DNA of 64,000 nucleotides from an uncultured Mycoplasma sp. (GTDB lineage Bacteria; Bacillota_I; Bacilli_A; RF39; UBA660). Below are positions 1-64,000 of the stretch, in pieces. The translations under genes were made by a program, and so were the position numbers. How positions within the stretch are numbered: position 1 is the first letter of the stretch; the number at the start of each line of letters is the position of its first letter. The DNA lies in the NCBI GenBank assembly GCA_964616405.1, contig CAZTRE010000003.1, forward strand, positions 201 to 64,200. Direction: 5' to 3'. The notes under the pieces are model-generated. The model made no database searches and was not told the origin of the DNA. It saw only the letters and a list, made by a program, of their open reading frames with translations.

Positions 1-1
1 G

Positions 2-235
2 AGTAATACAAATTACAATTTATATGGTAGTAGTAAATATAATATTTTAGATAAGTTATTAGGTAAGTTTAAATACAATATTAAGAAAAAAGACATAACT
101 TTATTACAATTTATGAGTAAACTATTGAAATATTGCGATAATAAACACCAATTTAAAAGGAAAAAATTACCTGGTTTTTTTAAAAGGTCGCCATGTGGAA
201 GTGGCAAGAAATATAAAAATTGTTGTGGAAAATAA
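2..235 (+). CDS. 3' end of a SEC-C-motif protein; its start lies upstream of the window
   Basis: Open frame from position 2 to the TAA at 233-235 with no stop. The C-terminus reads ...FFKRSPCGSGKKYKNCCGK, matching the zinc-binding SEC-C motif (CPCGSGKKYKxCC) found at the SecA/YecA C-terminus. The ORF track missed it because there is no start codon inside the window. Confidence 0.5.
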   Translation, partial: SNTNYNLYGSSKYNILDKLLGKFKYNIKKKDITLLQFMSKLLKYCDNKHQFKRKKLPGFFKRSPCGSGKKYKNCCGK

Positions 236-512
236 CGATTAAAAATGGCGTAATCTCAAGTAATATAAGGGCTTGCGCTTTTTTAATACTATACCTAAAA
301 AGTGTAAAAACTTACAACTAAAAATTTTTAGATAAGTATTCGAATAATTTAAAAATGATTTAAACCCTTATAAAACAAGGTAAAATAGCGTATGAATTTA
401 GATGAATTTTTAATTTTTTCTATAAACCGTAATATTATACAGAACCAAATCCGCTTTATGATATAATGTAATAGATAAATAGTTATTTGTAAAAAAGGAC
501 GGAGATCTAATT

Positions 513-1151
513 ATGGCCTTTGATTATAAAAAAGAATATAAGGAATATTACATGCCTAAGAATAAGCCCAGTATCGTTAAAATTCCTAAAATGAATTATA
601 TAGCGATTAGAGGGAAAGGCAATCCCAATGAAGAAAATAGTGAATATAAAGATTCAATAGGACTTTTATATGCAATTGCGTTTACAATAAAAATGAGTTA
701 TAAGGGAAGCTATAAAATAGATGGTTATTTCGAATATGTAGTTCCTCCACTTGAGGGTTTCTGGTGGCAAGAGGGCAATAAAGATGGAATAGATTATAAA
801 AGTAAAGATAAATTCAATTTTATTTCTATTATTAGATTACCTGACTTTGTAACAAAAAAAGATTTTGACTGGGCTATAGAAGAAGCTACTAAAAAGAAAA
901 AACGGGACTTTTCAAAAGTCAAATTTTTGACCTACGATGAGGGTATTTGTGTTCAATGTATGCATTTGGGTTCCTATGATGATGAACCCGCAACTATTAA
1001 TTTAATGAATGAATATATCAAAGAAAATGGATATGAATTAGATATAACTGATACTAGATATCATCATGAAATATATTTAAGCGATCCAAGAAAATGCGAT
1101 GTGAGTAGACTAAAGACAGTAATAAGACATCCAATCAAGAAAGTGAAATAG
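513..1151 (+). CDS. GyrI-like small-molecule-binding domain protein
   Basis: 212 aa. The PPLEGFWWQ motif and overall size are typical of the GyrI-like/AraC effector-binding fold. Confidence 0.55.
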   Translation: MAFDYKKEYKEYYMPKNKPSIVKIPKMNYIAIRGKGNPNEENSEYKDSIGLLYAIAFTIKMSYKGSYKIDGYFEYVVPPLEGFWWQEGNKDGIDYKSKDKFNFISIIRLPDFVTKKDFDWAIEEATKKKKRDFSKVKFLTYDEGICVQCMHLGSYDDEPATINLMNEYIKENGYELDITDTRYHHEIYLSDPRKCDVSRLKTVIRHPIKKVK

Positions 1152-1184
1152 TTACAAATTACAATTTGAAGGTGAGTTGATATA

Positions 1185-1484
1185 ATGGCTACAACAAAAG
1201 AATATAGAGATTTTGTATTAGAACAATTAAATTTACTTGATAATATTACTTGTAAATCCATGATGGGAGAATATTTACTTTACCAGAATAGTATTTTATT
1301 TGGTGGTATCTATGATGAAAGATTACTTGTTAAAATAGTTGAGAGTAATAAAAAATACAATATGTCAGAAGCGATACCTTATAAAGGCGCTAAGCCTATG
1401 TACTTAGTTGATGATATTGATAGTAAAGAGTATTTAAGGGAAATAGTTATTGATACTTGTAAAGATTTACCAAGAAAAAAATAA
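1185..1484 (+). CDS. TfoX N-terminal domain protein
   Basis: 99 aa. Resembles the TfoX/Sxy N-terminal domain (YRDFVLEQL...MGEYLLY...LVKI). Confidence 0.5.
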   Translation: MATTKEYRDFVLEQLNLLDNITCKSMMGEYLLYQNSILFGGIYDERLLVKIVESNKKYNMSEAIPYKGAKPMYLVDDIDSKEYLREIVIDTCKDLPRKK

Positions 1485-1515
1485 TACGAATTATAATTTA
1501 TGGAGTCAGTATTAT

Positions 1516-1761
1516 ATGAATAAAGAATTATTGTTATCAAATGTAGATAAAATTCATACCACTGAAATGGGTATTGATAGAATTAAGAAAAATTTAAACT
1601 TGGACACAAATGAAGTAGTTGAATATTGTAAAAATAAAGTTTTAGATAAAAGGTGTAATATATATAGGCAGGGTAAGAATTGGTATTGTGAAATTGATAA
1701 TATAAAGATAACTATTAATTCCTATAGATATACAATTATTACGGCACATACTATTAACTAA
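1516..1761 (+). CDS. DUF3781-like small protein
   Basis: The ORF track starts at 1450, but the ATG at 1516 follows a GGAG RBS (1503-1506). Product MNKELLLSNVDKIHTTEMGIDRIKKNL..., about 81 aa. Confidence 0.4.
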   Translation: MNKELLLSNVDKIHTTEMGIDRIKKNLNLDTNEVVEYCKNKVLDKRCNIYRQGKNWYCEIDNIKITINSYRYTIITAHTIN

Positions 1762-1819
1762 ATGACAATGGATGATGCACTGCAAGATAATAAATTTTAT
1801 AATTAAAATATTTTAGTAT

Positions 1820-1849
1820 CAACATTTTAAGAGATGTTGTTATTTTTTG
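1820..1849 (+). terminator. intrinsic terminator
   Basis: Hairpin caacat (1820-1825) / atgttg (1834-1839), followed by the T-rich run ttattttttg. Confidence 0.45.
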
Positions 1850-1900
1850 TTTATTAAAGAAAATATTTTTTATGTTAAATTAAAAGATTGCAAGTTTAAT

Positions 1901-2476
1901 TTAATTGTTGATACTTATATTATTTACCATCAAATCAATTAATTTTTTTACACTATAATTTGGTATGGTCTTATTCAGTGTTGCTATACCTATATATCTT
2001 GATGGAATTTTAGGTGTAACTTTTATCTCAAATAAAGATTTATTTAGATCATCTTTAACAAATTCTTTTGTTGCATATCCTATTCCAAATCCGCTTTTTA
2101 CAAAATCCATAATTAAATTATAACTAACTATCTCTGTTTTAGGTATTAAACTAGTATTGTTTTCTTTTAAATAGTTATCAAGAAATGTCCTAGTGTTTGA
2201 CGGTCTCTTTTGAAATAGTAATGGATAGTTATTCAATTCTTCTAAAGCAATACTGCCTTTTGTTAATTCATAGTATCTTTTATTTCCAACAAAAATATCT
2301 TGTACGTCCATAACTTTTTGGATTTTTAAATCTTTAGTTTCATTCATAGGTAAATTAAGTACAAGCATATCTAAATTACCATTTCTAAGATCTCTTATTA
2401 AACTTTCTGTCAAAGCATTCACTATTTTTATCTCGATATTCGGATACTTTTCATGGAATTTTTCTAAATATGCCAA
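1901..2476 (-). pseudogene. LysR-type regulator remnant: substrate-binding domain only, no N-terminal HTH
   Basis: 191 aa, entirely LysR substrate-binding-domain-like. LysR regulators are about 300 aa with an N-terminal wHTH. The region upstream on the minus strand is occupied by a fragment of a different gene. Confidence 0.4.
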
Positions 2477-2694
2477 TACTACAATATGCCCATGAAATCA
2501 GAAGTGCAGTCTTACTTATTCATGGAGAAAAAGCACATTCAAGATACTTTAGTGAAGATGTTTATAAAAAGTTAAAAGGAGATAACAAAGAATTAATAAT
2601 AATTCCTAATGCTGTTCATACAGACCTTTATGACAAATTAGATGTTATACCTTTTAATAAAATGGTAGAGTTTTTTCACAAAAATTTAAAGTAG
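2470..2694 (+). pseudogene. C-terminal fragment of an alpha/beta hydrolase
   Basis: 74 aa: LLIHGEKAHSRYF...IIIPNAVHTDLYD. This looks like the last ~70 residues of a dienelactone-hydrolase-type alpha/beta hydrolase, including the catalytic His. The ~200 N-terminal residues are absent. Confidence 0.4.
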
Positions 2695-2809
2695 AAATTA
2701 CAAAAGCCAGCTTTCAACTGGCCTTTATTTCATTTATGGAACTATTTTTTAAAGATCATTGTAAAATCGGCAAAATATGTTATAATATAACCCACCTAGG
2801 AGGATTACT

Positions 2810-3766
2810 ATGGATTACGAAGTACTAAATAATGCAATAAATGAGGTTGTAGATATAGTAAATAATTATAATAGAGATCATCATTATTCTGTAGGGACGT
2901 GTGAGGATTTAGTAATCGCATTAACAGGATACTATCTAACGTTCGGGCCGGAAATTTTTTTCAAAATAATGGAAGTGCTATCTTCTCTAGAAATTCATAA
3001 GACAACTACAACAATGGAAACATTAGACGAAAAGGCTAAAATACGCCCCAACGTTGATTTAAATAATACATATCCGGAAATGATTTTGCAAATGAAATTT
3101 AAAGGCTCAGAAAAGGAATTTATAGGAGCAATTCCACATATAGTTTACGATAATCAAGATCAAATAAATGATGCGCTTAATTTAGCTCATGAATTGTCCC
3201 ATGCTATAGAAATGTCAACAGCAAAAGTGGATGACGAAACAACAGACACCATAACTATTAGATGTGGTTTAATGAAAATAATCTATGACAAAGAAACTGG
3301 GGCTCCATTTGATGGTGATAGGAGTGGAATGGACGAATTAATAACAGCATTAATAGAAAATAGAATCTTACAAGCATATGGCAAACTAGACCCTGAAAAA
3401 ATTCAAAATCCACTTATAAAGGAATTCACCGCTGGGGTTCAGTCAAGAGGCCCAAATAGTGCATTAGCTGATTCCTATATGTATATGGCCGCAATCTTCA
3501 AAGATATGATAGATAATGATATATTCTTCGATGTAGTAAAAAAACACTATTATGAAACAGATCCAGAGGAATTTACTAAAGAATTTAATTCTATCGATGA
3601 AAGACTAGATTTCCAAAAACTAATTGGCTATGCCGAAAGATTGAAAAGGAATAATACAGGAGCTGCTGATTTTTTAGATATAGCAAATGCTGTTCAATCA
3701 CAATTAACCATTTTAAATAAAGCAACTAATACACATCCAGAGAAATCATTATTATTAATTGTATAG
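2810..3766 (+). CDS. hypothetical protein with HExxH motif (putative zinc metallopeptidase)
   Basis: 318 aa with no signal peptide. ALNLAHELSHAIEMS contains an HExxH motif. No other family was recognised. Confidence 0.45.
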   Translation: MDYEVLNNAINEVVDIVNNYNRDHHYSVGTCEDLVIALTGYYLTFGPEIFFKIMEVLSSLEIHKTTTTMETLDEKAKIRPNVDLNNTYPEMILQMKFKGSEKEFIGAIPHIVYDNQDQINDALNLAHELSHAIEMSTAKVDDETTDTITIRCGLMKIIYDKETGAPFDGDRSGMDELITALIENRILQAYGKLDPEKIQNPLIKEFTAGVQSRGPNSALADSYMYMAAIFKDMIDNDIFFDVVKKHYYETDPEEFTKEFNSIDERLDFQKLIGYAERLKRNNTGAADFLDIANAVQSQLTILNKATNTHPEKSLLLIV

Positions 3767-3804
3767 ACAAGATATTTCTTGTTTTTTTCTACTACAACAA
3801 AAAA

Positions 3805-3820
3805 GGGGCTAAAAAGCCCC
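3805..3820. terminator. GC hairpin ggggct-aaaa-agcccc, terminator-like
   Basis: Perfect 6-bp GC-rich stem with an A-tract upstream. The downstream side is only moderately U-rich, so orientation is ambiguous. Confidence 0.4.
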
Positions 3821-4005
3821 AAATCTATATCTAGAGGATCTTCACACTTAACAGTGAACCTTCCTCAATAATAATATATGCTAAAAGACAAAAAGTATAC
3901 ACATTTAAATTAGATGTTACATTGTCTAAATTATTAAAATATGTTAGACTAAAGCTGATAATGTATAAAATCAGTTAAATAATTACAAACTAAGGAGTGA
4001 ATTAT

Positions 4006-5104
4006 ATGGAAAAAAAAGAGTTAAAACGATTACTAGAAAAAAATTTAGATATCATTACAAATTTGTGGAGGTCACTTTGACATTGATTCAAGGTTAGAAG
4101 AGGTCAATTCTCTTCAAACTCAAACAGAAGAGCCATCCTTCTGGGATGATCGTCAAAAAGCAGAGAAAATCTTAAAAGAAATTACTGAAAAGAAAAATTT
4201 AATTGCATCAATTACAGAGTTAAAAAATAAAATAAAAGACAACTTAGAATTATTAGAATTACTTGATGTAGAACCTGATGAATCATCAGAACAATTACTA
4301 GAAAAAGAAATTTTATCATTAGAAGAAGAAATAGAAAAGTTAAATTTATTACTATTACTTAATGGTCCATATGATAGTCTAGATTGTATATTAGAAGTTC
4401 ATTCAGGGGCCGGTGGAACAGAAGCTTGTGATTGGGCAATGATGTTATATAGAATGTATATTCGTTGGTGTGAAAAGAAAAATTATAAAGTGGAGTTATT
4501 AGATTATCAAGATGGTGAAGAGGCCGGAATAAAAAGCGCTTCTATACGAATAAGAGGAACCAATGCCTATGGATTTTTAAAAAATGAAAAAGGTGTCCAT
4601 CGTTTGGTAAGACTTTCTCCATTTGATTCTAATAACAGACGTCACACTTCCTTTGCGTCAATAGAAGTAACCCCAGAAATAGAGCAAGACAGTACTATTG
4701 AAATAGATGAAAAAGACTTAAAAATAGATGTTTATCGTTCAAGCGGTTGTGGTGGACAAGGAGTAAATACAACAGATTCAGCCGTTAGAATTACTCACCT
4801 TCCTACTAAAATAGTCGTAACATGTCAAAATGAACGTAGTCAAATTCAAAATAAAGAACAAGCCATGAAAGTCTTAAAGAATAAATTATTAATAAGGAAG
4901 TTAGAAGAACAATCAAAAGAATTAAATGAAATAAAGGGTAATCAAATGAACATTGAATTTGGTTCGCAAATAAGAAGTTATGTTATGCACCCATATTCAA
5001 TGGTCAAAGATCACAGGACTAATGAGGAAACAAGTAACGTTTCTAAAGTACTAGATGGAGATATTGATTTATTTATTGAAAGCAATTTGAAAAGGGGATT
5101 ATAA
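4006..5104 (+). CDS. prfB: peptide chain release factor 2, requiring a +1 programmed ribosomal frameshift at CUU UGA C (UGA at 4078-4080)
   Basis: RBS aaggagtg, then ATG 4006. Frame 0 reads MEKKELKRLLEKNLDIITNLWRSL and stops at UGA. The sequence ggaggtcacTTTGAc is the canonical RF2 frameshift site, with an internal SD-like GGAGG 3 nt before CUU. The +1 frame continues without stop into the 4439..5104 ORF, which carries the SPF and GGQ motifs. Confidence 0.9.
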
Positions 5105-5106
5105 AT

Positions 5107-5988
5107 ATGAATTTAATTTCTAGGTTGAGAAGCAACTTGGTTCTAGAAAGAATCCGTAAAAAAACGATGTTTACAAGATATTTTAACTTTATTGTTGGAT
5201 TAATCTTTTTAGCCATTTCATACAATTTATTTTTAGCGTCAAATGATATTGTAGCTGGTGGAGTAAGTGGTATCGCCACTATATTAAATGGTATATTTGG
5301 ACTAAATAATTCTATTGTTATTTTAGTTTTTAATGTTTTATTATTAATACTAAGCTACTTTTTATTAGGAAAAAATAAAACTAAGAATACGATTTTAGGT
5401 TCAATATTATTTCCAGTATTAGTAGAACTAACAAGCCATATTAATGTATGGTTAGAGCTAGATACATCCCAATTATTATTATCATCAGTGTTTGGTGGAG
5501 TAATGTATGGCTTTGGACTAGGTATGATTTTTAAAGCCGGATTCACAACAGGTGGAACGGATATTTTAAATCAGATAATTTCGAAATATGCCAAAATAAG
5601 TATTGGTAAAAGTATGCTATTAGTTGATGGTGGAATAGTTCTTTTATCAGCTTTTGCCTTTGGTCCAACAAAAGTTATGTATTCGATAATTGTCTTATAT
5701 ATTATTAGTTTAATTTCTGATCGAGTAATTTTAGGAGTATCAGATAGTAAAGCATTTTATATTGTTACAAGCCAAGAAGAAGAGATTAAAGAGTATATTT
5801 TGCGTATTTTAAATCATGGCGTAACAGTTTTTAATGCCAAAGGAGGATATGCTACTAAGAACCAAACCGTACTAATGTGCGTCCTACCAACTAAAGACTA
5901 TTATCGTCTTAAAGCCGGAATTACAGAAATTGATAATGATGCCTTCGTTGTCGTAACAGATGCTTATGAAGTATTTGGAGGCGAATAG
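5107..5988 (+). CDS. YitT-family membrane protein (DUF161/DUF2179)
   Basis: 293 aa, multi-TM, with the YitT-like architecture GGTDIL...DAFVVVTDAYEV. Confidence 0.65.
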   Translation: MNLISRLRSNLVLERIRKKTMFTRYFNFIVGLIFLAISYNLFLASNDIVAGGVSGIATILNGIFGLNNSIVILVFNVLLLILSYFLLGKNKTKNTILGSILFPVLVELTSHINVWLELDTSQLLLSSVFGGVMYGFGLGMIFKAGFTTGGTDILNQIISKYAKISIGKSMLLVDGGIVLLSAFAFGPTKVMYSIIVLYIISLISDRVILGVSDSKAFYIVTSQEEEIKEYILRILNHGVTVFNAKGGYATKNQTVLMCVLPTKDYYRLKAGITEIDNDAFVVVTDAYEVFGGE

Positions 5989-5989
5989 C

Positions 5990-6847
5990 ATGGAACAAAT
6001 CATAGAAACTATAAAAAAACGTAAGAAGTTACAAAGAGTATTTTTGGCAATTCTTTCGCTTTTAATTGGTGCCATAGTATATAATGTGTTTTTACTACCA
6101 CTAAATATTGTTACAGGAGGAACCGGGGGAATTGCTACAATCACTAAATATACTTATCATATTGAACCTTCAATAATGATATTTATATTATCATTTGCTT
6201 GTATAATAATTAACTTAATGTACTTAGGCATAGATAAAACAACAGGAGCAATTTTATCAACCTTTTTATATCCGTTATTAGTACAATTAACTTCCCCATT
6301 ATCAAAAATTTTTCCAATGGAAACGAATGATATATTTATTGTTATAATTTTTGCTGCCGTTTTATCAGGATTTTCTAATGGTCTAATGTATAAAACCGGT
6401 TACAATAATGGCGGATTATCTGTAATTTCTCATATATTGTATGAAAAAAAGAACATCTCAATAAGTAAAAGCAGTTTATTTATCAACGGATTAGTAATAA
6501 TATTAGGCGGTTACTTTTTTGGCAGTGCCAATGCTATGTATGCATTAATATACTTATATATTAGTAACTTAGTAATGGATAAAGTTTTATTAGGAATTTC
6601 TAATAATAAAGCTTTTTACATCATCACAAGTGAAGAAGATCTAATTAAACAATATATAATTGAAAAATTACATCATAATGTCACTACTTTTGATGTTAAA
6701 GGTGGTTATTTAGAGAAAAAAAGAAAAGTACTTTTATCAGTAATTCCATCTAAAGAATATTTTAGAGTAACAGAAGGTATTAAAATAATTGATAAAGATG
6801 CTTTCTTTGTAGTAACAGACTCCTATGAAGTAATAGGAGGAAAATAA
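5990..6847 (+). CDS. YitT-family membrane protein (tandem paralog)
   Basis: Paralog of the preceding gene. The likely start is the ATG at 5990, directly after the upstream stop; the track's 5960 start overlaps the previous gene. Confidence 0.65.
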   Translation: MEQIIETIKKRKKLQRVFLAILSLLIGAIVYNVFLLPLNIVTGGTGGIATITKYTYHIEPSIMIFILSFACIIINLMYLGIDKTTGAILSTFLYPLLVQLTSPLSKIFPMETNDIFIVIIFAAVLSGFSNGLMYKTGYNNGGLSVISHILYEKKNISISKSSLFINGLVIILGGYFFGSANAMYALIYLYISNLVMDKVLLGISNNKAFYIITSEEDLIKQYIIEKLHHNVTTFDVKGGYLEKKRKVLLSVIPSKEYFRVTEGIKIIDKDAFFVVTDSYEVIGGK

Positions 6848-6930
6848 TGGAAAAGAGTGAATTTAAATAGTTCACTCTTTTATTATGCGACAAAATATGA
6901 TAAAATGATTAAAGTATAAGGTGGTGAATT

Positions 6931-7629
6931 ATGGATTTAGTTAGAATAAAAAATGTCGAAAAAAAATATAAAAATGGAGTTACTGCAATTTATGATTTAA
7001 ATCTTGCTATTGAAAAAGGTGCTTTTGTTTTCGTAATAGGTGGATCAGGAAGTGGAAAATCAACGTTAATAAAAATGCTATATCGTGAAGAAAAGCCTAC
7101 TAAAGGGCAAATAATTGTAGGTGGCTTAGATGTTGCTAAATTAAAAAATCGTAAGGTTTATAAATTAAGAAGGAAATTAGGAATTGTATTTCAAGATTAT
7201 AGATTATTACCAAAACAAACGGTATATGAAAATGTTGCCTTTGCTTTAGAAGTAATTGGGGCAACAAAGGATGAAATTAGAGTTAAAGTTTTAAAAGCTC
7301 TTGAAGATGTAGGCTTAAAGCATAAGCTTCATGAATATCCAGATCATTTATCTGGAGGAGAACAACAAAGAGTTGCTATTGCCAGAGCCATAGTAAATGA
7401 TCCAAAATTATTACTATGTGACGAACCTACAGGAAACTTAGATCCAGAAATGAGTATGGAAATAATGAAAGTTCTTGAAGATATTAACAATAACCGTGGT
7501 ACAACTATTGTAATGGTTACTCATGATAAAGATATTGTTAACAAAATGAAAAAACAAGTAATTACTCTAAAAGATGGACGTTTAGTAAACTTTAAGAAGA
7601 AAGGAACTTATAGCAATGAAGCCATTTAG
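6931..7629 (+). CDS. ftsE: cell-division ABC transporter ATP-binding protein FtsE
   Basis: Walker A GGSGSGKST, signature LSGGEQQRVAIARA, Walker B LLLCDEP; 232 aa. Confidence 0.85.
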   Translation: MDLVRIKNVEKKYKNGVTAIYDLNLAIEKGAFVFVIGGSGSGKSTLIKMLYREEKPTKGQIIVGGLDVAKLKNRKVYKLRRKLGIVFQDYRLLPKQTVYENVAFALEVIGATKDEIRVKVLKALEDVGLKHKLHEYPDHLSGGEQQRVAIARAIVNDPKLLLCDEPTGNLDPEMSMEIMKVLEDINNNRGTTIVMVTHDKDIVNKMKKQVITLKDGRLVNFKKKGTYSNEAI

Positions 7630-8515
7630 AATGTTAGGAAGAAGCATCCGTGATGCTTTTAAAAGTGTAATAAGAAACTTTAGTCTATCTTTAGCTTCTA
7701 TTTCTTGTATTACAATAACTTTAATCATTGTCGCAATAGCTATAATTGCTTCATTCAATGTTCAAAATTTTACTAAAGAAATAGAAAAAGATATGACCAT
7801 CGTTGTTTTCTTAGATAATGATGCTACTACTTTAGATAGAAAAGATGTAGAAAGAGAAATCAATTCATTATCCAATGTTGATAAATATACATATCAATCA
7901 AAACAAGATATTAAAAAAAATATGCAAGAAGAATCAGAAATCTTTGACCGAGTATTATCTGAGTGGGATGACGATGAAAGTCCATTAAAAGATACACTAC
8001 AAGTAAAAGTAAAAGATGTTGAAAAAATAAAAAAGACAGCTAAAGAAATCGAAAAAATTGATAAAGTATCAGTTGTAAGATATGGTGAAGGTATGGTAGA
8101 CAAAATGGTTACAGCATTCTCTTCAGTAGAAAAAGTAACATATGGAGTAGTAATAGCTCTAATCATAGTAACTGTATTCTTAATCATTAATACAATTAAA
8201 TTGACAATATCAGCTAGAAAAAGAGAAATAAGTATTATGCGATTAGTTGGTGCTAGTAACTTTACTATTAAAACACCATTTATAATTGAAGGTATGATTT
8301 TAGGAATGTTTGGTTCAATTGTTCCAATAATTTTATCAACATACGGATATTTAGCTTTCTACAATCATTTTGATGGTTACCTTTATTCAGAATTAATTAA
8401 ACTAATTAAGCCTGAGCCATTTATTTATGTCACAGCCTTAATAGTTTTAGTAGTAGGTATGATAGTAGGTATGATTGGTAGTGCAAGTGCTGTTAAGAAG
8501 TACTTAAAAATCTAA
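7616..8515 (+). CDS. ftsX: cell-division permease FtsX
   Basis: Overlaps ftsE. 299 aa, 4 TM with a large extracellular loop, the FtsX fold. Confidence 0.8.
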   Translation: MKPFRMLGRSIRDAFKSVIRNFSLSLASISCITITLIIVAIAIIASFNVQNFTKEIEKDMTIVVFLDNDATTLDRKDVEREINSLSNVDKYTYQSKQDIKKNMQEESEIFDRVLSEWDDDESPLKDTLQVKVKDVEKIKKTAKEIEKIDKVSVVRYGEGMVDKMVTAFSSVEKVTYGVVIALIIVTVFLIINTIKLTISARKREISIMRLVGASNFTIKTPFIIEGMILGMFGSIVPIILSTYGYLAFYNHFDGYLYSELIKLIKPEPFIYVTALIVLVVGMIVGMIGSASAVKKYLKI

Positions 8516-9723
8516 TGAAAAAATTTATTAATCTGCTATTAGTAGTTGTCTTATTAGTTTCATTTTTCGCACTACCAATGAATGCTAATGCAAAGACACT
8601 TGCTCAATTTAGAGAAGAAGTAAAAAAATATACTGACGAATTAAATGCTAAAAAAGCTAACCTTGCTAAAAACGAGGGAGAAGTAGCCACTATTAAAGCC
8701 AAGATATCATCCATCGAGAAACAAATATCTGCAGCAGAAGCTGAAATAGTAAAACTTCAAGAAGAAATTGATGCAAGTAATGAAGAAATTGCTAGAAAAA
8801 GTGAAGAAAGTAAAAAAATCATAGAATATTATCAAATTTCTAATGGAGAAAATATTTACTTAGAATATGCTTTTGGGGCTACAAACATTACTGATATGAT
8901 TTATAGAATGTCTATTGTAGAACAATTAACAGATTATAATGATAAGATAATGAAAGAGTTATCTGAGTTAATTGAAAAGAATAAATCTCAGCAACAAGAA
9001 TTAAAAAAGAAAAAGGAATCTTTAAAGAAATTAGAAGTTCAATTGGAATCCGAAAAAGCCAGAATTGAAGCAGACAGCGCATCAATTCGTGAAAGTATGC
9101 CTTCTATTGAAACACAAATAAGAGAGGCCCAAGCCCAAGTTAAATATTTTGAGTCGCTTAAATGCGGTGAAAATGAAGACATTAATGACTGCCAAGATAG
9201 AATTTCCGGAAGCACCGGTGGTGGAAGTCTTCCAAGTGTAGGATTTTTCTCAAGACCAATGGCAAAAGGTTATGTTACTCAAGGTTCACACGCTGGACAT
9301 ATTGCAGTTGACTTGAGTAGTGGTAATAAATCTGAACCAATCTATGCCATTGCCGAGGGAACAGTTCACGCTATCTATACCGACGACTGTACAAGCGGAA
9401 GATGGTGTGCTGCTGCCGGAATAAAATGTAATGGTAACGCTTTAGTAGTTGTAACAAAGCACAAATATAATGGAAAATACTACTATGTAACATATGCTCA
9501 TATGCGTTCTTACGGAGATATAAGGGTTGGGCAATACGTTACTAGAAATACACTACTTGCATATATGGGAACAACAGGTTGTTCAACTGGCCCACATTTA
9601 CATATGGAAATATCTACTTGTCATTGGAAAAATGGTGGTGGATGTACATATTCAGGATACCAAAAGCAATTTGTTAGTCCATATAATCTAATTAATTTTC
9701 CATCAAGTTGGAATAATAGATAA
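8515..9723 (+). CDS. secreted coiled-coil M23 (LytM-type) peptidoglycan endopeptidase, FtsEX-associated (PcsB/EnvC/RipC analogue)
   Basis: Signal peptide MKKFINLLLVVVLLVSFFALPMNANA, a long coiled coil, and a C-terminal M23 domain with HIAVDL (HxxxD) and GPHLHME (HxH). The start overlaps the ftsX stop. Confidence 0.75.
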   Translation: MKKFINLLLVVVLLVSFFALPMNANAKTLAQFREEVKKYTDELNAKKANLAKNEGEVATIKAKISSIEKQISAAEAEIVKLQEEIDASNEEIARKSEESKKIIEYYQISNGENIYLEYAFGATNITDMIYRMSIVEQLTDYNDKIMKELSELIEKNKSQQQELKKKKESLKKLEVQLESEKARIEADSASIRESMPSIETQIREAQAQVKYFESLKCGENEDINDCQDRISGSTGGGSLPSVGFFSRPMAKGYVTQGSHAGHIAVDLSSGNKSEPIYAIAEGTVHAIYTDDCTSGRWCAAAGIKCNGNALVVVTKHKYNGKYYYVTYAHMRSYGDIRVGQYVTRNTLLAYMGTTGCSTGPHLHMEISTCHWKNGGGCTYSGYQKQFVSPYNLINFPSSWNNR

Positions 9724-9752
9724 AAATAAGGAATAGTCTAAGAACTATTCCT

Positions 9753-10667
9753 TTACTTTGTAAATTTATTAGTATTTTCTAAACCTGTATCCGTTATTTC
9801 AAACATTTTATATAATTCGTTATTTCTATTCAATTTATGTTTTAATCTATTGAGAAATCTTTTTTGTTGAAATTCAATTCTCTCTTTTGGAGTCTCATAA
9901 TCAAAAGATCCCCTTGTTTGTCCATATTCCCTTGCACTACTGCTTACTCTATGACTATACTCGCTGCCAGAGGTATCTGTTGTAGGAATTTTCCCAACCA
10001 ATGCCTTATTATCATATGCTTCTTTAGGTGTAATATATAATGCAAATGAATCAAAATACTGCTTCAAATTTTCATCAGTCGCTTCAAAATAACCAAAACA
10101 AATTAAATTGTTGGCAAAGGCTTTTCCCGCATCAGTTAAGTTAAAAAAGTATCCAGGATGAGGTGTCGACATTCTAACTCCCCATCTCGGCTCTTCATTA
10201 TATCTTTCAAAGCGATTTTCTTCTACTAAACAGAATTGTCTAAAAGTGGGATCTAATATAAAATTTTTAAAATTGCTTTCTCCCTCAATAAGTGTTGGAA
10301 TAGACACTTGTGTCAATGCATGTATTTGTGTACAGCCTAAGACATCTCCTACATTAAATGTAATAAAAGGTAAGCTCAATTTCTTAAGCATTTTCGCTAA
10401 ATAACCTTGAGCTATAGCACATTGTCCACTCATAGAAACATCCATTACAGACTCAAGTGGATTAGTAATGTTTTTTCTAGCCATATAAATTAACCAATTT
10501 AAAAAATCAGGAATATATTTACTAGGAATATATCCATTTTTTTCATAAAAATTTTCAATTCCGGCAATTTCTTTAAAATCAATATCCTCGTTATAAGGTC
10601 TACCATCAAATATAAATTGTTCTTGGTTATTTTTAATCACCGATTCTTTATAAAGCATTTCAATCAC
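9753..10667 (-). CDS. hypothetical protein
   Basis: 304-aa ORF with coding-like composition. A conserved-looking SGQCAIAQGY stretch is present, but no family could be assigned. Confidence 0.45.
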   Translation of the reverse strand: MIEMLYKESVIKNNQEQFIFDGRPYNEDIDFKEIAGIENFYEKNGYIPSKYIPDFLNWLIYMARKNITNPLESVMDVSMSGQCAIAQGYLAKMLKKLSLPFITFNVGDVLGCTQIHALTQVSIPTLIEGESNFKNFILDPTFRQFCLVEENRFERYNEEPRWGVRMSTPHPGYFFNLTDAGKAFANNLICFGYFEATDENLKQYFDSFALYITPKEAYDNKALVGKIPTTDTSGSEYSHRVSSSAREYGQTRGSFDYETPKERIEFQQKRFLNRLKHKLNRNNELYKMFEITDTGLENTNKFTK

Positions 10668-10825
10668 ATCCTACTAAATATAGTATACCATAAACTTAGC
10701 AACTATAAGTTATAGGCTTAAATATTTCCAAATTTTCTAAAAAATACTCTATTAGAAACAATGACTAAAAATAAAAAATAACTAAGACTTCAAGAACATA
10801 GAAAATAACTATCAACCCAAAAATG

Positions 10826-10854
10826 TTGACAGATAAAATTTAACATGTTAAAAT
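10826..10854 (+). promoter_or_regulatory. sigma-A-type promoter: TTGACA, 17 nt, TGtTAAAAT (extended -10)
   Basis: TTGACA at 10826-10831, 17-nt spacer, extended -10 TGT TAAAAT at 10846-10854. Confidence 0.45.
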
Positions 10855-10887
10855 GGACATGAATTTAAAGAGAGAGGAGTAAGGAAA

Positions 10888-10974
10888 ATGAAAAATCAAT
10901 ATTCAAATATTTTTAATCGATTTATAGTAGTAAACGGAGTGAGTAGAGAATGTATCATTTCCCTTGCTCAATAA
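10888..10974 (+). CDS. 28-aa small ORF (MKNQYSNIFNRFIVVNGVSRECIISLAQ): candidate leader or small peptide upstream of the ABC exporter
   Basis: Strong RBS agagaggagtaagg 7 nt before the ATG. Lies between the predicted promoter and the ABC transporter gene. Confidence 0.3.
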   Translation: MKNQYSNIFNRFIVVNGVSRECIISLAQ

Positions 10975-10991
10975 CTAAGTAACGTTGTATG

Positions 10992-11016
10992 CCTACTATA
11001 AGTAGGTTTAATTTTT
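10992..11016 (+). promoter_or_regulatory. hairpin cctact-ata-agtagg followed by a T-rich run (candidate attenuator or terminator)
   Basis: Perfect 6-bp inverted repeat 10992-11006, followed by tttaattttt, placed between the small ORF and the ABC transporter RBS. Confidence 0.3.
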
Positions 11017-11026
11017 AGGAGGTAAT

Positions 11027-12757
11027 ATGAAAAGTTTAAAAGAATTTAAACCTCTGTGGAAATTAATTAAAGAAGAAAAAGTAAAGTTAATTATTGCGAG
11101 TATTTTAATACTTATTGCTGGTATAGCCGAAATTGCAACTGGCTATTTAAATGGTTCAGCTGTTGAAGCTATAACTAATATGGCTCTAAAAAGAGCTTTT
11201 ATATATTTGCTTATCTATTTGATAGTAGAATTAGTAATTGGCGCTTATATATCAAATATATCTAGCTCAATGCTTCAAAAAATAGAAAGTAAGTTAACTA
11301 GAAAACTGGGATATTATACTTATAGTAAAGCTCTAAATCTGCCATCATATGCCTATGAAGAAAAAACATCAGGAGAAATAACAAACAGAATTATAAATGA
11401 TGCAGATTCTTTAAGTTTTACATTTGGACAATTACTTGATGCCATGGCATCACTTATTGGCTCAGTAGTAGTAATGATATATATTTTCATAAATTCATGG
11501 ATTATTTCCATAGAAATCATTTTATTTGTAATAATACTGGCACTAATTATAAAAAAATATAATCCAATCTTAAAGAAAGCTCACAAAGATCGCAAAGAAG
11601 AACAAGATAAATTTACTTCTTTAGTTACTGAATCCATAAGAGGAATAAGAGAAATCAAAACATTAGGAATAAAAAGAAGTTTATTAACAGATATGGGTGA
11701 AATAATTAAAATGATCTTCAAGAAATCTGAAAATGAAATAGACATTCGTAAGCATTTTAATTTATTAACCCAAGTATTAAAGGGATTTTTAGAAGTTGGT
11801 GTTTTTATTACTTGTGTAATCTTGCTTTATTATAAGCAAATTTCATTAACATTTTTTATTGCCATGACTTACTATGTTTATAGATACATGTGGTTAATTG
11901 AAAATTTCAACAATCTAACTCAAACATATCAAAAACTGGTAGTCTCATTAGGCAGAGTAAATGAAATATTAGAAAATAGATTATATGAAGATGAGAAATT
12001 TGGTTCAATCAATTACAAATCTATAAATGGTGTAATTGAATTCAAAGATTTAACCTTTGGTTATCCGAATGAAAAAATTACATTAAAGAATTTTAATCTA
12101 AAAATAGAACCACACAAAAAGATTGCTATAGTTGGGAAATCTGGTCAAGGCAAATCTACATTATTTAATCTAATAACTAGAATATTTGATCCCCTTGAAG
12201 GAGAAATCTTACTTGATGGTATAGATATTAAAGATTTAAGTGAAGATTCTCTACGTCAAAATATTTCAATAATTAGACAAGAACCATTTATTTTCAATAG
12301 AACAATTAAAGAGAATTTCAAGTTACTAAATTCAAAAATCCCACTAGCGACCATAAGAAAATATACAAAATTGGCCTATCTTGATGACTATATTATGTCA
12401 CTTCCAAAGAAATATGATACCCTTATAGGAGAAAGTGGTGTTAACCTATCAGGCGGCCAAAAACAGCGTTTATCAATTGCGAGAACTTTAGCTAAAGAAA
12501 GTAAAGTTGTTTTATTTGACGAGGCAACTTCAGCTTTAGATAACGATTCCCAAAATTACATAAAACAAGCAATTGATAATCTTGTAGAAGACCACACCGT
12601 TGTAATAGTAGCTCATAGACTTTCAACTATAGTAGATGCTGACATAATCCATATTGTTGATGAAGGACAAATTATCGCATCAGGTACGCATGAAGAATTA
12701 TTAAAAACAAACCAAATATACAAAAATCTTTACGAAACTGAATCTTTAAATTCATAA
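11027..12757 (+). CDS. fused ABC transporter permease/ATP-binding protein (exporter type, MsbA/LmrA-like; no C39 peptidase domain)
   Basis: 576 aa. N-terminal 6-TM domain, then Walker A GKSGQGKST, signature LSGGQKQRLSIAR, Walker B VVLFDEATSALD. Confidence 0.85.
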   Translation: MKSLKEFKPLWKLIKEEKVKLIIASILILIAGIAEIATGYLNGSAVEAITNMALKRAFIYLLIYLIVELVIGAYISNISSSMLQKIESKLTRKLGYYTYSKALNLPSYAYEEKTSGEITNRIINDADSLSFTFGQLLDAMASLIGSVVVMIYIFINSWIISIEIILFVIILALIIKKYNPILKKAHKDRKEEQDKFTSLVTESIRGIREIKTLGIKRSLLTDMGEIIKMIFKKSENEIDIRKHFNLLTQVLKGFLEVGVFITCVILLYYKQISLTFFIAMTYYVYRYMWLIENFNNLTQTYQKLVVSLGRVNEILENRLYEDEKFGSINYKSINGVIEFKDLTFGYPNEKITLKNFNLKIEPHKKIAIVGKSGQGKSTLFNLITRIFDPLEGEILLDGIDIKDLSEDSLRQNISIIRQEPFIFNRTIKENFKLLNSKIPLATIRKYTKLAYLDDYIMSLPKKYDTLIGESGVNLSGGQKQRLSIARTLAKESKVVLFDEATSALDNDSQNYIKQAIDNLVEDHTVVIVAHRLSTIVDADIIHIVDEGQIIASGTHEELLKTNQIYKNLYETESLNS

Positions 12758-12772
12758 GTAGTTTTACTACAA

Positions 12773-12798
12773 AAGGAACATAATTAGTTCCTTTTTTG
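12773..12798 (+). terminator. intrinsic terminator
   Basis: Stem aaggaac / gttcctt with a 7-nt loop, followed by a T-run. Confidence 0.6.
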
Positions 12799-12860
12799 TT
12801 GCAATTTTAAAATATTTAATATATACTTAAATAGTAATCATTACTATTAAGGAGAAGGTT

Positions 12861-13238
12861 ATGCGTAATACTAAACAGAAACAATTAGTATATGAAATTG
12901 TAAATTCTAGTTATAATCATTTAACTGCAAATGAAATATATGATCAGGCTAGACAAACAATAGCTAATATTAGTTTGGGAACTGTTTATAGAATTTTAAA
13001 TGACTTAGCAGATAATCGTAAGATTCTAAGAATTACTACAAAGTCTGGTATTGATCATTTTGATCGTCTTGATGAAGAAAATCATCAACATTTTATATGT
13101 AATGACTGTGGTAAAATAGTGGATGTTTTTCATACTGATTTTTCTTATCGGGATGAAGAATTAAAAGATTATCAAATAGACAACGTAAAAATAACTTTTA
13201 CCGGATTATGCGATGATTGTTTGAAAGGAAGGAAATAA
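12861..13238 (+). CDS. Fur-family transcriptional regulator (PerR-like)
   Basis: 125 aa. Fur fold with HFICNDCG...CDDC metal-site motifs. Sits immediately upstream of rubrerythrin. Confidence 0.7.
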   Translation: MRNTKQKQLVYEIVNSSYNHLTANEIYDQARQTIANISLGTVYRILNDLADNRKILRITTKSGIDHFDRLDEENHQHFICNDCGKIVDVFHTDFSYRDEELKDYQIDNVKITFTGLCDDCLKGRK

Positions 13239-13241
13239 AAT

Positions 13242-13781
13242 ATGGAATTAAAAGGATCAAAAACTGAACAAAACTTAATGGCAGCTTTTGCTGGAGAATC
13301 ACAAGCAAGAAATAAATATACTTATTTCGCAAGTAAAGCTAAGAAAGATGGTTATGAACAAATCGCTGCTATCTTTGAAGAAACTGCAAACAACGAAAAA
13401 GAGCATGCTAAAATGTGGTTTAAAGAGCTTAATGACGGAGAAATACCATCAACAGAAAAAAATCTATTAGCTGCAGCTGAAGGTGAAAACTACGAATGGA
13501 CAGATATGTATGATGAATTCGCTAAAGTTGCTGATGAAGAAGGATTCAAAGCTATCGCTGCTAAATTCAGAGCAGTTGCTGCCATTGAAAAAGAACATGA
13601 AGAAAGATATAGAAAATTACTTAAAAATATTGAAGACAAGGTTGTATTCAGTAAAGATGAAGATGCAATCTGGATTTGTAGAAACTGTGGTCATGTAGTA
13701 GTAGGAAAACAAGCTCCACAAGTTTGTCCAGTATGTGCTCATCCACAAAGCTATTTTGAATTAAGAAGCCAAAATTATTAA
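13242..13781 (+). CDS. rbr: rubrerythrin
   Basis: 179 aa. Diiron ferritin-like N-domain (E..EH repeats) plus a C-terminal rubredoxin-like CRNCG...CPVC. Confidence 0.85.
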
Positions 13782-13794
13782 TTAAAAAAATATT

Positions 13795-13819
13795 AAAGAG
13801 AAGCAATTCTCTTTTTTTA
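13795..13819 (+). terminator. intrinsic terminator
   Basis: aaagagaa-gcaa-ttctcttt hairpin followed by a T-run. Confidence 0.55.
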
Positions 13820-13936
13820 TGCCAAAACTAGTCAATATCGCGCAATTTCTTTGATTTTTAATGGATCCAAGTTATTAAATGTTTACATTTCATACATTTT
13901 ATGGTAAAATAGCACTCAATAAAGAGGGGGATTATT

Positions 13937-14701
13937 ATGGAAAGGATAAACTTAAATCAGCATTTATTCCATGGATTAGTGCCTTGGAAAAGCTATTTCT
14001 ATCATGAAAAGTACATAGACTCAGCAGAAGTGTTACAAAAAATTTTAAATACCGGTTTAATCGCTTCTAACAAAATTTTAAAAGATATTTTATCTGATGA
14101 AGAATATACATTATTAAATATGAAAAGAGTAATGACTTGGAATAAAGATGACTATGTGTCAATTGTCCCAACCATTCATCCTGAGATTGAAGGAATTCAT
14201 TCGGCTTTAGAAGATTTTACTTATCTTCAAGAAGATTCTAAAGGACTAGCATATAACTTTTATGTGAAAGGATATCCATCGATTGTATTGGATTCTAAAT
14301 TATTGAAAGAATTGGAAGTTAATGAAGATCAAGGACCATGTATGATTGATGAAATTCAAATTAAAGATAGAATTCCTAGTAATTATTTTGTTGGAGTGAC
14401 TCTTCCAGACGTGCCAGACTTTGATTCGTTTTTTGAATATATGAACTTAGTAAATTCAACAGGTAATGGACAGTCACAAGTTAAATATAAGCCATGGTAT
14501 GATGAGGCAAGCGAAGACTTATTTAGCTTAACAGAAGAAGAATTTGTCTGTAAATACTATAAGCCAGTTATGTCATTTGAAGATGTATTAAGAAAAACAC
14601 ATTCAAATTTAAAATTATATAATGTTGATACCGGAATTCAAATTCCATCATCGTTAGATAAAATGAGAGAAGTAGAAAAGGTTAAGAAAAAATTAAGATA
14701 A
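13937..14701 (+). CDS. hypothetical protein
   Basis: 254 aa with RBS agaggggg. No recognisable motifs. Confidence 0.5.
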   Translation: MERINLNQHLFHGLVPWKSYFYHEKYIDSAEVLQKILNTGLIASNKILKDILSDEEYTLLNMKRVMTWNKDDYVSIVPTIHPEIEGIHSALEDFTYLQEDSKGLAYNFYVKGYPSIVLDSKLLKELEVNEDQGPCMIDEIQIKDRIPSNYFVGVTLPDVPDFDSFFEYMNLVNSTGNGQSQVKYKPWYDEASEDLFSLTEEEFVCKYYKPVMSFEDVLRKTHSNLKLYNVDTGIQIPSSLDKMREVEKVKKKLR

Positions 14702-14820
14702 TTTAATTTGATTTTTTATAATTATCTATTTCCTATTATGACGAAAATTTGAATGTATACATCACACTACTTACACAGGAGATGTATTTCAATACTATGC
14801 AAATTCACAATGCTTTAACT

Positions 14821-14850
14821 AAAAAAGGAGATATCGCGTATCTCCTTTTA
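14821..14850. terminator. bidirectional intrinsic terminator
   Basis: A-tract, then ggagata-tcgcg-tatctcc, then T-tract, between convergent genes. Confidence 0.65.
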
Positions 14851-14864
14851 TATATAGTATTTAC

Positions 14865-15242
14865 TTATTCAACGCTCTTTTTCCATAATCCATGCTTGTT
14901 ACAATAAGAATAAATAATACTTCCCTTAGTATATGGAACTACAAGTTCTAAATCATCCCCAGCATTAAAGAATTTTTCAATATTTCCTGTTTCAGTTTTG
15001 ACTAAAATCCATTCAATATAATGGTCTTCATCCATAACATGATTTACTGTGATATGCATTTCATCCCCAATTACTTTATAATTTGGTATATGTTTTTCAA
15101 AAGCTGCATCAACAGAATTGGCTTTTACTTCCATCATCTGTTCTCCGCAACAAGTAATACCACAATCTTTGCACGCACAATCAACAATAACTTTTACCAA
15201 ACTTCCACATTTTAAACACTTTTTAAGTTTTAACTCGGTCAT
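14865..15242 (-). CDS. dfx: desulfoferrodoxin (superoxide reductase)
   Basis: 125 aa. N-terminal desulforedoxin-like CxxC...CC centre and a C-terminal neelaredoxin domain (EKHIP...H...C..H). Confidence 0.8.
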   Translation of the reverse strand: MTELKLKKCLKCGSLVKVIVDCACKDCGITCCGEQMMEVKANSVDAAFEKHIPNYKVIGDEMHITVNHVMDEDHYIEWILVKTETGNIEKFFNAGDDLELVVPYTKGSIIYSYCNKHGLWKKSVE

Positions 15243-15598
15243 TATAATTCCTCCTTTAATTTAATCCACTCATTTTCTCTAAAACCAATAAGTATAAAGT
15301 CATTACCTACCAGTAAGGGTCTCTTAATAAGCATACCATCACTAGCAAGTAAATCAAACTGTTCTTCCACAGTCATTGTGGAAAGTTTATCTTTTAAATT
15401 TAATTCTTTATACTTCATCCCACTTGTATTAAATAATTTTTTAATTGGTATATTAAATTGTTTTTTCCACGCTTTAAGTTCTTTTGCAGTAGGTGTTTCA
15501 TTCACAATATTTCTATCAATAAAATCAATATTTTTGCTTTCTAAAAAAGCCTTTGCCTTCTTACAAGTAGAACATTTTGGATATTCAATAAACTGCAT
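15242..15598 (-). CDS. ArsC/Spx-family (YffB-like) thioredoxin-fold protein
   Basis: 118 aa with an N-terminal YPKCSTCKKA CxxC motif. Confidence 0.6.
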   Translation of the reverse strand: MQFIEYPKCSTCKKAKAFLESKNIDFIDRNIVNETPTAKELKAWKKQFNIPIKKLFNTSGMKYKELNLKDKLSTMTVEEQFDLLASDGMLIKRPLLVGNDFILIGFRENEWIKLKEEL

Positions 15599-15888
15599 TA
15601 TATCATCTCCTTAATAATGAATTTTTCTATAACATTATAATAACATAATTGTGTATTACCTCGCAAATAAATAAAGTATGTAAATAACGTCACAAAACAT
15701 TTTTTCTTTATAATAAATAGTTTGTTTTCTTATAAAGTAAGTGTTAGAATAAAAATGTAATATTTAGAAAGTTTATTAATTAATATGAATGAAAATGTAA
15801 GAGAAGTTTTAGGAAATTTAGGAGTAGCTAGTGTACCGGCATTTAAGAATGCAGTAGTTCCGCAAAAGCAATAGAATAGGAGATTTAA

Positions 15889-17850
15889 ATGAACGAAAGT
15901 GTTTTCAATTTAGTATCAAAATATACTCCATCAGGAGATCAACCCACAGCAATCGCAGCGCTAGTCCAGGGGATAAAAGATGGTAAAAAAGAGCAAGTAT
16001 TACTTGGTGCCACAGGAACAGGTAAAACTTTTACTATTGCCAATGTAATTAAAGAAGTAGGCAAAAAGACTTTAGTTTTAGCCCACAACAAGACTTTAGC
16101 AGGACAATTATACTCAGAACTTAAGGAGCTTTTCCCAAATAACCGGGTGGAATACTTTGTATCATATTATGACTATTATCAGCCAGAGGCCTATGTTCCA
16201 TCAACAGATACTTATATTGAAAAAGACTCATCAATCAATGATGAAATTGATGAATTGCGTCATGCCGCAACAAGTGCTCTATTATCAAGAGATGATGTCA
16301 TTGTTGTAGCCAGTGTTTCTTGTATTTATGGTATTGGAGAAGTCGAAGAATACAAGAATAAAATGTTGACCCTTTCAGTAGGAGACACAGTAAAACGTAA
16401 TCAGGTTTTAGCAAAATTAGTAGAAATGTTGTATGAAAGAAACGACCTAGATTTTAAAAGAGGAACTTTTAGAGTCCGTGGGGATGTTTTAGAAATTATC
16501 CCTGCATACCAAAAAACAACAGGTTATAGAATTGAATTTTTTGACGATGAAATAGATAGAATTAGCGAAATTGATACCTTAACCGGCGTAATACTTGAAA
16601 ATAAAAAAAATATTAGTCTTTTCCCCGCTAGCCATTTCGTTGTAAGTGATGAAAAATTAAAAGAAGCAATTGTCAGAATTAAAGAGGAACTAAAAGACCG
16701 GTTAGAAGAATTGAAATCCGATAATAAGCTTTTAGCTGCCGAACGACTAGAACAAAGAACTAATTATGACTTAGAAATGTTAGAAGAGACAGGCTTTTGT
16801 TCTGGAATAGAAAACTATTCTGCACCTATGGCCGGTAGAAAACCAGGTGAAACTCCTGTAACATTAATGGACTTCTTTGGTGATGATTATTTATTAGTAG
16901 TTGATGAATCTCACGTCACCCTTCCACAAGTTAGAGGAATGTATAATGGAGATAGGGCGAGAAAAATGAACCTTGTTGAGTATGGTTTCCGTCTTCCAAG
17001 CGCCTTAGATAATAGACCATTAAAATTTGATGAATTTACTAAAAAAATTCATCAAGCTATCTATGTATCCGCAACACCAGGAGAATATGAATTAGAAAGA
17101 ACCAATAATGTCTTTGCGGAACAAATTATTCGGCCGACTGGACTTCTTGATCCGACAATCGAAGTTAGAAAAACCGAAGGTCAAATTGATGATTTAGTTG
17201 GTGAAATAAAGGACCGTATAGAAAAAGACGAAAGAGTCTTGGTAACAACACTAACAATTAGAATGGCCGAAGAGTTATCAAACTATTTAAAAGAATTAGA
17301 TATTAAAGTTGCATACTTACATTCTGAAGTAAAAACACTTGAACGTATGCAAATAATTCACGATTTACGTATTGGAAAATATGACGTTGTAGTAGGAATC
17401 AATTTATTACGTGAGGGAATTGATATCCCAGAAGTATCATTAATTGCCATACTAGATGCAGATAAGGAAGGCTTCTTAAGGAGTAATCGCAGTCTTATCC
17501 AAACAATTGGTCGTTGTGCTAGAAATGCCAATGGGCATGTAATTATGTATGGTGATAAGATGACTGATTCAATGAAACAAGCCATTGATGAAACAGCTCG
17601 TCGACGTGCTATTCAAGAAAAATATAATGCAGATCATGGAATTATTCCAAAGACAATATCTAAAGAAATTAGAGAAGTTATTAGTAATGTTGCCACTGAT
17701 GATACTAAGAAAACTAAGAAACCAACTAAGAAAGAACTTGCTAAGACTATGGAAATTTTAGAACAAGAAATGCGTGAAGCTGCTAAAAACTTAGATTTCG
17801 AACGTGCAATGGAACTAAGAGATATATTATTTGAAATGAAATCACAATAG
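15889..17850 (+). CDS. uvrB: excinuclease ABC subunit B
   Basis: 653 aa. GATGTGKT Walker A, helicase motifs, and a C-terminal UVR domain ([22 protein letters not shown]). Confidence 0.95.
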
Positions 17851-17858
17851 GAGGAAGT

Positions 17859-18581
17859 ATGAAATTAAATGTATTTGTTTCATCTCAAAAAGATGGAATT
17901 ATGTCTAAAGATAAAAAGTTCTTTCCTAATCTGTCTAAAGAAGAAAGAGAACTTTTATATAAAACTACATTAAGTCGTTTCTTTGCTAAAAGAGATATTA
18001 ATTATGATAATGTTATCATTTTATCCGATAAAAACAAAGAAATAAAGTCACGTGTAGTAACATCAACAACTAAAAAAGTAAAAGAAGCGATTCTTCTATT
18101 AAAAGATACTACTAAAAATTTATGTATTGCTGCCGAAACTAATGATTATCCAATTATCATTGCTTCTGCTAAAAACCAAAAGAATCATTCAGTCGTAGCT
18201 GTAGCACAAGGAACACCTGAAAATTTAAACAATGATCTTCTTCATGAAATAATAGAAAGTTTGATTAAAGAAACAAATGCTGCGCCATTTGAAATGACCT
18301 TCTATATTGGGGCTTGCCCCGACAAAGAAAAATTCATTATTGACAAAACTATTATTACAAATGATTATATTTGGAAAGACGCAGTAACAAAAAAGAAAAA
18401 GAATTATTATTTGGATATTAGATATGCTATTTTTAATACCTTAGTTAAAGAAATAGTTGATCCTAATAATATTTATTTTGATAGTACTGATACAACAACA
18501 GATGATAAATATTTTTCTGCTTTTGCCAAAAAAGAAGGTAAAAATTTAGTTTGCGTGGTATATATTGATGAAGAAATTTAA
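17859..18581 (+). CDS. hypothetical protein, translationally coupled to the downstream radical SAM gene
   Basis: 240 aa. Begins 9 nt after the uvrB stop. The downstream rSAM start overlaps its stop by 17 nt. Confidence 0.5.
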   Translation: MKLNVFVSSQKDGIMSKDKKFFPNLSKEERELLYKTTLSRFFAKRDINYDNVIILSDKNKEIKSRVVTSTTKKVKEAILLLKDTTKNLCIAAETNDYPIIIASAKNQKNHSVVAVAQGTPENLNNDLLHEIIESLIKETNAAPFEMTFYIGACPDKEKFIIDKTIITNDYIWKDAVTKKKKNYYLDIRYAIFNTLVKEIVDPNNIYFDSTDTTTDDKYFSAFAKKEGKNLVCVVYIDEEI

Positions 18582-19401
18582 AAAAATCTATGTTGAAATT
18601 TCTAATCGCTGTAATTTATCATGTAGCTTTTGTAGTCAAGTTTTAAAACCAAGTCGTACAATGGCGGTGGATGAATTCACACATATTATAGAAGAAATAA
18701 AACCATACACAGATAACATATATTTGCATGTAAAAGGTGAACCACTCTTACATTCAAATATTATACAGTTTTTAGAAATAGCCGAAAATTATGATATGAA
18801 GGTAAATATTACCACTAATGGAATTCTTTTTCCCGTCAAAGTAGATAGCCTTTCTAAATGTAAGTCCCTAAGAAAAATCAACTTTTCTCTTCATTGTGAA
18901 AATGAAATCCCCAACTATGTTGAAAATATCTTAAACGCCGTAGATAAATTACCACAAAATATAACTGTAATTTATCGGTTATGGACTCTTCATAATGGCA
19001 TACTTGATAAAAAGTCACAGGAAATTGCGGAAAAATTAGCTAAACATTATAATTTATCCTCAGAAGTTGTTGATAAAATTAAAAATGAGAAGAATATAAA
19101 AATTTCTTCCACAATATATGTGGATAAAGATAATGAATTTGAATGGCCAGAAATCTCTGCATATCAAAGTTGTGGTTATTGCTATGCCCTAAAAACACAT
19201 TTAGCTATTCTTTGTGACGGAACAGTAGTTCCATGTTGTCTTGATAGTAATGGATGCATTGAATTAGGCAACATTTATAAACAATCCCTTGATGACATAT
19301 TGAAAAGCGAAAGGTATCTCAATTTGAAGAAATCTTTTCAGAATAGAAAACCTTCAGAATTACTTTGTAAGTCCTGCAAGTTTAAAGAACGCCTAAAATA
19401 A
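18565..19401 (+). CDS. radical SAM protein with C-terminal Cys-rich SPASM/twitch-like domain
   Basis: CNLSCSFC (CxxxCxxC) at residues 16-23, a GEPLL glycine-rich motif, and a C-terminal cluster CGYC...C...CC...C...CKSC. 278 aa. Confidence 0.7.
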   Translation: MMKKFKKIYVEISNRCNLSCSFCSQVLKPSRTMAVDEFTHIIEEIKPYTDNIYLHVKGEPLLHSNIIQFLEIAENYDMKVNITTNGILFPVKVDSLSKCKSLRKINFSLHCENEIPNYVENILNAVDKLPQNITVIYRLWTLHNGILDKKSQEIAEKLAKHYNLSSEVVDKIKNEKNIKISSTIYVDKDNEFEWPEISAYQSCGYCYALKTHLAILCDGTVVPCCLDSNGCIELGNIYKQSLDDILKSERYLNLKKSFQNRKPSELLCKSCKFKERLK

Positions 19402-19496
19402 AAAAAGACTACCTAGAAAAATATTATATAGTCTACTAATACAAAACTTTGATATATTTTATATCATGGTTTTTTTAATATACAAAACAACAAAAA

Positions 19497-19528
19497 GATA
19501 ACTAAATAGTAAAAAATTATGGTATAAT
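19497..19528 (+). promoter_or_regulatory. extended -10 promoter (TGgTATAAT) upstream of uvrA
   Basis: TGGTATAAT at 19520-19528. The -35 is weak. Confidence 0.35.
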
Positions 19529-19545
19529 ATGGCCTAGGTGATATT

Positions 19546-22359
19546 ATGGATAAAATTATAATAAAAGGTGCACGCGAAAATAATTTAAAAAACATAGATA
19601 TAGAACTTCCTAAAAACAAAATGATTGTTATGACAGGTCTATCAGGTAGTGGAAAATCTTCTTTAGCATTTGATACTATTTACGCTGAAGGACAACGACG
19701 TTATGTTGAAAGTTTATCTGCCTATGCTAGACAATTTTTAGGTGGTTCAGAAAAACCAGACGTTGATAGTATTGAAGGCTTATCTCCGGCCATTAGTATT
19801 GATCAAAAGACTACATCTAATAATCCTCGTTCAACCGTAGGAACGGTAACAGAGATATATGATTATTTAAGACTTTTATTTGCCCGTGTTGGAGTGCCAT
19901 ACTGTCCTAATCACAATGTTCCGATAACTTCCCAAAGCGTAGAGGAAATGACTGACAAAGTTTTAGAATATGGTGAAGGTACTAAAACCATTATTATGGC
20001 TCCGGTTGTTCATGGTGAAAAAGGTAGTCACAAAGAGTTACTTGAAAAACTTCGTAAAGAAGGCTATGTCAGAATTAGAGTTAACAATGAAATGGTTGAT
20101 TTAAGCGAAGAGATCGAACTTGATAAGAATAAGAAGGACAATATTGATGTTGTAATTGATCGTGTTGTTGTTAAAGAAGACTCTCATAGTCGTATTTTTG
20201 AAGCTATTGAGGCCGCAACAAAATTAGCCGAAGGGAAAGTTGTAGTTCAAATATTAGGAGAAAATGCTAAAGAAGTAATTTTCTCAGAACAATTTGCTTG
20301 TCCTCGTTGTGATTTTTCTTTAGGGGAATTAGAACCTCGTATATTTAGTTTTAATGCTCCATATGGTGCTTGCCCAGATTGTAAAGGATTAGGAATAAAA
20401 TTACAAATAGATCCAGATTTATTAATTCCCGATCAAACGCTTTCTATTGCTGACGGTTGTATAAAAACATTAACTGATGATCCAGAGGGGTTAGACTATA
20501 AGAAACTAGAGTGTTTATGTAAACATTATAAGATAAGTATGACTAAACCTTGGAAAAGCTTAACTCAACATCAACAAAATGTTATATTATATGGTTCAGA
20601 TGAAATAATCAATTTCTCATACAAATCAAAAAGTGGTAATAGTTATCATAGTAAAGATTTCTATGAAGGAATCATTAATAACCTAGAACGTCGATATGTT
20701 GAAACTAGTTCTTCATGGGTACGCGATTGGTTAGAAAATTATATGGTCGAATATGAATGTGATACCTGTAAAGGTGCCAGATTAAAAGAAGAAGTGCTTT
20801 CAGTAAAAGTAGCAGGTAAAAATATTTATGAAATAACATGTATGAGTATTAAAGACATATTAAAGTTCTTTAAGAATCTAACTTTATCAGAAGAAAAACG
20901 CCAGATTGCTAACTTAGTTTTAAAGGAAATAAATGAACGCTTGAGTTTCTTATCTAATGTTGGGTTAGAATATTTGACTTTAAACAGAAGTGCTGGAACT
21001 TTATCTGGAGGAGAAGCTCAACGTATTCGTCTTGCAACTCAAATAGGTTCTCATTTAACAGGTGTTTTATATGTTCTAGATGAACCAAGTATTGGCTTGC
21101 ATCAAAGAGATAATGAAAAGTTAATTAAATCAATGCAAGAAATGCGTGATTTAGGTAATACCTTAATTGTTGTCGAACATGATACAGATACTATGCTAGC
21201 TTGCGACTATTTAGTAGATATTGGTCCTGGAGCTGGAGATAGAGGTGGCTATATCGTTGCGGAAGGTACACCAGAAGAAGTTATGAAAAATGAAGAAAGT
21301 ATTACAGGACAATACTTAAGTGGAAAAAAGTGCATTGAAATTCCAAAATCAAGAAGAAAAGGCAGCAAAAAATATATAAAAATCAAAGGTGCAGCCGAAA
21401 ATAATTTAAAGAATATTAATGTAGATATTCCTCTTGGAACCTTTACTTGTATTACAGGTGTTTCCGGAAGTGGAAAAAGTAGCTTAATAAATGAAATATT
21501 ATGTAAGGCGGTTTCTAAACATTTATACAATACAAAGGATAAGCCAGGCAAATATGATAAAATCTTAGGAATGGACAATCTTGATAAAATAGTTGCTATT
21601 TCCCAAAATCCAATCGGAAGAACCCCAAGATCAAATCCTGCTACGTACACAGGTGTCTTTGATGATATTAGAACTTTATTCACCACAACGAAAGAAGCAA
21701 AAATGTATGGTTTTGAAAAAAATAGATTTTCTTTCAATGTAAAAGGTGGTCGTTGTGAAGCCTGCCGCGGTGATGGAGTTAAGAAAATAGAAATGCATTT
21801 TTTACCAGATGTTTATGTACCTTGTGAGGTTTGCCACGGAACTAGATATAATCGAGAAACACTAAACATAAAATATAAGGGGAAAAATATTGCAGAAGTA
21901 CTAGATATGCGAGTTACCGAAGCTCTAGAATTTTTTGATAATGTTCCAAAAATTAAACACAAGTTACAAGTTTTAGAAGAAGTTGGTCTAGGCTATATTA
22001 AATTAGGTCAAAGTGCCCCAACATTATCTGGAGGAGAGGCCGAACGTGTTAAATTAGCTAAGGAACTTCAACGTAAGGCAACAGGAAAAACACTATTTGT
22101 TTTAGATGAACCAACTACCGGTTTACATGTTGATGATATTAAACGTTTACTTGTAATTTTACAAAAAATAGTAGATAATAAAGATACGGTAGTAGTGATC
22201 GAACATAATCTAGATGTTATTAAAGTAGCAGATTATATAATTGACTTAGGTCCAGAAGGTGGAGACGGGGGAGGAACTATCGTCGCAACTGGAACACCAG
22301 AGGAAGTCGCTAAAGTAAAAGAATCATATACAGGGCAGTTCTTAAAGAAAATCTTATAG
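19546..22359 (+). CDS. uvrA: excinuclease ABC subunit A
   Basis: 937 aa. Two ABC ATPase modules (GLSGSGKSSL and GVSGSGKSSL) and zinc-finger Cys clusters. Confidence 0.95.
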   Translation: MDKIIIKGARENNLKNIDIELPKNKMIVMTGLSGSGKSSLAFDTIYAEGQRRYVESLSAYARQFLGGSEKPDVDSIEGLSPAISIDQKTTSNNPRSTVGTVTEIYDYLRLLFARVGVPYCPNHNVPITSQSVEEMTDKVLEYGEGTKTIIMAPVVHGEKGSHKELLEKLRKEGYVRIRVNNEMVDLSEEIELDKNKKDNIDVVIDRVVVKEDSHSRIFEAIEAATKLAEGKVVVQILGENAKEVIFSEQFACPRCDFSLGELEPRIFSFNAPYGACPDCKGLGIKLQIDPDLLIPDQTLSIADGCIKTLTDDPEGLDYKKLECLCKHYKISMTKPWKSLTQHQQNVILYGSDEIINFSYKSKSGNSYHSKDFYEGIINNLERRYVETSSSWVRDWLENYMVEYECDTCKGARLKEEVLSVKVAGKNIYEITCMSIKDILKFFKNLTLSEEKRQIANLVLKEINERLSFLSNVGLEYLTLNRSAGTLSGGEAQRIRLATQIGSHLTGVLYVLDEPSIGLHQRDNEKLIKSMQEMRDLGNTLIVVEHDTDTMLACDYLVDIGPGAGDRGGYIVAEGTPEEVMKNEESITGQYLSGKKCIEIPKSRRKGSKKYIKIKGAAENNLKNINVDIPLGTFTCITGVSGSGKSSLINEILCKAVSKHLYNTKDKPGKYDKILGMDNLDKIVAISQNPIGRTPRSNPATYTGVFDDIRTLFTTTKEAKMYGFEKNRFSFNVKGGRCEACRGDGVKKIEMHFLPDVYVPCEVCHGTRYNRETLNIKYKGKNIAEVLDMRVTEALEFFDNVPKIKHKLQVLEEVGLGYIKLGQSAPTLSGGEAERVKLAKELQRKATGKTLFVLDEPTTGLHVDDIKRLLVILQKIVDNKDTVVVIEHNLDVIKVADYIIDLGPEGGDGGGTIVATGTPEEVAKVKESYTGQFLKKIL

Positions 22360-22375
22360 GAATGAGGTAAATAAA

Positions 22376-23209
22376 ATGAATAGAGTAATGCTAGATTTAG
22401 GTTTCATTCAAATATATTGGTATTCTATCTTTATTTTCTTAGGTATGTTAGTTGCCTGTATTGTAATTTATAAAGAAGCAAAGCGCCGAAATATAGATGA
22501 TGAATTTTTAGTAGACTTGACATTTAATACCTTAATATTAGGAATAATTGGTGCAAGATTATACTATGTAGCTTTCAATATTGATTATTATTTAGCTCAT
22601 CCAATAGAAATATTTGAAATATGGAATGGTGGCTTAGCCATTCATGGAGGATTATTTGCCGGTCTAATTACAGTGTTACTTTATTGTAAATCAAAAAAAG
22701 TCAATGTCATGCGAATGTTAGATATAATTGTAGTTGGTGTAATCATAGGTCAAGCTATAGGACGTTGGGGAAATTTTTTCAATCAAGAGGCCTATGGAGC
22801 CATAACTTCTTTAGAAGTTTTAAAAGCCCAGCCTATTCCTAATTTTGTAATTGAAGGTATGTATATTTTAGGTACTTACCATCAACCAACATTTTTTTAC
22901 GAATCGATTTGCTGTCTAATTGGCTTTTTCTTTTTAATAATATTAAGAAACTTCAAGAATTTGAAAAGAGGAACTTTAACCGCCACTTACTTAATATGGT
23001 ACGGAGTACTACGATTCTTTATTGAAGGAATGCGCAGTGACTCGTTGATGTTAGGTCCATTAAAAATAGCTCAACTAGTATCAATCTCGTTTGTACTTAT
23101 TGGCATTATAATAATTATTAATAATATCCGCAGAGGAAAAGATGAAAGGTATTTATATTGCACGGATCCCCAAACAGTTAATAATGAGCAAATCGTATAT
23201 TTTAAATAG
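22376..23209 (+). CDS. lgt: prolipoprotein diacylglyceryl transferase
   Basis: 277 aa polytopic protein with the Lgt signature (IYWYSIFIF...GARLYYV...WNGGLAIHGG). Confidence 0.85.
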   Translation: MNRVMLDLGFIQIYWYSIFIFLGMLVACIVIYKEAKRRNIDDEFLVDLTFNTLILGIIGARLYYVAFNIDYYLAHPIEIFEIWNGGLAIHGGLFAGLITVLLYCKSKKVNVMRMLDIIVVGVIIGQAIGRWGNFFNQEAYGAITSLEVLKAQPIPNFVIEGMYILGTYHQPTFFYESICCLIGFFFLIILRNFKNLKRGTLTATYLIWYGVLRFFIEGMRSDSLMLGPLKIAQLVSISFVLIGIIIIINNIRRGKDERYLYCTDPQTVNNEQIVYFK

Positions 23210-23211
23210 AG

Positions 23212-24171
23212 GTGAATTTAATGAATAAAAAAGTAGTAGTATTTGGAGGAGGAACAGGAATATCTTATTTATTAAGAGGACTAAAAAATTTTCCTGTTGA
23301 TATAACCGCCGTCATTACAACATCCGATAATGGACGTTCAACAGGGCGTTTAAGAGAAGAATTTCATACTCCCGCAGTAGGAGATATTAGAAAAGTAATA
23401 ACTTCTTTATCTGGAATAGATGAACCAATTAAAAGGATGATGGAATATCGTTTTAATACATCAAGCGACTTAGATGGTCATGCCGTAGGTAATTTAATTT
23501 TAACTGCAATGTTAGATATGAATGGTTCCCTAAAAGATTCCATCAGTTATTTAAGCAAGTTATTAGATGTAAGACACACAGTCTTACCGATTTCTGAAGA
23601 TTCAAATCTTACTCTTATGGCTGAAGATTATGAAGGTAATATTATTGAAGGAGAACATCAAATAACAAGTGCTCATCGTCAATTTAAAAGAATCTTTTAT
23701 AAAGATGAACCAAAGGTATTGCCAGAAGTATTAAAAGCCATAAATGAGGCAGATCTACTTATATTAAGTATGGGAAGTTTATATACCAGTGTTTTGCCAA
23801 ATGTTCTATGTAAAGAAGTAAAAGAAGCCTTAGGAAAAACAAAAGCCCCGATTATGTATTTATGTAATGTAGTAACACAACCTGGTGAAACAGATAAATT
23901 CACAGTTGGTGACCACGTTGAATTAATAAATAGATACCTAGAAACTAGAAAGTTAGATGCAGTTATCGCAAGTAATACAAAAATTGATAAAGAAATTGCG
24001 AAAAAGTATTATACAGAGGAACAAAAAGATCCAGTGCCAATTGATCATAAAAAACTAAAAGAATTAGGAGTAGAACTAATCGAGGATGATCTTATTATTA
24101 TTGAAGACAATATTTTAAGACATAATAGTCTGAAATTAAGTTCCCTAATCTTCTCATATTTAGTTAGATAA
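23212..24171 (+). CDS. yvcK: YvcK/UPF0052 gluconeogenesis-factor family protein (CofD-like)
   Basis: VVVFGGGTG...DNGRSTGRLR motifs; 319 aa. Confidence 0.8.
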   Translation: MNLMNKKVVVFGGGTGISYLLRGLKNFPVDITAVITTSDNGRSTGRLREEFHTPAVGDIRKVITSLSGIDEPIKRMMEYRFNTSSDLDGHAVGNLILTAMLDMNGSLKDSISYLSKLLDVRHTVLPISEDSNLTLMAEDYEGNIIEGEHQITSAHRQFKRIFYKDEPKVLPEVLKAINEADLLILSMGSLYTSVLPNVLCKEVKEALGKTKAPIMYLCNVVTQPGETDKFTVGDHVELINRYLETRKLDAVIASNTKIDKEIAKKYYTEEQKDPVPIDHKKLKELGVELIEDDLIIIEDNILRHNSLKLSSLIFSYLVR

Positions 24172-25103
24172 TGTCATATACAACTCGTATAAAAGAAGAA
24201 ATAGCTAGTATTGAAACCACTCAATCTGAAACAATTGCTGAACTAGCTGGCTTCATCCGAAATAATGGCACAATTACAAATAATACAATTGCACTAACTA
24301 CAGAAAATAGAAAAACAGTTGAAAGAATAAAAAATTTCTTAAAAACAGAATATGAAATAGAGTTAAAAACAGAAACAAAAGACAATGTTAATTTTAGTAA
24401 AAAAGAACTTATTGTTATGTCCATTGATACCAAAGTAGATAAGATTCTTAAAGATATAGGTTATATTGATAACAATAAAAACATTCTTTTAACGCCCCCA
24501 ACTTATATAGTAGGAGCTAATGAAGAAATAAGAGCTTATTTAAGAGGGGTATTCCTATGTTGTGGAAGTATCAACGATCCAAAGACTTCACGATATCATA
24601 TGGAATTGTTAATCTCTACTCCAGAAGAAGCGGTTTTTGTTCAAAAACTATTAAATGTTTTTGACTTAAATGCCAAAATACTAAATCGTGATAAAGGATA
24701 CATGATTTACTTAAAAGAAGCAGAAAAAATTAGTGATTATATAAAAATACTAGGAGCTAATAATGCCGTTATGTATTTTGAAAATGTTCGTATTTATCGT
24801 GATCAAAAGAACAAAACTAATCGTCTAAATAACTGCGAACAAGCAAATATTGATCGTGTTGTCGCAACCGCAACAAATCAGTTAGAACAGATTAGAATTA
24901 TTGAAGAAACTTCAAGTTTAGAATTACTTGATGATAAAACAAGAGAAACTCTAGAGTATCGAAAAAAATATCCCGAGGCTTCTTTAAAAGAGTTATCAGA
25001 AATAATTTCTCTTGAAACGGCTAAACCAATAACGAAGTCAGGTCTAAATCACAGATTAAGAAAAATAAAAGAATTAGCTGACAGACTAAGCAAAAATAAA
25101 TAG
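24171..25103 (+). CDS. whiA: DNA-binding protein WhiA
   Basis: 310 aa with LAGLIDADG-like domains and a C-terminal HTH. In conserved synteny after yvcK. Confidence 0.8.
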   Translation: MSYTTRIKEEIASIETTQSETIAELAGFIRNNGTITNNTIALTTENRKTVERIKNFLKTEYEIELKTETKDNVNFSKKELIVMSIDTKVDKILKDIGYIDNNKNILLTPPTYIVGANEEIRAYLRGVFLCCGSINDPKTSRYHMELLISTPEEAVFVQKLLNVFDLNAKILNRDKGYMIYLKEAEKISDYIKILGANNAVMYFENVRIYRDQKNKTNRLNNCEQANIDRVVATATNQLEQIRIIEETSSLELLDDKTRETLEYRKKYPEASLKELSEIISLETAKPITKSGLNHRLRKIKELADRLSKNK

Positions 25104-25124
25104 AACTACGAAAATAACATAGTT

Positions 25125-25700
25125 CTATTTTTTTATAATTTTATCCACAAGTCCATACTTCAATGCCTCATCTGCTGATAAATAATTATCTCGTTCTGTA
25201 TCTTTTTCAATTTTACTTAGAGCTTTTCCAGTGTTTTTAGCTAGTATTTTATTAAGTTTACTTTTTAAACCTAAGATTCGATCTGCCGCAATTTTAATAT
25301 CTGTAGCTTGGCCCTCAGCTCCACCTAGAGGTTGATGAATCATGACGTCAGCATTTGGTAAAATATATCTTTTTCCACATGCCCCACTCGATAATAAAAA
25401 GGCTGCCATACTAGCTGCCATCCCAATACAAATTGTTGAAACATCACTTTTTACAAAATTCATCGTATCGTAAATAGCCATTCCAGAAGTAATAACTCCT
25501 CCTGGAGAATTAATATAAATAGAAATATCATCGTGACTTATAGAATCCAAGTATAATAATTCTGCAATAACACTATTAGCTAAAGTGTCATTAATTTCTC
25601 CACTAATAAAAATAATTCGCTCTTTTAAAAGTCTTGAAAAAATATCATAGCTTCTTTCTCCTTGAATATCCTTATCTACAACAACTGGTACTAAGTTCAT
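25125..25700 (-). CDS. clpP: ATP-dependent Clp protease proteolytic subunit
   Basis: 191 aa. ClpP catalytic triad context ([15 protein letters not shown]). Confidence 0.9.
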
Positions 25701-25782
25701 ATAATCACCTACCTATACATAGTATAATGTAAAATACGCAAAATATTCATGTAATAAATAGACATATTATGCTATACTTAAT

Positions 25783-27465
25783 ATGAGAAAATATAGAGGG
25801 GTGCATATTGTGATAGAAACAATTGAAGCAAAAGTAAATGGTAAAATTTATAATTTTAGTAAAGAAATAACTCTTCAGGAAATAGCAAACGAAATTGGGT
25901 TAAAAAGAAAATACCCAATTATTTTAGCTCGTGTAAATAATCAATATAAAGAACTTACATCAACTTTAAAAGAAAATTCAGAAATAGAATTTTTAGATTT
26001 AACAGATAGAGAAGCTAATCGTTGTCATGTAAATGGACTTGTTTATATGTTGGTTTATGCTATAAAAAAGTTATATGGAAAAACTGCCGATATTGTAGTT
26101 CAACATTCTCTAGATAAAGGCATATATATTGAAACTTCATTTCGTTTAACGGAAGTAAAGCTTAATGCTATTAAAGAGGCTATGAAGACAATTATTGAAG
26201 CCGATATGCCCATCACTAAAGTAACAATTGATCGACTAGAAGCTATAAAATACTTTGAGAGTATAAATGATTATTCTAAAGCAGGAGTAATGACCTATAA
26301 TACAAATAGTTATATAACTTTATATAGATTAGGAAACTTATATGACTATTTTTATAGTTCTATGGCTCCATCAACTGGTTGTTTAAAGGATTTTGATTTA
26401 ACATATATAAAAGATAATGGCTTTGTTTTACGTTTCCCAACTATCTATATAAATGATAAAATTAAAAAATATGAACATCATTCTAATGTATTTAAAGTAT
26501 TTAAAGAGACTAGAGATTGGGCAAAACTAATTCATATTGAAACATCCTCTGATTTAAATAAAGTTGTTTCAACTGGTAAAATAAGTGAATTAATTAAAAT
26601 TGATGAGACTCTTCAAAGTAATAAATTATTAACTGTTGCGAGAGAAATTAACGATCGTAAAAATAAAGTTAAAATAATCTTAGTAGCCGGTCCGTCATCA
26701 TCAGGAAAAACAACAACTACCAGAAAATTATGTATGTACTTAAAGAGCTTCGGAATAACACCACACGTTATCTCAATGGATGACTATTTTGTTGATAAGA
26801 AAGATACACCACTAGATGAATATGGTAACCCAGACTATGAATGTCTTGAGGCTGTGGACATCAAATTATTTGATAAACAAATGGCTAGCCTAATGAAAGG
26901 TGAGAAAGTTTTACTACCTACATTCAATTTTACTTTAGGAATAAAAGAATATAAAAAAGAGCTTCAATTAGCTGATAAAAATATTTTATTAATTGAAGGA
27001 ATTCATGGCTTAGATAGTAAAATTTTAACTAATATTCCTCGTGAAAATAAATATAAAATTTATATTTCGGCTTTAACTGAATTAAATATGGATTATCATA
27101 ATCGAATTTGTACCAGTGATAACCGACTTTTAAGAAGAATAGTTCGTGATAATAGGACCCGTAATTACCGCATAGAACATACATTATCTTTATGGGCAAG
27201 TGTTCGTCGTGGTGAAGAAAAATACATTTTCCCTTACCAAGATGAAGCTGACGCTACTATAAATTCTGCAGCTATTTATGAAATAGGCGTATTAAAAACT
27301 TATGCTGAACCATTGCTATACTCAGTGCCAACAGATTCTCCATACTATGAAGAAGCAAGAAGACTGCTAAATTTCTTACGACTTTTCTTACCAATCCCTG
27401 CCGATGCAATACCAGAAGATGCAATTATTAGAGAATTTATTGGTGGAAGTTATTTTCATGAATAA
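25783..27465 (+). CDS. uridine kinase/PRK-family nucleoside kinase with N-terminal TGS-like domain
   Basis: 560 aa. P-loop VAGPSSSGKTTTTRKL in the middle. The N-terminal ~250 aa resembles a TGS/ThrRS-N-like domain. Confidence 0.55.
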   Translation: MRKYRGVHIVIETIEAKVNGKIYNFSKEITLQEIANEIGLKRKYPIILARVNNQYKELTSTLKENSEIEFLDLTDREANRCHVNGLVYMLVYAIKKLYGKTADIVVQHSLDKGIYIETSFRLTEVKLNAIKEAMKTIIEADMPITKVTIDRLEAIKYFESINDYSKAGVMTYNTNSYITLYRLGNLYDYFYSSMAPSTGCLKDFDLTYIKDNGFVLRFPTIYINDKIKKYEHHSNVFKVFKETRDWAKLIHIETSSDLNKVVSTGKISELIKIDETLQSNKLLTVAREINDRKNKVKIILVAGPSSSGKTTTTRKLCMYLKSFGITPHVISMDDYFVDKKDTPLDEYGNPDYECLEAVDIKLFDKQMASLMKGEKVLLPTFNFTLGIKEYKKELQLADKNILLIEGIHGLDSKILTNIPRENKYKIYISALTELNMDYHNRICTSDNRLLRRIVRDNRTRNYRIEHTLSLWASVRRGEEKYIFPYQDEADATINSAAIYEIGVLKTYAEPLLYSVPTDSPYYEEARRLLNFLRLFLPIPADAIPEDAIIREFIGGSYFHE

Positions 27466-27628
27466 AAAATCAAAATAAAAATATTCACAAATTCTGTGGA
27501 TATTTTCTTTTTAATAAAAGCAAGTTGTGGAAAAAAATTTTTACAGTTAGAAGTGTCAAAAAAAATATAATATATTGAAACAAAAAAGAGAAGAATATAT
27601 AATGAAAATATAGGAGGATATATAATAT

Positions 27629-28630
27629 ATGATTAAAGTTGCAATTAATGGATTCGGAAGAATCGGAAGACTTTGTTTCCGTTTAATGGAAGAAAATGAA
27701 GAGTTTGAAGTTGTTGCTATTAATGATTTAACTGATGCAGAACAATTAGCCTATTTATTAAAGTATGATACAAATCACAGAAATTACCGTATTGACGAAA
27801 TTTCTCACGATGGAGAATATATTGTAATAGGAGATCGTCGTGTTCGTGTATATGCTGAAAAAGATCCAGCTATGTTACCATGGAAAGAATTAGATATTGA
27901 CGTTGTATTTGAATGTACAGGTTTATTCACATCTGAAGAAAAAGCTATGGCACATATTACAGCCGGTGCTAAGAAGGTAATTATTTCTGCTCCAGCCAAA
28001 GGTAATATTAAAACAATAGTTTATAATGTAAATCATGAGACATTAACAGGGGATGAACAAATAATTTCCGCAGCTAGTTGTACAACTAACTGTCTAGCTC
28101 CAGTAGTTGATATTTTAGACAAAACTTTTGGAATTAAAAAAGGTTTCATGACAACAGTTCATGCCTATACTAACGATCAAGCATCATTAGATATTGCTCA
28201 TAAAAAAGGAATTAAAGCTCGCCGTGGTAGAGCTTGTGCTGCCAATATTATTCCAGCATCAACTGGTGCAGCAGCAGCTATCGGACTAGTTTGTCCAAAC
28301 TTAGCAGGAAAATTAGATGGAACTGCTATGCGTGTACCTGTACCTACAGGATCAGTAGTTGATCTAACTTTAGAATTAAATAAAAATACCACTGTTGAAG
28401 AAATTAATGCTGCATTAAAGAATGCTCAAAATGAAACGCTTCAATATACTGAAGATCCAATCGTTTCAAGTGATGTAATTGGAAGACGTTGTGGTTCATT
28501 AGTAGATGGTCTTTCTACAACCATATTAGAGGTAGATGGCACTCAATTAGTAAAAGTAGTTTCTTGGTACGATAATGAGATGAGTTATACTGCCCAAATG
28601 GTTCGTACTGCCAAGTATTTAATGAAGTAG
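27629..28630 (+). CDS. gap: glyceraldehyde-3-phosphate dehydrogenase
   Basis: NGFGRIGR Rossmann motif and ASCTTNCLAP active site; 333 aa. Confidence 0.95.
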   Translation: MIKVAINGFGRIGRLCFRLMEENEEFEVVAINDLTDAEQLAYLLKYDTNHRNYRIDEISHDGEYIVIGDRRVRVYAEKDPAMLPWKELDIDVVFECTGLFTSEEKAMAHITAGAKKVIISAPAKGNIKTIVYNVNHETLTGDEQIISAASCTTNCLAPVVDILDKTFGIKKGFMTTVHAYTNDQASLDIAHKKGIKARRGRACAANIIPASTGAAAAIGLVCPNLAGKLDGTAMRVPVPTGSVVDLTLELNKNTTVEEINAALKNAQNETLQYTEDPIVSSDVIGRRCGSLVDGLSTTILEVDGTQLVKVVSWYDNEMSYTAQMVRTAKYLMK

Positions 28631-28714
28631 TAAAGTAATGACAAGAAAGGAAGTAATTCCTTTTTTTTAGTAAATTTTGATGATATACTTTAATTAAGAC
28701 AGGAGGTTTAGCCA

Positions 28715-29887
28715 ATGAAAACACTAAAAGATTTAAATGTCGATAACAAAAAAGTAATTATTCGATGTGACTTCAATGTCCCACTAAAAGATGGAAAAAT
28801 AGTCGATGATACAAGAATTGTCGCAGCCTTAGAAACAATTAATTATTGTTTAGAAAGAAATGCAAAAGTAATTTTACTATCACATCTAGGCCGTGTAAAA
28901 GAAGAAGCTGATTTAAAGAAGAATAACCTTGCTCCAGTAGCTGTAAGATTAAGTGAATTATTAGGAAAAAAAGTCCTATTTATTAATAAAACTCGTGGAG
29001 AAGAATTAGAAAATGCCGTTGCTGCAATGCAACCAAAAGATGTAATTTTAGTTCAAAATACGAGATATGAAGATTTAGATGGCAAAAAAGAAAGTACAAA
29101 TGATGAAGAACTAGGTAAATATTGGGCATCCCTTGGAGATGTTTTTGTAAATGATGCTTTTGGTACGTCTCATAGAGCTCATGCTTCAAATTATGGAATA
29201 GCTGAACACCTTCCATCAGCCTTCGGGTTTTTAATCGAAAAAGAATTATCAGTTCTAACTCAATTAGATAATCCACCCCATCCATTTGTTGTTGTCTTAG
29301 GTGGCGCTAAGGTTGCTGATAAAATAGGTGTAATTGAAAATTTAGTAACTAAAGCAGACCATATATTAGTCGGTGGAGGAATGGCTTTCACCTTTTTAAA
29401 AGCCAAAGGATATGAAGTAGGTAAATCATTAGTTGATGAAGAAAATATTGCATTCTGTAAAAAGATATTAGCTGATTATGCTGATAAAATAATTTTGCCA
29501 ATTGATACTGCTGTAACTCATGAATATACGAATGATGAAGAATACCGAGTAAAAGCCATCGATTCCATTGCCAAAGATGAAATGGGCCTAGACATTGGCC
29601 CAGTAACAAAGGATTTATTTGCTAACTATTTAAAAAATACCAGTATAGCCGTATGGAATGGACCTTTGGGAGTTTATGAGTTCTCTAAATATAAAAAACA
29701 TACAGATGAATTATTGAAATTCGTTGTTGAAAATAACATTAAAGTAATACTAGGTGGAGGGGATATTGTCGCCGCAGCCGGGGTTGCAGGATATAAATAT
29801 AAAGTTTACCATGCTTCAACCGGTGGGGGAGCTACTTTAGAATACCTAGAAGGCAAATCCTTAATAAAACAAAAAATACAAGAATAA
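28715..29887 (+). CDS. pgk: phosphoglycerate kinase
   Basis: 390 aa with PGK motifs (RCDFNVP, GGGASLE-like GGGATLEYLEG). Confidence 0.95.
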   Translation: MKTLKDLNVDNKKVIIRCDFNVPLKDGKIVDDTRIVAALETINYCLERNAKVILLSHLGRVKEEADLKKNNLAPVAVRLSELLGKKVLFINKTRGEELENAVAAMQPKDVILVQNTRYEDLDGKKESTNDEELGKYWASLGDVFVNDAFGTSHRAHASNYGIAEHLPSAFGFLIEKELSVLTQLDNPPHPFVVVLGGAKVADKIGVIENLVTKADHILVGGGMAFTFLKAKGYEVGKSLVDEENIAFCKKILADYADKIILPIDTAVTHEYTNDEEYRVKAIDSIAKDEMGLDIGPVTKDLFANYLKNTSIAVWNGPLGVYEFSKYKKHTDELLKFVVENNIKVILGGGDIVAAAGVAGYKYKVYHASTGGGATLEYLEGKSLIKQKIQE

Positions 29888-29903
29888 AAGTGGGTGATTT
29901 AAT

Positions 29904-30416
29904 TTGAGTATGGAAAGATTTTTCATTGCTGATCCATATAATGATGAGCACATAAGACTAATCGACGATTTTGAGAAAACTAATGGAATAACAACCGTAA
30001 CTTCAACCCTTTTAAGAAATATTCGTCAGACGAGAACTGAGGAAAGGTATAGGGAAGAAGCTAAGGAAAATAATGAGATTCATCAAAGCCTCTTTCTTCA
30101 GGATGAAAACGCTATAACTGATACCTGCCATGTTCAAGCTGAAAAGGATATGAAATCATGTCGTATTTTCTTTGCCCCTATTGAAACAAGAGGAGATAGA
30201 AAACTAGTAACTTTGGCAACTGATTATGCTTTTGATGTATTAGGAATGGAAGATATTTTTGTAACAATATCAGCGGGTTCTAAGGAACAAATGCTAAGTA
30301 AAAATTTAGAAAATAAAGGTTTTGAAAATCTAGGTGAAGATGGAGGAACCATTACATATTTAAAAGAAAAGGATTTTGTATATGAAAAAGGAATAGGAAA
30401 TGCGAAAACTGCATAA
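29904..30416 (+). CDS. hypothetical protein inserted between pgk and tpiA
   Basis: 170 aa with RBS gtgggtga. Possibly an acyltransferase-like fold, but no firm motif. Confidence 0.4.
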   Translation: MSMERFFIADPYNDEHIRLIDDFEKTNGITTVTSTLLRNIRQTRTEERYREEAKENNEIHQSLFLQDENAITDTCHVQAEKDMKSCRIFFAPIETRGDRKLVTLATDYAFDVLGMEDIFVTISAGSKEQMLSKNLENKGFENLGEDGGTITYLKEKDFVYEKGIGNAKTA

Positions 30417-30450
30417 TCTTCTTTCTTTTTTATACCAATAAGGAAAAAAT

Positions 30451-31152
30451 ATGATAATAGCATTAAATAATAAAAGTAATCTAAATAAACAAGAATTTAT
30501 AAAATATCAAGAAGATTTAAGCACTATTTTGACCACATCAACAGTAATTTTATGCGCTAGTCCTCTAAACATTGCTAATTTTAATTTAACAAATTTTTAT
30601 TTAGGTGCACAAAATGTAAGCAAAGATCCAATTGGCGCTCATACTGGTGAGATAGCTGCTTCACAATTAAAATCATATAAAACATTCTATTGTATCGTTG
30701 GACATTCTGAACGAAGATGTAATCAACAAGAATCTAATGAGGAGATTGCAGAAAAAATCAAGAGATTATATGAAGAAGATATCATTCCAATTTTATGTGT
30801 AGGAGAAACAAAAGAAGAAAGAAATGCCGGTAAAGTTAACCAAGTAATTGAGGAAGAACTTAATATCGCAACTAAAGATTTAACAGAAGAACAAAAGAAT
30901 AGACTAATAATTGCATATGAACCAATTTGGTCCATTGGAACCGGTTTAATCCCAACAAACCAAGAAATTGAAGAGGTATTTCAATTTATTAAATCCCTTT
31001 TTCCATTAACCAAGGTTTTATATGGCGGAAGCGCCAATGAAAATAATATTGATAGTATTAAACAATGTTCGCTAATTGATGGATATTTACTAGGAGGTTT
31101 AAGTTTAAAGCCAAATGCCTTAAAAATATTTATCAAAAAGACAGAAAATTAG
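30451..31152 (+). CDS. tpiA: triose-phosphate isomerase (divergent N-terminus)
   Basis: GHSERR, AYEPIWSIGTG and LYGGS motifs; 233 aa. Confidence 0.8.
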   Translation: MIIALNNKSNLNKQEFIKYQEDLSTILTTSTVILCASPLNIANFNLTNFYLGAQNVSKDPIGAHTGEIAASQLKSYKTFYCIVGHSERRCNQQESNEEIAEKIKRLYEEDIIPILCVGETKEERNAGKVNQVIEEELNIATKDLTEEQKNRLIIAYEPIWSIGTGLIPTNQEIEEVFQFIKSLFPLTKVLYGGSANENNIDSIKQCSLIDGYLLGGLSLKPNALKIFIKKTEN

Positions 31153-31160
31153 ACAAATTA

Positions 31161-31190
31161 GACAGTTTCGACGAAACTTGTCTTTTTTTT
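31161..31190 (+). terminator. intrinsic terminator
   Basis: gacagtttcg / cgaaacttgtc stem (one bulge) followed by T8. Confidence 0.65.
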
Positions 31191-31256
31191 CTCTATCGTT
31201 TTTTGCAGAATTATTATATAATATTATTGCGTGCAGTATGAGAAAAGGGAGAGAAC

Positions 31257-32033
31257 ATGAAAAATACAAAATTATTAGTAGTAGACGATAACAAAAGTTT
31301 AGTGGAAATGATCAAGGAATATTTTAGTGACCATGCAGATATTAAAGTTTCTTATGAAGCCTACGATGGCGCCGAAGCAATTAGATTGCTTGAAGCCAAA
31401 CAAGAGGACATAGATATATTATTATTAGACCTAATAATGCCGAATAAAGACGGAATAAGTGTTTTAGAATATATGCGTGAGAAAAATATTACAAAGAAAA
31501 CGATAGTATTAACTTCATACAATACTCAGGATATGATTAGAAAGGTTTCTGAACTCGGAGTGAACTACTTTATGTTAAAGCCTTTTGAATTAGACGATTT
31601 AGAGCGAAGGATTACCCAAGTAGCCACTGGCGTAAAATATGGTGGAGAAGGAATTGACTTGTACCATAATAACTTACAAGTTTCTATTACAAAGACTTTA
31701 CATGAATTAGGTGTACCATCCCACATTAAAGGATATCAATATATTCGTGAAGGGATTTCTATAGTATATGAAAGACCAGAAATCGTTGGAGGTATCACAA
31801 AAGAGTTATATCCTGACATTGCCAAGAAATACGATACCACAGTATCTCGTGTTGAAAGAGCAATTAGACATGCGATTGAAATAAGTTGGAATCGAGGCAA
31901 TTGGCAACTAATGGAAGATATCTTCGGTCATAGTGTTGATATTGATAAAGCTAAACCTACTAATTCAGAATTTATTGTTACCGTTGCTGACAAACTAAGA
32001 TTAGAATTTAACAAACCGTTTATTACAAATTAA
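31257..32033 (+). CDS. spo0A: sporulation master response regulator Spo0A
   Basis: Receiver domain (VVDDN...D...K) plus a Spo0A_C domain with the signature [18 protein letters not shown]. Confidence 0.85.
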
Positions 32034-32168
32034 AGACTTTTGCGGAGTAAACCATCAAATTACTTCTCAAAGGTCTTTTTTCTTAAAATAATCTCCTCAC
32101 ACATTGTTGACTTTATTAAAATAAAAAAGTATACTTAATTTATAAAATATGTAAGGAGAATACGATTT

Positions 32169-33446
32169 ATGGAACGTAAAATAGAAAATTTTTTTCATAA
32201 ATGGCAAAAAGATATAATTAGAAAGCCGTTAATTTTATATGGACCAAAGCAAATAGGAAAGACATTCACAGTTTTATCGTATGGCGCAAAAGAATATAAA
32301 AATGTAATTTACTTCAATACAGAGAATAATTCTCAGTTACTAACTTTATTTATTAAAGAAAAATCTACTGAAAAACTAATTATTAATTTATCATTATTTT
32401 CAGGTGAAACTATTCTTCCGGAAGATACTTTAATTATTCTTGATAACTTAACTTCATTAGAAATAGTAAAAGGAATGAAACTATTTGGAAGTGAACACAG
32501 TAAATATCACATTATTGGAATTACCTCAAATAGAGAAAAACTTGCGGAGTTCAAGGGTGAGGAATTACAATTTAAGGCTATGACAGAGATGGATTTTGAA
32601 GAGTTTCTATGGGCTAAAGATGAGAAGTCTCTTGCGGAATTAATTAGAGATTCGTTTACTAAACATAAGACATGCCCATTTCATAAGGTTGCTTTAGAAT
32701 TATTTGAAGAATATTTGATGACAGGAGGCCTTCCAGAAGTAGTTATCGCGGGTATTCAAGGTAAGACTCCTTACGAAATTGATGCTATTAAACAAAAAAT
32801 AATAGACGTATATAAAAAGGAAATATCTCTAAATAAAACATTAATTGATATTCCTCGAGGCATAGAAGTATTAGATTCCATTCCCACCCAATTACTTAAG
32901 GAAAATAAAAAATTCCAATATGGTCATATGGGCGCAGGAAAGCGTTCTAAGGAATATGAAAGTTCAATAAATTTCCTAGTAAGTAATCAGTTAGCATATC
33001 GTAGTTATAAAGTAAAAACTGTTAAATCACCACTTAGTAGTTGCCGAGAAACTGATAGTTTCAAACTTTATATTCCAGATGATGGACTATTATTTTCAAT
33101 GCTTCACTTAAACTACAAACAATTTATTACTGATGAAAAAATTAAAGAAACTTTATATGAAAATCATATTGCCAAGACATTAGCTGAAGCCGGTTATTCA
33201 TTATATTATTACCAATCAGAAGGAAAGGCAGAGGTAAATTTTGTTATTCAAAATAGAATGGGACAAATTATACCTTTAGAATTAGCTACAAAAACAAATT
33301 CTAAAGCTAAGTCACTATCTGTATTTATGAAAAAATTTACTGTACCACAAGCATATAGAGTAACAGAAAACAACTTTTCAACCAAAAAAGATATTAGATA
33401 TATTCCTATATATGCTGTTTTCTGTTTAAATGATACAAAAATTTAG
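32169..33446 (+). CDS. AAA-family ATPase (AAA_14/DUF4143-type)
   Basis: P-loop GPKQIGKTF near the N-terminus; 425 aa, typical of DUF4143 ATPases. Confidence 0.6.
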   Translation: MERKIENFFHKWQKDIIRKPLILYGPKQIGKTFTVLSYGAKEYKNVIYFNTENNSQLLTLFIKEKSTEKLIINLSLFSGETILPEDTLIILDNLTSLEIVKGMKLFGSEHSKYHIIGITSNREKLAEFKGEELQFKAMTEMDFEEFLWAKDEKSLAELIRDSFTKHKTCPFHKVALELFEEYLMTGGLPEVVIAGIQGKTPYEIDAIKQKIIDVYKKEISLNKTLIDIPRGIEVLDSIPTQLLKENKKFQYGHMGAGKRSKEYESSINFLVSNQLAYRSYKVKTVKSPLSSCRETDSFKLYIPDDGLLFSMLHLNYKQFITDEKIKETLYENHIAKTLAEAGYSLYYYQSEGKAEVNFVIQNRMGQIIPLELATKTNSKAKSLSVFMKKFTVPQAYRVTENNFSTKKDIRYIPIYAVFCLNDTKI

Positions 33447-33454
33447 GAGGATAC

Positions 33455-34957
33455 ATGACAAAACCAATTATTTTAACCATTTTAGATGGCTATGGATTAA
33501 GAGAAGAAACTCACGGCAATGCCGTTAAATTAGCTAATAATAAAATATTTAATATGTTATGGAACAATTATCCACATACAACACTAGAAGCCTCAGGAAA
33601 AAAAGTAGGGCTTCCAGAAGGACAAATGGGTAATAGTGAAGTAGGACATATGAATATTGGAGCTGGTAGGATTGTTTATCAACCACTTGAACTAATAAAT
33701 AAGAGTATTGAAGATAACGAATTTTTTGAAAATGAAACATTCCTTAAAGTAATTAACCATACAAAGGAAAACAATTCAAAACTACATCTTATGGGTTTAA
33801 TAAGCGATGGTGGAGTACATTCACATATTAATCATCTAATGGCTTTACTAGACTTGTGTAAACAACAAGATGTTGAAAAACTTTATCTTCATTTATTTAC
33901 AGATGGGAGAGATGTTTTACCGCAAAGTGCTTACACATATATTCACCAAGTAGAAGAGAAATTAAGAAAGTTAGGAATCGGAACCATTGCTACAATAAGT
34001 GGTCGCTATTATGCCATGGATAGAGATAATAATTATGATCGTCTAAAGAAGGCCTATGATGCAATTGTTTATGGAGAAGGAATTAAATCAAACTCCATCA
34101 AAGAATATATTGACAATAGTTATAAAAATAAAATAATAGATGAGTTCTTTGAACCAGCCATATTTACCAAAAATGGCCAATTAGAAGAAAATGATGGAAT
34201 AATTGCTTTTAACTTTAGAAAAGATAGATTACGCGAAATTTTAACAGCTATAACAAATCCAACTTTTAAAGATATGGAAGTAATCAGATTTAACAATGTA
34301 CCTGTAGTTACAATGATGCCAGTAGTTGAATCAGTTATTGCTAACCATGCCTTTTCTGACCCAAAACTTACAAATATCTTAGGAGAATATATTGCCTCAT
34401 GCGGCAAAAGTCAATTGCGTATAGCCGAAACAGAAAAATATGCTCATGTAACCTTCTTCTTTGATGGCGGAAAGGAAATAGAATATAATAATGAAAAAAA
34501 AATATTAGTTCCATCACCAAAGGTCGCAACATACGATCTTCAGCCTGAAATGAGTGTCTATAAGGTGACGGAAGCCCTATTAAATGAATTGGAAAACTAT
34601 GATTTAGTTATTTTAAACTTTGCTAATGGTGATATGGTTGGACATACTGGAGTTTTAGAAGCAGCCATAAAAGCCGTAGAAAGCATAGATGAATGTTTAG
34701 AAAAAATATATAACAAGGTTGAAGAATTAGGTGGAACTCTGATTGTCACAGCTGATCATGGTAATTGCGAAGAGATGTTAGATGATAATGATAACATTCT
34801 AACAGCTCACACTACTAACCCTGTTCCATTTATTGTAACAAATAAAAATATTTCACTAGTACCAGGAAAACTAGGAGATATAGCCCCAACAATATTAGAA
34901 TTAATGAATTTAGAAAAGCCAGTTGAAATGACAGGTGTTTCCCTAATAAAAAAATAA
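33455..34957 (+). CDS. gpmI: 2,3-bisphosphoglycerate-independent phosphoglycerate mutase
   Basis: 500 aa with iPGM motifs (LDGYG, SEVGHMN, GRYYAMDRD, ADHGN). Confidence 0.95.
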   Translation: MTKPIILTILDGYGLREETHGNAVKLANNKIFNMLWNNYPHTTLEASGKKVGLPEGQMGNSEVGHMNIGAGRIVYQPLELINKSIEDNEFFENETFLKVINHTKENNSKLHLMGLISDGGVHSHINHLMALLDLCKQQDVEKLYLHLFTDGRDVLPQSAYTYIHQVEEKLRKLGIGTIATISGRYYAMDRDNNYDRLKKAYDAIVYGEGIKSNSIKEYIDNSYKNKIIDEFFEPAIFTKNGQLEENDGIIAFNFRKDRLREILTAITNPTFKDMEVIRFNNVPVVTMMPVVESVIANHAFSDPKLTNILGEYIASCGKSQLRIAETEKYAHVTFFFDGGKEIEYNNEKKILVPSPKVATYDLQPEMSVYKVTEALLNELENYDLVILNFANGDMVGHTGVLEAAIKAVESIDECLEKIYNKVEELGGTLIVTADHGNCEEMLDDNDNILTAHTTNPVPFIVTNKNISLVPGKLGDIAPTILELMNLEKPVEMTGVSLIKK

Positions 34958-34980
34958 CAGCTTATTGCTGTTATTTTATT
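34953..34980. terminator. bidirectional terminator
   Basis: aataacagc-ttatt-gctgttatt hairpin between gpmI and the convergent xre gene. Confidence 0.6.
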
Positions 34981-35245
34981 GTTGAACTAATTCGTTCATA
35001 TCTAGTTCAAATAACTTACCCGGATTAATATCTAAAGCAAGTGAAATCTTCCAAATTGTATCAACTGAAAAAGTTTTAACACCTTTCTTTGATTCAATCC
35101 TTCTGATAAACTCATGCGAAACACCAACTCGCTCAGCCAATACTGCTTGTGTAATATTTGCCGCCATACGATACTTTTTAATATTTCTTGCTATTTGCTC
35201 ATAGATATTTACTTCATATTTATTCATAAAATCACCAACTAACAA
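34976..35245 (-). CDS. XRE-family HTH transcriptional regulator
   Basis: 89 aa with an HTH_3-like sequence (ITQAVLAERVGVSHEFIRRIE). Confidence 0.7.
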   Translation of the reverse strand: MLVGDFMNKYEVNIYEQIARNIKKYRMAANITQAVLAERVGVSHEFIRRIESKKGVKTFSVDTIWKISLALDINPGKLFELDMNELVQQ

Positions 35246-35356
35246 TATTATGTACTAAAATATTAAAATAATATGTAAATTCCAAATTTACAAAGCAATC
35301 TTGTTCGATTGTATTGTAAAAGAAAACAAATTATAATATATAAAAGAGGTGAGTTC

Positions 35357-36589
35357 ATGAAAGAACGAATAATTTTTCACATAGATGTTAATAATGCATT
35401 CCTTTCATGGACAGCCGTACTTTTATTAAAACAAGGATACAAACAAGACATTAGAAAAATACCCTCAGTTATTGGTGGCGACGAAAGTTCTCGTCATGGA
35501 ATCGTTTTAGCTAAGTCACCTATTGCTAAGAGATTTGGTATTGTCACTGCTGAAACTTTATACCAAGCTAAAAAGAAGTGCCCAACTCTTCAAATATTTA
35601 AACCAAATCATGCTTGGTATTCTAAAATGTCTAAAGAATTATTTGATTATTTATCTCAATATTCTCCATTATTGGAAAAATTTTCTATTGATGAGTGTTT
35701 TCTAGATATGACAGGAACAAATTATTTATATAAGAACTATGAAGAATTAGCCTATAGAATAAAAGATGAAATAAAAGAAAAATTTGGTTTTACCGTTAAT
35801 GTAGGTATAGGTAATAATAAATTGTGTGCCAAAATGGCATCAGACTTAGAAAAACCAGATAAAGTTCACACCTTATTTAAAGATGAAATAGAGAAAAAAC
35901 TTTGGCCACTTGAAGTAGGAGAACTATTCATGGTGGGGAAAAGTAGTAAAAAAACTCTTAATTCAATAAATATTTTTACGATTAAAGATTTAGCCTTTGC
36001 GGACAATAAAATGTTGGAAAAACATTTTAAAAATCAAGCAACAAGATTAAAAGAAGCTGCTTGGGGTATAGATCATACCAAGGTTGAGCCACGCAGTTAT
36101 AAACGTGATAGCATCAGCACAACTGAGACGTTATCTTATGATTATACCGATGAAGATAAATTAAAAGACATCCTCTTTAGACAAACAGAAGAAGTTTCTA
36201 GACAACTTCGCCATCAGCATCAATATGCCAAAACGGTTGCTGTAATATTTAAAAACAATCAGTTTATAAGCTATTCAGCACAAGCCAAACTAAATTCTCC
36301 ATCAAATAATACAAAAGATATATATAGATTGGTTATAGAAATATTCAATACAAATTATAAAGAAGACCCCATTAGACTAATAGGTGTACGCTTAGCAGAT
36401 TTTACAGATACTAAAGAAACTCAAATGAGATTATTTGACGAACAACAATCCACAGAAAGTGTGGAAAACGATGAAGTTCAAAAAATGATAGACAACATAA
36501 ATGAGAAATTTGGTAAATCAATTTTGGCTCCAGCAACTTTAAAATTAATAAGTAAAGAGCATTTTGAACGTGAAAAATTAAAAAAGTAA
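35357..36589 (+). CDS. dinB: Y-family DNA polymerase (DinB/Pol IV-like)
   Basis: RBS aagaggtgag before the ATG at 35357; the track's 35309 start is unlikely. Product starts MKERIIFHIDVNNAFLS and contains SIDECFLD, both Y-family palm motifs. Confidence 0.8.
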   Translation: MKERIIFHIDVNNAFLSWTAVLLLKQGYKQDIRKIPSVIGGDESSRHGIVLAKSPIAKRFGIVTAETLYQAKKKCPTLQIFKPNHAWYSKMSKELFDYLSQYSPLLEKFSIDECFLDMTGTNYLYKNYEELAYRIKDEIKEKFGFTVNVGIGNNKLCAKMASDLEKPDKVHTLFKDEIEKKLWPLEVGELFMVGKSSKKTLNSINIFTIKDLAFADNKMLEKHFKNQATRLKEAAWGIDHTKVEPRSYKRDSISTTETLSYDYTDEDKLKDILFRQTEEVSRQLRHQHQYAKTVAVIFKNNQFISYSAQAKLNSPSNNTKDIYRLVIEIFNTNYKEDPIRLIGVRLADFTDTKETQMRLFDEQQSTESVENDEVQKMIDNINEKFGKSILAPATLKLISKEHFEREKLKK

Positions 36590-36650
36590 CTTTAAAAATT
36601 TTCAAAAAGTAAAATAATGTTGAAAAATAAGAAAAAAACGAAAAAAATGC

Positions 36651-36679
36651 TTGCAAAACATGCCATACCTTGTTATAAT
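36651..36679 (+). promoter_or_regulatory. S10-operon promoter: TTGCAA, 17 nt, TGtTATAAT
   Basis: TTGCAA at 36651-36656, 17-nt spacer, extended -10 TGT TATAAT ending at 36679. Confidence 0.55.
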
Positions 36680-36803
36680 TATAACCGTGTGACTGCTTAG
36701 ATGTGCGAGGTTGTCGATACACCGGGTTAAGTTGTTAATTCGTTATTGGGTTATTCGCACGGAGCAAGTCTATACAAGATATAGGCGAAGGGAGAAACAG
36801 AAT
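36680..36803 (+). promoter_or_regulatory. structured 5' leader of the S10 operon (long hairpin gtgcga...tcgcac, 36703-36770)
   Basis: A ~125-nt untranslated leader with a long-range inverted repeat. It may be an r-protein autoregulatory element. Confidence 0.35.
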
Positions 36804-37115
36804 ATGTCAACAGAAAAAATTCGTATTAGAATTAAATCATACGATCACAGAATACTTGATAATGCAGCAAAGAAAATTGTTGAAACAGTTAAGAGAACTG
36901 GTGGAGTTATCTCAGGACCAGTACCACTTCCAACTGAAATTGAAAAATTCACAATTTTAAGAGCTGTACACAAATATAAAGATTCACGTGAACAATTCGA
37001 AATGCGTACACACAAAAGATTAATTGATATTAAAAATCCAAGTAAGGAAACAGTTGAAGCACTAGCTCACTTAGACTTACCAAGTGGTGTTGATATCGAA
37101 ATTAAAACAAAATAA
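36804..37115 (+). CDS. rpsJ: 30S ribosomal protein S10
   Basis: [19 protein letters not shown]... Start refined to the ATG at 36804, in frame with the longer track ORF. Confidence 0.9.
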
Positions 37116-37133
37116 TTTAGGAGGAAAACAATA

Positions 37134-37853
37134 ATGAAAGGAATCTTAGGTAAGAAAATCGGGATGACTCAAGTATTTACTACAGAAGGTAAATTAATTC
37201 CGGTTACTGTTATTGAAGTTGAACCAAATGTGGTAACTCAAATCAAAACAGTTGAAAAAGATGGTTATGAAGCAGTACAACTTGCCACTGATACAATCAG
37301 AGAAAAGTTAAGCAACAAACCAGCTATGGGTCATACAAACAAAGCTAATACAGCACCTAAGCGCTTCTTAAGAGAAATTAGAGGAGTTAACGTTAATGAT
37401 TACACTTTAGGTCAAACTATTGGCGTAGACATTTTCAGCGAAGGGGAAATGGTTGATGTTACTGGAACTAGTAAAGGTAAAGGGTTCCAAGGTGTTATTA
37501 AACGTCACAATCAATCAATTGGTCCAAAAGGACATGGTTCTCAATACCACAGAGGTGTTGGTTCATTAGGTACTCTTTTACCAATGCACGTTCTAAAAGG
37601 TAAAAAGATGCCAGGACAAATGGGTAATGTTCAAAGAACAGTTCAAAATCTTGAAATCGTATCAGTAGATACAGAAAACAGCGTAATTTTAATTAAAGGT
37701 AATGTTCCAGGTCCAAAGAAATCATTAGTTATGATTCGTACTGCGGTTAAAAAACCAGATGTAAAAAAAGAAGCTGCTAACTTAGTTAGTTACGTAGAAC
37801 CTGAAGTAGCTGAAGTTGAAGAATCAGCTACAGAAGAAACAACAGTAGAATAA
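37134..37853 (+). CDS. rplC: 50S ribosomal protein L3 (with acidic C-terminal extension)
   Basis: Conserved L3 sequence in operon order. Confidence 0.9.
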
Positions 37854-37918
37854 TCATCACAATATATAATAAAGAAAAGAAATTTTTAATTTAAATGTGA
37901 TGAAAGGAGGAATCGTAA

Positions 37919-38545
37919 ATGAAAAAAGTAGAACTTTTAAATCTTAAAGGTGAAAAAGTAAAGGACATTAATTTAAACGAAGAAATATTTGGAATTACCC
38001 CAAACAATGCTGTTTTACATGATGCAATCATTTTATCAATGGCATCATTAAGACAAGGAACTCATAAAACAAAAAATCGTTCAGAAGTAAGTGGTGGAGG
38101 AAGAAAGCCATGGAGACAAAAAGGAACTGGACGTGCTCGTCAAGGCTCAATTAGAGCCGTACAATGGGTAGGTGGAGGAAACTATGGAACTCCAGTACCT
38201 AGAGACTATAGCAAAAAACAAAACAGAAAAGAAAGAAGAATTGCTTTAAAATCAGCTTTAGCAGATAAGGCAAATGATAAAGCAATCATCGTTTTAGAAA
38301 ACTTAAACATTGAAACACCAAAGACAAAAGAAATGATGAATATTCTTGAAACTCTAAAAGTTGCTGATAAAAAAGTATTATTAGTTGTAGATGCATTTGA
38401 TGATAACATGATTTTAGCATCAAGAAACATCCAAAACTTGGTATTAATATTAGCAGAAGAAATCAACGTATTAGATGTAGTTGGAACTGATGTAATGTTA
38501 GTTACTGAAGCTGCATTAAAAAATATTGAGGAGGTGCTTAAATAA
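37919..38545 (+). CDS. rplD: 50S ribosomal protein L4
   Basis: Operon position; 208 aa. Confidence 0.9.
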
Positions 38546-38829
38546 TGAAAGATACTAAATATTTAGAAATACTTAAAGCACCAGTTATTACTGAAAAATC
38601 ACAAATTGCTAAAAGCGAAGGAAAATATACTTTCAAAGTAGATTCTAAAGCTAACAAAATTGAAATTAAAGAAGCAATCGAAAAAATCTTTAATGTCAAA
38701 GTTACAGCAATTAGAACAATAAACGTAAAACCTAAAAAAAGAAGAGTTGGTCGTTACACAGGATTAACTAATCGTTATAAGAAAGCAATTGTTACTCTTG
38801 CAGAAGGACAAACAATTGATCTTGGTTAG
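38545..38829 (+). CDS. rplW: 50S ribosomal protein L23
   Basis: Operon position; 94 aa. Confidence 0.9.
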
Positions 38830-38846
38830 AAGGAGGAGAATAAATT

Positions 38847-39674
38847 ATGGCAATCAGAAATTATAAACCTACTACACCAGGACGTAGAAAAATGAGTACA
38901 TTAGTAAATGAAGAAATTACAACTAATGTACCAGAAAAATCTCTTACAGTTACTATTAAGAAAAATGGTGGACGTAATAATCAAGGTAAGATAACAGTTC
39001 GTCATCATGGTGGCGGAGAAAAAAGAAAATATCGTATCATTGATTTCAAAAGAAATAAATTAAACGTACCTGGATCAGTAGCAACAATTGAATACGATCC
39101 AAACAGAACTGCGAATATTGCATTAATTAATTACGCAGATGGAGAAAAAAGATATATCATCGCTCCAAAAGGTTTAACAATTGGAATGACAATTGAAGCT
39201 GGAGAAAACGCTGATATCAAAGCTGGTAATGCGTTACCAATTATGAATATCCCAGTTGGTACAATGGTTCATAACATTGAACTTCGTCCAGGAAAAGGTG
39301 GAGAATTAGCAAGAAGTGCTGGTTCATCTGCACAAATCCTTGGTCGTGAAGGAAACTATGTAATGATTCGTTTATCAAGTGGTGAACAAAGAAAAGTTCT
39401 TGGAACTTGTATGGCTACAGTTGGAGAAGTTGGAAATGAAGATTCTTCATTAGTAAAAGTCGGAAAAGCAGGACGTAGCCGTCACATGGGAATTAGACCA
39501 ACAGTTCGTGGTTCAGTAATGAACCCTAATGACCACCCACATGGTGGTGGTGAAGGACGTGCTCCAGTAGGACGTAAGGCACCAATGACACCTTGGGGTA
39601 AACCTGCACTTGGATTAAAGACACGTAAGAAAAAACAATCTGACAAGTTCATAGTACGTCGTCGTAGTAAATAA
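38847..39674 (+). CDS. rplB: 50S ribosomal protein L2
   Basis: [16 protein letters not shown] and HPHGGGEG motifs. Confidence 0.95.
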
Positions 39675-39695
39675 TTAGGAAAGGATGATTAAAAA

Positions 39696-39962
39696 ATGGC
39701 AAGAAGTTTAAAAAAAGGACCTTATGTATTCGACAGATTACTAAAAAGAGTTCAAGAATTAAATAAGTCTGGGAAAAAAGAAGTCATTAAAACATGGTCA
39801 CGCCGTTCCACTATTTTTCCTGATTTTATAGGACACACATTTGCAGTTCACAACGGAAGAGAATTTATTCCAGTTTATGTTACTGAAGACATGGTTGGAC
39901 ATAAATTAGGTGAATTTGCATTAACACGTAAATTCGGTGGACATGGTTCAGACAAAAAATAA
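39696..39962 (+). CDS. rpsS: 30S ribosomal protein S19
   Basis: MARSLKKGP... with the conserved GHKLGEF. Confidence 0.9.
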
Positions 39963-39986
39963 AAATAATGACTAGGAGGGAAATAT

Positions 39987-40322
39987 ATGGAAGCAAAAGC
40001 AATTGCTAAGGGACTTAGAATATCACCTATTAGAGCTCGTTTAGTTTCAGATCTAATCCGTGGTAAAAGTGTACAAGAAGCATTAACCATATTAAGTAAT
40101 GTAAATAATAAGTCAGCAAGACTTACTAAAAAAGTTTTAGACTCTGCTATTGCTAACGCTGTTAACAATAATGGTGCAGATGCTGCAACACTTTATGTTA
40201 AAGAAGCAAGAGTAGATGCTGGTCCAGTTATGAAACGTCATATGTTTGATTCACGTTCTCATATTGGACATAAAGATCACAGAACTAGTCACATAGTTAT
40301 AGCAGTGGCTACAAGAAACTAA
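39987..40322 (+). CDS. rplV: 50S ribosomal protein L22
   Basis: Operon order; 111 aa. Confidence 0.9.
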   Translation: MEAKAIAKGLRISPIRARLVSDLIRGKSVQEALTILSNVNNKSARLTKKVLDSAIANAVNNNGADAATLYVKEARVDAGPVMKRHMFDSRSHIGHKDHRTSHIVIAVATRN

Positions 40323-40337
40323 TAAGGAGGTTACAAA

Positions 40338-40988
40338 ATGGGACAAAAGGTTAATCCTAATGGACTTAGACTTGGAATCAATAAAGACTGGCAAGCAAAA
40401 TGGTATGCAAATAACAAAGATTTCTCTAAGTATTTAGAAAAAGATGTTAAAATTCGTGAATATTTAGCTGAAAACTTAAAGAATGCCGGAATTGCAAAAG
40501 TTGAAATTGAAAGAAATGCTAAGAAATGTGAAGTTGTAATTCATACTTCAAAACCAGGTGTTATGATCGGACATGGTGGAGAAGAAATTGAAAAATTAAA
40601 AGCACAATTATCAAAGGTTGCAGATGAAAACGTTCAAATATCAATCGTTGATATTAAAAAAGTAGATTTAGATGCTCAATTAGTAGCTGATTCAATCGCT
40701 AATCAAATTACTAACAGAGCTTCATTCCGTATGGCTCAAAAACGTGCAATTAGAAATGCTATGAAAGCAGGAGCTAAAGGAATTAAAACATCAGTTTCAG
40801 GACGTTTAGGTGGAGCTGATATGGCACGTAGTGAAGGATACACTGAAGGAACTATTCCTCTACATACATTAAGAGCAGATGTTGATTATGCAACAGCAGA
40901 AGCTGATACAACATTTGGTAAAATTGGTGTAAAGGTATGGATCTACAAAGGTGAAATCTTAAATAAAAAGGCAAAAGGAGGTAATTAA
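40338..40988 (+). CDS. rpsC: 30S ribosomal protein S3
   Basis: [13 protein letters not shown] start and a KH domain. Confidence 0.95.
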
Positions 40989-40989
40989 T

Positions 40990-41421
40990 ATGTTAATACC
41001 GTCAAGAACTAAATATCGTCGTGTTCATAGATTACCTTACGAAGGAAGATCACGTGGAAATAGAGAATTATCATTTGGTGAATACGGTCTTCAAGCAAAA
41101 GAAGGCGCTTGGATCACTGCAAATCAAATCGAAGCTGCTCGTATTGCAATGACTCGTTACATGAAACGTGGTGGAAAAGTTTGGATAAACATCTTCCCTC
41201 ATATGCCATTAACTAAAAAACCTATCGGTACAAGACAAGGTAAAGGTAAAGGTAATGTTGAAGGATGGGTTGCAGTAGTTAAAGAAGGAAAGATCATGTT
41301 TGAAATTGCTGGAGTTACTGAAGAAGTTGCTCGTGAAGCTTTAAGACTTGCATCTCATAAACTACCTATTGCAACTAAATTTGTAAAAAAAGAAAATGGT
41401 GGTGAAGTAAATGAAGGTTAA
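40990..41421 (+). CDS. rplP: 50S ribosomal protein L16
   Basis: [14 protein letters not shown]... Confidence 0.9.
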
Positions 41422-41605
41422 AGAAATTAGAGAATTATCAACAGAAGAAATCAACAAGAAATTAGTTGAAGCAAAAGAAGAATTATTTAACTTACGTTTC
41501 CAACAAGCAACAGGAAACTTAGAAAAGCCATCTAGAATAAAAGATTTAAGACATACAGTTGCAAGATTAAAGACCGTTCTAAAAGAACGCGAATTAAGTG
41601 AGTAG
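41411..41605 (+). CDS. rpmC: 50S ribosomal protein L29
   Basis: Operon order; 64 aa. Confidence 0.85.
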
Positions 41606-41616
41606 GAGGGATTTAA

Positions 41617-41877
41617 GTGGAAAAGAAATTAAGCAAAGAATTAGTTGGTAAAGTTGTTAGCTCTACTAATGATAAAACAATCACTGTTTTAGTTGAAACT
41701 TATAAGAACCATCCGTTATATCATAAAAGAGTAAAGAGCTCAAAAAAATATAGTGTACATGATGAAAAAAATATCGCTAAAGTTGGAGATACAGTTCGTA
41801 TAATTGAAACAAGACCTATATCAAAGACTAAGCATTTCTATTTAAAAGAAATCGTAAAAGAAGCAGTTATTATTTAA
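41617..41877 (+). CDS. rpsQ: 30S ribosomal protein S17 (GTG start)
   Basis: Operon order; 86 aa. Confidence 0.85.
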
Positions 41878-41906
41878 CGCTAAAGATGAAGAAGGAGGAA
41901 TAATCT

Positions 41907-42275
41907 ATGTTACAACAAGAAAGCCGAATGAAGGTTGCAGATAACTCTGGTGCACGTGAATTATTAGTAATTCGTGTTCTAGGTGGAAGCAAGGTAAAAA
42001 CAGGTAACATTGGTGACGTAGTAGTTGGAGCAGTAAAAAGTGCAATTCCTAACTCACCAATTAAAAAGGGAAAAGTTGTAAAGGCAGTTATCGTTCGTAG
42101 TCGTCAAGGCGTTCGTCGTGAAGATGGAAGTTACATTAAGTTCGATGACAATGCTTGTGTTATCATTCGTGATGACAAGAGTCCAGTAGGAACTCGTATT
42201 TTTGGACCAGTAGCAAGAGAACTTCGTGATAAAGATTACATGAAAATTGTTTCTTTAGCAAAAGAAGTTTTATAA
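41907..42275 (+). CDS. rplN: 50S ribosomal protein L14
   Basis: [19 protein letters not shown]... Confidence 0.95.
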
Positions 42276-42288
42276 GAGGAGGATAAAT

Positions 42289-42600
42289 ATGAACTTTAAA
42301 GTAGGAGATGAAGTTGTAGTTATCACTGGTTCTGATAAAGGTAAAACAGGAAAAATTGTTAAAACATTAAAAGATGAAAATAGAGTAGTAGTTGAAGGTG
42401 TAAATATCGTTAAAAAGCATCAAAAACCTACTGGTCAAGCAACAGGTGGAATTCTAGAAGTAGAATCTCCAATCAATGCATCAAATGTTATGATAGTTGA
42501 TCCTAAAACTAAGAAAAGAACTAGAATAGGACATACAACTGATACAAAAACAGGTAAAAAAATTAGAATCGCAAAAAAATCAAACGAGAAGATTGATTAA
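42289..42600 (+). CDS. rplX: 50S ribosomal protein L24
   Basis: KOW motif ([18 protein letters not shown]). Confidence 0.9.
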
Positions 42601-42617
42601 TTGGAAGGAGGGTAACT

Positions 42618-43157
42618 ATGAACCGCCTAAAAGAGAAATACTTAAACGAAGTAGTTTCAAGTTTAATGAACAAATATAATTATAAGTCAGTAATGGAAGT
42701 TCCAAAATTAGAAAAGATTGTTATTAATATGGGAGTTGGAGATGCCACTGGAAATTCTAAGTTATTAGATGCTGCAGTAGCAGACTTAGCTTTAATCTCT
42801 GGTCAAAAGCCAGTAGTTACAAGAGCTAAAAAATCAATCGCTGGATTTAAAGTAAGAGAAGGTCAAGCAATTGGTTGTAAAGTTACTTTAAGAGGAGAAA
42901 ATATGTATAACTTCTTAGATAAGTTAATATCTATTTCTCTACCTCAAGTAAGAGACTTCCGTGGTGTTAGTCCAAAAGCTTTCGATGGCAGAGGAAATTA
43001 CACAATGGGATTAAAAGAACAATTAATCTTTTCAGAAATTAATTATGATGATGTTGTAAAAGTTCGCGGTATGGATATCGTATTCGTTACAACAGCAAAA
43101 ACAAATGAAGAATCATTCGACTTATTAAATGGACTTGGAATTCCTTTTAGAAAGTAA
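42618..43157 (+). CDS. rplE: 50S ribosomal protein L5
   Basis: Operon order; 179 aa. Confidence 0.9.
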
Positions 43158-43171
43158 ATGGGAGGAATATT

Positions 43172-43357
43172 ATGGCAAAGAAAAGTATGATAGTAAAGGC
43201 TAATAGACCACAAAAATATAAAGTACGTGAATACACTAGATGTTCTAGATGTGGTCGTCCACACGCAGTTATGAGTAAATTCGGAATCTGCCGTATTTGC
43301 TTCCGTGAATTAGCTTATAAAGGACAAATACCAGGAATTAAAAAATCAAGTTGGTAA
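43172..43357 (+). CDS. rpsN: 30S ribosomal protein S14, zinc-binding short type
   Basis: 61 aa with [23 protein letters not shown] (C4 zinc ribbon). Confidence 0.9.
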
Positions 43358-43377
43358 TTGGAAAGGAGGAGTTTATA

Positions 43378-43776
43378 ATGGCAGTAGTAACAGATACAAT
43401 TGCAGATATGTTAACACGTATTCGTAATGCTAATCAAATGCGTTATGAAGAAGTAACAGTTCCTGCTTCAAATGTAAAAAAAGAAATCGCAAAAATTCTA
43501 AAAGATGAAGGATTTATTAAAGATTACAAAATTGTTAGTGATAACGTTCAAGGAACTATCGTTCTAACTTTAAAATATAACAATAAAGAAAGAGTTATCA
43601 CTGGACTAAAAAGAATTTCCAAACCAGGGCTTCGTGTATATGCTAAAAATGATGAGATTCCAAAAGTATTAAACGGATTAGGAATTGCAATCATTTCTAC
43701 ATCAAAGGGAATTATGACAGACAAAGAAGCTCGTAAACAAAATATAGGTGGAGAAGTTCTAGCTTATATTTGGTAA
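43378..43776 (+). CDS. rpsH: 30S ribosomal protein S8
   Basis: Start refined to the ATG at 43378 after RBS aaaggagga; product [18 protein letters not shown]. Confidence 0.9.
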
Positions 43777-43845
43777 TAAAGACAAAGACAGTTTGAAACC
43801 CATGGTAACATGGTAAATTTAAAATGAGATATAGGAGGTGTCAAA

Positions 43846-44376
43846 ATGAGCCGTATTGGAAAACGTATAATTACAGTTCCAGAAGGAGTTACCGTTGAAT
43901 TAAGTAATAACATTGTAACAGTTAAGGGACCTAAAGGAGAATTAACTCAACCAATGTTAAAAGATATTACAATGAAACAAGAAGATAATCAAATTACTTT
44001 AGAACGTAAAAATGAAAACGCTAAAGCAATGCATGGAACAATGAATGCTTTAATTACAAATATGATTAAAGGTGTTAAAGATGGTTATTCAAAATCACTT
44101 GAAATCATTGGTGTTGGATACCGTTTTAACGTTCAAGGACAAAAATTAGTAATTAGTGCTGGTTATTCACATCCAGTAGAAATGCAAGTACCAGCAGGAT
44201 TAACAGTAGAAGCTAATGGAAATACTGAAATTACTGTAAAAGGAATTGATAAAGTATTAGTTGGTGAATTCGCTGCTAAAATCAGAGAAGTAAGACAACC
44301 TGAACCATATAAAGGTAAAGGAATTCGTTATAAAGACGAACATATCATTCGTAAAGAAGGAAAGAAAGCTGCTTAA
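43846..44376 (+). CDS. rplF: 50S ribosomal protein L6
   Basis: MSRIGKRIITVPEGV... Confidence 0.9.
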   Translation: MSRIGKRIITVPEGVTVELSNNIVTVKGPKGELTQPMLKDITMKQEDNQITLERKNENAKAMHGTMNALITNMIKGVKDGYSKSLEIIGVGYRFNVQGQKLVISAGYSHPVEMQVPAGLTVEANGNTEITVKGIDKVLVGEFAAKIREVRQPEPYKGKGIRYKDEHIIRKEGKKAA

Positions 44377-44398
44377 TCAGTAGGAAGGGAGAAATAAA

Positions 44399-44761
44399 AT
44401 GATAAAAAAAGAATCTCGTAATAGTATGCGTAAAGTACGTCATGAAAGAATTCGTAAGACAATCATGGGAACAAGCGCAACTCCAAGATTATGTGTATTC
44501 CGTTCAAATACAGGAATTTACGCACAAATCATTGATGACGAAACTAAAACTACTCTTGTATCTGCTTCCTCATTAGATAAAGACTTAAAAATTGAAAATG
44601 GAAGTAATGTAGAAGCAGCTAAAGTTGTTGGAAAAGCAATAGCTGAAAAAGCAACAAAAGCAAAAATTACAAAAGTGGTATTTGATAGAGGGGGATACCT
44701 TTATCATGGACGTGTAAAAGCTTTAGCTGAAGCTGCACGTGAAAACGGACTAGAAATCTAA
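44399..44761 (+). CDS. rplR: 50S ribosomal protein L18
   Basis: Operon order; 120 aa. Confidence 0.9.
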
Positions 44762-44773
44762 TAGGAGGGTATT

Positions 44774-45283
44774 ATGCAAAAGAGAACTCAAGAGCCTAAA
44801 GAGAAACTTTTAGAAGAATTAGTAATTGACGTAAAGAGCGTTGTTAAAGTAAACAAAGGTGGACGTCAAAGAAGATATTCTGCTATAGTTGTAGTAGGTG
44901 ACCGTAAAGGTAAAGTTGGATTAGGTATCGGAAAAGCAAACGAAGTACCTGATGCAATTAAAAAGGCAATTCAAGATGCAAATAAAAAATTAATCACAAT
45001 ACCTCTAATCGACGGAAGAACAATTGCTCATGAAGCAATCGGACGCGCTGGAGCTGCTAGAGTAATCATCAAACCAGCTGCTGCTGGTACTGGTGTAATC
45101 GCTGGTGGATCAGTTCGTGCAATCTTAGAATTAGCAGGAATTCGTGACGTTGTCTCTAAATCACTAGGAGCAAGAACAAAATTAAATATGGCGACTGCAG
45201 CATTAAATGCACTAAAGTCTATTAAGACTGCAGAACAAGTTGCAGAACTTCGCGGAAAAACAGTAGAGGAGATATTAGGATAA
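44774..45283 (+). CDS. rpsE: 30S ribosomal protein S5
   Basis: Operon order; 169 aa. Confidence 0.9.
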
Positions 45284-45726
45284 TGAAATTACATGAATTA
45301 GAAAAAAATATCGGTGCTACTCAAGCAAAAAAACGTGTAGGACGTGGATCAGGTAGTGGTCTTGGTAAAACAAGTGGTCGCGGACAAAAAGGACAAAAAG
45401 CACGTAGTGGAGCAAGTATTAATCCAGTATTTGAAGGTGGACAATTACCATTATATAGAAGAATTCCAAAAAGAGGATTCTCAAATCACATGTTTAAGAC
45501 AACTTATGCTGTTATAAACATAGAACAATTAAACATATTTGAAGATGGTACAGTAGTAACTCCTGCACTATTAAGAGAAACAGGAATTATTAAAAATCAA
45601 CTAGATGGAATTAAAGTATTAGGTAATGGAAAGTTAGAAAAGAAACTAACTATCCAAGCTAATAAATTCTCAACTAGTGCCTTAGAAAAGATTAAAGAGT
45701 CAGGTAGCAAAGCTGAGGTGATCTAG
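45283..45726 (+). CDS. rplO: 50S ribosomal protein L15 (directly after rpsE; no rpmD/L30 gene present)
   Basis: Start overlaps the rpsE stop (taATGa). No intervening ORF for L30. Confidence 0.9.
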
Positions 45727-45727
45727 T

Positions 45728-46999
45728 ATGTTTAAAACTATGAAGCAATTATTTACTTCAACGAATAAAGATTTACGTCATAGAATATATTTTACTCTTG
45801 GAGCATTAATGATCTTCATATTAGGAATCTCTATCAAGGTTCCAGGAACAAAGGATATCACTAGCAGCCTTGGATTCTTAGAATTAATCAATACCATGGG
45901 TGGAGGAGCTTTAAAGAATTTCTCAATATTTGCCCTAGGTGTTGCACCATACATCACAGCATCAATTATTATGCAATTACTACAAATGGATATAATTCCA
46001 TATTTTGCTGAATTAAGTAAGCAAGGACCAACCGGGCGTCAAAAGTTAAATCAAATAACTAGATACGTAGGTATAGCATTTGCTTTCATTGAAGGATATG
46101 CTTTTGCCTTTGCCTTCTTAGGAAATAGCGCCAGCCCAGTTGAATACTTATATATTTCTACAGTATTAACTGCAGGTACTGCTTTCTTATTATGGTTAGG
46201 GGATCAAATAACACAAAAAGGAATTGGAAATGGTATAAGCCTATTAATTATGGCTGGTATCATTGCTACCCTTCCTCAAATGTTTATCGATGCTTTCAAT
46301 AGCTTAATAGTATTTGAAGGAGCAGCCCAAGTAATTGCTTTAGGAATAATAAAATTCTTATTATTCGTATTAGTATATTTTGCTATCGTAATCGGTGTAA
46401 TATTCGTTCAAGAATCTGAAAGAAGAATACCAATTCAATATGCAAATAAATCAACAAATGCATATGGAAGTGCAGCACAAAGTTTTATGCCAATCAAAAT
46501 TAATACCGCAGGAGTAATTCCCGTAATCTTTGCATCAAGTTTATTATCAATACCAACTATTCTTGCACAAGTTATTAAAAATGATACATTTACTTTAATT
46601 GCACAAAAATATTTAGATTATACAACTCCGGTAGGATTCCTACTATATGTTATATTTATCTTCTTCTTTGCATACTTCTATACTTTTATACAAGTAAAGC
46701 CAGAAGAATTTTCAAAGAACCTACAAGATAATGGAGGATATATTCCTGGAATAAGACCTGGAGATGAGACAAAGAAGTTCATAAGTAAAGTGTTATCTAG
46801 ACTAACAGTTTTAGGAGCATTTTTCTTAGTAGTAATCGCTGGATTACCAATCGTGTTCTCAAAGTTTACAAGTTTACCTACATCAGTATCAATTGGTGGT
46901 ACAGGATTATTAATTGTAGTAGGAGTTGCCCTTGAAACATACAAGCAACTAGAAGGAAGCTTACTATCTAGAAGTTATAAAAGAGGATATAGAAGGTAA
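45728..46999 (+). CDS. secY: preprotein translocase subunit SecY
   Basis: 423 aa, 10 TM, in the conserved position. Confidence 0.95.
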   Translation: MFKTMKQLFTSTNKDLRHRIYFTLGALMIFILGISIKVPGTKDITSSLGFLELINTMGGGALKNFSIFALGVAPYITASIIMQLLQMDIIPYFAELSKQGPTGRQKLNQITRYVGIAFAFIEGYAFAFAFLGNSASPVEYLYISTVLTAGTAFLLWLGDQITQKGIGNGISLLIMAGIIATLPQMFIDAFNSLIVFEGAAQVIALGIIKFLLFVLVYFAIVIGVIFVQESERRIPIQYANKSTNAYGSAAQSFMPIKINTAGVIPVIFASSLLSIPTILAQVIKNDTFTLIAQKYLDYTTPVGFLLYVIFIFFFAYFYTFIQVKPEEFSKNLQDNGGYIPGIRPGDETKKFISKVLSRLTVLGAFFLVVIAGLPIVFSKFTSLPTSVSIGGTGLLIVVGVALETYKQLEGSLLSRSYKRGYRR

Positions 47000-47002
47000 T
47001 TT

Positions 47003-47659
47003 ATGAAAAATATTATGTTTATAGCACCACCTGCTGCTGGAAAAGGAACTCAAGCAGAGTTAATAACTGCAAAATATAATCTTCCACATATATCTACAGG
47101 TGATATCTTAAGAGAAATTGCTAAAGAAGATAGTGAAATTGGAAATTATGTTGCAGAAACATTAGCGAGTGGTCAATTAGTAAAAGATGACATTACATAT
47201 CAATTAATCGAAGAACGTCTTTCACGAGATGATTGTAAAAATGGATATATTATTGATGGTTTTCCAAGAAATTTGGACCAAGCTATTGAATATGATAAAA
47301 TTCTTGCAAAACTAGGTTATGATGTGGGTAATGTAATTTTACTTAACATAGAAGAAAAAACACTTGAAAAGAGAATAACAGGGAGAAGAGTTTGTGAAGA
47401 TTGTCATACAATTTTTAATATAAATGATCCAGACAATACTCCACAAGTTGAATCAGTGTGCGATAATTGTGGCGGTAGGTTATATCAAAGAAATGATGAT
47501 AACTTAGAGGCTTTTCAAACAAGATATGCAATGTATCTTGAAAAGACAGAACCAATTATTGAACATTATAAAAAACAACAAGTATTACATGAAATCAATG
47601 GGGATGACACTATTGAGAACATATTTAAACAAATTGACGAAATTATTAGCAAAAACTAA
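47003..47659 (+). CDS. adk: adenylate kinase (with zinc-binding lid, CxxC...CxxC)
   Basis: P-loop GPPAAGKGTQ and a CEDC...CDNCGG lid. Confidence 0.95.
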   Translation: MKNIMFIAPPAAGKGTQAELITAKYNLPHISTGDILREIAKEDSEIGNYVAETLASGQLVKDDITYQLIEERLSRDDCKNGYIIDGFPRNLDQAIEYDKILAKLGYDVGNVILLNIEEKTLEKRITGRRVCEDCHTIFNINDPDNTPQVESVCDNCGGRLYQRNDDNLEAFQTRYAMYLEKTEPIIEHYKKQQVLHEINGDDTIENIFKQIDEIISKN

Positions 47660-47674
47660 TGAGGGGATGATTAG

Positions 47675-48427
47675 ATGATTACAATTAAAAGTAAACGTGA
47701 AATTGAACTTCTAAAGGTTGCTGGTAATATTGTCTATCAAACACATAAGTATCTAGAACCATACATAAAAGAAGGTATTAAGACTATTGAGTTAGATAAG
47801 TTAGCAGAAAAATTCATTAGAAGTAAAGATGCTACACCTTCTTTTAAGGGATACGAAGGTTTCCCAACTGCTCTATGTATTAGTGTAAACTCTGAAGTAG
47901 TTCATGGGTTTCCTAGTGAAAGAGTATTAAAAAATGGTGATATAGTATCTATAGATATCGGAGCTTGCTATAAAGGATATCATGGTGATTCTGCTTGGAC
48001 CTATAAAGTAGGAGAAGTAGATGAAGAGAAAAAGTTCTTATTAGAACATACAGAAAAATCTCTATATGTTGGCCTAGAACAAGTTAAACCAGGCAACAGA
48101 ATAGGCGACATTGGCTATGCTATAGAAAAATACGCCGAAGACCATAACTTAGGCGTGGTCAAAGAACTTTGTGGACATGGTGTAGGAACCTCAGTGCATG
48201 AAGATCCAGAGGTTCCAAATTATGGAATACCAAATACGGGTTCAAGATTAAAAGAAGGAATGGTTATTGCCGTAGAACCAATGTTAACTTTAGGTAGTCC
48301 GAGAATTTACGTTCATGATAATGATTGGACAATAGATACCAAAGACGGTCGTCCATCAGCTCATTTCGAACATACAGTAGTAGTAACTGCCGATGGATAT
48401 GAAATCTTGACAGGGACAGGAGAGTGA
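47675..48427 (+). CDS. map: methionine aminopeptidase type I
   Basis: 250 aa with MetAP metal ligands (D, D, H, E, E). Confidence 0.9.
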
Positions 48428-48431
48428 AAAG

Positions 48432-48647
48432 ATGGCTAAAGAAGATACAATTGAAATTGAAGGTAAAGTTCTTGAAATAATCCCAGGTGGGAAATTCAAA
48501 GTTCAACTAGAAAATGGACACATTGTGGAGGCTCACGTTTCTGGTAAAATACGAATGAACTATATTCGCATCTTAGCAGGAGATACCGTAATGATAGAAC
48601 TATCGCCTTATGACTTAACACGTGGGCGTATTACCTATCGTAAATAA
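48432..48647 (+). CDS. infA: translation initiation factor IF-1
   Basis: 71 aa S1-like domain; [13 protein letters not shown]... Confidence 0.9.
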
Positions 48648-48662
48648 TAGGAGGGAATAAAA

Positions 48663-48776
48663 ATGAAAGTAAAAGCATCAGTTAAACCAATTTGCGAAAA
48701 ATGTAAAATCGTTAAGCGCAAAGGAAAAATAAGAGTAATTTGTGAAAATCCAAAACACAAACAAGTTCAAGGTTAA
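48663..48776 (+). CDS. rpmJ: 50S ribosomal protein L36
   Basis: 37-aa [40 protein letters not shown] (C3H zinc ribbon) with RBS aggaggga upstream. Absent from the ORF track because it is under 60 aa. Confidence 0.9.
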
Positions 48777-48793
48777 AATAGGAGGTGTAATAA

Positions 48794-49162
48794 ATGGCAC
48801 GTATAAAAGGAGTAGACATTCCAAATGACAAACATATATGTATTTCATTAACATATATTTATGGAATCGGAAGAAGTCTAGCAAAACAAATTTTAAAGGA
48901 AGTAAATATTGATCCAACAACTAAGACTAAAGATTTATCTCAAGATGACTTAATCGCAATTCGTGACGAAATCAACAAACATTTAACTGAAGGTGATTTA
49001 CGTCGTGAAGTAAGTATGAATATCAAAACAAAGATGGAAATCAATTCATACGAGGGAACACGTCATAAAAAAGGATTACCTGTAAGAGGACAAAGAACTA
49101 ATCGTAATGCTCGTACTCGTAAGGGTAAAGGAAAAACTGTAGCAAATAAGAAAAAGGTTTAG
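48794..49162 (+). CDS. rpsM: 30S ribosomal protein S13
   Basis: [14 protein letters not shown]... Confidence 0.9.
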
Positions 49163-49193
49163 TTAGAAGATAAATTAAAAGGAGGTAAGACTT

Positions 49194-49577
49194 ATGGCTT
49201 ATAAGACAAGAAAGAAAAAAGTAAAAAAGAATGTTCCAGAAGGAATTGCTCATGTTCATTCAACATTTAATAATACAATTACAACAATTACAGATAAAGA
49301 TGGTAATGTAATAAGCTGGGCATCATCTGGTGCAATAGGTTTCAAAGGAAGTAAGAAATCAACTCCATTCGCTGCCGGAATGGCTGCAGAAGCTGCTGGA
49401 AAAGTAGCATTTGACATGGGAATGCGTAAGGTTGAAGTTCGTGTTAAAGGTTTAGGACCTGGACGTGAAACAGCAATTCGTTCATTACAAACTGCAGGGT
49501 TAGAAGTAACAGCAATCGCTGATGTTACACCAATTCCACATAATGGATGCCGTCCACCAAAACGTCCACGTGGATAA
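49194..49577 (+). CDS. rpsK: 30S ribosomal protein S11
   Basis: Operon order; 127 aa. Confidence 0.9.
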
Positions 49578-49618
49578 TTATAAAATAGTTTGTTAAAAAG
49601 TAAAGGGAGGTTAGTTTC

Positions 49619-50569
49619 ATGTTACAATTTGAAAAACCAATTTATAAAATAACTGATTCAATAGAAAGTAATTTCTATGGAAGATTTGAATTAGAACCAT
49701 TAGAAAGAGGATTCGGTACTACAATCGGTAATGCCTTAAGAAGAGTAATGTTATCATCATTACCTGGAAGTGCAATTAGTAGTGTTAAAATTGAAGGCGT
49801 TCTTCATGAATTCCAAACAATTGACGGAGTATATGAAGATGTAACTACTATCATTTTAAACTTAAAAGGTGTAGTATTTAAAAATCATTCAAATGAAACA
49901 AAAACAGTACGTATCAATGTTTCAAGAGAAGGAGAAGTAACAGCTGCAGATATAGAATGCGATGCTGATGTTGAAGTTATTAACAAAGATAAAGTTATCG
50001 CAACACTATCAAAAGATGCTTCATTAAATATGGAAATGACTGTAACAAATGGTCGTGGATATGTAAGAAGTGAAGATAACAAGAAGATTCATGATATTAA
50101 AAAAGCTGGAGTTATAGCTATTGACTCATTATATTCTCCAATTGAAAGAGTATCTTACGAAGTAGGAAACGCTCGTGTAGGACAAGATGAAAGTTATGAC
50201 AAATTAATTTTAGATGTATGGACAAATGGTTCAATCAAACCAGAAGAAGCAATTGCCTTAGCATCAAGAATTTTAATTGAACATTTCACTATTCTTACAG
50301 ATTTATCATCAATCGCAGATGTAAGTGGAATGATGATTGAAAAGACTGAAGATCCAAAAGTTAAAGCTTTAGAAACTTCAATCGAAGATTTAGACTTTTC
50401 TGTAAGAGCATATAACTGCTTAAAGAGAGCTGGAATTCATACTTTACAAGACCTTGTTAACAAGAGCGAGTCTGATATGATGAAAATACGTAATTTAGGT
50501 AAAAAATCTCTAAAAGAAGTATTAGATAAAATTAGAGATATGGGTCTAATCTTACGTGATGATGACTAA
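49619..50569 (+). CDS. rpoA: DNA-directed RNA polymerase subunit alpha
   Basis: 316 aa with N-terminal dimerisation and C-terminal alpha-CTD domains. Confidence 0.95.
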   Translation: MLQFEKPIYKITDSIESNFYGRFELEPLERGFGTTIGNALRRVMLSSLPGSAISSVKIEGVLHEFQTIDGVYEDVTTIILNLKGVVFKNHSNETKTVRINVSREGEVTAADIECDADVEVINKDKVIATLSKDASLNMEMTVTNGRGYVRSEDNKKIHDIKKAGVIAIDSLYSPIERVSYEVGNARVGQDESYDKLILDVWTNGSIKPEEAIALASRILIEHFTILTDLSSIADVSGMMIEKTEDPKVKALETSIEDLDFSVRAYNCLKRAGIHTLQDLVNKSESDMMKIRNLGKKSLKEVLDKIRDMGLILRDDD

Positions 50570-50588
50570 AATATAAGGAGGAATAACT

Positions 50589-50942
50589 ATGGCATATAGA
50601 AAATTAGGAAGAGATAATAAACATAGAAGAAGTATGCTTGCTACATTGACTAAACAATTAGTTGAAAATGAAAGTATTACTACTACTGAAACTAGAGCCA
50701 AAGAAGTTCGTAAGTTCGTTGAAAAAATGATTACTTACGGAAAAAAAGGAGACTTAGTTTCTCGCCGTAAAGCATTAGCATTCTTACATAATGATAAGGC
50801 TGTTGTTGATAAAATATTCAATGATTTAGCTAAACGTTATGAAAACCGTAATGGTGGATATACACAAATTTTAAAATTAGCAGAAAGACGCGGAGACGAT
50901 GCTTTAATGGTTATTTTAAAATTAGTTGACGAAGCTAACTAG
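50589..50942 (+). CDS. rplQ: 50S ribosomal protein L17
   Basis: Operon order; 117 aa. Confidence 0.9.
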
Positions 50943-50954
50943 AAACAAGTAAGT

Positions 50955-50980
50955 AGACAGAGCAATCTGTCTTTTCTTTT
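50955..50980 (+). terminator. intrinsic terminator after rplQ
   Basis: agacag-agcaat-ctgtct hairpin followed by tttctttt. Confidence 0.65.
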
Positions 50981-51071
50981 GTATTAAATTATTATATAAT
51001 ATACAAGAGGAACCAAAAGTATTCTAAAATTTTAGATACTTATTTAATAATATAAATTTAAGGAGGATTTT

Positions 51072-51824
51072 ATGAAAGCATTAATTACAGGAGCTTCATC
51101 AGGAATTGGTCTAGATATGGCTAGATATTTAGCCACAATGAAATATGAGCTAATATTAGTCGCTAGAGATAAGAAAAAATTAGAAATAATTCAGGAGTCT
51201 CTTCCAACTAAAGTTACAATTATTGTTGCTGATCTTTCTAATGAGCAAAAAGTAAAAGAGTTATATGTTTTACTAAAAAAAGAAAACATTGATATATTAA
51301 TCAACAATGCTGGATTTGGTGTATTTGGCGATTTCACAGAAACAGATTTAAGTAGAGAACTAGAAATGCTTGATACAAATATAAAAGCCCTACATATACT
51401 TACAAAATCATTCTTAAAGGATATGGAAAAAAATAATTTTGGTTACATTTTAAATGTTGCATCTTCTGCTGCGTTCCAACCAGGACCACTAATGGCTACT
51501 TACTATGCCACAAAATCATATGTTTATCAGTTAACAGAAGCTATTTATTATGAACAAAAGAAAAAAAGTTCTAATGTACATATTTCAGTACTATGTCCAG
51601 GCCCTGTAAATACTAACTTTAATAATGTCGCAGGCGTAAAATTTGGAGTAAAACCACTAAAAAGTAGTTATGTAGCTAAATATGCAATAGATTCAATGTT
51701 TAAAAATAAAATGTTAATTATACCAGGCTTCACTATGAAATGTGCAAAATTCTTTGGTAGATTCGTATCAGATAAATTCTTATTAAGAATGACTTATCGT
51801 ATTCAAAAAAAGAAAACAAAGTAA
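51072..51824 (+). CDS. SDR-family short-chain dehydrogenase/reductase
   Basis: TGASSGIG Rossmann motif, NNAG, and a YxxxK context (YYATKSY). Confidence 0.8.
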   Translation: MKALITGASSGIGLDMARYLATMKYELILVARDKKKLEIIQESLPTKVTIIVADLSNEQKVKELYVLLKKENIDILINNAGFGVFGDFTETDLSRELEMLDTNIKALHILTKSFLKDMEKNNFGYILNVASSAAFQPGPLMATYYATKSYVYQLTEAIYYEQKKKSSNVHISVLCPGPVNTNFNNVAGVKFGVKPLKSSYVAKYAIDSMFKNKMLIIPGFTMKCAKFFGRFVSDKFLLRMTYRIQKKKTK

Positions 51825-51850
51825 TCTAAATAGGGGGGAAAATTAGGATT

Positions 51851-52645
51851 ATGAATAATAATTGTATCGAAATAAAAAATCTAAATTATCAAAATATTTT
51901 TAATAATTTTAGTATCTGCTTTAAAAATAATAAATTTATAACTATCACAGGTCCCAATAATTGTGGTAAGACCACACTATTAAGAATTATTGATAGAAAA
52001 CTAAGTACTAATAATACAATTGTAGTTTATGAAAAAAAATTAGAAGATTATAAAATAACGGAATTAAATACAATTATTAAAACAGTTATTCCTTTAGAGA
52101 TAACTTTTACCCAATCTAGGATTGAAGATGAATTATATTATCAACTATCTGTAGATCTTTTAACAGAAGAAAAGAAAAAAAGATTAAAACTAATTATCAA
52201 AAGATTTAAGTTAACAAAGTTATTAAACAAACAACATAAAGAGCTTACTATGGATGAAATAGTTAGAGTTCAGTTAGCCTTAGCGATAATTAACTCCCCA
52301 AAAATACTTTTATTAGATGATTTAAACAAGTATTTTAATAAAAATGATTTATTAGAGATAATTTCCACTTTAAAAACTATTAGCAAAGAAGATAAGCTAA
52401 CAATTATAATGGCCACTACAAATCTTGAGTGTTCTATTAATACAGATTACATTTATGTTATAAATAATAGTGAAGTTATTTTAGAGGGAGAGCCACTAAG
52501 CGTTTTAGAAAAAGATAATATTTTAAATAAAGTGGGTTTAGAATTACCATTTATGGTGGACTTATCCGTAAAGTTACGTGACTATGATCTAATCAAGCAA
52601 TTAGAACTTGATATGGAAAGGATGGCGGATATTTTATGGAACTAA
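51851..52645 (+). CDS. EcfA-like ABC ATPase with degenerate catalytic motifs
   Basis: Walker A GPNNCGKTT is intact. The signature is LTMDEIVRVQLALAI (no LSGGQ), Walker B is LLLDD (no catalytic Glu), and there is no H-loop His. The C-terminal helix LELPFMVDL resembles the EcfA coupling helix. Confidence 0.55.
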   Translation: MNNNCIEIKNLNYQNIFNNFSICFKNNKFITITGPNNCGKTTLLRIIDRKLSTNNTIVVYEKKLEDYKITELNTIIKTVIPLEITFTQSRIEDELYYQLSVDLLTEEKKKRLKLIIKRFKLTKLLNKQHKELTMDEIVRVQLALAIINSPKILLLDDLNKYFNKNDLLEIISTLKTISKEDKLTIIMATTNLECSINTDYIYVINNSEVILEGEPLSVLEKDNILNKVGLELPFMVDLSVKLRDYDLIKQLELDMERMADILWN

Positions 52646-53421
52646 AGTTTATAAATTACGCTTACAAGGACAAAAAGCTTAATTTTAAAATTCATAAAGG
52701 GATAATCACAGGTATAACAGGTATCAAAACAAATGAAATAGTTGATTTAGTAGCCCTAAAATACCCAAATACTAACCAAGTATTAGTAGATAACGTAAAA
52801 ATTAATAAGGAAAATATTTTTGAATACAGGCGCCGTATTTCCATAATAGATAAAATTCTTTTAACCCCAGAACCAATTGTATTAGATTTAATGATCTCAC
52901 ATATAAAAACACATAATTTATCAATTAAAGATCCCATAAAAAAAATAAGGGATTCTTTGAAAATAGTAGACCTTCCAGAAAATATTTTATCAAAAGAAAT
53001 ATATCTTCTTTCTGCATCTGAGAAAAAACTTCTTCAACTGGCTATCGCACTTTTATCCAATCCTAGTTTATTAATTTTAGAGGAGCCATTTAAGGATTTA
53101 GATAAACATAATGAAAAGAAAGCAATAATGCTTCTTCAAAGATTAAAAGATCAATTTCACAAGACAATTGTTATTGCATCAGCAGATAGTAATATTTTGT
53201 ATAAATATACAACAGAAATGATTTTTATGAAAAATGATGCAGTTTTTCTAACTGGACCCACTAACGAAGTATATCTAAGAGTCGATCTCTTAAAAAGAAA
53301 TAAATTTGATATTCCCGATATTGTGGAATTTACCTATCTTGCCAAAAAGAAAAAGAGTGTCAGAATAGATTACCATAAAGATGTTAGGGATATTATAAAA
53401 GATATTTATAAGCATATTTAA
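52636..53421 (+). CDS. EcfA'-like ABC ATPase with degenerate Walker A and signature motifs
   Basis: The Walker A region GITGIKTNE is one residue short and lacks GK[ST]. The signature is LSASEKKLLQLAIAL, Walker B LLILEEP, and the H-loop region is ASADSN (no His). Confidence 0.5.
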   Translation: MELKFINYAYKDKKLNFKIHKGIITGITGIKTNEIVDLVALKYPNTNQVLVDNVKINKENIFEYRRRISIIDKILLTPEPIVLDLMISHIKTHNLSIKDPIKKIRDSLKIVDLPENILSKEIYLLSASEKKLLQLAIALLSNPSLLILEEPFKDLDKHNEKKAIMLLQRLKDQFHKTIVIASADSNILYKYTTEMIFMKNDAVFLTGPTNEVYLRVDLLKRNKFDIPDIVEFTYLAKKKKSVRIDYHKDVRDIIKDIYKHI

Positions 53422-53436
53422 AAGGGGAGATGTATA

Positions 53437-54198
53437 ATGCGATTTTTAATCAAATTTTCTTACGATGGCTCAGCTTATAATGGTTATCAATATCAACCGG
53501 GTTTAGATACCATCCAAAAACGTTTAGAAACGGCTTTAAGAATAATTAACAACAACAAAAAAACTTCAATTACATCAACTGGTCGTACAGATAAAGGTGT
53601 TCATGCTTTATGTCAATATGCCCACGCTGATTTAGATGTAGACATAACTGAATATAAACTAAAAAGGGCGATGAATAGTAATCTTCCTGATGATATTCAT
53701 ATCATTGAAACCCATATTGTACCGGATGACTTTCATGCAAGGTATAATGTTGCCTCTAAAGAATACAAATATTATATAAACTTAGGTGAATATAACCCAA
53801 TAGAAAGAAATTATGTTTTTCAATATAATTACACTTTAAATACAAAAGCTATGCAGAAAGCTATTAAAGTTTTTGAGGATACTCATGACTTCAGAGCTTT
53901 TGTAACAGAAAATAAAGAAAAAGAAAACTGTGTTCGAACCATAACTGAAGCTACAGTAGAACAACAAAATGATAAACTAATTATAACCTTCAAAGGAGAT
54001 GGATTTCTTCGCTATCAAGTCAGAAATATGGTCGGTATATTAATTAAGGTAGGAGAAAATAAAATATTCACAGAAGATGTGGAAAAAATTCTCGAAAGTA
54101 GGGATCGAACTACCTCAGGAAAAACCGCTCCAGCAGAAGGACTTTATCTTACAAATGTAACTTATAAAGATATGGAGATATTGATAAATAAGAAATAA
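53437..54198 (+). CDS. truA: tRNA pseudouridine(38-40) synthase
   Basis: MRFLIKFSYDGSAYNGYQYQP...TGRTDKGVHA is the TruA catalytic Asp motif. Confidence 0.85.
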   Translation: MRFLIKFSYDGSAYNGYQYQPGLDTIQKRLETALRIINNNKKTSITSTGRTDKGVHALCQYAHADLDVDITEYKLKRAMNSNLPDDIHIIETHIVPDDFHARYNVASKEYKYYINLGEYNPIERNYVFQYNYTLNTKAMQKAIKVFEDTHDFRAFVTENKEKENCVRTITEATVEQQNDKLIITFKGDGFLRYQVRNMVGILIKVGENKIFTEDVEKILESRDRTTSGKTAPAEGLYLTNVTYKDMEILINKK

Positions 54199-54237
54199 TA
54201 ATATATAATAACTAAAAAACGCATATAGGAGGGTAAA

Positions 54238-54591
54238 ATGACATTATTAGACACACTTATAGAAAACAGTCTAGAATTTGCATCTATATCAGCTAGTGCA
54301 TATACGACAATTCAAACTGTTGACGATGATGATCTTGCATCAACAACAGTAGGTTTAGCTACAACTACTATTCTTAACAGTATTGAGGTTCCAGAAGCTA
54401 AAACAGTTCAAACAACTAACGAAATGAGTGCATATATTGAAACTATGTCCATTGAAGAAATAGATCAAGGACTAAAATACTTAGATGAAAAAGGGCTTGA
54501 ATTTTTAACTATAGAAACTTCATCCGATGAAAGCATAAATACTGAATGTAATGATACGAAAGTACTAATCAAAACTCCAAAGCAACCATAA
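54238..54591 (+). CDS. hypothetical acidic Thr/Ser-rich protein
   Basis: 117 aa with RBS aggaggg. No recognisable domain. Confidence 0.45.
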   Translation: MTLLDTLIENSLEFASISASAYTTIQTVDDDDLASTTVGLATTTILNSIEVPEAKTVQTTNEMSAYIETMSIEEIDQGLKYLDEKGLEFLTIETSSDESINTECNDTKVLIKTPKQP

Positions 54592-54659
54592 ATGTTGCTT
54601 TTTTAGCTAATTTATGTTATAATAAGTGCCATTCAAAGAGAATGGAGGGGGAAAAATTT

Positions 54660-55559
54660 ATGGAATCAAGAGAAGAGCTAAAGAAGAAAATAGCTCGATG
54701 TGATAAACTAGGTGCGAAAAAGTTTCAACCATATGTTTTAAAGCTTGAAGAGTTTAAGTTCAAAGTTCTAAAAGATATTTTTCCATCTCTACCAAAACGA
54801 TACGAAAAGTTTTGCCGTAAGAAACGTGACAAGGCTTTAAAAAAAGCTAAGACTCAAGCAGAAAAAGATAAAATATTAGCTATTTATCGTCGGTTAATTA
54901 TCGATTGGCGAAAAGAGTTAAAAAGAGAACAGAATAGAAATTATCATATGGATGAAAACAAACCAACAGAGTTTATTAATTATCTAAATTGGAATAAAAA
55001 AGTTCATCAAAAGGGACTAATAAAAGATGGATTGCTTTTTTCAGCTACAGTTTTAGGTTTAGCCTTAGGTTTAACGCCAATAGTTTTGGTACCAGCCTTA
55101 GTTTATGAATTAATTTCAGCTTTTATAAATTTTCAATGTATTAATATTCAAAATAGTCATATATATAGATATAAATTAATAGAAGAAAACCTTAAAAAAA
55201 GAGAAATCCGTAAAGGTAAAAAATTAGTAGAAAATTATGGAGAAGCAGCTAACGTTTATTCCAGAAGTATTGCTAATAATAAGGAATTACCAAGCATTCA
55301 AGATATGATAAATAATGTTACAACACCAGAAGAAGCTAGACAATTAAGACAGATGCTTTTAGAAAAAATAGAAAAAAATAATAAAGAACATCCAGAACAA
55401 GCAGTAAATTGTCCGGTGACAACATCGCCTCAAGTACCAGAAACACAAACAATAAGCGACCAAAATGAACTAAAAGCAAATTTAGAAATAGAAAAAATGG
55501 TCAACGAAGGCTCTACCACAGTTGAACCGGTCATTCAAAAACATAAAGGAGGAAAATAA
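54660..55559 (+). CDS. hypothetical membrane-anchored protein (basic coiled-coil N-terminus, central TM segments)
   Basis: Start refined to the ATG at 54660 after RBS GGAGGGGG. Hydrophobic stretch LLFSATVLGLALGLTPIVLVPALVYELISAF. Confidence 0.45.
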   Translation: MESREELKKKIARCDKLGAKKFQPYVLKLEEFKFKVLKDIFPSLPKRYEKFCRKKRDKALKKAKTQAEKDKILAIYRRLIIDWRKELKREQNRNYHMDENKPTEFINYLNWNKKVHQKGLIKDGLLFSATVLGLALGLTPIVLVPALVYELISAFINFQCINIQNSHIYRYKLIEENLKKREIRKGKKLVENYGEAANVYSRSIANNKELPSIQDMINNVTTPEEARQLRQMLLEKIEKNNKEHPEQAVNCPVTTSPQVPETQTISDQNELKANLEIEKMVNEGSTTVEPVIQKHKGGK

Positions 55560-55561
55560 TT

Positions 55562-55939
55562 ATGGGATTTTTACATTCAACAACAACATTAGTTGAAACA
55601 GCAATGCTAACAACACCAACAAGTACCACATTCTCTGGAATAGGTGTTAACGAAGATGGAACTGCTTATGTGAATAATAAAGCCAGAGTAGGAACAGGAA
55701 TAGTTGCATCGTCTGCTATAACAACACTTCCAACAATTCAAGATTGGGATCACCAAAGGGTAATTAATAATGTTCAAAGTGAAATGGCAATTATTGAAGT
55801 TGCCTCAGAAGAAGACTTAAGATTGGGAGTGGCAGAATTAGACAAAATGCTAGATGCTGCTTCATTATTAGATGAGAGAGGTACAGATACCATAAGTGAA
55901 TCCGGCTATGCTAAAAAGCCTTATACAAAACAATTATAA
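55562..55939 (+). CDS. hypothetical Thr-rich protein
   Basis: 125 aa, translationally coupled to the upstream gene (stop, 2 nt, ATG). Confidence 0.45.
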   Translation: MGFLHSTTTLVETAMLTTPTSTTFSGIGVNEDGTAYVNNKARVGTGIVASSAITTLPTIQDWDHQRVINNVQSEMAIIEVASEEDLRLGVAELDKMLDAASLLDERGTDTISESGYAKKPYTKQL

Positions 55940-55983
55940 GCAATAATACTAAAAAAGGTATTGCATTTTAGAACATTTTTTAG

Positions 55984-56065
55984 TATAATCATAATCGGTA
56001 CATTCAAATATCCCCACATAAATTAGACCGTGGGAAAGTCTGATTTAAGTAAAAGGAGAAAAAAT
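55984..56065 (+). promoter_or_regulatory. promoter (-10 TATAAT 55984-55989) plus structured rplM leader (L13-leader-like hairpin cccac...gtggg 56013-56033)
   Basis: -10 hexamer and a stem-loop in the 5' UTR of rplM. An r-protein L13 leader motif is known in Bacillota. Confidence 0.35.
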
Positions 56066-56497
56066 ATGACAAGTTATATGCAAAAAAAAGAAACTGTAGA
56101 ACGTAAATGGTATGTAATAGATGCTGAAGGAAAATCTTTAGGTCGTGTTGCTAGTTTAGCAGCTACATACTTACGCGGAAAACACAAACCAACTTATACT
56201 CCACACATTGATTGTGGAGACAATATCGTTATTATTAATGCGGAGAAAGTTAATCTAACTGGAAACAAATTAGAAAACAAAATGTACTATAATCACTCAA
56301 TGTATCAAGGTGGATTAAGAGAAAGAACTGCTAAAGTAATGAGAGAAGAATATCCTGTTGAAATGATGGAGAGAGCTGTTAAAGGTATGCTTCCACATAA
56401 TAGACTAGGAAGACAAATGGCTAAAAAGTTATTTGTATATGCTGGAAATGAACACAAACAACAAGCACAAAAACCAGAAGTGCTTGAAGTAAAGTAG
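56066..56497 (+). CDS. rplM: 50S ribosomal protein L13
   Basis: Start refined to the ATG at 56066 after RBS aaaggaga; product [20 protein letters not shown]... Confidence 0.9.
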
Positions 56498-56510
56498 GAG
56501 GGTTTAAGTT

Positions 56511-56936
56511 ATGGCAAAAGAAAAGAAAAATGTTTATACTGGAACTGGACATAGAAAAACTAGTGTAGCTCGTGTTACATTAACTCCAGGAAAAGGAAAG
56601 ATTACTGTTAATGGTCAAGATGTTCATGATTATTTACCTTTCGAAGTACTAGTAATGGATTTATGTCAACCACTTGATATTACAAATACCAGAGAAATGT
56701 TTGATGTAGATGCAAAAGTAAAAGGTGGAGGATTCTCAGGTCAAACTGGTGCTATCCGTCACGCTATTACAAGAGCATTATTAGATTATGATAAGACAAC
56801 TCCAGCTGATTCTGAAAATAGTTTCAGAAAAACATTAAAAGTTGCTGGATTCATTACAAGAGATTCTCGTAAGAAAGAACGTAAAAAACCAGGTCTTAAA
56901 AAAGCACGTCGTGCACCACAATTCTCAAAACGTTAA
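56511..56936 (+). CDS. rpsI: 30S ribosomal protein S9
   Basis: C-terminal [17 protein letters not shown] is the conserved S9 tail. Confidence 0.9.
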
Positions 56937-57126
56937 TCTACAAAAGTTTCAATATTTCAAAAGCTCGTTTTTACGGGCTTTTTTGCTTATCAGAAATATA
57001 ATAATTAGCTAACTTTTAAGCCGTAGGCTACAAAGTATTGTAAAATCTCTTTATGTATTTTAAACTAGCAGAACCGGCTTAGTGTTTTGCGATATAATTT
57101 AAACAGATAGGATGGTATTAATTTGA

Positions 57127-57255
57127 AATGAAAAACACAATTAAAAGACTAAAAATATATATGCCTAAACTAGACGATTATTGGTATGAACGGAAGTTAC
57201 AAAGTGATTCAGATACAATGAGCTATAATGTTAGATGGAATGTAAAAAATTACTA
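57127..57255 (+). pseudogene. possible N-terminal fragment of a GNAT acetyltransferase (42-aa remnant)
   Basis: MKNTIKRLKIYMPKLDDYWYERKLQSDSDTMSYNVRWNVKNY, then stop. The pattern resembles the N-terminus of RimL-type GNATs. It sits in a 600-bp non-coding stretch. Confidence 0.2.
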
Positions 57256-57547
57256 AAATATTACTAAGATTGTATGAGATATATTTCATAAACTACAAAT
57301 CTCCATGCAACAATATAAATAAAAGAAAGTTAATTTAAATAGCGGTAATATACAAGTTACGATATTACAAGGTCTGTATTTATGGGCTTTTTGTTATTCT
57401 GAATTTAGTAAAAAAATTTTTTGAGACCGCAGAATGCAAAAAACTTTATAAACCATTCCATTTGCTTTTTAATAAGTTATACATAAAATGAACTTTGTAA
57501 ATTATTAAATGTGTGTTATAATACAAAACTATAAGTAGGGGATAAAT

Positions 57548-58156
57548 ATGGAAAAATATCAATATGGAGTAGATTATTCGGCATATGATATGGAATTAAT
57601 AGAAAAAATGTTTAACATAAGAATATGTGGAGTTCCATTAAGTTTTTATTTACTTGATTTAAGAAAGACGGACACTTACTGTCATTTGAATTCTGATGTG
57701 TTGGCATATTTTATGGAAGGGTCAAACAGGGTTGAAGGAGAGATACCAACTATTCCTGGTGATGATAAGGGCCATTCTTGGGTAGAAAAAGATGATATTG
57801 TTTTTGATACCACTCAAGGATTGATATGGGATAAAGAATCATATTATGAATGCTATGCTCCACATAATTGTATTGTTTTATCTAGAGAAGGTTCAAAAGA
57901 ACGAATAAAAGAATACTTGCAATATCAGGATAATTGTCCTGAAATGTATGTTGCTACAATTCGTGATATCGAAGAAGAAATCCCTAATATGATGTATGGT
58001 AAAATACTACGCTCTCATATTGATAGATTTATAGCTGAGAAAAAATTAGATAGTCTTGAATTAGATTCTGAATTGATTGGGAAATTTATAGTTGATTTAA
58101 AATCAGTATATCAACACACACAAGAATTTAAAGATGGTGGCACTAAGGAGAGTTAA
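57548..58156 (+). CDS. transglutaminase-like (papain-fold) putative cysteine peptidase/amidase
   Basis: 202 aa with a Cys motif (DTYCHLNSDVLAYF), a His motif (GHSWVE) and an Asp motif (IVFDTT) in the order and spacing of the transglutaminase-like C-H-D triad. Confidence 0.45.
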   Translation: MEKYQYGVDYSAYDMELIEKMFNIRICGVPLSFYLLDLRKTDTYCHLNSDVLAYFMEGSNRVEGEIPTIPGDDKGHSWVEKDDIVFDTTQGLIWDKESYYECYAPHNCIVLSREGSKERIKEYLQYQDNCPEMYVATIRDIEEEIPNMMYGKILRSHIDRFIAEKKLDSLELDSELIGKFIVDLKSVYQHTQEFKDGGTKES

Positions 58157-58348
58157 TCGTAAATGCTCAATAAATAATTAAAATAATCAAGAAATCATAA
58201 AGGCATTTGTAATTAATTTAAGTAATCTACTATTGGTTGTAAAAACTAATAGAATTAAATATTTTTAAATTTTTCCATTGCTAGCGCCATTCTTTTAACA
58301 GCCAAAAAGGCAAACGATATAGATCTACTTAATGAAAGACTAAGAAAG

Positions 58349-58807
58349 TTGATTGATAATTTAAATAATGGTAGTATTAACAAATATTATTACTCAATAG
58401 AAGATTGTGATGACTTAATTCAGACGTTAATACAATCAAAAGAATTTTACCAAAAATACTATATAGACTATTATAAAAAAGAAATAGAATCCGCATCTAT
58501 AAATGAGGTTCGCTTACCATTTCTACCCTTTGATATGTTTATCAGTGATTTAACAACATCTATAAATAATGATTCATATTTTGGAATAATAATAGATAAA
58601 CAAAAAGATATAGCGCTTTCTTCAACTAAAGTAATAAATAGTTTAGTAGGAAGTCGAATAAACAAAGATATTTCTATGAAGATTGCCGTTGAACCTAAAA
58701 AATGGGATTCATATATATCTGTTAATGGACAATTAATAGAATATGTGCATGATTATGATATAGTTGAATTAGATGATTCGCAATCTCAATATTCGAAAAA
58801 AATTTAA
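58349..58807 (+). CDS. hypothetical protein with uncertain start (TTG at 58349; no in-frame ATG upstream)
   Basis: The open frame actually extends back to 58253 with a protein-like sequence but no ATG. It may be a decayed or alternatively initiated gene. Confidence 0.3.
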   Translation: MIDNLNNGSINKYYYSIEDCDDLIQTLIQSKEFYQKYYIDYYKKEIESASINEVRLPFLPFDMFISDLTTSINNDSYFGIIIDKQKDIALSSTKVINSLVGSRINKDISMKIAVEPKKWDSYISVNGQLIEYVHDYDIVELDDSQSQYSKKI

Positions 58808-58856
58808 AAGTCTTTTAATGAGAACCATTATACAAATTAAAAGTTTGTATGATATT

Positions 58857-59537
58857 ATGAATATGGATGTGATAGAAGTGAAGAAGATGAATTCAATAAA
58901 TTTAAGTACAACTAGGTTGGATTTAAAAATTCCAACTATGAAAGAACAACACAGGTTATGGGAACTTCTTATTGATGAAGATGTTAATAAATATTATTTT
59001 CCAACCCCTAATAGGATTTTTGTAAGTAACAATCTTAATAAAGAAAACCTAGATGATTTAAAAAAAGCTAGAGAAATTTTTATAAAGCAATTATCCGATT
59101 GGGAAAGACAAGAACCATTTTATGAAAAAAAGATAGAAAGTATTAAACTACAAGAAGATAGTCAAAAATTTACTTGGAGTATTTTTCTAAAAGATACAGA
59201 TAATGTAATTGGCCAAATTACCTGTCAACCTAAGGATAGACAACCAGAAAATATTAGAGATGTAGGATGGTATATAGCTCCCTATTATCAAGGCAATGGT
59301 TACGCAACAGAAGCAGCATCAGCGGTTCTAGACTTTATGTTTAATGTTATAGAGATTACGGATATTAACACATCAGCTGCAAAAATAAATCCCGCATCAT
59401 GGAAAATTATGGAGAAACTTGGTTTTGAGTATATTAAAACATCAAAATCCACATACTTTGATGATAATAACATACTAGATGCAAAAGAATATCATTGTAA
59501 TAAAGAACTATTTTTAAATAGAAATATAAATAAGTAA
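58857..59537 (+). CDS. GNAT-family N-acetyltransferase (RimJ/RimL-like)
   Basis: NIRDVGWYIAPYYQGNGYATEAASAVLDFMF (GNAT motifs A and B). Start is uncertain: ATG 58857 or 58887. The track's 58773 start overlaps the upstream gene. Confidence 0.65.
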   Translation: MNMDVIEVKKMNSINLSTTRLDLKIPTMKEQHRLWELLIDEDVNKYYFPTPNRIFVSNNLNKENLDDLKKAREIFIKQLSDWERQEPFYEKKIESIKLQEDSQKFTWSIFLKDTDNVIGQITCQPKDRQPENIRDVGWYIAPYYQGNGYATEAASAVLDFMFNVIEITDINTSAAKINPASWKIMEKLGFEYIKTSKSTYFDDNNILDAKEYHCNKELFLNRNINK

Positions 59538-59540
59538 AAG

Positions 59541-59568
59541 AAAGCGTTTTCTAACGCTTTTTTATTTT
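59541..59568 (+). terminator. intrinsic terminator
   Basis: aaagcgtt-ttct-aacgcttt hairpin followed by T-run. Confidence 0.65.
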
Positions 59569-59597
59569 TAACATATATTACTAATAGGAGGTAATTT

Positions 59598-59963
59598 ATG
59601 CTTAATTTTGAATTCTTAAGAGAACTATTAGTAATTTCTATTATATTAAGTACAATAACTTGTGCTTTTATTCAAAAAACAAAAAAGCAATTTAAAAATA
59701 GTAAATGTTTACCAATCTATTCGTTTATAGTAAATATGACTATTGGAGTAATATTCTGTATTTCATTTACTGAGATTTCATTTCCTACAAGTCTGTGGGT
59801 CGGACTATTTTCATTTATTGGAGCTGATTCACTATATAAATCTTTAGAAGGAAAACTAGCTTCATACACGGATATCGTTAATCGAAATAAAGTTGCAATT
59901 CCTAAAGAGAACATTATAAATAGGGAGGAAACATCAAATGGAAAAACCACTATATCCAAGTAA
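59598..59963 (+). CDS. small 2-TM membrane protein, holin-like
   Basis: 121 aa. Strong RBS taggaggtaa. Two hydrophobic helices (LLVISIILSTITCAFI and IVNMTIGVIFCISFTEISFPTSLWVGLFSFIG) and a charged C-terminal tail. Its stop overlaps the start of the downstream M23 gene. Confidence 0.5.
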   Translation: MLNFEFLRELLVISIILSTITCAFIQKTKKQFKNSKCLPIYSFIVNMTIGVIFCISFTEISFPTSLWVGLFSFIGADSLYKSLEGKLASYTDIVNRNKVAIPKENIINREETSNGKTTISK

Positions 59964-60615
59964 ATACATGCGTATTACACAATCCTATGGAGTTGGTAGT
60001 CATTATGATAGTTATGCAATTGATGAGGCCGGCATTGATCAAGGAATATCAACTTTAGTTGCCCCATTTACAGGAATAATTAAAAAGATTTACACGACTG
60101 ATGCTAACGAAGTGTGGTTAGAAAGTACAGAACCAGTTGCCTATCCAGATGGAACCATTGATTATATGACAATAATGTTAGCTCATTCTAACGATGCCAG
60201 TAATTTATTTGTCGGCCAAAGAATCAATAGAGGAGAAGCATTTTATAGCGAAGGTACCAAGGGTCAAGCAACCGGCAACCACTGTCATATTGAATGTGGC
60301 AAGGGACGTTTCTATGGAACGGGTTGGTATAAAAATCAAAATGGCAACTATTCAATAAACAATAATAAAAAACCGGAAGAGTGTCTTTGGATAGATGATT
60401 CAATCACTATTCTTGATAATCAGGGAATTACTTTCAAAAAAATTACAGAAATACCACCCACTGAAGAACAACCAGATGAAGAAAAGCCACCGGAACCAAT
60501 CCAACCAGTAGAAGAACCACCAACACTAATTTATACATGTAAAACCAAAGGATTATACGGAATTTATCTTTCTCCAAATGACAAAGTATATCTAAAAAAA
60601 GAAACCAAAAACTAA
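59938..60615 (+). CDS. M23-family (LytM/lysostaphin-type) metalloendopeptidase without signal peptide, with Pro/Glu-rich C-terminal linker
   Basis: RBS agggaggaaa. HYDSYAID (HxxxD region) and the block AHSNDASNLFVGQRINRGEAFYSEGTKGQATGNHCHIE matching the M23 consensus through HxH. No N-terminal hydrophobic signal. PEPIQPVEEPP linker. Confidence 0.65.
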   Translation: MEKPLYPSKYMRITQSYGVGSHYDSYAIDEAGIDQGISTLVAPFTGIIKKIYTTDANEVWLESTEPVAYPDGTIDYMTIMLAHSNDASNLFVGQRINRGEAFYSEGTKGQATGNHCHIECGKGRFYGTGWYKNQNGNYSINNNKKPEECLWIDDSITILDNQGITFKKITEIPPTEEQPDEEKPPEPIQPVEEPPTLIYTCKTKGLYGIYLSPNDKVYLKKETKN

Positions 60616-60673
60616 AATTTTAAAAAAATAATTAAATTCATAGGACATTTCAAGGAAGATAGGAAAATAATTG

Positions 60674-60702
60674 TTGTAAAAACATTGAAAAAAAGTTATA
60701 AT
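60674..60702 (+). promoter_or_regulatory. sigma-A-type promoter: TTGTAA, 17 nt, TATAAT, upstream of essC
   Basis: TTGTAA at 60674-60679, exactly 17-nt spacer, TATAAT at 60697-60702. Confidence 0.45.
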
Positions 60703-60738
60703 TACATATAGAATAGGAATAATAACTGGGGTGATCTT

Positions 60739-63700
60739 AGTGATTGTAAGATTAATCAAAAAAAGCAAAATTTTTAATTTCACATTACCTACCAAAGTTT
60801 CTGGAAATTACTGGATCACAGATAATGATTATCTTGGAAATGTTAGGAATTTAATTAACGTTGAAGAAGACAATGGAAATTGGAAAATTAAGAGTGACTT
60901 TGAAACAAAGATTATGAATGGTGACCAAGAGATTGATTCGGCCATTCTTCAAGAATATAGTCTATACTTTTTAAAAATAAATACTGATAATGAGTATGTT
61001 ATTTTATATTGCTCACCAAGTACCGAAAAAAATACACTTAAGTTGCGCCTTAAATCCCAAGGTGAACTAATCATTGGTAGTGATCAAAATGCCCAAATTA
61101 GTTATTCTTACCCACTAGTATCAAAACAACAAGCAAAACTCATTTATAATAATGGGACGTGGGTAATCCAAGATTTAAATAGTAAATATGGTACTTACGT
61201 TAATAACGTTGCAGTAACATCTCAAACCTTAGAGTATGGTGATATTATCTTTATAATGGGTTTAAAAATAATAGTTATGGAACAATCTTTAATAATTAAT
61301 AGTATTGGTAATTATATTAATTTTGATCGTGGACTATTTGATACTGAAAGACCATTAGTTCAAAATCAAACAGAAGAAGACAATCCAGACGAAGAAGGAA
61401 TCGAGTTTTTTAAAGAAGAGGATTATTTTTATCGTGCTCCTCGTTTTAAAACCCGCATTGAAGAGGTTAATATAGGAATTGATCCTCCTCCTGGTAAAGA
61501 AGCTGAGGATAAGACACCACTAATTATGACTTTAGGCCCAATGATGACTATGGCAATGATGTCTTTATCAACAGGACTTAGTGCTTTTATGAATGTTTTA
61601 AATGGAACAGTAGATGTAAAAGATGTTTCTTCAACCCTTTTAACTTCAGGAGCCATGTTATGTACAATGATTATTTGGCCTCTATTATCACAAAAATATC
61701 AAAAAGCGCAACGTAAAAAAAGAGAGACTTTACGCTTAAAGAAGTATAACGAATATGTTGAATCAAAACGCGAGAATATCCAAGCGGAAATGAAGATTCA
61801 GCGTCAAATTTTAATTGATAATTATTTACCACTTTCCTCAACAAAAGAAATTATTCTTTCTAAGAAGAGAAACCTATGGGAAAGAGAAATAGAACAAGAA
61901 GACTTCTTGGATTTACGTCTTGGTATTGGTTCAACACCATTATTTGGTAATGTAAGTTTTCCAGAAGAACATTTTTCCTTAGAAACAGATGATTTATTAA
62001 AGGAAGTATATAAATTAGGCAAAGAATCAAGAATGCTTGAAAATGTACCAATCTCATTATCATTTGTTCAAAAGAATATTTCCGCAATAATTGGAACAAC
62101 AGCTAATAAACGTCAATTTGTGGATGGATTAATCCTTCAAATGCTTGCATACCACAGTTATGAAGATTTAAGAATAGTTGTTTTTACAAATGAAAAGAAT
62201 GCTCCATATTGGGAATACTTAAAAGTTGCTCCTCATGTTTGGAGTAATGATAAAAGTGTTAGATATTTTGCCACAAACCTAGATGAGGCTAAAGAAATCT
62301 CATTAGTTCTAGAAAAGGAACTTCAATCCCGAAAATTCAAAGATAACAATGGTAAAATGGAACTAAATAATTTAGATTATAGACACTATAAGCCATATTA
62401 TGTAATTTTTACTGATGATTATAAGGGTGTAAGAGATATTGAGATTATTAAAGATGTTGCCGCTACATCATTCAATGTTGGTTTCAGTATGATTGTCTTA
62501 AGTCCAAGATTAATAAATATTCCCAATGAATGTAAAACTTTCATCAGTATTGGTGATAAAAAATCTGGAGTATTTGAAAATGAATTAGTTTCAAACAAAC
62601 AAAAAGAATTTCTAGCTGATTTTGATCCAACTTTAAATATGTATGAATGCTGTAAAGTATTAGCTAACATTCCGATTGATATTGGTAAAGAAAATCAACA
62701 ATTGCCAACCTCTTTAACGTTCCTAGAAATGTATAATGTAGGTATGGTTGAACAATTAAATATCTTAAATAGATGGAAACAAAATGATCCAACTAAATCG
62801 CTTCAAGCACCAATTGGAGTAGATAAAACTAGGGAATTGTTTAAACTAGATTTACATGAAAAATTTCATGGACCCCATGGCCTTATCGCCGGTATGACTG
62901 GTTCTGGTAAATCAGAATTTATTATTAGTTATATTATTTCAATGGCTCTAAACTATCATCCATACGAAGTATCATTCGTCCTTATTGACTACAAAGGTGG
63001 AGGTTTGACCGGAGCTTTTGAGAATAAAGAGACTGGCATGAAATTACCACATCTTGCTGGAACAATTACCAACTTAGATACCAATGAAATGAATCGTTCC
63101 TTAGCGTCAATTCAATCAGAACTTCGTAAACGTCAGCGCATGTTTAATGAAGCTAGGGATAAACTAAACGAGAGTACTATCGATATATATAAATATCAAG
63201 GCCTTTACCGTAAAGGATTAGTTTCAAAACCAATTTCTCACTTGTTTATTATTAGTGATGAGTTTGCTGAGCTTAAATCTCAACGACCAGAGTTTATGGA
63301 TCAATTAATTTCAACTGCGCGTATTGGTCGTTCCTTAGGAGTTCACCTTATTCTTGCTACCCAAAAACCAGCCGGAGTTGTTAATGAACAAATCTGGTCA
63401 AATACAAAATTTCGTGTCTGCTTAAAAGTACAAGATAAAACAGACAGTAACGATATGATTAAACGTCCAGATGCTGCTGATTTAAAAGAAACAGGTCGTT
63501 TCTACTTACAAGTTGGTTATAATGAATTATTCGCTATGGGTCAAGCAGCTTGGGCTGGAGCTAAGTATTATCCAACTGAAAAACGTAAAAAGAAAGTAGA
63601 TCAATCAATTAGTATTATTGATAATGTCGGTAATGTAGTAAAATCTCTAGATACTAAAAATGATGAAGTTAAAGTAGAAGCTAAAGGAGAAGAAATTACA

Positions 63701-64000
63701 AGTATAATTAAATATATTGTTGATGAAGCAAAACGAGAAAATATTGCTATAGAACAGTTATGGTTAGATAAAATTCCCGATAAGATTTTTGTTGAAGAAT
63801 TAAAGAAAAAATACAACTATGAGATTAAGAAGAATGTAATTAATCCAGTAATTGGTGAATATGATGATCCAGACAACCAACAACAAAATATTTTAACCCT
63901 ACCAATTTCAACCGATGGAAATACAATTGTCTTTGGATCCGGTGGAAGTGGAAAAGAGCTTATGCTTCAAAATATCGTTTATTCTACGATTACCACCCAT
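60739..64000 (+). CDS. essC: type VII secretion system FtsK/SpoIIIE-family ATPase EssC/YukB (3'-partial, runs off the window)
   Basis: GTG start after ggggtga. Two N-terminal FHA-like domains, two TM helices, then D1 ATPase (HGPHGLIAGMTGSGKSE...LIDYKGGG...FIISDEFAELK...RIGRSLGVHLILATQKP) and the start of D2 (VFGSGGSGK). These motifs are typical of S. aureus EssC. No stop before position 64000. Confidence 0.9.

Follow-up and report, generated by a model that had tools for sequence, protein, structure and literature searches.

A phage-derived holin-endopeptidase operon next to essC in uncultured gut Bacilli and its possible role in mother-cell lysis

Why do a holin gene and a peptidoglycan endopeptidase gene lie immediately upstream of essC in the genome of an uncultured member of the RF39 lineage? 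[quoted passage not shown] We characterized the two proteins, their phage relatives, their promoter, and their neighborhood in 83 related loci of uncultured gut Bacilli, for 57 of which the essC status was determinable.

The first gene (59598-59963, forward strand) encodes a 121-aa protein that had been described as a holin with two transmembrane (TM) segments. Its identity as a holin was confirmed by a match to Pfam PF06946 (Phage_holin_5_1; 26.9 bits, cut-off 22.4), by a match to the holin family phrog_1299, and by hydropathy. Among 38 holin orthologues, 34 match phrog_1299 and only 12 match the Pfam profile at an E value of ≤0.01. As for topology, both strong hydrophobic segments are present (residues ~8 to 25 and ~38 to 58), together with a weaker third one at residues 62 to 78 that the two-TM description had not included and that recalls three-TM holins of the Hol118 type. 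The C-terminal tail is hydrophilic and charged (8 K/R and 5 D/E). By sequence family, small size, two to three predicted TM segments, and charged C terminus, the protein has the characteristics of a holin.

The second gene (59938-60615, forward strand) overlaps the holin reading frame by 26 nt, and GGGAGGA precedes its start, as would be expected of the coupled pair that had been proposed. Its 225-aa product comprises a catalytic domain (residues 1 to 170), a Pro/Glu-rich linker, and a conserved C-terminal tail of ~30 aa. The protein contains no hydrophobic segment (maximum mean Kyte-Doolittle value, 1.24) and therefore lacks a signal peptide or TM helix, in agreement with the initial annotation. 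An AlphaFold model (pLDDT, 81.8) found its best Foldseek match in the PDB to 3csq, the M23 domain of phi29 gp13 (E value, 6e-10), followed by PrgK LytM, EnpA, LytM, and lysostaphin; a profile search against PDB sequences likewise returned 3csq (E value, 1e-6). The match to Pfam PF01551 alone is sub-threshold (E value, 0.13). The active site had been described as intact with an HxxxD motif. The catalytic residues are indeed invariant in 84 of 84 orthologues (H22, D29, H83, H115, and H117), and the motif proved to be Hx6D (H22...D29), followed by the central H83 and by H115-x-H117; these residues were equated with those of LytM by the order of motifs, not by superposition. The predicted fold and the aligned zinc/catalytic residues both identify the protein as an M23 (LytM/lysostaphin-type) zinc endopeptidase. 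With no signal or TM anchor and a holin-adjacent gene, it has the attributes of a canonical holin-dependent endolysin, of predicted lytic function.

Cassettes of the same kind occur in two phage contigs of IMG/VR (L085 and L086), in the order tail fiber, holin, and endolysin (333 or 324 aa). The window M23 protein is 62% (L085) and 52% (L086) identical to the N-terminal catalytic domain of these endolysins, the extreme C termini of which carry the same tail motif. The holin of L085 shares the C-terminal motif I-x-I-P-x-E-N-I-I with the window holin, and the overall match of the two holins is weak (hhalign probability, 30%). The next nearest relatives are the endolysin of Clostridium innocuum phage Amboise and Enterococcus phage tail lysins. 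The resemblance to phage cassettes of a Hol118-type holin and an M23 enzyme (L085, L086, and phi29 gp13 [3csq]) extends to gene order and to abutting or overlapping frames. The proposal of a phage-style holin-endolysin cassette was thus borne out by phage contigs in which the cassette recurs with a longer endolysin, and these comparisons show the pair to be a predicted two-gene operon descended from a phage lysis cassette. The phage endolysins differ in having a central region of ~110 aa (wall binding, coiled coil), which the chromosomal enzyme lacks. Unlike the phage cassettes, the chromosomal pair has no phage context, a fixed site after rplM-rpsI, and a putative host promoter of the sporulation type. 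The GC content of the pair is not anomalous.

Phage origin and loss of the central endolysin domain are what an inactive prophage remnant, lying beside essC by chance, would also display. Against such a remnant stand 886 homologues, the best 120 of which are 58 to 82% identical; an unchanged chromosomal location across about 80 species-level genomes; the conservation of the holin, of the promoter element, and of every catalytic residue; and the lack of further phage genes nearby. Because of these conservation data, the remnant explanation is effectively refuted, with a probability close to nil, and a remnant lysis module in the sense of decay is ruled out. The pair has become a chromosomal module, fixed in position and inherited vertically, in a clade of uncultured gut Bacilli that encode Spo0A (RF39/RFN20-like MAGs).

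The gene downstream (60740-64000, forward strand) is essC, of which the window holds the 5' 1,087 codons before it is cut at the window end. This part encodes an FHA domain, two TM segments, and the first FtsK/SpoIIIE ATPase domains. Despite the truncation, the EssC fragment scores 804 bits on the TIGR03928 equivalog (cut-off, 778; full-length orthologue of locus L001, 1,015), which settles its identity. Of the FHA-FHA-TM-FtsK pattern originally reported, FHA, TM, and FtsK elements are present, with just one FHA domain detected by Pfam. Between the M23 gene and essC lie 124 nt if essC starts with the GTG at 60740 and 115 nt if it starts with the GTG at 60731, rather than the 55 nt first given. 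The separate promoter that had been assigned to essC (TTGTAA-17-TATAAT, 60674-60702; with the leader, 60674-60739, forward strand) was recovered by pattern scan and supported by conservation: the promoter and short leader, AGAATAGGAATAATAAC..GGGGTG (ending in the Shine-Dalgarno sequence GGGGTG), recur in 30 of 31 essC-bearing loci.

In the relatives, essC is followed only by genes for an 85-aa ubiquitin-like protein and two small helical proteins (p94 and p69). The model of the 85-aa protein is a beta-grasp fold (pLDDT, 85.8) that matches generic ubiquitin-like proteins. It also resembles 9qks_A (B. subtilis T7b core unit) and the ESX-5 chains 7npt/7np7 (TM scores, 0.73 to 0.78), which we take to be EccD5, a T7SS ubiquitin-like domain; no EsaB/YukD match was found for it at the sequence level. 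The predicted helical proteins p94 and p69, considered as candidate WXG100 substrates, have conserved W-x-(D/N)-Q-D-N and L-N-K-D-A-D motifs, and searches of Pfam and NCBIfam returned nothing above threshold for either, p69 matching ESAT6_2 weakly (E value, 0.022). Searches of the 59 kb that precede the pair in the window found no EssB, EsaA, or EssA, and no EssB/YukC, EsaA/YueB, or EssA/YueC was recognizable in the 10-kb flanks covered on each side in the relatives, consistent with the non-canonical T7SS locus, free of upstream EssB and EsaA, that had been described. By its predicted promoter and products, essC with its three small partner genes is a separate sigmaA-driven unit, a putative reduced T7SSb-like locus. 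As a possible minimal T7SSb, this locus merits separate attention.

Does the holin-M23 pair belong to this secretion locus? The comparative synteny check suggested for this question revealed a pair that is independent of essC. Wherever the upstream flank is covered among the 83 loci, the holin is paired with M23 downstream of rplM-rpsI; it lies directly 5' of M23 in all loci except one, whose contig ends 74 nt upstream of M23. Of the 57 determinable loci, 34 carry the essC cluster (EssC, the 85-aa protein, and the two small helical proteins) and 23 do not; essC was lost from this site in a single large clade and on at least four other occasions. Ten of the 23 essC-less loci show the complete syntenic block around an empty essC slot, and the M23 catalytic residues are invariant in the essC-less loci too. 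Even where essC is present, it directly adjoins M23 in only 11 loci, including the window. In the other 23 of 34, further genes intervene, and in most cases one of them is in the opposite orientation; usually these genes encode a ZIP transporter, on the opposite strand, and a CwlD-like amidase. M23 abuts essC in the window lineage because these two genes are missing there. Thus, essC occupies a variable slot of the same conserved block as the pair, and their adjacency in the window is best read as a lineage-specific accident of gene order.

These data bear on the proposal that local release of M23 by the holin opens the wall so that the EssC machine can be assembled or can export. The proposal can draw on the direct adjacency in the window and 10 other loci and on locus L070, where a second T7SS variant with WXG100-like genes lies directly 3' of the pair on the same strand; a recurrent T7SS-gene neighborhood of the pair therefore exists. 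With EssB, EsaA, and EssA not found within 10 kb, unusual helpers are also conceivable. Staphylococcus aureus EssH, which is exported by Sec, resembles the window enzyme as a peptidoglycan hydrolase encoded beside T7SSb genes. EssH is described as a CHAP-domain enzyme recruited by T7SSb and is a precedent for a dedicated wall hydrolase (PMC13059805). The window enzyme, unlike EssH, is not a CHAP protein, has no signal peptide, has a holin partner, and persists without essC. A membrane-permeabilizing holin would moreover be ill suited to a machine that needs an energized living cell. Together with the essC-free loci, the intervening genes, and the different conserved promoter types (CATA-type for the pair and TTGTAA-17-TATAAT for essC), these points leave a dedicated T7SS role unsupported, and we consider it improbable.

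The regulatory region of the pair points elsewhere. A pattern scan placed a terminator-like hairpin (59538-59563) and T run (59538-59570, forward strand) at the end of the upstream GNAT acetyltransferase gene (58773-59537), in keeping with a previously suggested terminator that sets the cassette off from upstream genes. A putative sporulation-type promoter follows (59552-59580, forward strand), with a -35-like TAACG (C at 59555), a 16-nt spacer, and the -10 element CATATATTA at 59572-59580. Single promoter-like hits in this AT-rich window are not above chance (25 found versus 28.5 expected), and the promoter calls are supported solely by conservation among relatives. Of 75 distinct regions upstream of the holin, 70 have the element (G/T)CATAnAnTA 24 to 31 nt 5' of the start codon, between flanks that have diverged, and a C is found at -17 relative to the CATA element in 51 of these 70; in the window itself, the base preceding CATA is A, neither G nor T. 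The B. subtilis consensus is KCATANANTN for the sigmaE -10 element, and GCATANNNTA with a -35 of KCACM for sigmaK (PMC3416734, Table 4). The holin -10 element matches this mother-cell sigmaE/sigmaK consensus, and the -35 match is partial and closer to sigmaK than to sigmaE. A sporulation sigma factor is a tentative assignment based on a 9-nt motif and a weak -35, and the invariant T-A-n-A-n-T core overlaps the sigmaA -10 as well. From the position of the CATA element, the predicted transcript would start at or just 5' of the Shine-Dalgarno sequence, leaving an unusually short leader of ~10 to 17 nt; the CwlD-like and SpoIID-like genes have the same geometry. Control promoters from the same genomes (rplM, essC, and the PLPC gene) are of the form TTGnnn-17-TATAAT. 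Among the gene families of the locus, only the holin, ZIP transporter, and CwlD-like amidase genes have CATAnnnTA/CATAnAnT-type elements by the start codon, and the SpoIID-domain gene has a related CATACTA -10 with GTATA at -35.

These uncultured organisms are predicted to sporulate. The window encodes Spo0A, the master regulator of endospore formation (31257-32033, forward strand; Pfam Spo0A_C, 137.5 bits, plus Response_reg), and the syntenic block of the relatives includes SpoIID-domain and CwlD-like genes. Spore formation has been predicted for RF39 as well as for some RFN20 and ML615J-28 families (PMC10868615). Since the pair persists regardless of essC and has a sporulation-type promoter, a spore-release module is likelier than a T7SS part. 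In the mechanism that we propose, the operon would be driven by its conserved CATA-type promoter, which resembles those that mother-cell sporulation sigma factors recognize, and the holin would build up in the mother-cell membrane and then permeabilize it. The opening would allow the cytoplasmic, signal-less M23 enzyme to reach the peptidoglycan and cut peptide cross-links, the likeliest end result being mother-cell lysis and spore release. We infer the lysis outcome, as well as the sporulation timing, which is read from sequence motifs. We give about an even chance to the pair being a domesticated phage lysis cassette that is switched on late in sporulation for mother-cell lysis.

Known mother-cell enzymes offer partial parallels. 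In B. subtilis, CwlC and CwlH are mother-cell lysis enzymes and LytH is a sigmaK-dependent M23 enzyme; all three are wall hydrolases expressed late in the mother cell, and CwlC has no signal peptide. CwlC and CwlH differ from the window enzyme in fold (amidases), and LytH differs in role (cortex). We know of no holin partner for such mother-cell hydrolases in Bacillus. LytH raises the alternative of a role in cortex maturation instead of lysis, in which the M23 enzyme, made in the mother cell, would cross the outer forespore membrane via the holin and trim cortex peptide stems, as the work of Horsburgh et al. in 2003 is said to have found for LytH. The CATA promoter evidence applies equally to this alternative, and the CwlD-like amidase in the neighborhood of relatives belongs to a cortex-modifying enzyme family and has a similar promoter. 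However, the enzyme is most closely related to lytic phage endolysins and tail lysins (62% identity), holins kill the producing cell and are not known for selective enzyme delivery, and known cortex enzymes have signal or anchor sequences. A cortex role thus has only a slight chance of being correct.

Another parallel is Clostridioides difficile EndD (M7404_02200/CD630 orthologue), a species-wide, non-prophage, SigK-dependent endolysin with proposed roles in mother-cell lysis and protein release (PMC13320862, PMC11344133). EndD shares with the window enzyme a chromosomal location, the lack of a signal peptide, derivation from a phage endolysin, and conservation. It is an Amidase_3 (CD27L-like) enzyme rather than M23 and has no adjacent dedicated holin, and its transcription is late, in the mother cell, and SigK dependent, whereas the sigma dependence of the window pair is read from a motif. 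By tying a SigK-dependent lysin to toxin release, EndD also lends weight to an autolysis or release system outside sporulation (type 10-like, as in TcdE/TcdL or ChiWXYZ), through which cytoplasmic proteins, DNA, or vesicles would leave a vegetative or stationary subpopulation. Such holin-dependent systems, documented in clostridia (PMC11344133), resemble the pair in being a domesticated holin and signal-less hydrolase outside any prophage. They flank defined cargo (large clostridial toxins and chitinases), whereas no conserved cargo gene adjoins the pair, and the pair has a conserved sporulation-type promoter element, unlike the sigmaA promoters of the same genomes. We regard a release system of this kind as unlikely.

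The comparison of ~80 related genomes, in which the apparent T7SS-lysin linkage vanishes, cautions against inferring function by adjacency. For this clade of uncultured, genome-reduced gut Bacilli as a whole, it is a tentative and somewhat doubtful proposition that spores are released by a captured phage holin-endolysin under a late mother-cell sigma factor, with many members also carrying an adjacent, putatively stripped-down T7SSb (EssC plus a YukD-like protein and two small helical ones, in a neighborhood free of recognizable EssB, EsaA, and EssA). Even in Bacillus and Clostridioides, there is no agreed explanation of how signal-less lytic enzymes leave the mother cell when sporulation ends, and to our knowledge, no exporter of B. 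subtilis CwlC or C. difficile EndD has been described. If mother-cell lysis is the role of the pair, a conserved holin partner under a sporulation-type promoter would be a simple, testable answer to enzyme exit, and the holin-gated lysis of the mother cell would be a clean case of phage lysis genes turned into a developmental tool of the host.

The holin and M23 endopeptidase genes of the window form a conserved phage-derived operon, which is maintained independently of essC (the EssC ATPase gene of T7SSb) and has a conserved putative promoter unlike that of essC. The 121-aa holin ORF (59598 to 59963, +) exceeds the cutoff of the Pfam Phage_holin_5_1 (Hol118-like) model (26.9 versus 22.4 bits) and matches the holin family phrog_1299. 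Matches to phrog_1299 extend to 34 of 38 distinct orthologues and those to the Pfam model to 12; their PHROG matches are holin families without exception. In the hydropathy profile of the 121-aa protein, two hydrophobic segments are strong and a third is weaker, and the tail is charged. A lambda-like dual-start (MKxM) holin/antiholin arrangement in one subclade was considered and dismissed, since the GTG that would serve as the upstream start is part of the Shine-Dalgarno sequence.

The M23 ORF (59938 to 60615, +; 225 aa) overlaps the holin ORF by 26 nt and is identified by profile, fold, and invariant catalytic residues. Its Pfam M23 match alone is subthreshold (E value of 0.13); a 41-sequence profile retrieves 3csq, the M23 domain of phi29 gp13 (E value of 1e-6), and the AlphaFold model (pLDDT of 81.8) matches 3csq in Foldseek (E value of 6e-10), followed by PrgK-LytM, EnpA, LytM, and lysostaphin. 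Residues H22, D29, H83, H115, and H117 are invariant in 84/84 sequences, including those from loci without essC, and it is extremely improbable that the pair is an inert remnant. The holin-like, M23, and essC gene assignments of the initial annotation all stand, as does the lack of an M23 signal peptide, there being no hydrophobic segment in the hydropathy profile; the catalytic block is intact as claimed, except that its first motif is Hx6D, not HxxxD. Beyond residue 170, a Pro/Glu-rich linker modeled with low confidence precedes a conserved tail of ~30 aa. Two cysteines are invariant (C120 and C149) and two nearly so (C116 and C201); two of the four border the HxH motif (HCHIEC), and another, C201, belongs to the C-terminal tail. 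Conceivably, they provide a second metal site, a disulfide, or cysteine-switch latency. Another M23 wall hydrolase of the window, of conventional type, is encoded within 6931 to 9723 (+): downstream of ftsE and ftsX lies the gene of a secreted 402-aa protein that combines a PcsB-type coiled coil with an M23 domain.

Two IMG/VR phage contigs (L085 and L086) carry tail-fiber genes followed by a holin gene (127 or 123 aa) and an endolysin gene (333 or 324 aa). Residues 1 to 171 of these endolysins are 62% (L085) and 52% (L086) identical to the window M23 protein, and their last ~25 residues align with its C-terminal tail; the chromosomal version lacks their central region of roughly 110 aa and coiled coil. 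The C terminus of the L085 holin reads IKIPTENIIDRGE and that of the chromosomal holins IxIxKENIINxE, with weak overall profile similarity between them. Among 50,697 phage genomes, tblastn with the holin as the query found no match. Other M23 relatives include the endolysin of Clostridium innocuum phage Amboise, the gene upstream of which has no similarity to the holin, a gut microvirus ORF, and Enterococcus phage tail lysins. The pair does not differ from its surroundings in GC content, and the composition profile contains no foreign-DNA signature. Given the phage relatives and the unremarkable GC content, the pair is a long-domesticated phage lysis cassette rather than a recent or decaying prophage fragment. 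Separately, a 5.5-kb microvirus from moose feces (MG641182.1/NC_040350.1) encodes at positions 2478 to 2993 a protein that shares 38% identity with the catalytic domain of the M23 peptidase. For lysis by a microvirus, such an enzyme is unusual, and it hints that this virus may infect Gram-positive gut Bacilli of the present group.

The M23 protein has 886 database homologs, the best 120 of which are 58 to 82% identical and entirely unannotated. A one-genome-per-species scan yielded 80 loci with an M23 homolog, all from uncultured gut Bacilli (labeled Tenericutes, Mycoplasma sp. CAG:877, Clostridium sp. CAG:417, "Candidatus Onthousia," and similar), and gene order was read after ORF calling and clustering in all related loci. 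The holin gene is immediately 5' of the M23 gene in every locus with sufficient upstream sequence, and in all loci that include the rplM-rpsI flank, the pair is found downstream of it. The usual block comprises, in this order, rplM-rpsI, variable genes, holin, M23, an opposite-strand ZIP zinc transporter gene, variable genes, a CwlD-like Amidase_3 gene, the essC cluster (if present), a SpoIID-domain gene and a gene of the Zn-dependent phospholipase C family (both on the opposite strand), Abi_2, and HtrA. Between truA and rplM, the window carries three conserved ORFs (54238 to 55939, +; 117, 305, and 125 aa) without Pfam matches; the 305-aa product has a hydrophobic stretch and lysine-rich stretches, and the other two are Thr rich and acidic. 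Orthologs occur in many, not all, relatives, and comparison of the distribution of the trio with that of essC showed no consistent co-occurrence.

The essC gene is present in 34 of the 57 determinable loci and missing from 23; 10 of the latter show the whole block with an empty essC slot, and the other 13 have no essC within at least 9 kb. One locus without essC at this site, L057, belongs to the closed genome OZ006970.1. In the M23 protein clustering, essC is absent from one large clade and was lost at least four further times among essC-bearing neighbors (e.g., L041 versus L053). Direct M23-essC adjacency is found in only 11 of the 34 essC loci, which belong to the window and its close relatives and to three further lineages; in the window, the gap is 124 nt instead of the 55 nt first reported. 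The initial annotation had proposed that the pair may be a dedicated wall-remodeling module for the T7SS. Its observation was largely correct, and its proposed function is not supported: in relatives, the pair does occur apart from T7SS loci, which that annotation had named as a refuting condition, though outside prophages. A T7SS-dedicated wall-opening module is improbable, since the pair is kept with invariant catalytic residues where essC is missing and the two have different conserved promoters.

The essC gene most likely starts at GTG 60740 (+), 6 nt after GGGGTG, and runs off the window end; against TIGR03928, the EssC equivalog (cutoff, 778), the fragment reaches 804 bits and a full-length ortholog 1,015 bits. 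Since exact-sequence look-ups with the window M23 protein and with a 100% identical database entry retrieved no contig, the sequence beyond the window end was inferred from a relative with 76% identity. Downstream of essC, relatives have three small genes, encoding proteins of 85 aa, roughly 70 to 90 aa, and roughly 70 aa, and then a convergent gene. The highly conserved 85-aa protein has a ubiquitin-like beta-grasp model (pLDDT of 85.8), and most of the structures it matches are those of generic ubiquitin-like proteins; the others include an ESX-5 ubiquitin-like domain, probably of EccD5, and a chain of the Bacillus subtilis T7b core unit. The model is consistent with, and does not prove, an EsaB/YukD identity. 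The other two (p94 and p69), which have conserved motifs and lack family matches, appear to be short and helical; none of the three has a Pfam/NCBIfam match above threshold, and profile searches against PDB sequences gave chance-level matches only. No EssB, EsaA, or EssA was recognizable within 10 kb in relatives. A different T7SS variant directly follows holin-M23 in the related locus L070 (10809 to 20718, +). Its genes encode two unknown proteins, of 509 and 471 aa, an EssC that shares only 37% identity with the others, and a ubiquitin-like homolog of 83 aa; of its five small ORFs, two have W-V-G motifs (WXG100, E value of 9e-5). The site after holin-M23 thus recurrently hosts T7SS genes.

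A pattern scan placed a terminator-like hairpin at 59538 to 59563 (+) and TTGTAA-17-TATAAT at 60674 to 60702 (+), where both had initially been annotated. The latter, with a short leader, is conserved upstream of essC in 30/31 loci. That leader (AGAATAGGAATAATAACtGGGGTG; 60703 to 60739, +) is near-invariant across species with diverged flanking DNA, which suggests that it may have a regulatory role beyond ribosome binding. Isolated promoter-like matches at the window end are no commoner than in shuffled sequence. Upstream of the holin gene, everything has diverged except (G/T)CATAnAnTA, located 24 to 31 nt before the start codon in 70/75 distinct sequences; a GTnnC(a/c) element lies farther upstream, with C at -17 in 51/70. 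The window motif is CATATATTA (59572 to 59580), with AC 16 nt upstream. The window contains 18 (G/T)CATAnAnTA motifs versus a shuffled expectation of 15.9, and no further one is convincingly placed, so it is the conservation at the holin gene alone that gives the motif meaning. CATA motifs upstream of rplM and infA were discarded, as they lie in leader RNA and a coding region. The rplM upstream region (about 55950 to 56065, +; also in loci L001 to L043) has a TTGAnn-17-TATAAT promoter and a strongly conserved leader of ~80 nt (AATCGGTACATTCGAATATCCCCACATAAATTAGACCCTGGGAAAGTCTGATTTAAG), presumably an L13 autoregulatory leader; an Rfam gathering-threshold search of 53000 to 64000 returned no RNA families.

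The B. subtilis consensus sequences are TYATATTT (-35) and KCATANANTN (-10) for sigmaE, KCACM and GCATANNNTA for sigmaK, and GNATA and CAWAMTA for sigmaG (PMC3416734). The putative holin -10 element fits both mother-cell consensuses (sigmaE and sigmaK), with the caveats that its invariant TAnAnT core overlaps the sigmaA hexamer and that the implied leader is very short; the -35 element fits sigmaK better than sigmaE. The same genomes provided controls: rplM, essC, and the gene of the phospholipase C-like protein have TTGnnn-17-TATAAT. The gene of the CwlD-like amidase is preceded by aCATATAnT. The SpoIID-domain gene at the far end of the essC slot (e.g., L001 16163 to 17233, -) has a conserved GTATA-17-CATACTA matching the forespore sigmaG consensus; for spoIID itself, a sigmaE promoter is expected. 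The ZIP transporter gene, absent from the window, has its own gCATAnnnTA element (47/61) with an upstream GCCCA motif. Tight spacing to the start codon is common to the sporulation-type elements of these three genes and the holin gene. In most relatives, the transporter gene converges on the gene for the zinc-dependent M23 peptidase (e.g., L024 about 10750 to 11550, -), and the two may be coregulated.

The window encodes Spo0A (31257 to 32033, +; receiver domain and Spo0A_C, 137 bits), which indicates that the organism has the master regulator of endospore formation, despite the "Tenericutes" and "Mycoplasma" labels of related MAGs. RF39 and some RFN20 and ML615J-28 families, i.e., the orders suggested by MAG labels of relatives, are predicted to form spores (PMC10868615). 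In the mechanism best supported by the sequence data, to which we give an even chance, the pair would be transcribed late in the mother cell, the holin would gate release of the M23 peptidase, and wall cleavage by the peptidase would free the spore. Vegetative autolysis or protein release by the pair is unlikely, and a LytH-like role in cortex maturation is quite unlikely. The proposed system has an analog in Clostridioides difficile EndD, a SigK-dependent endolysin (PMC13320862 and PMC11344133); unlike EndD, the present system has an M23 domain and its own holin. The related known kinds are domesticated holin-endolysin systems and sporulation-controlled lysins. The essC locus is possibly a minimal T7SSb, which is testable, and a holin solution to mother-cell lysis would be a testable side product.
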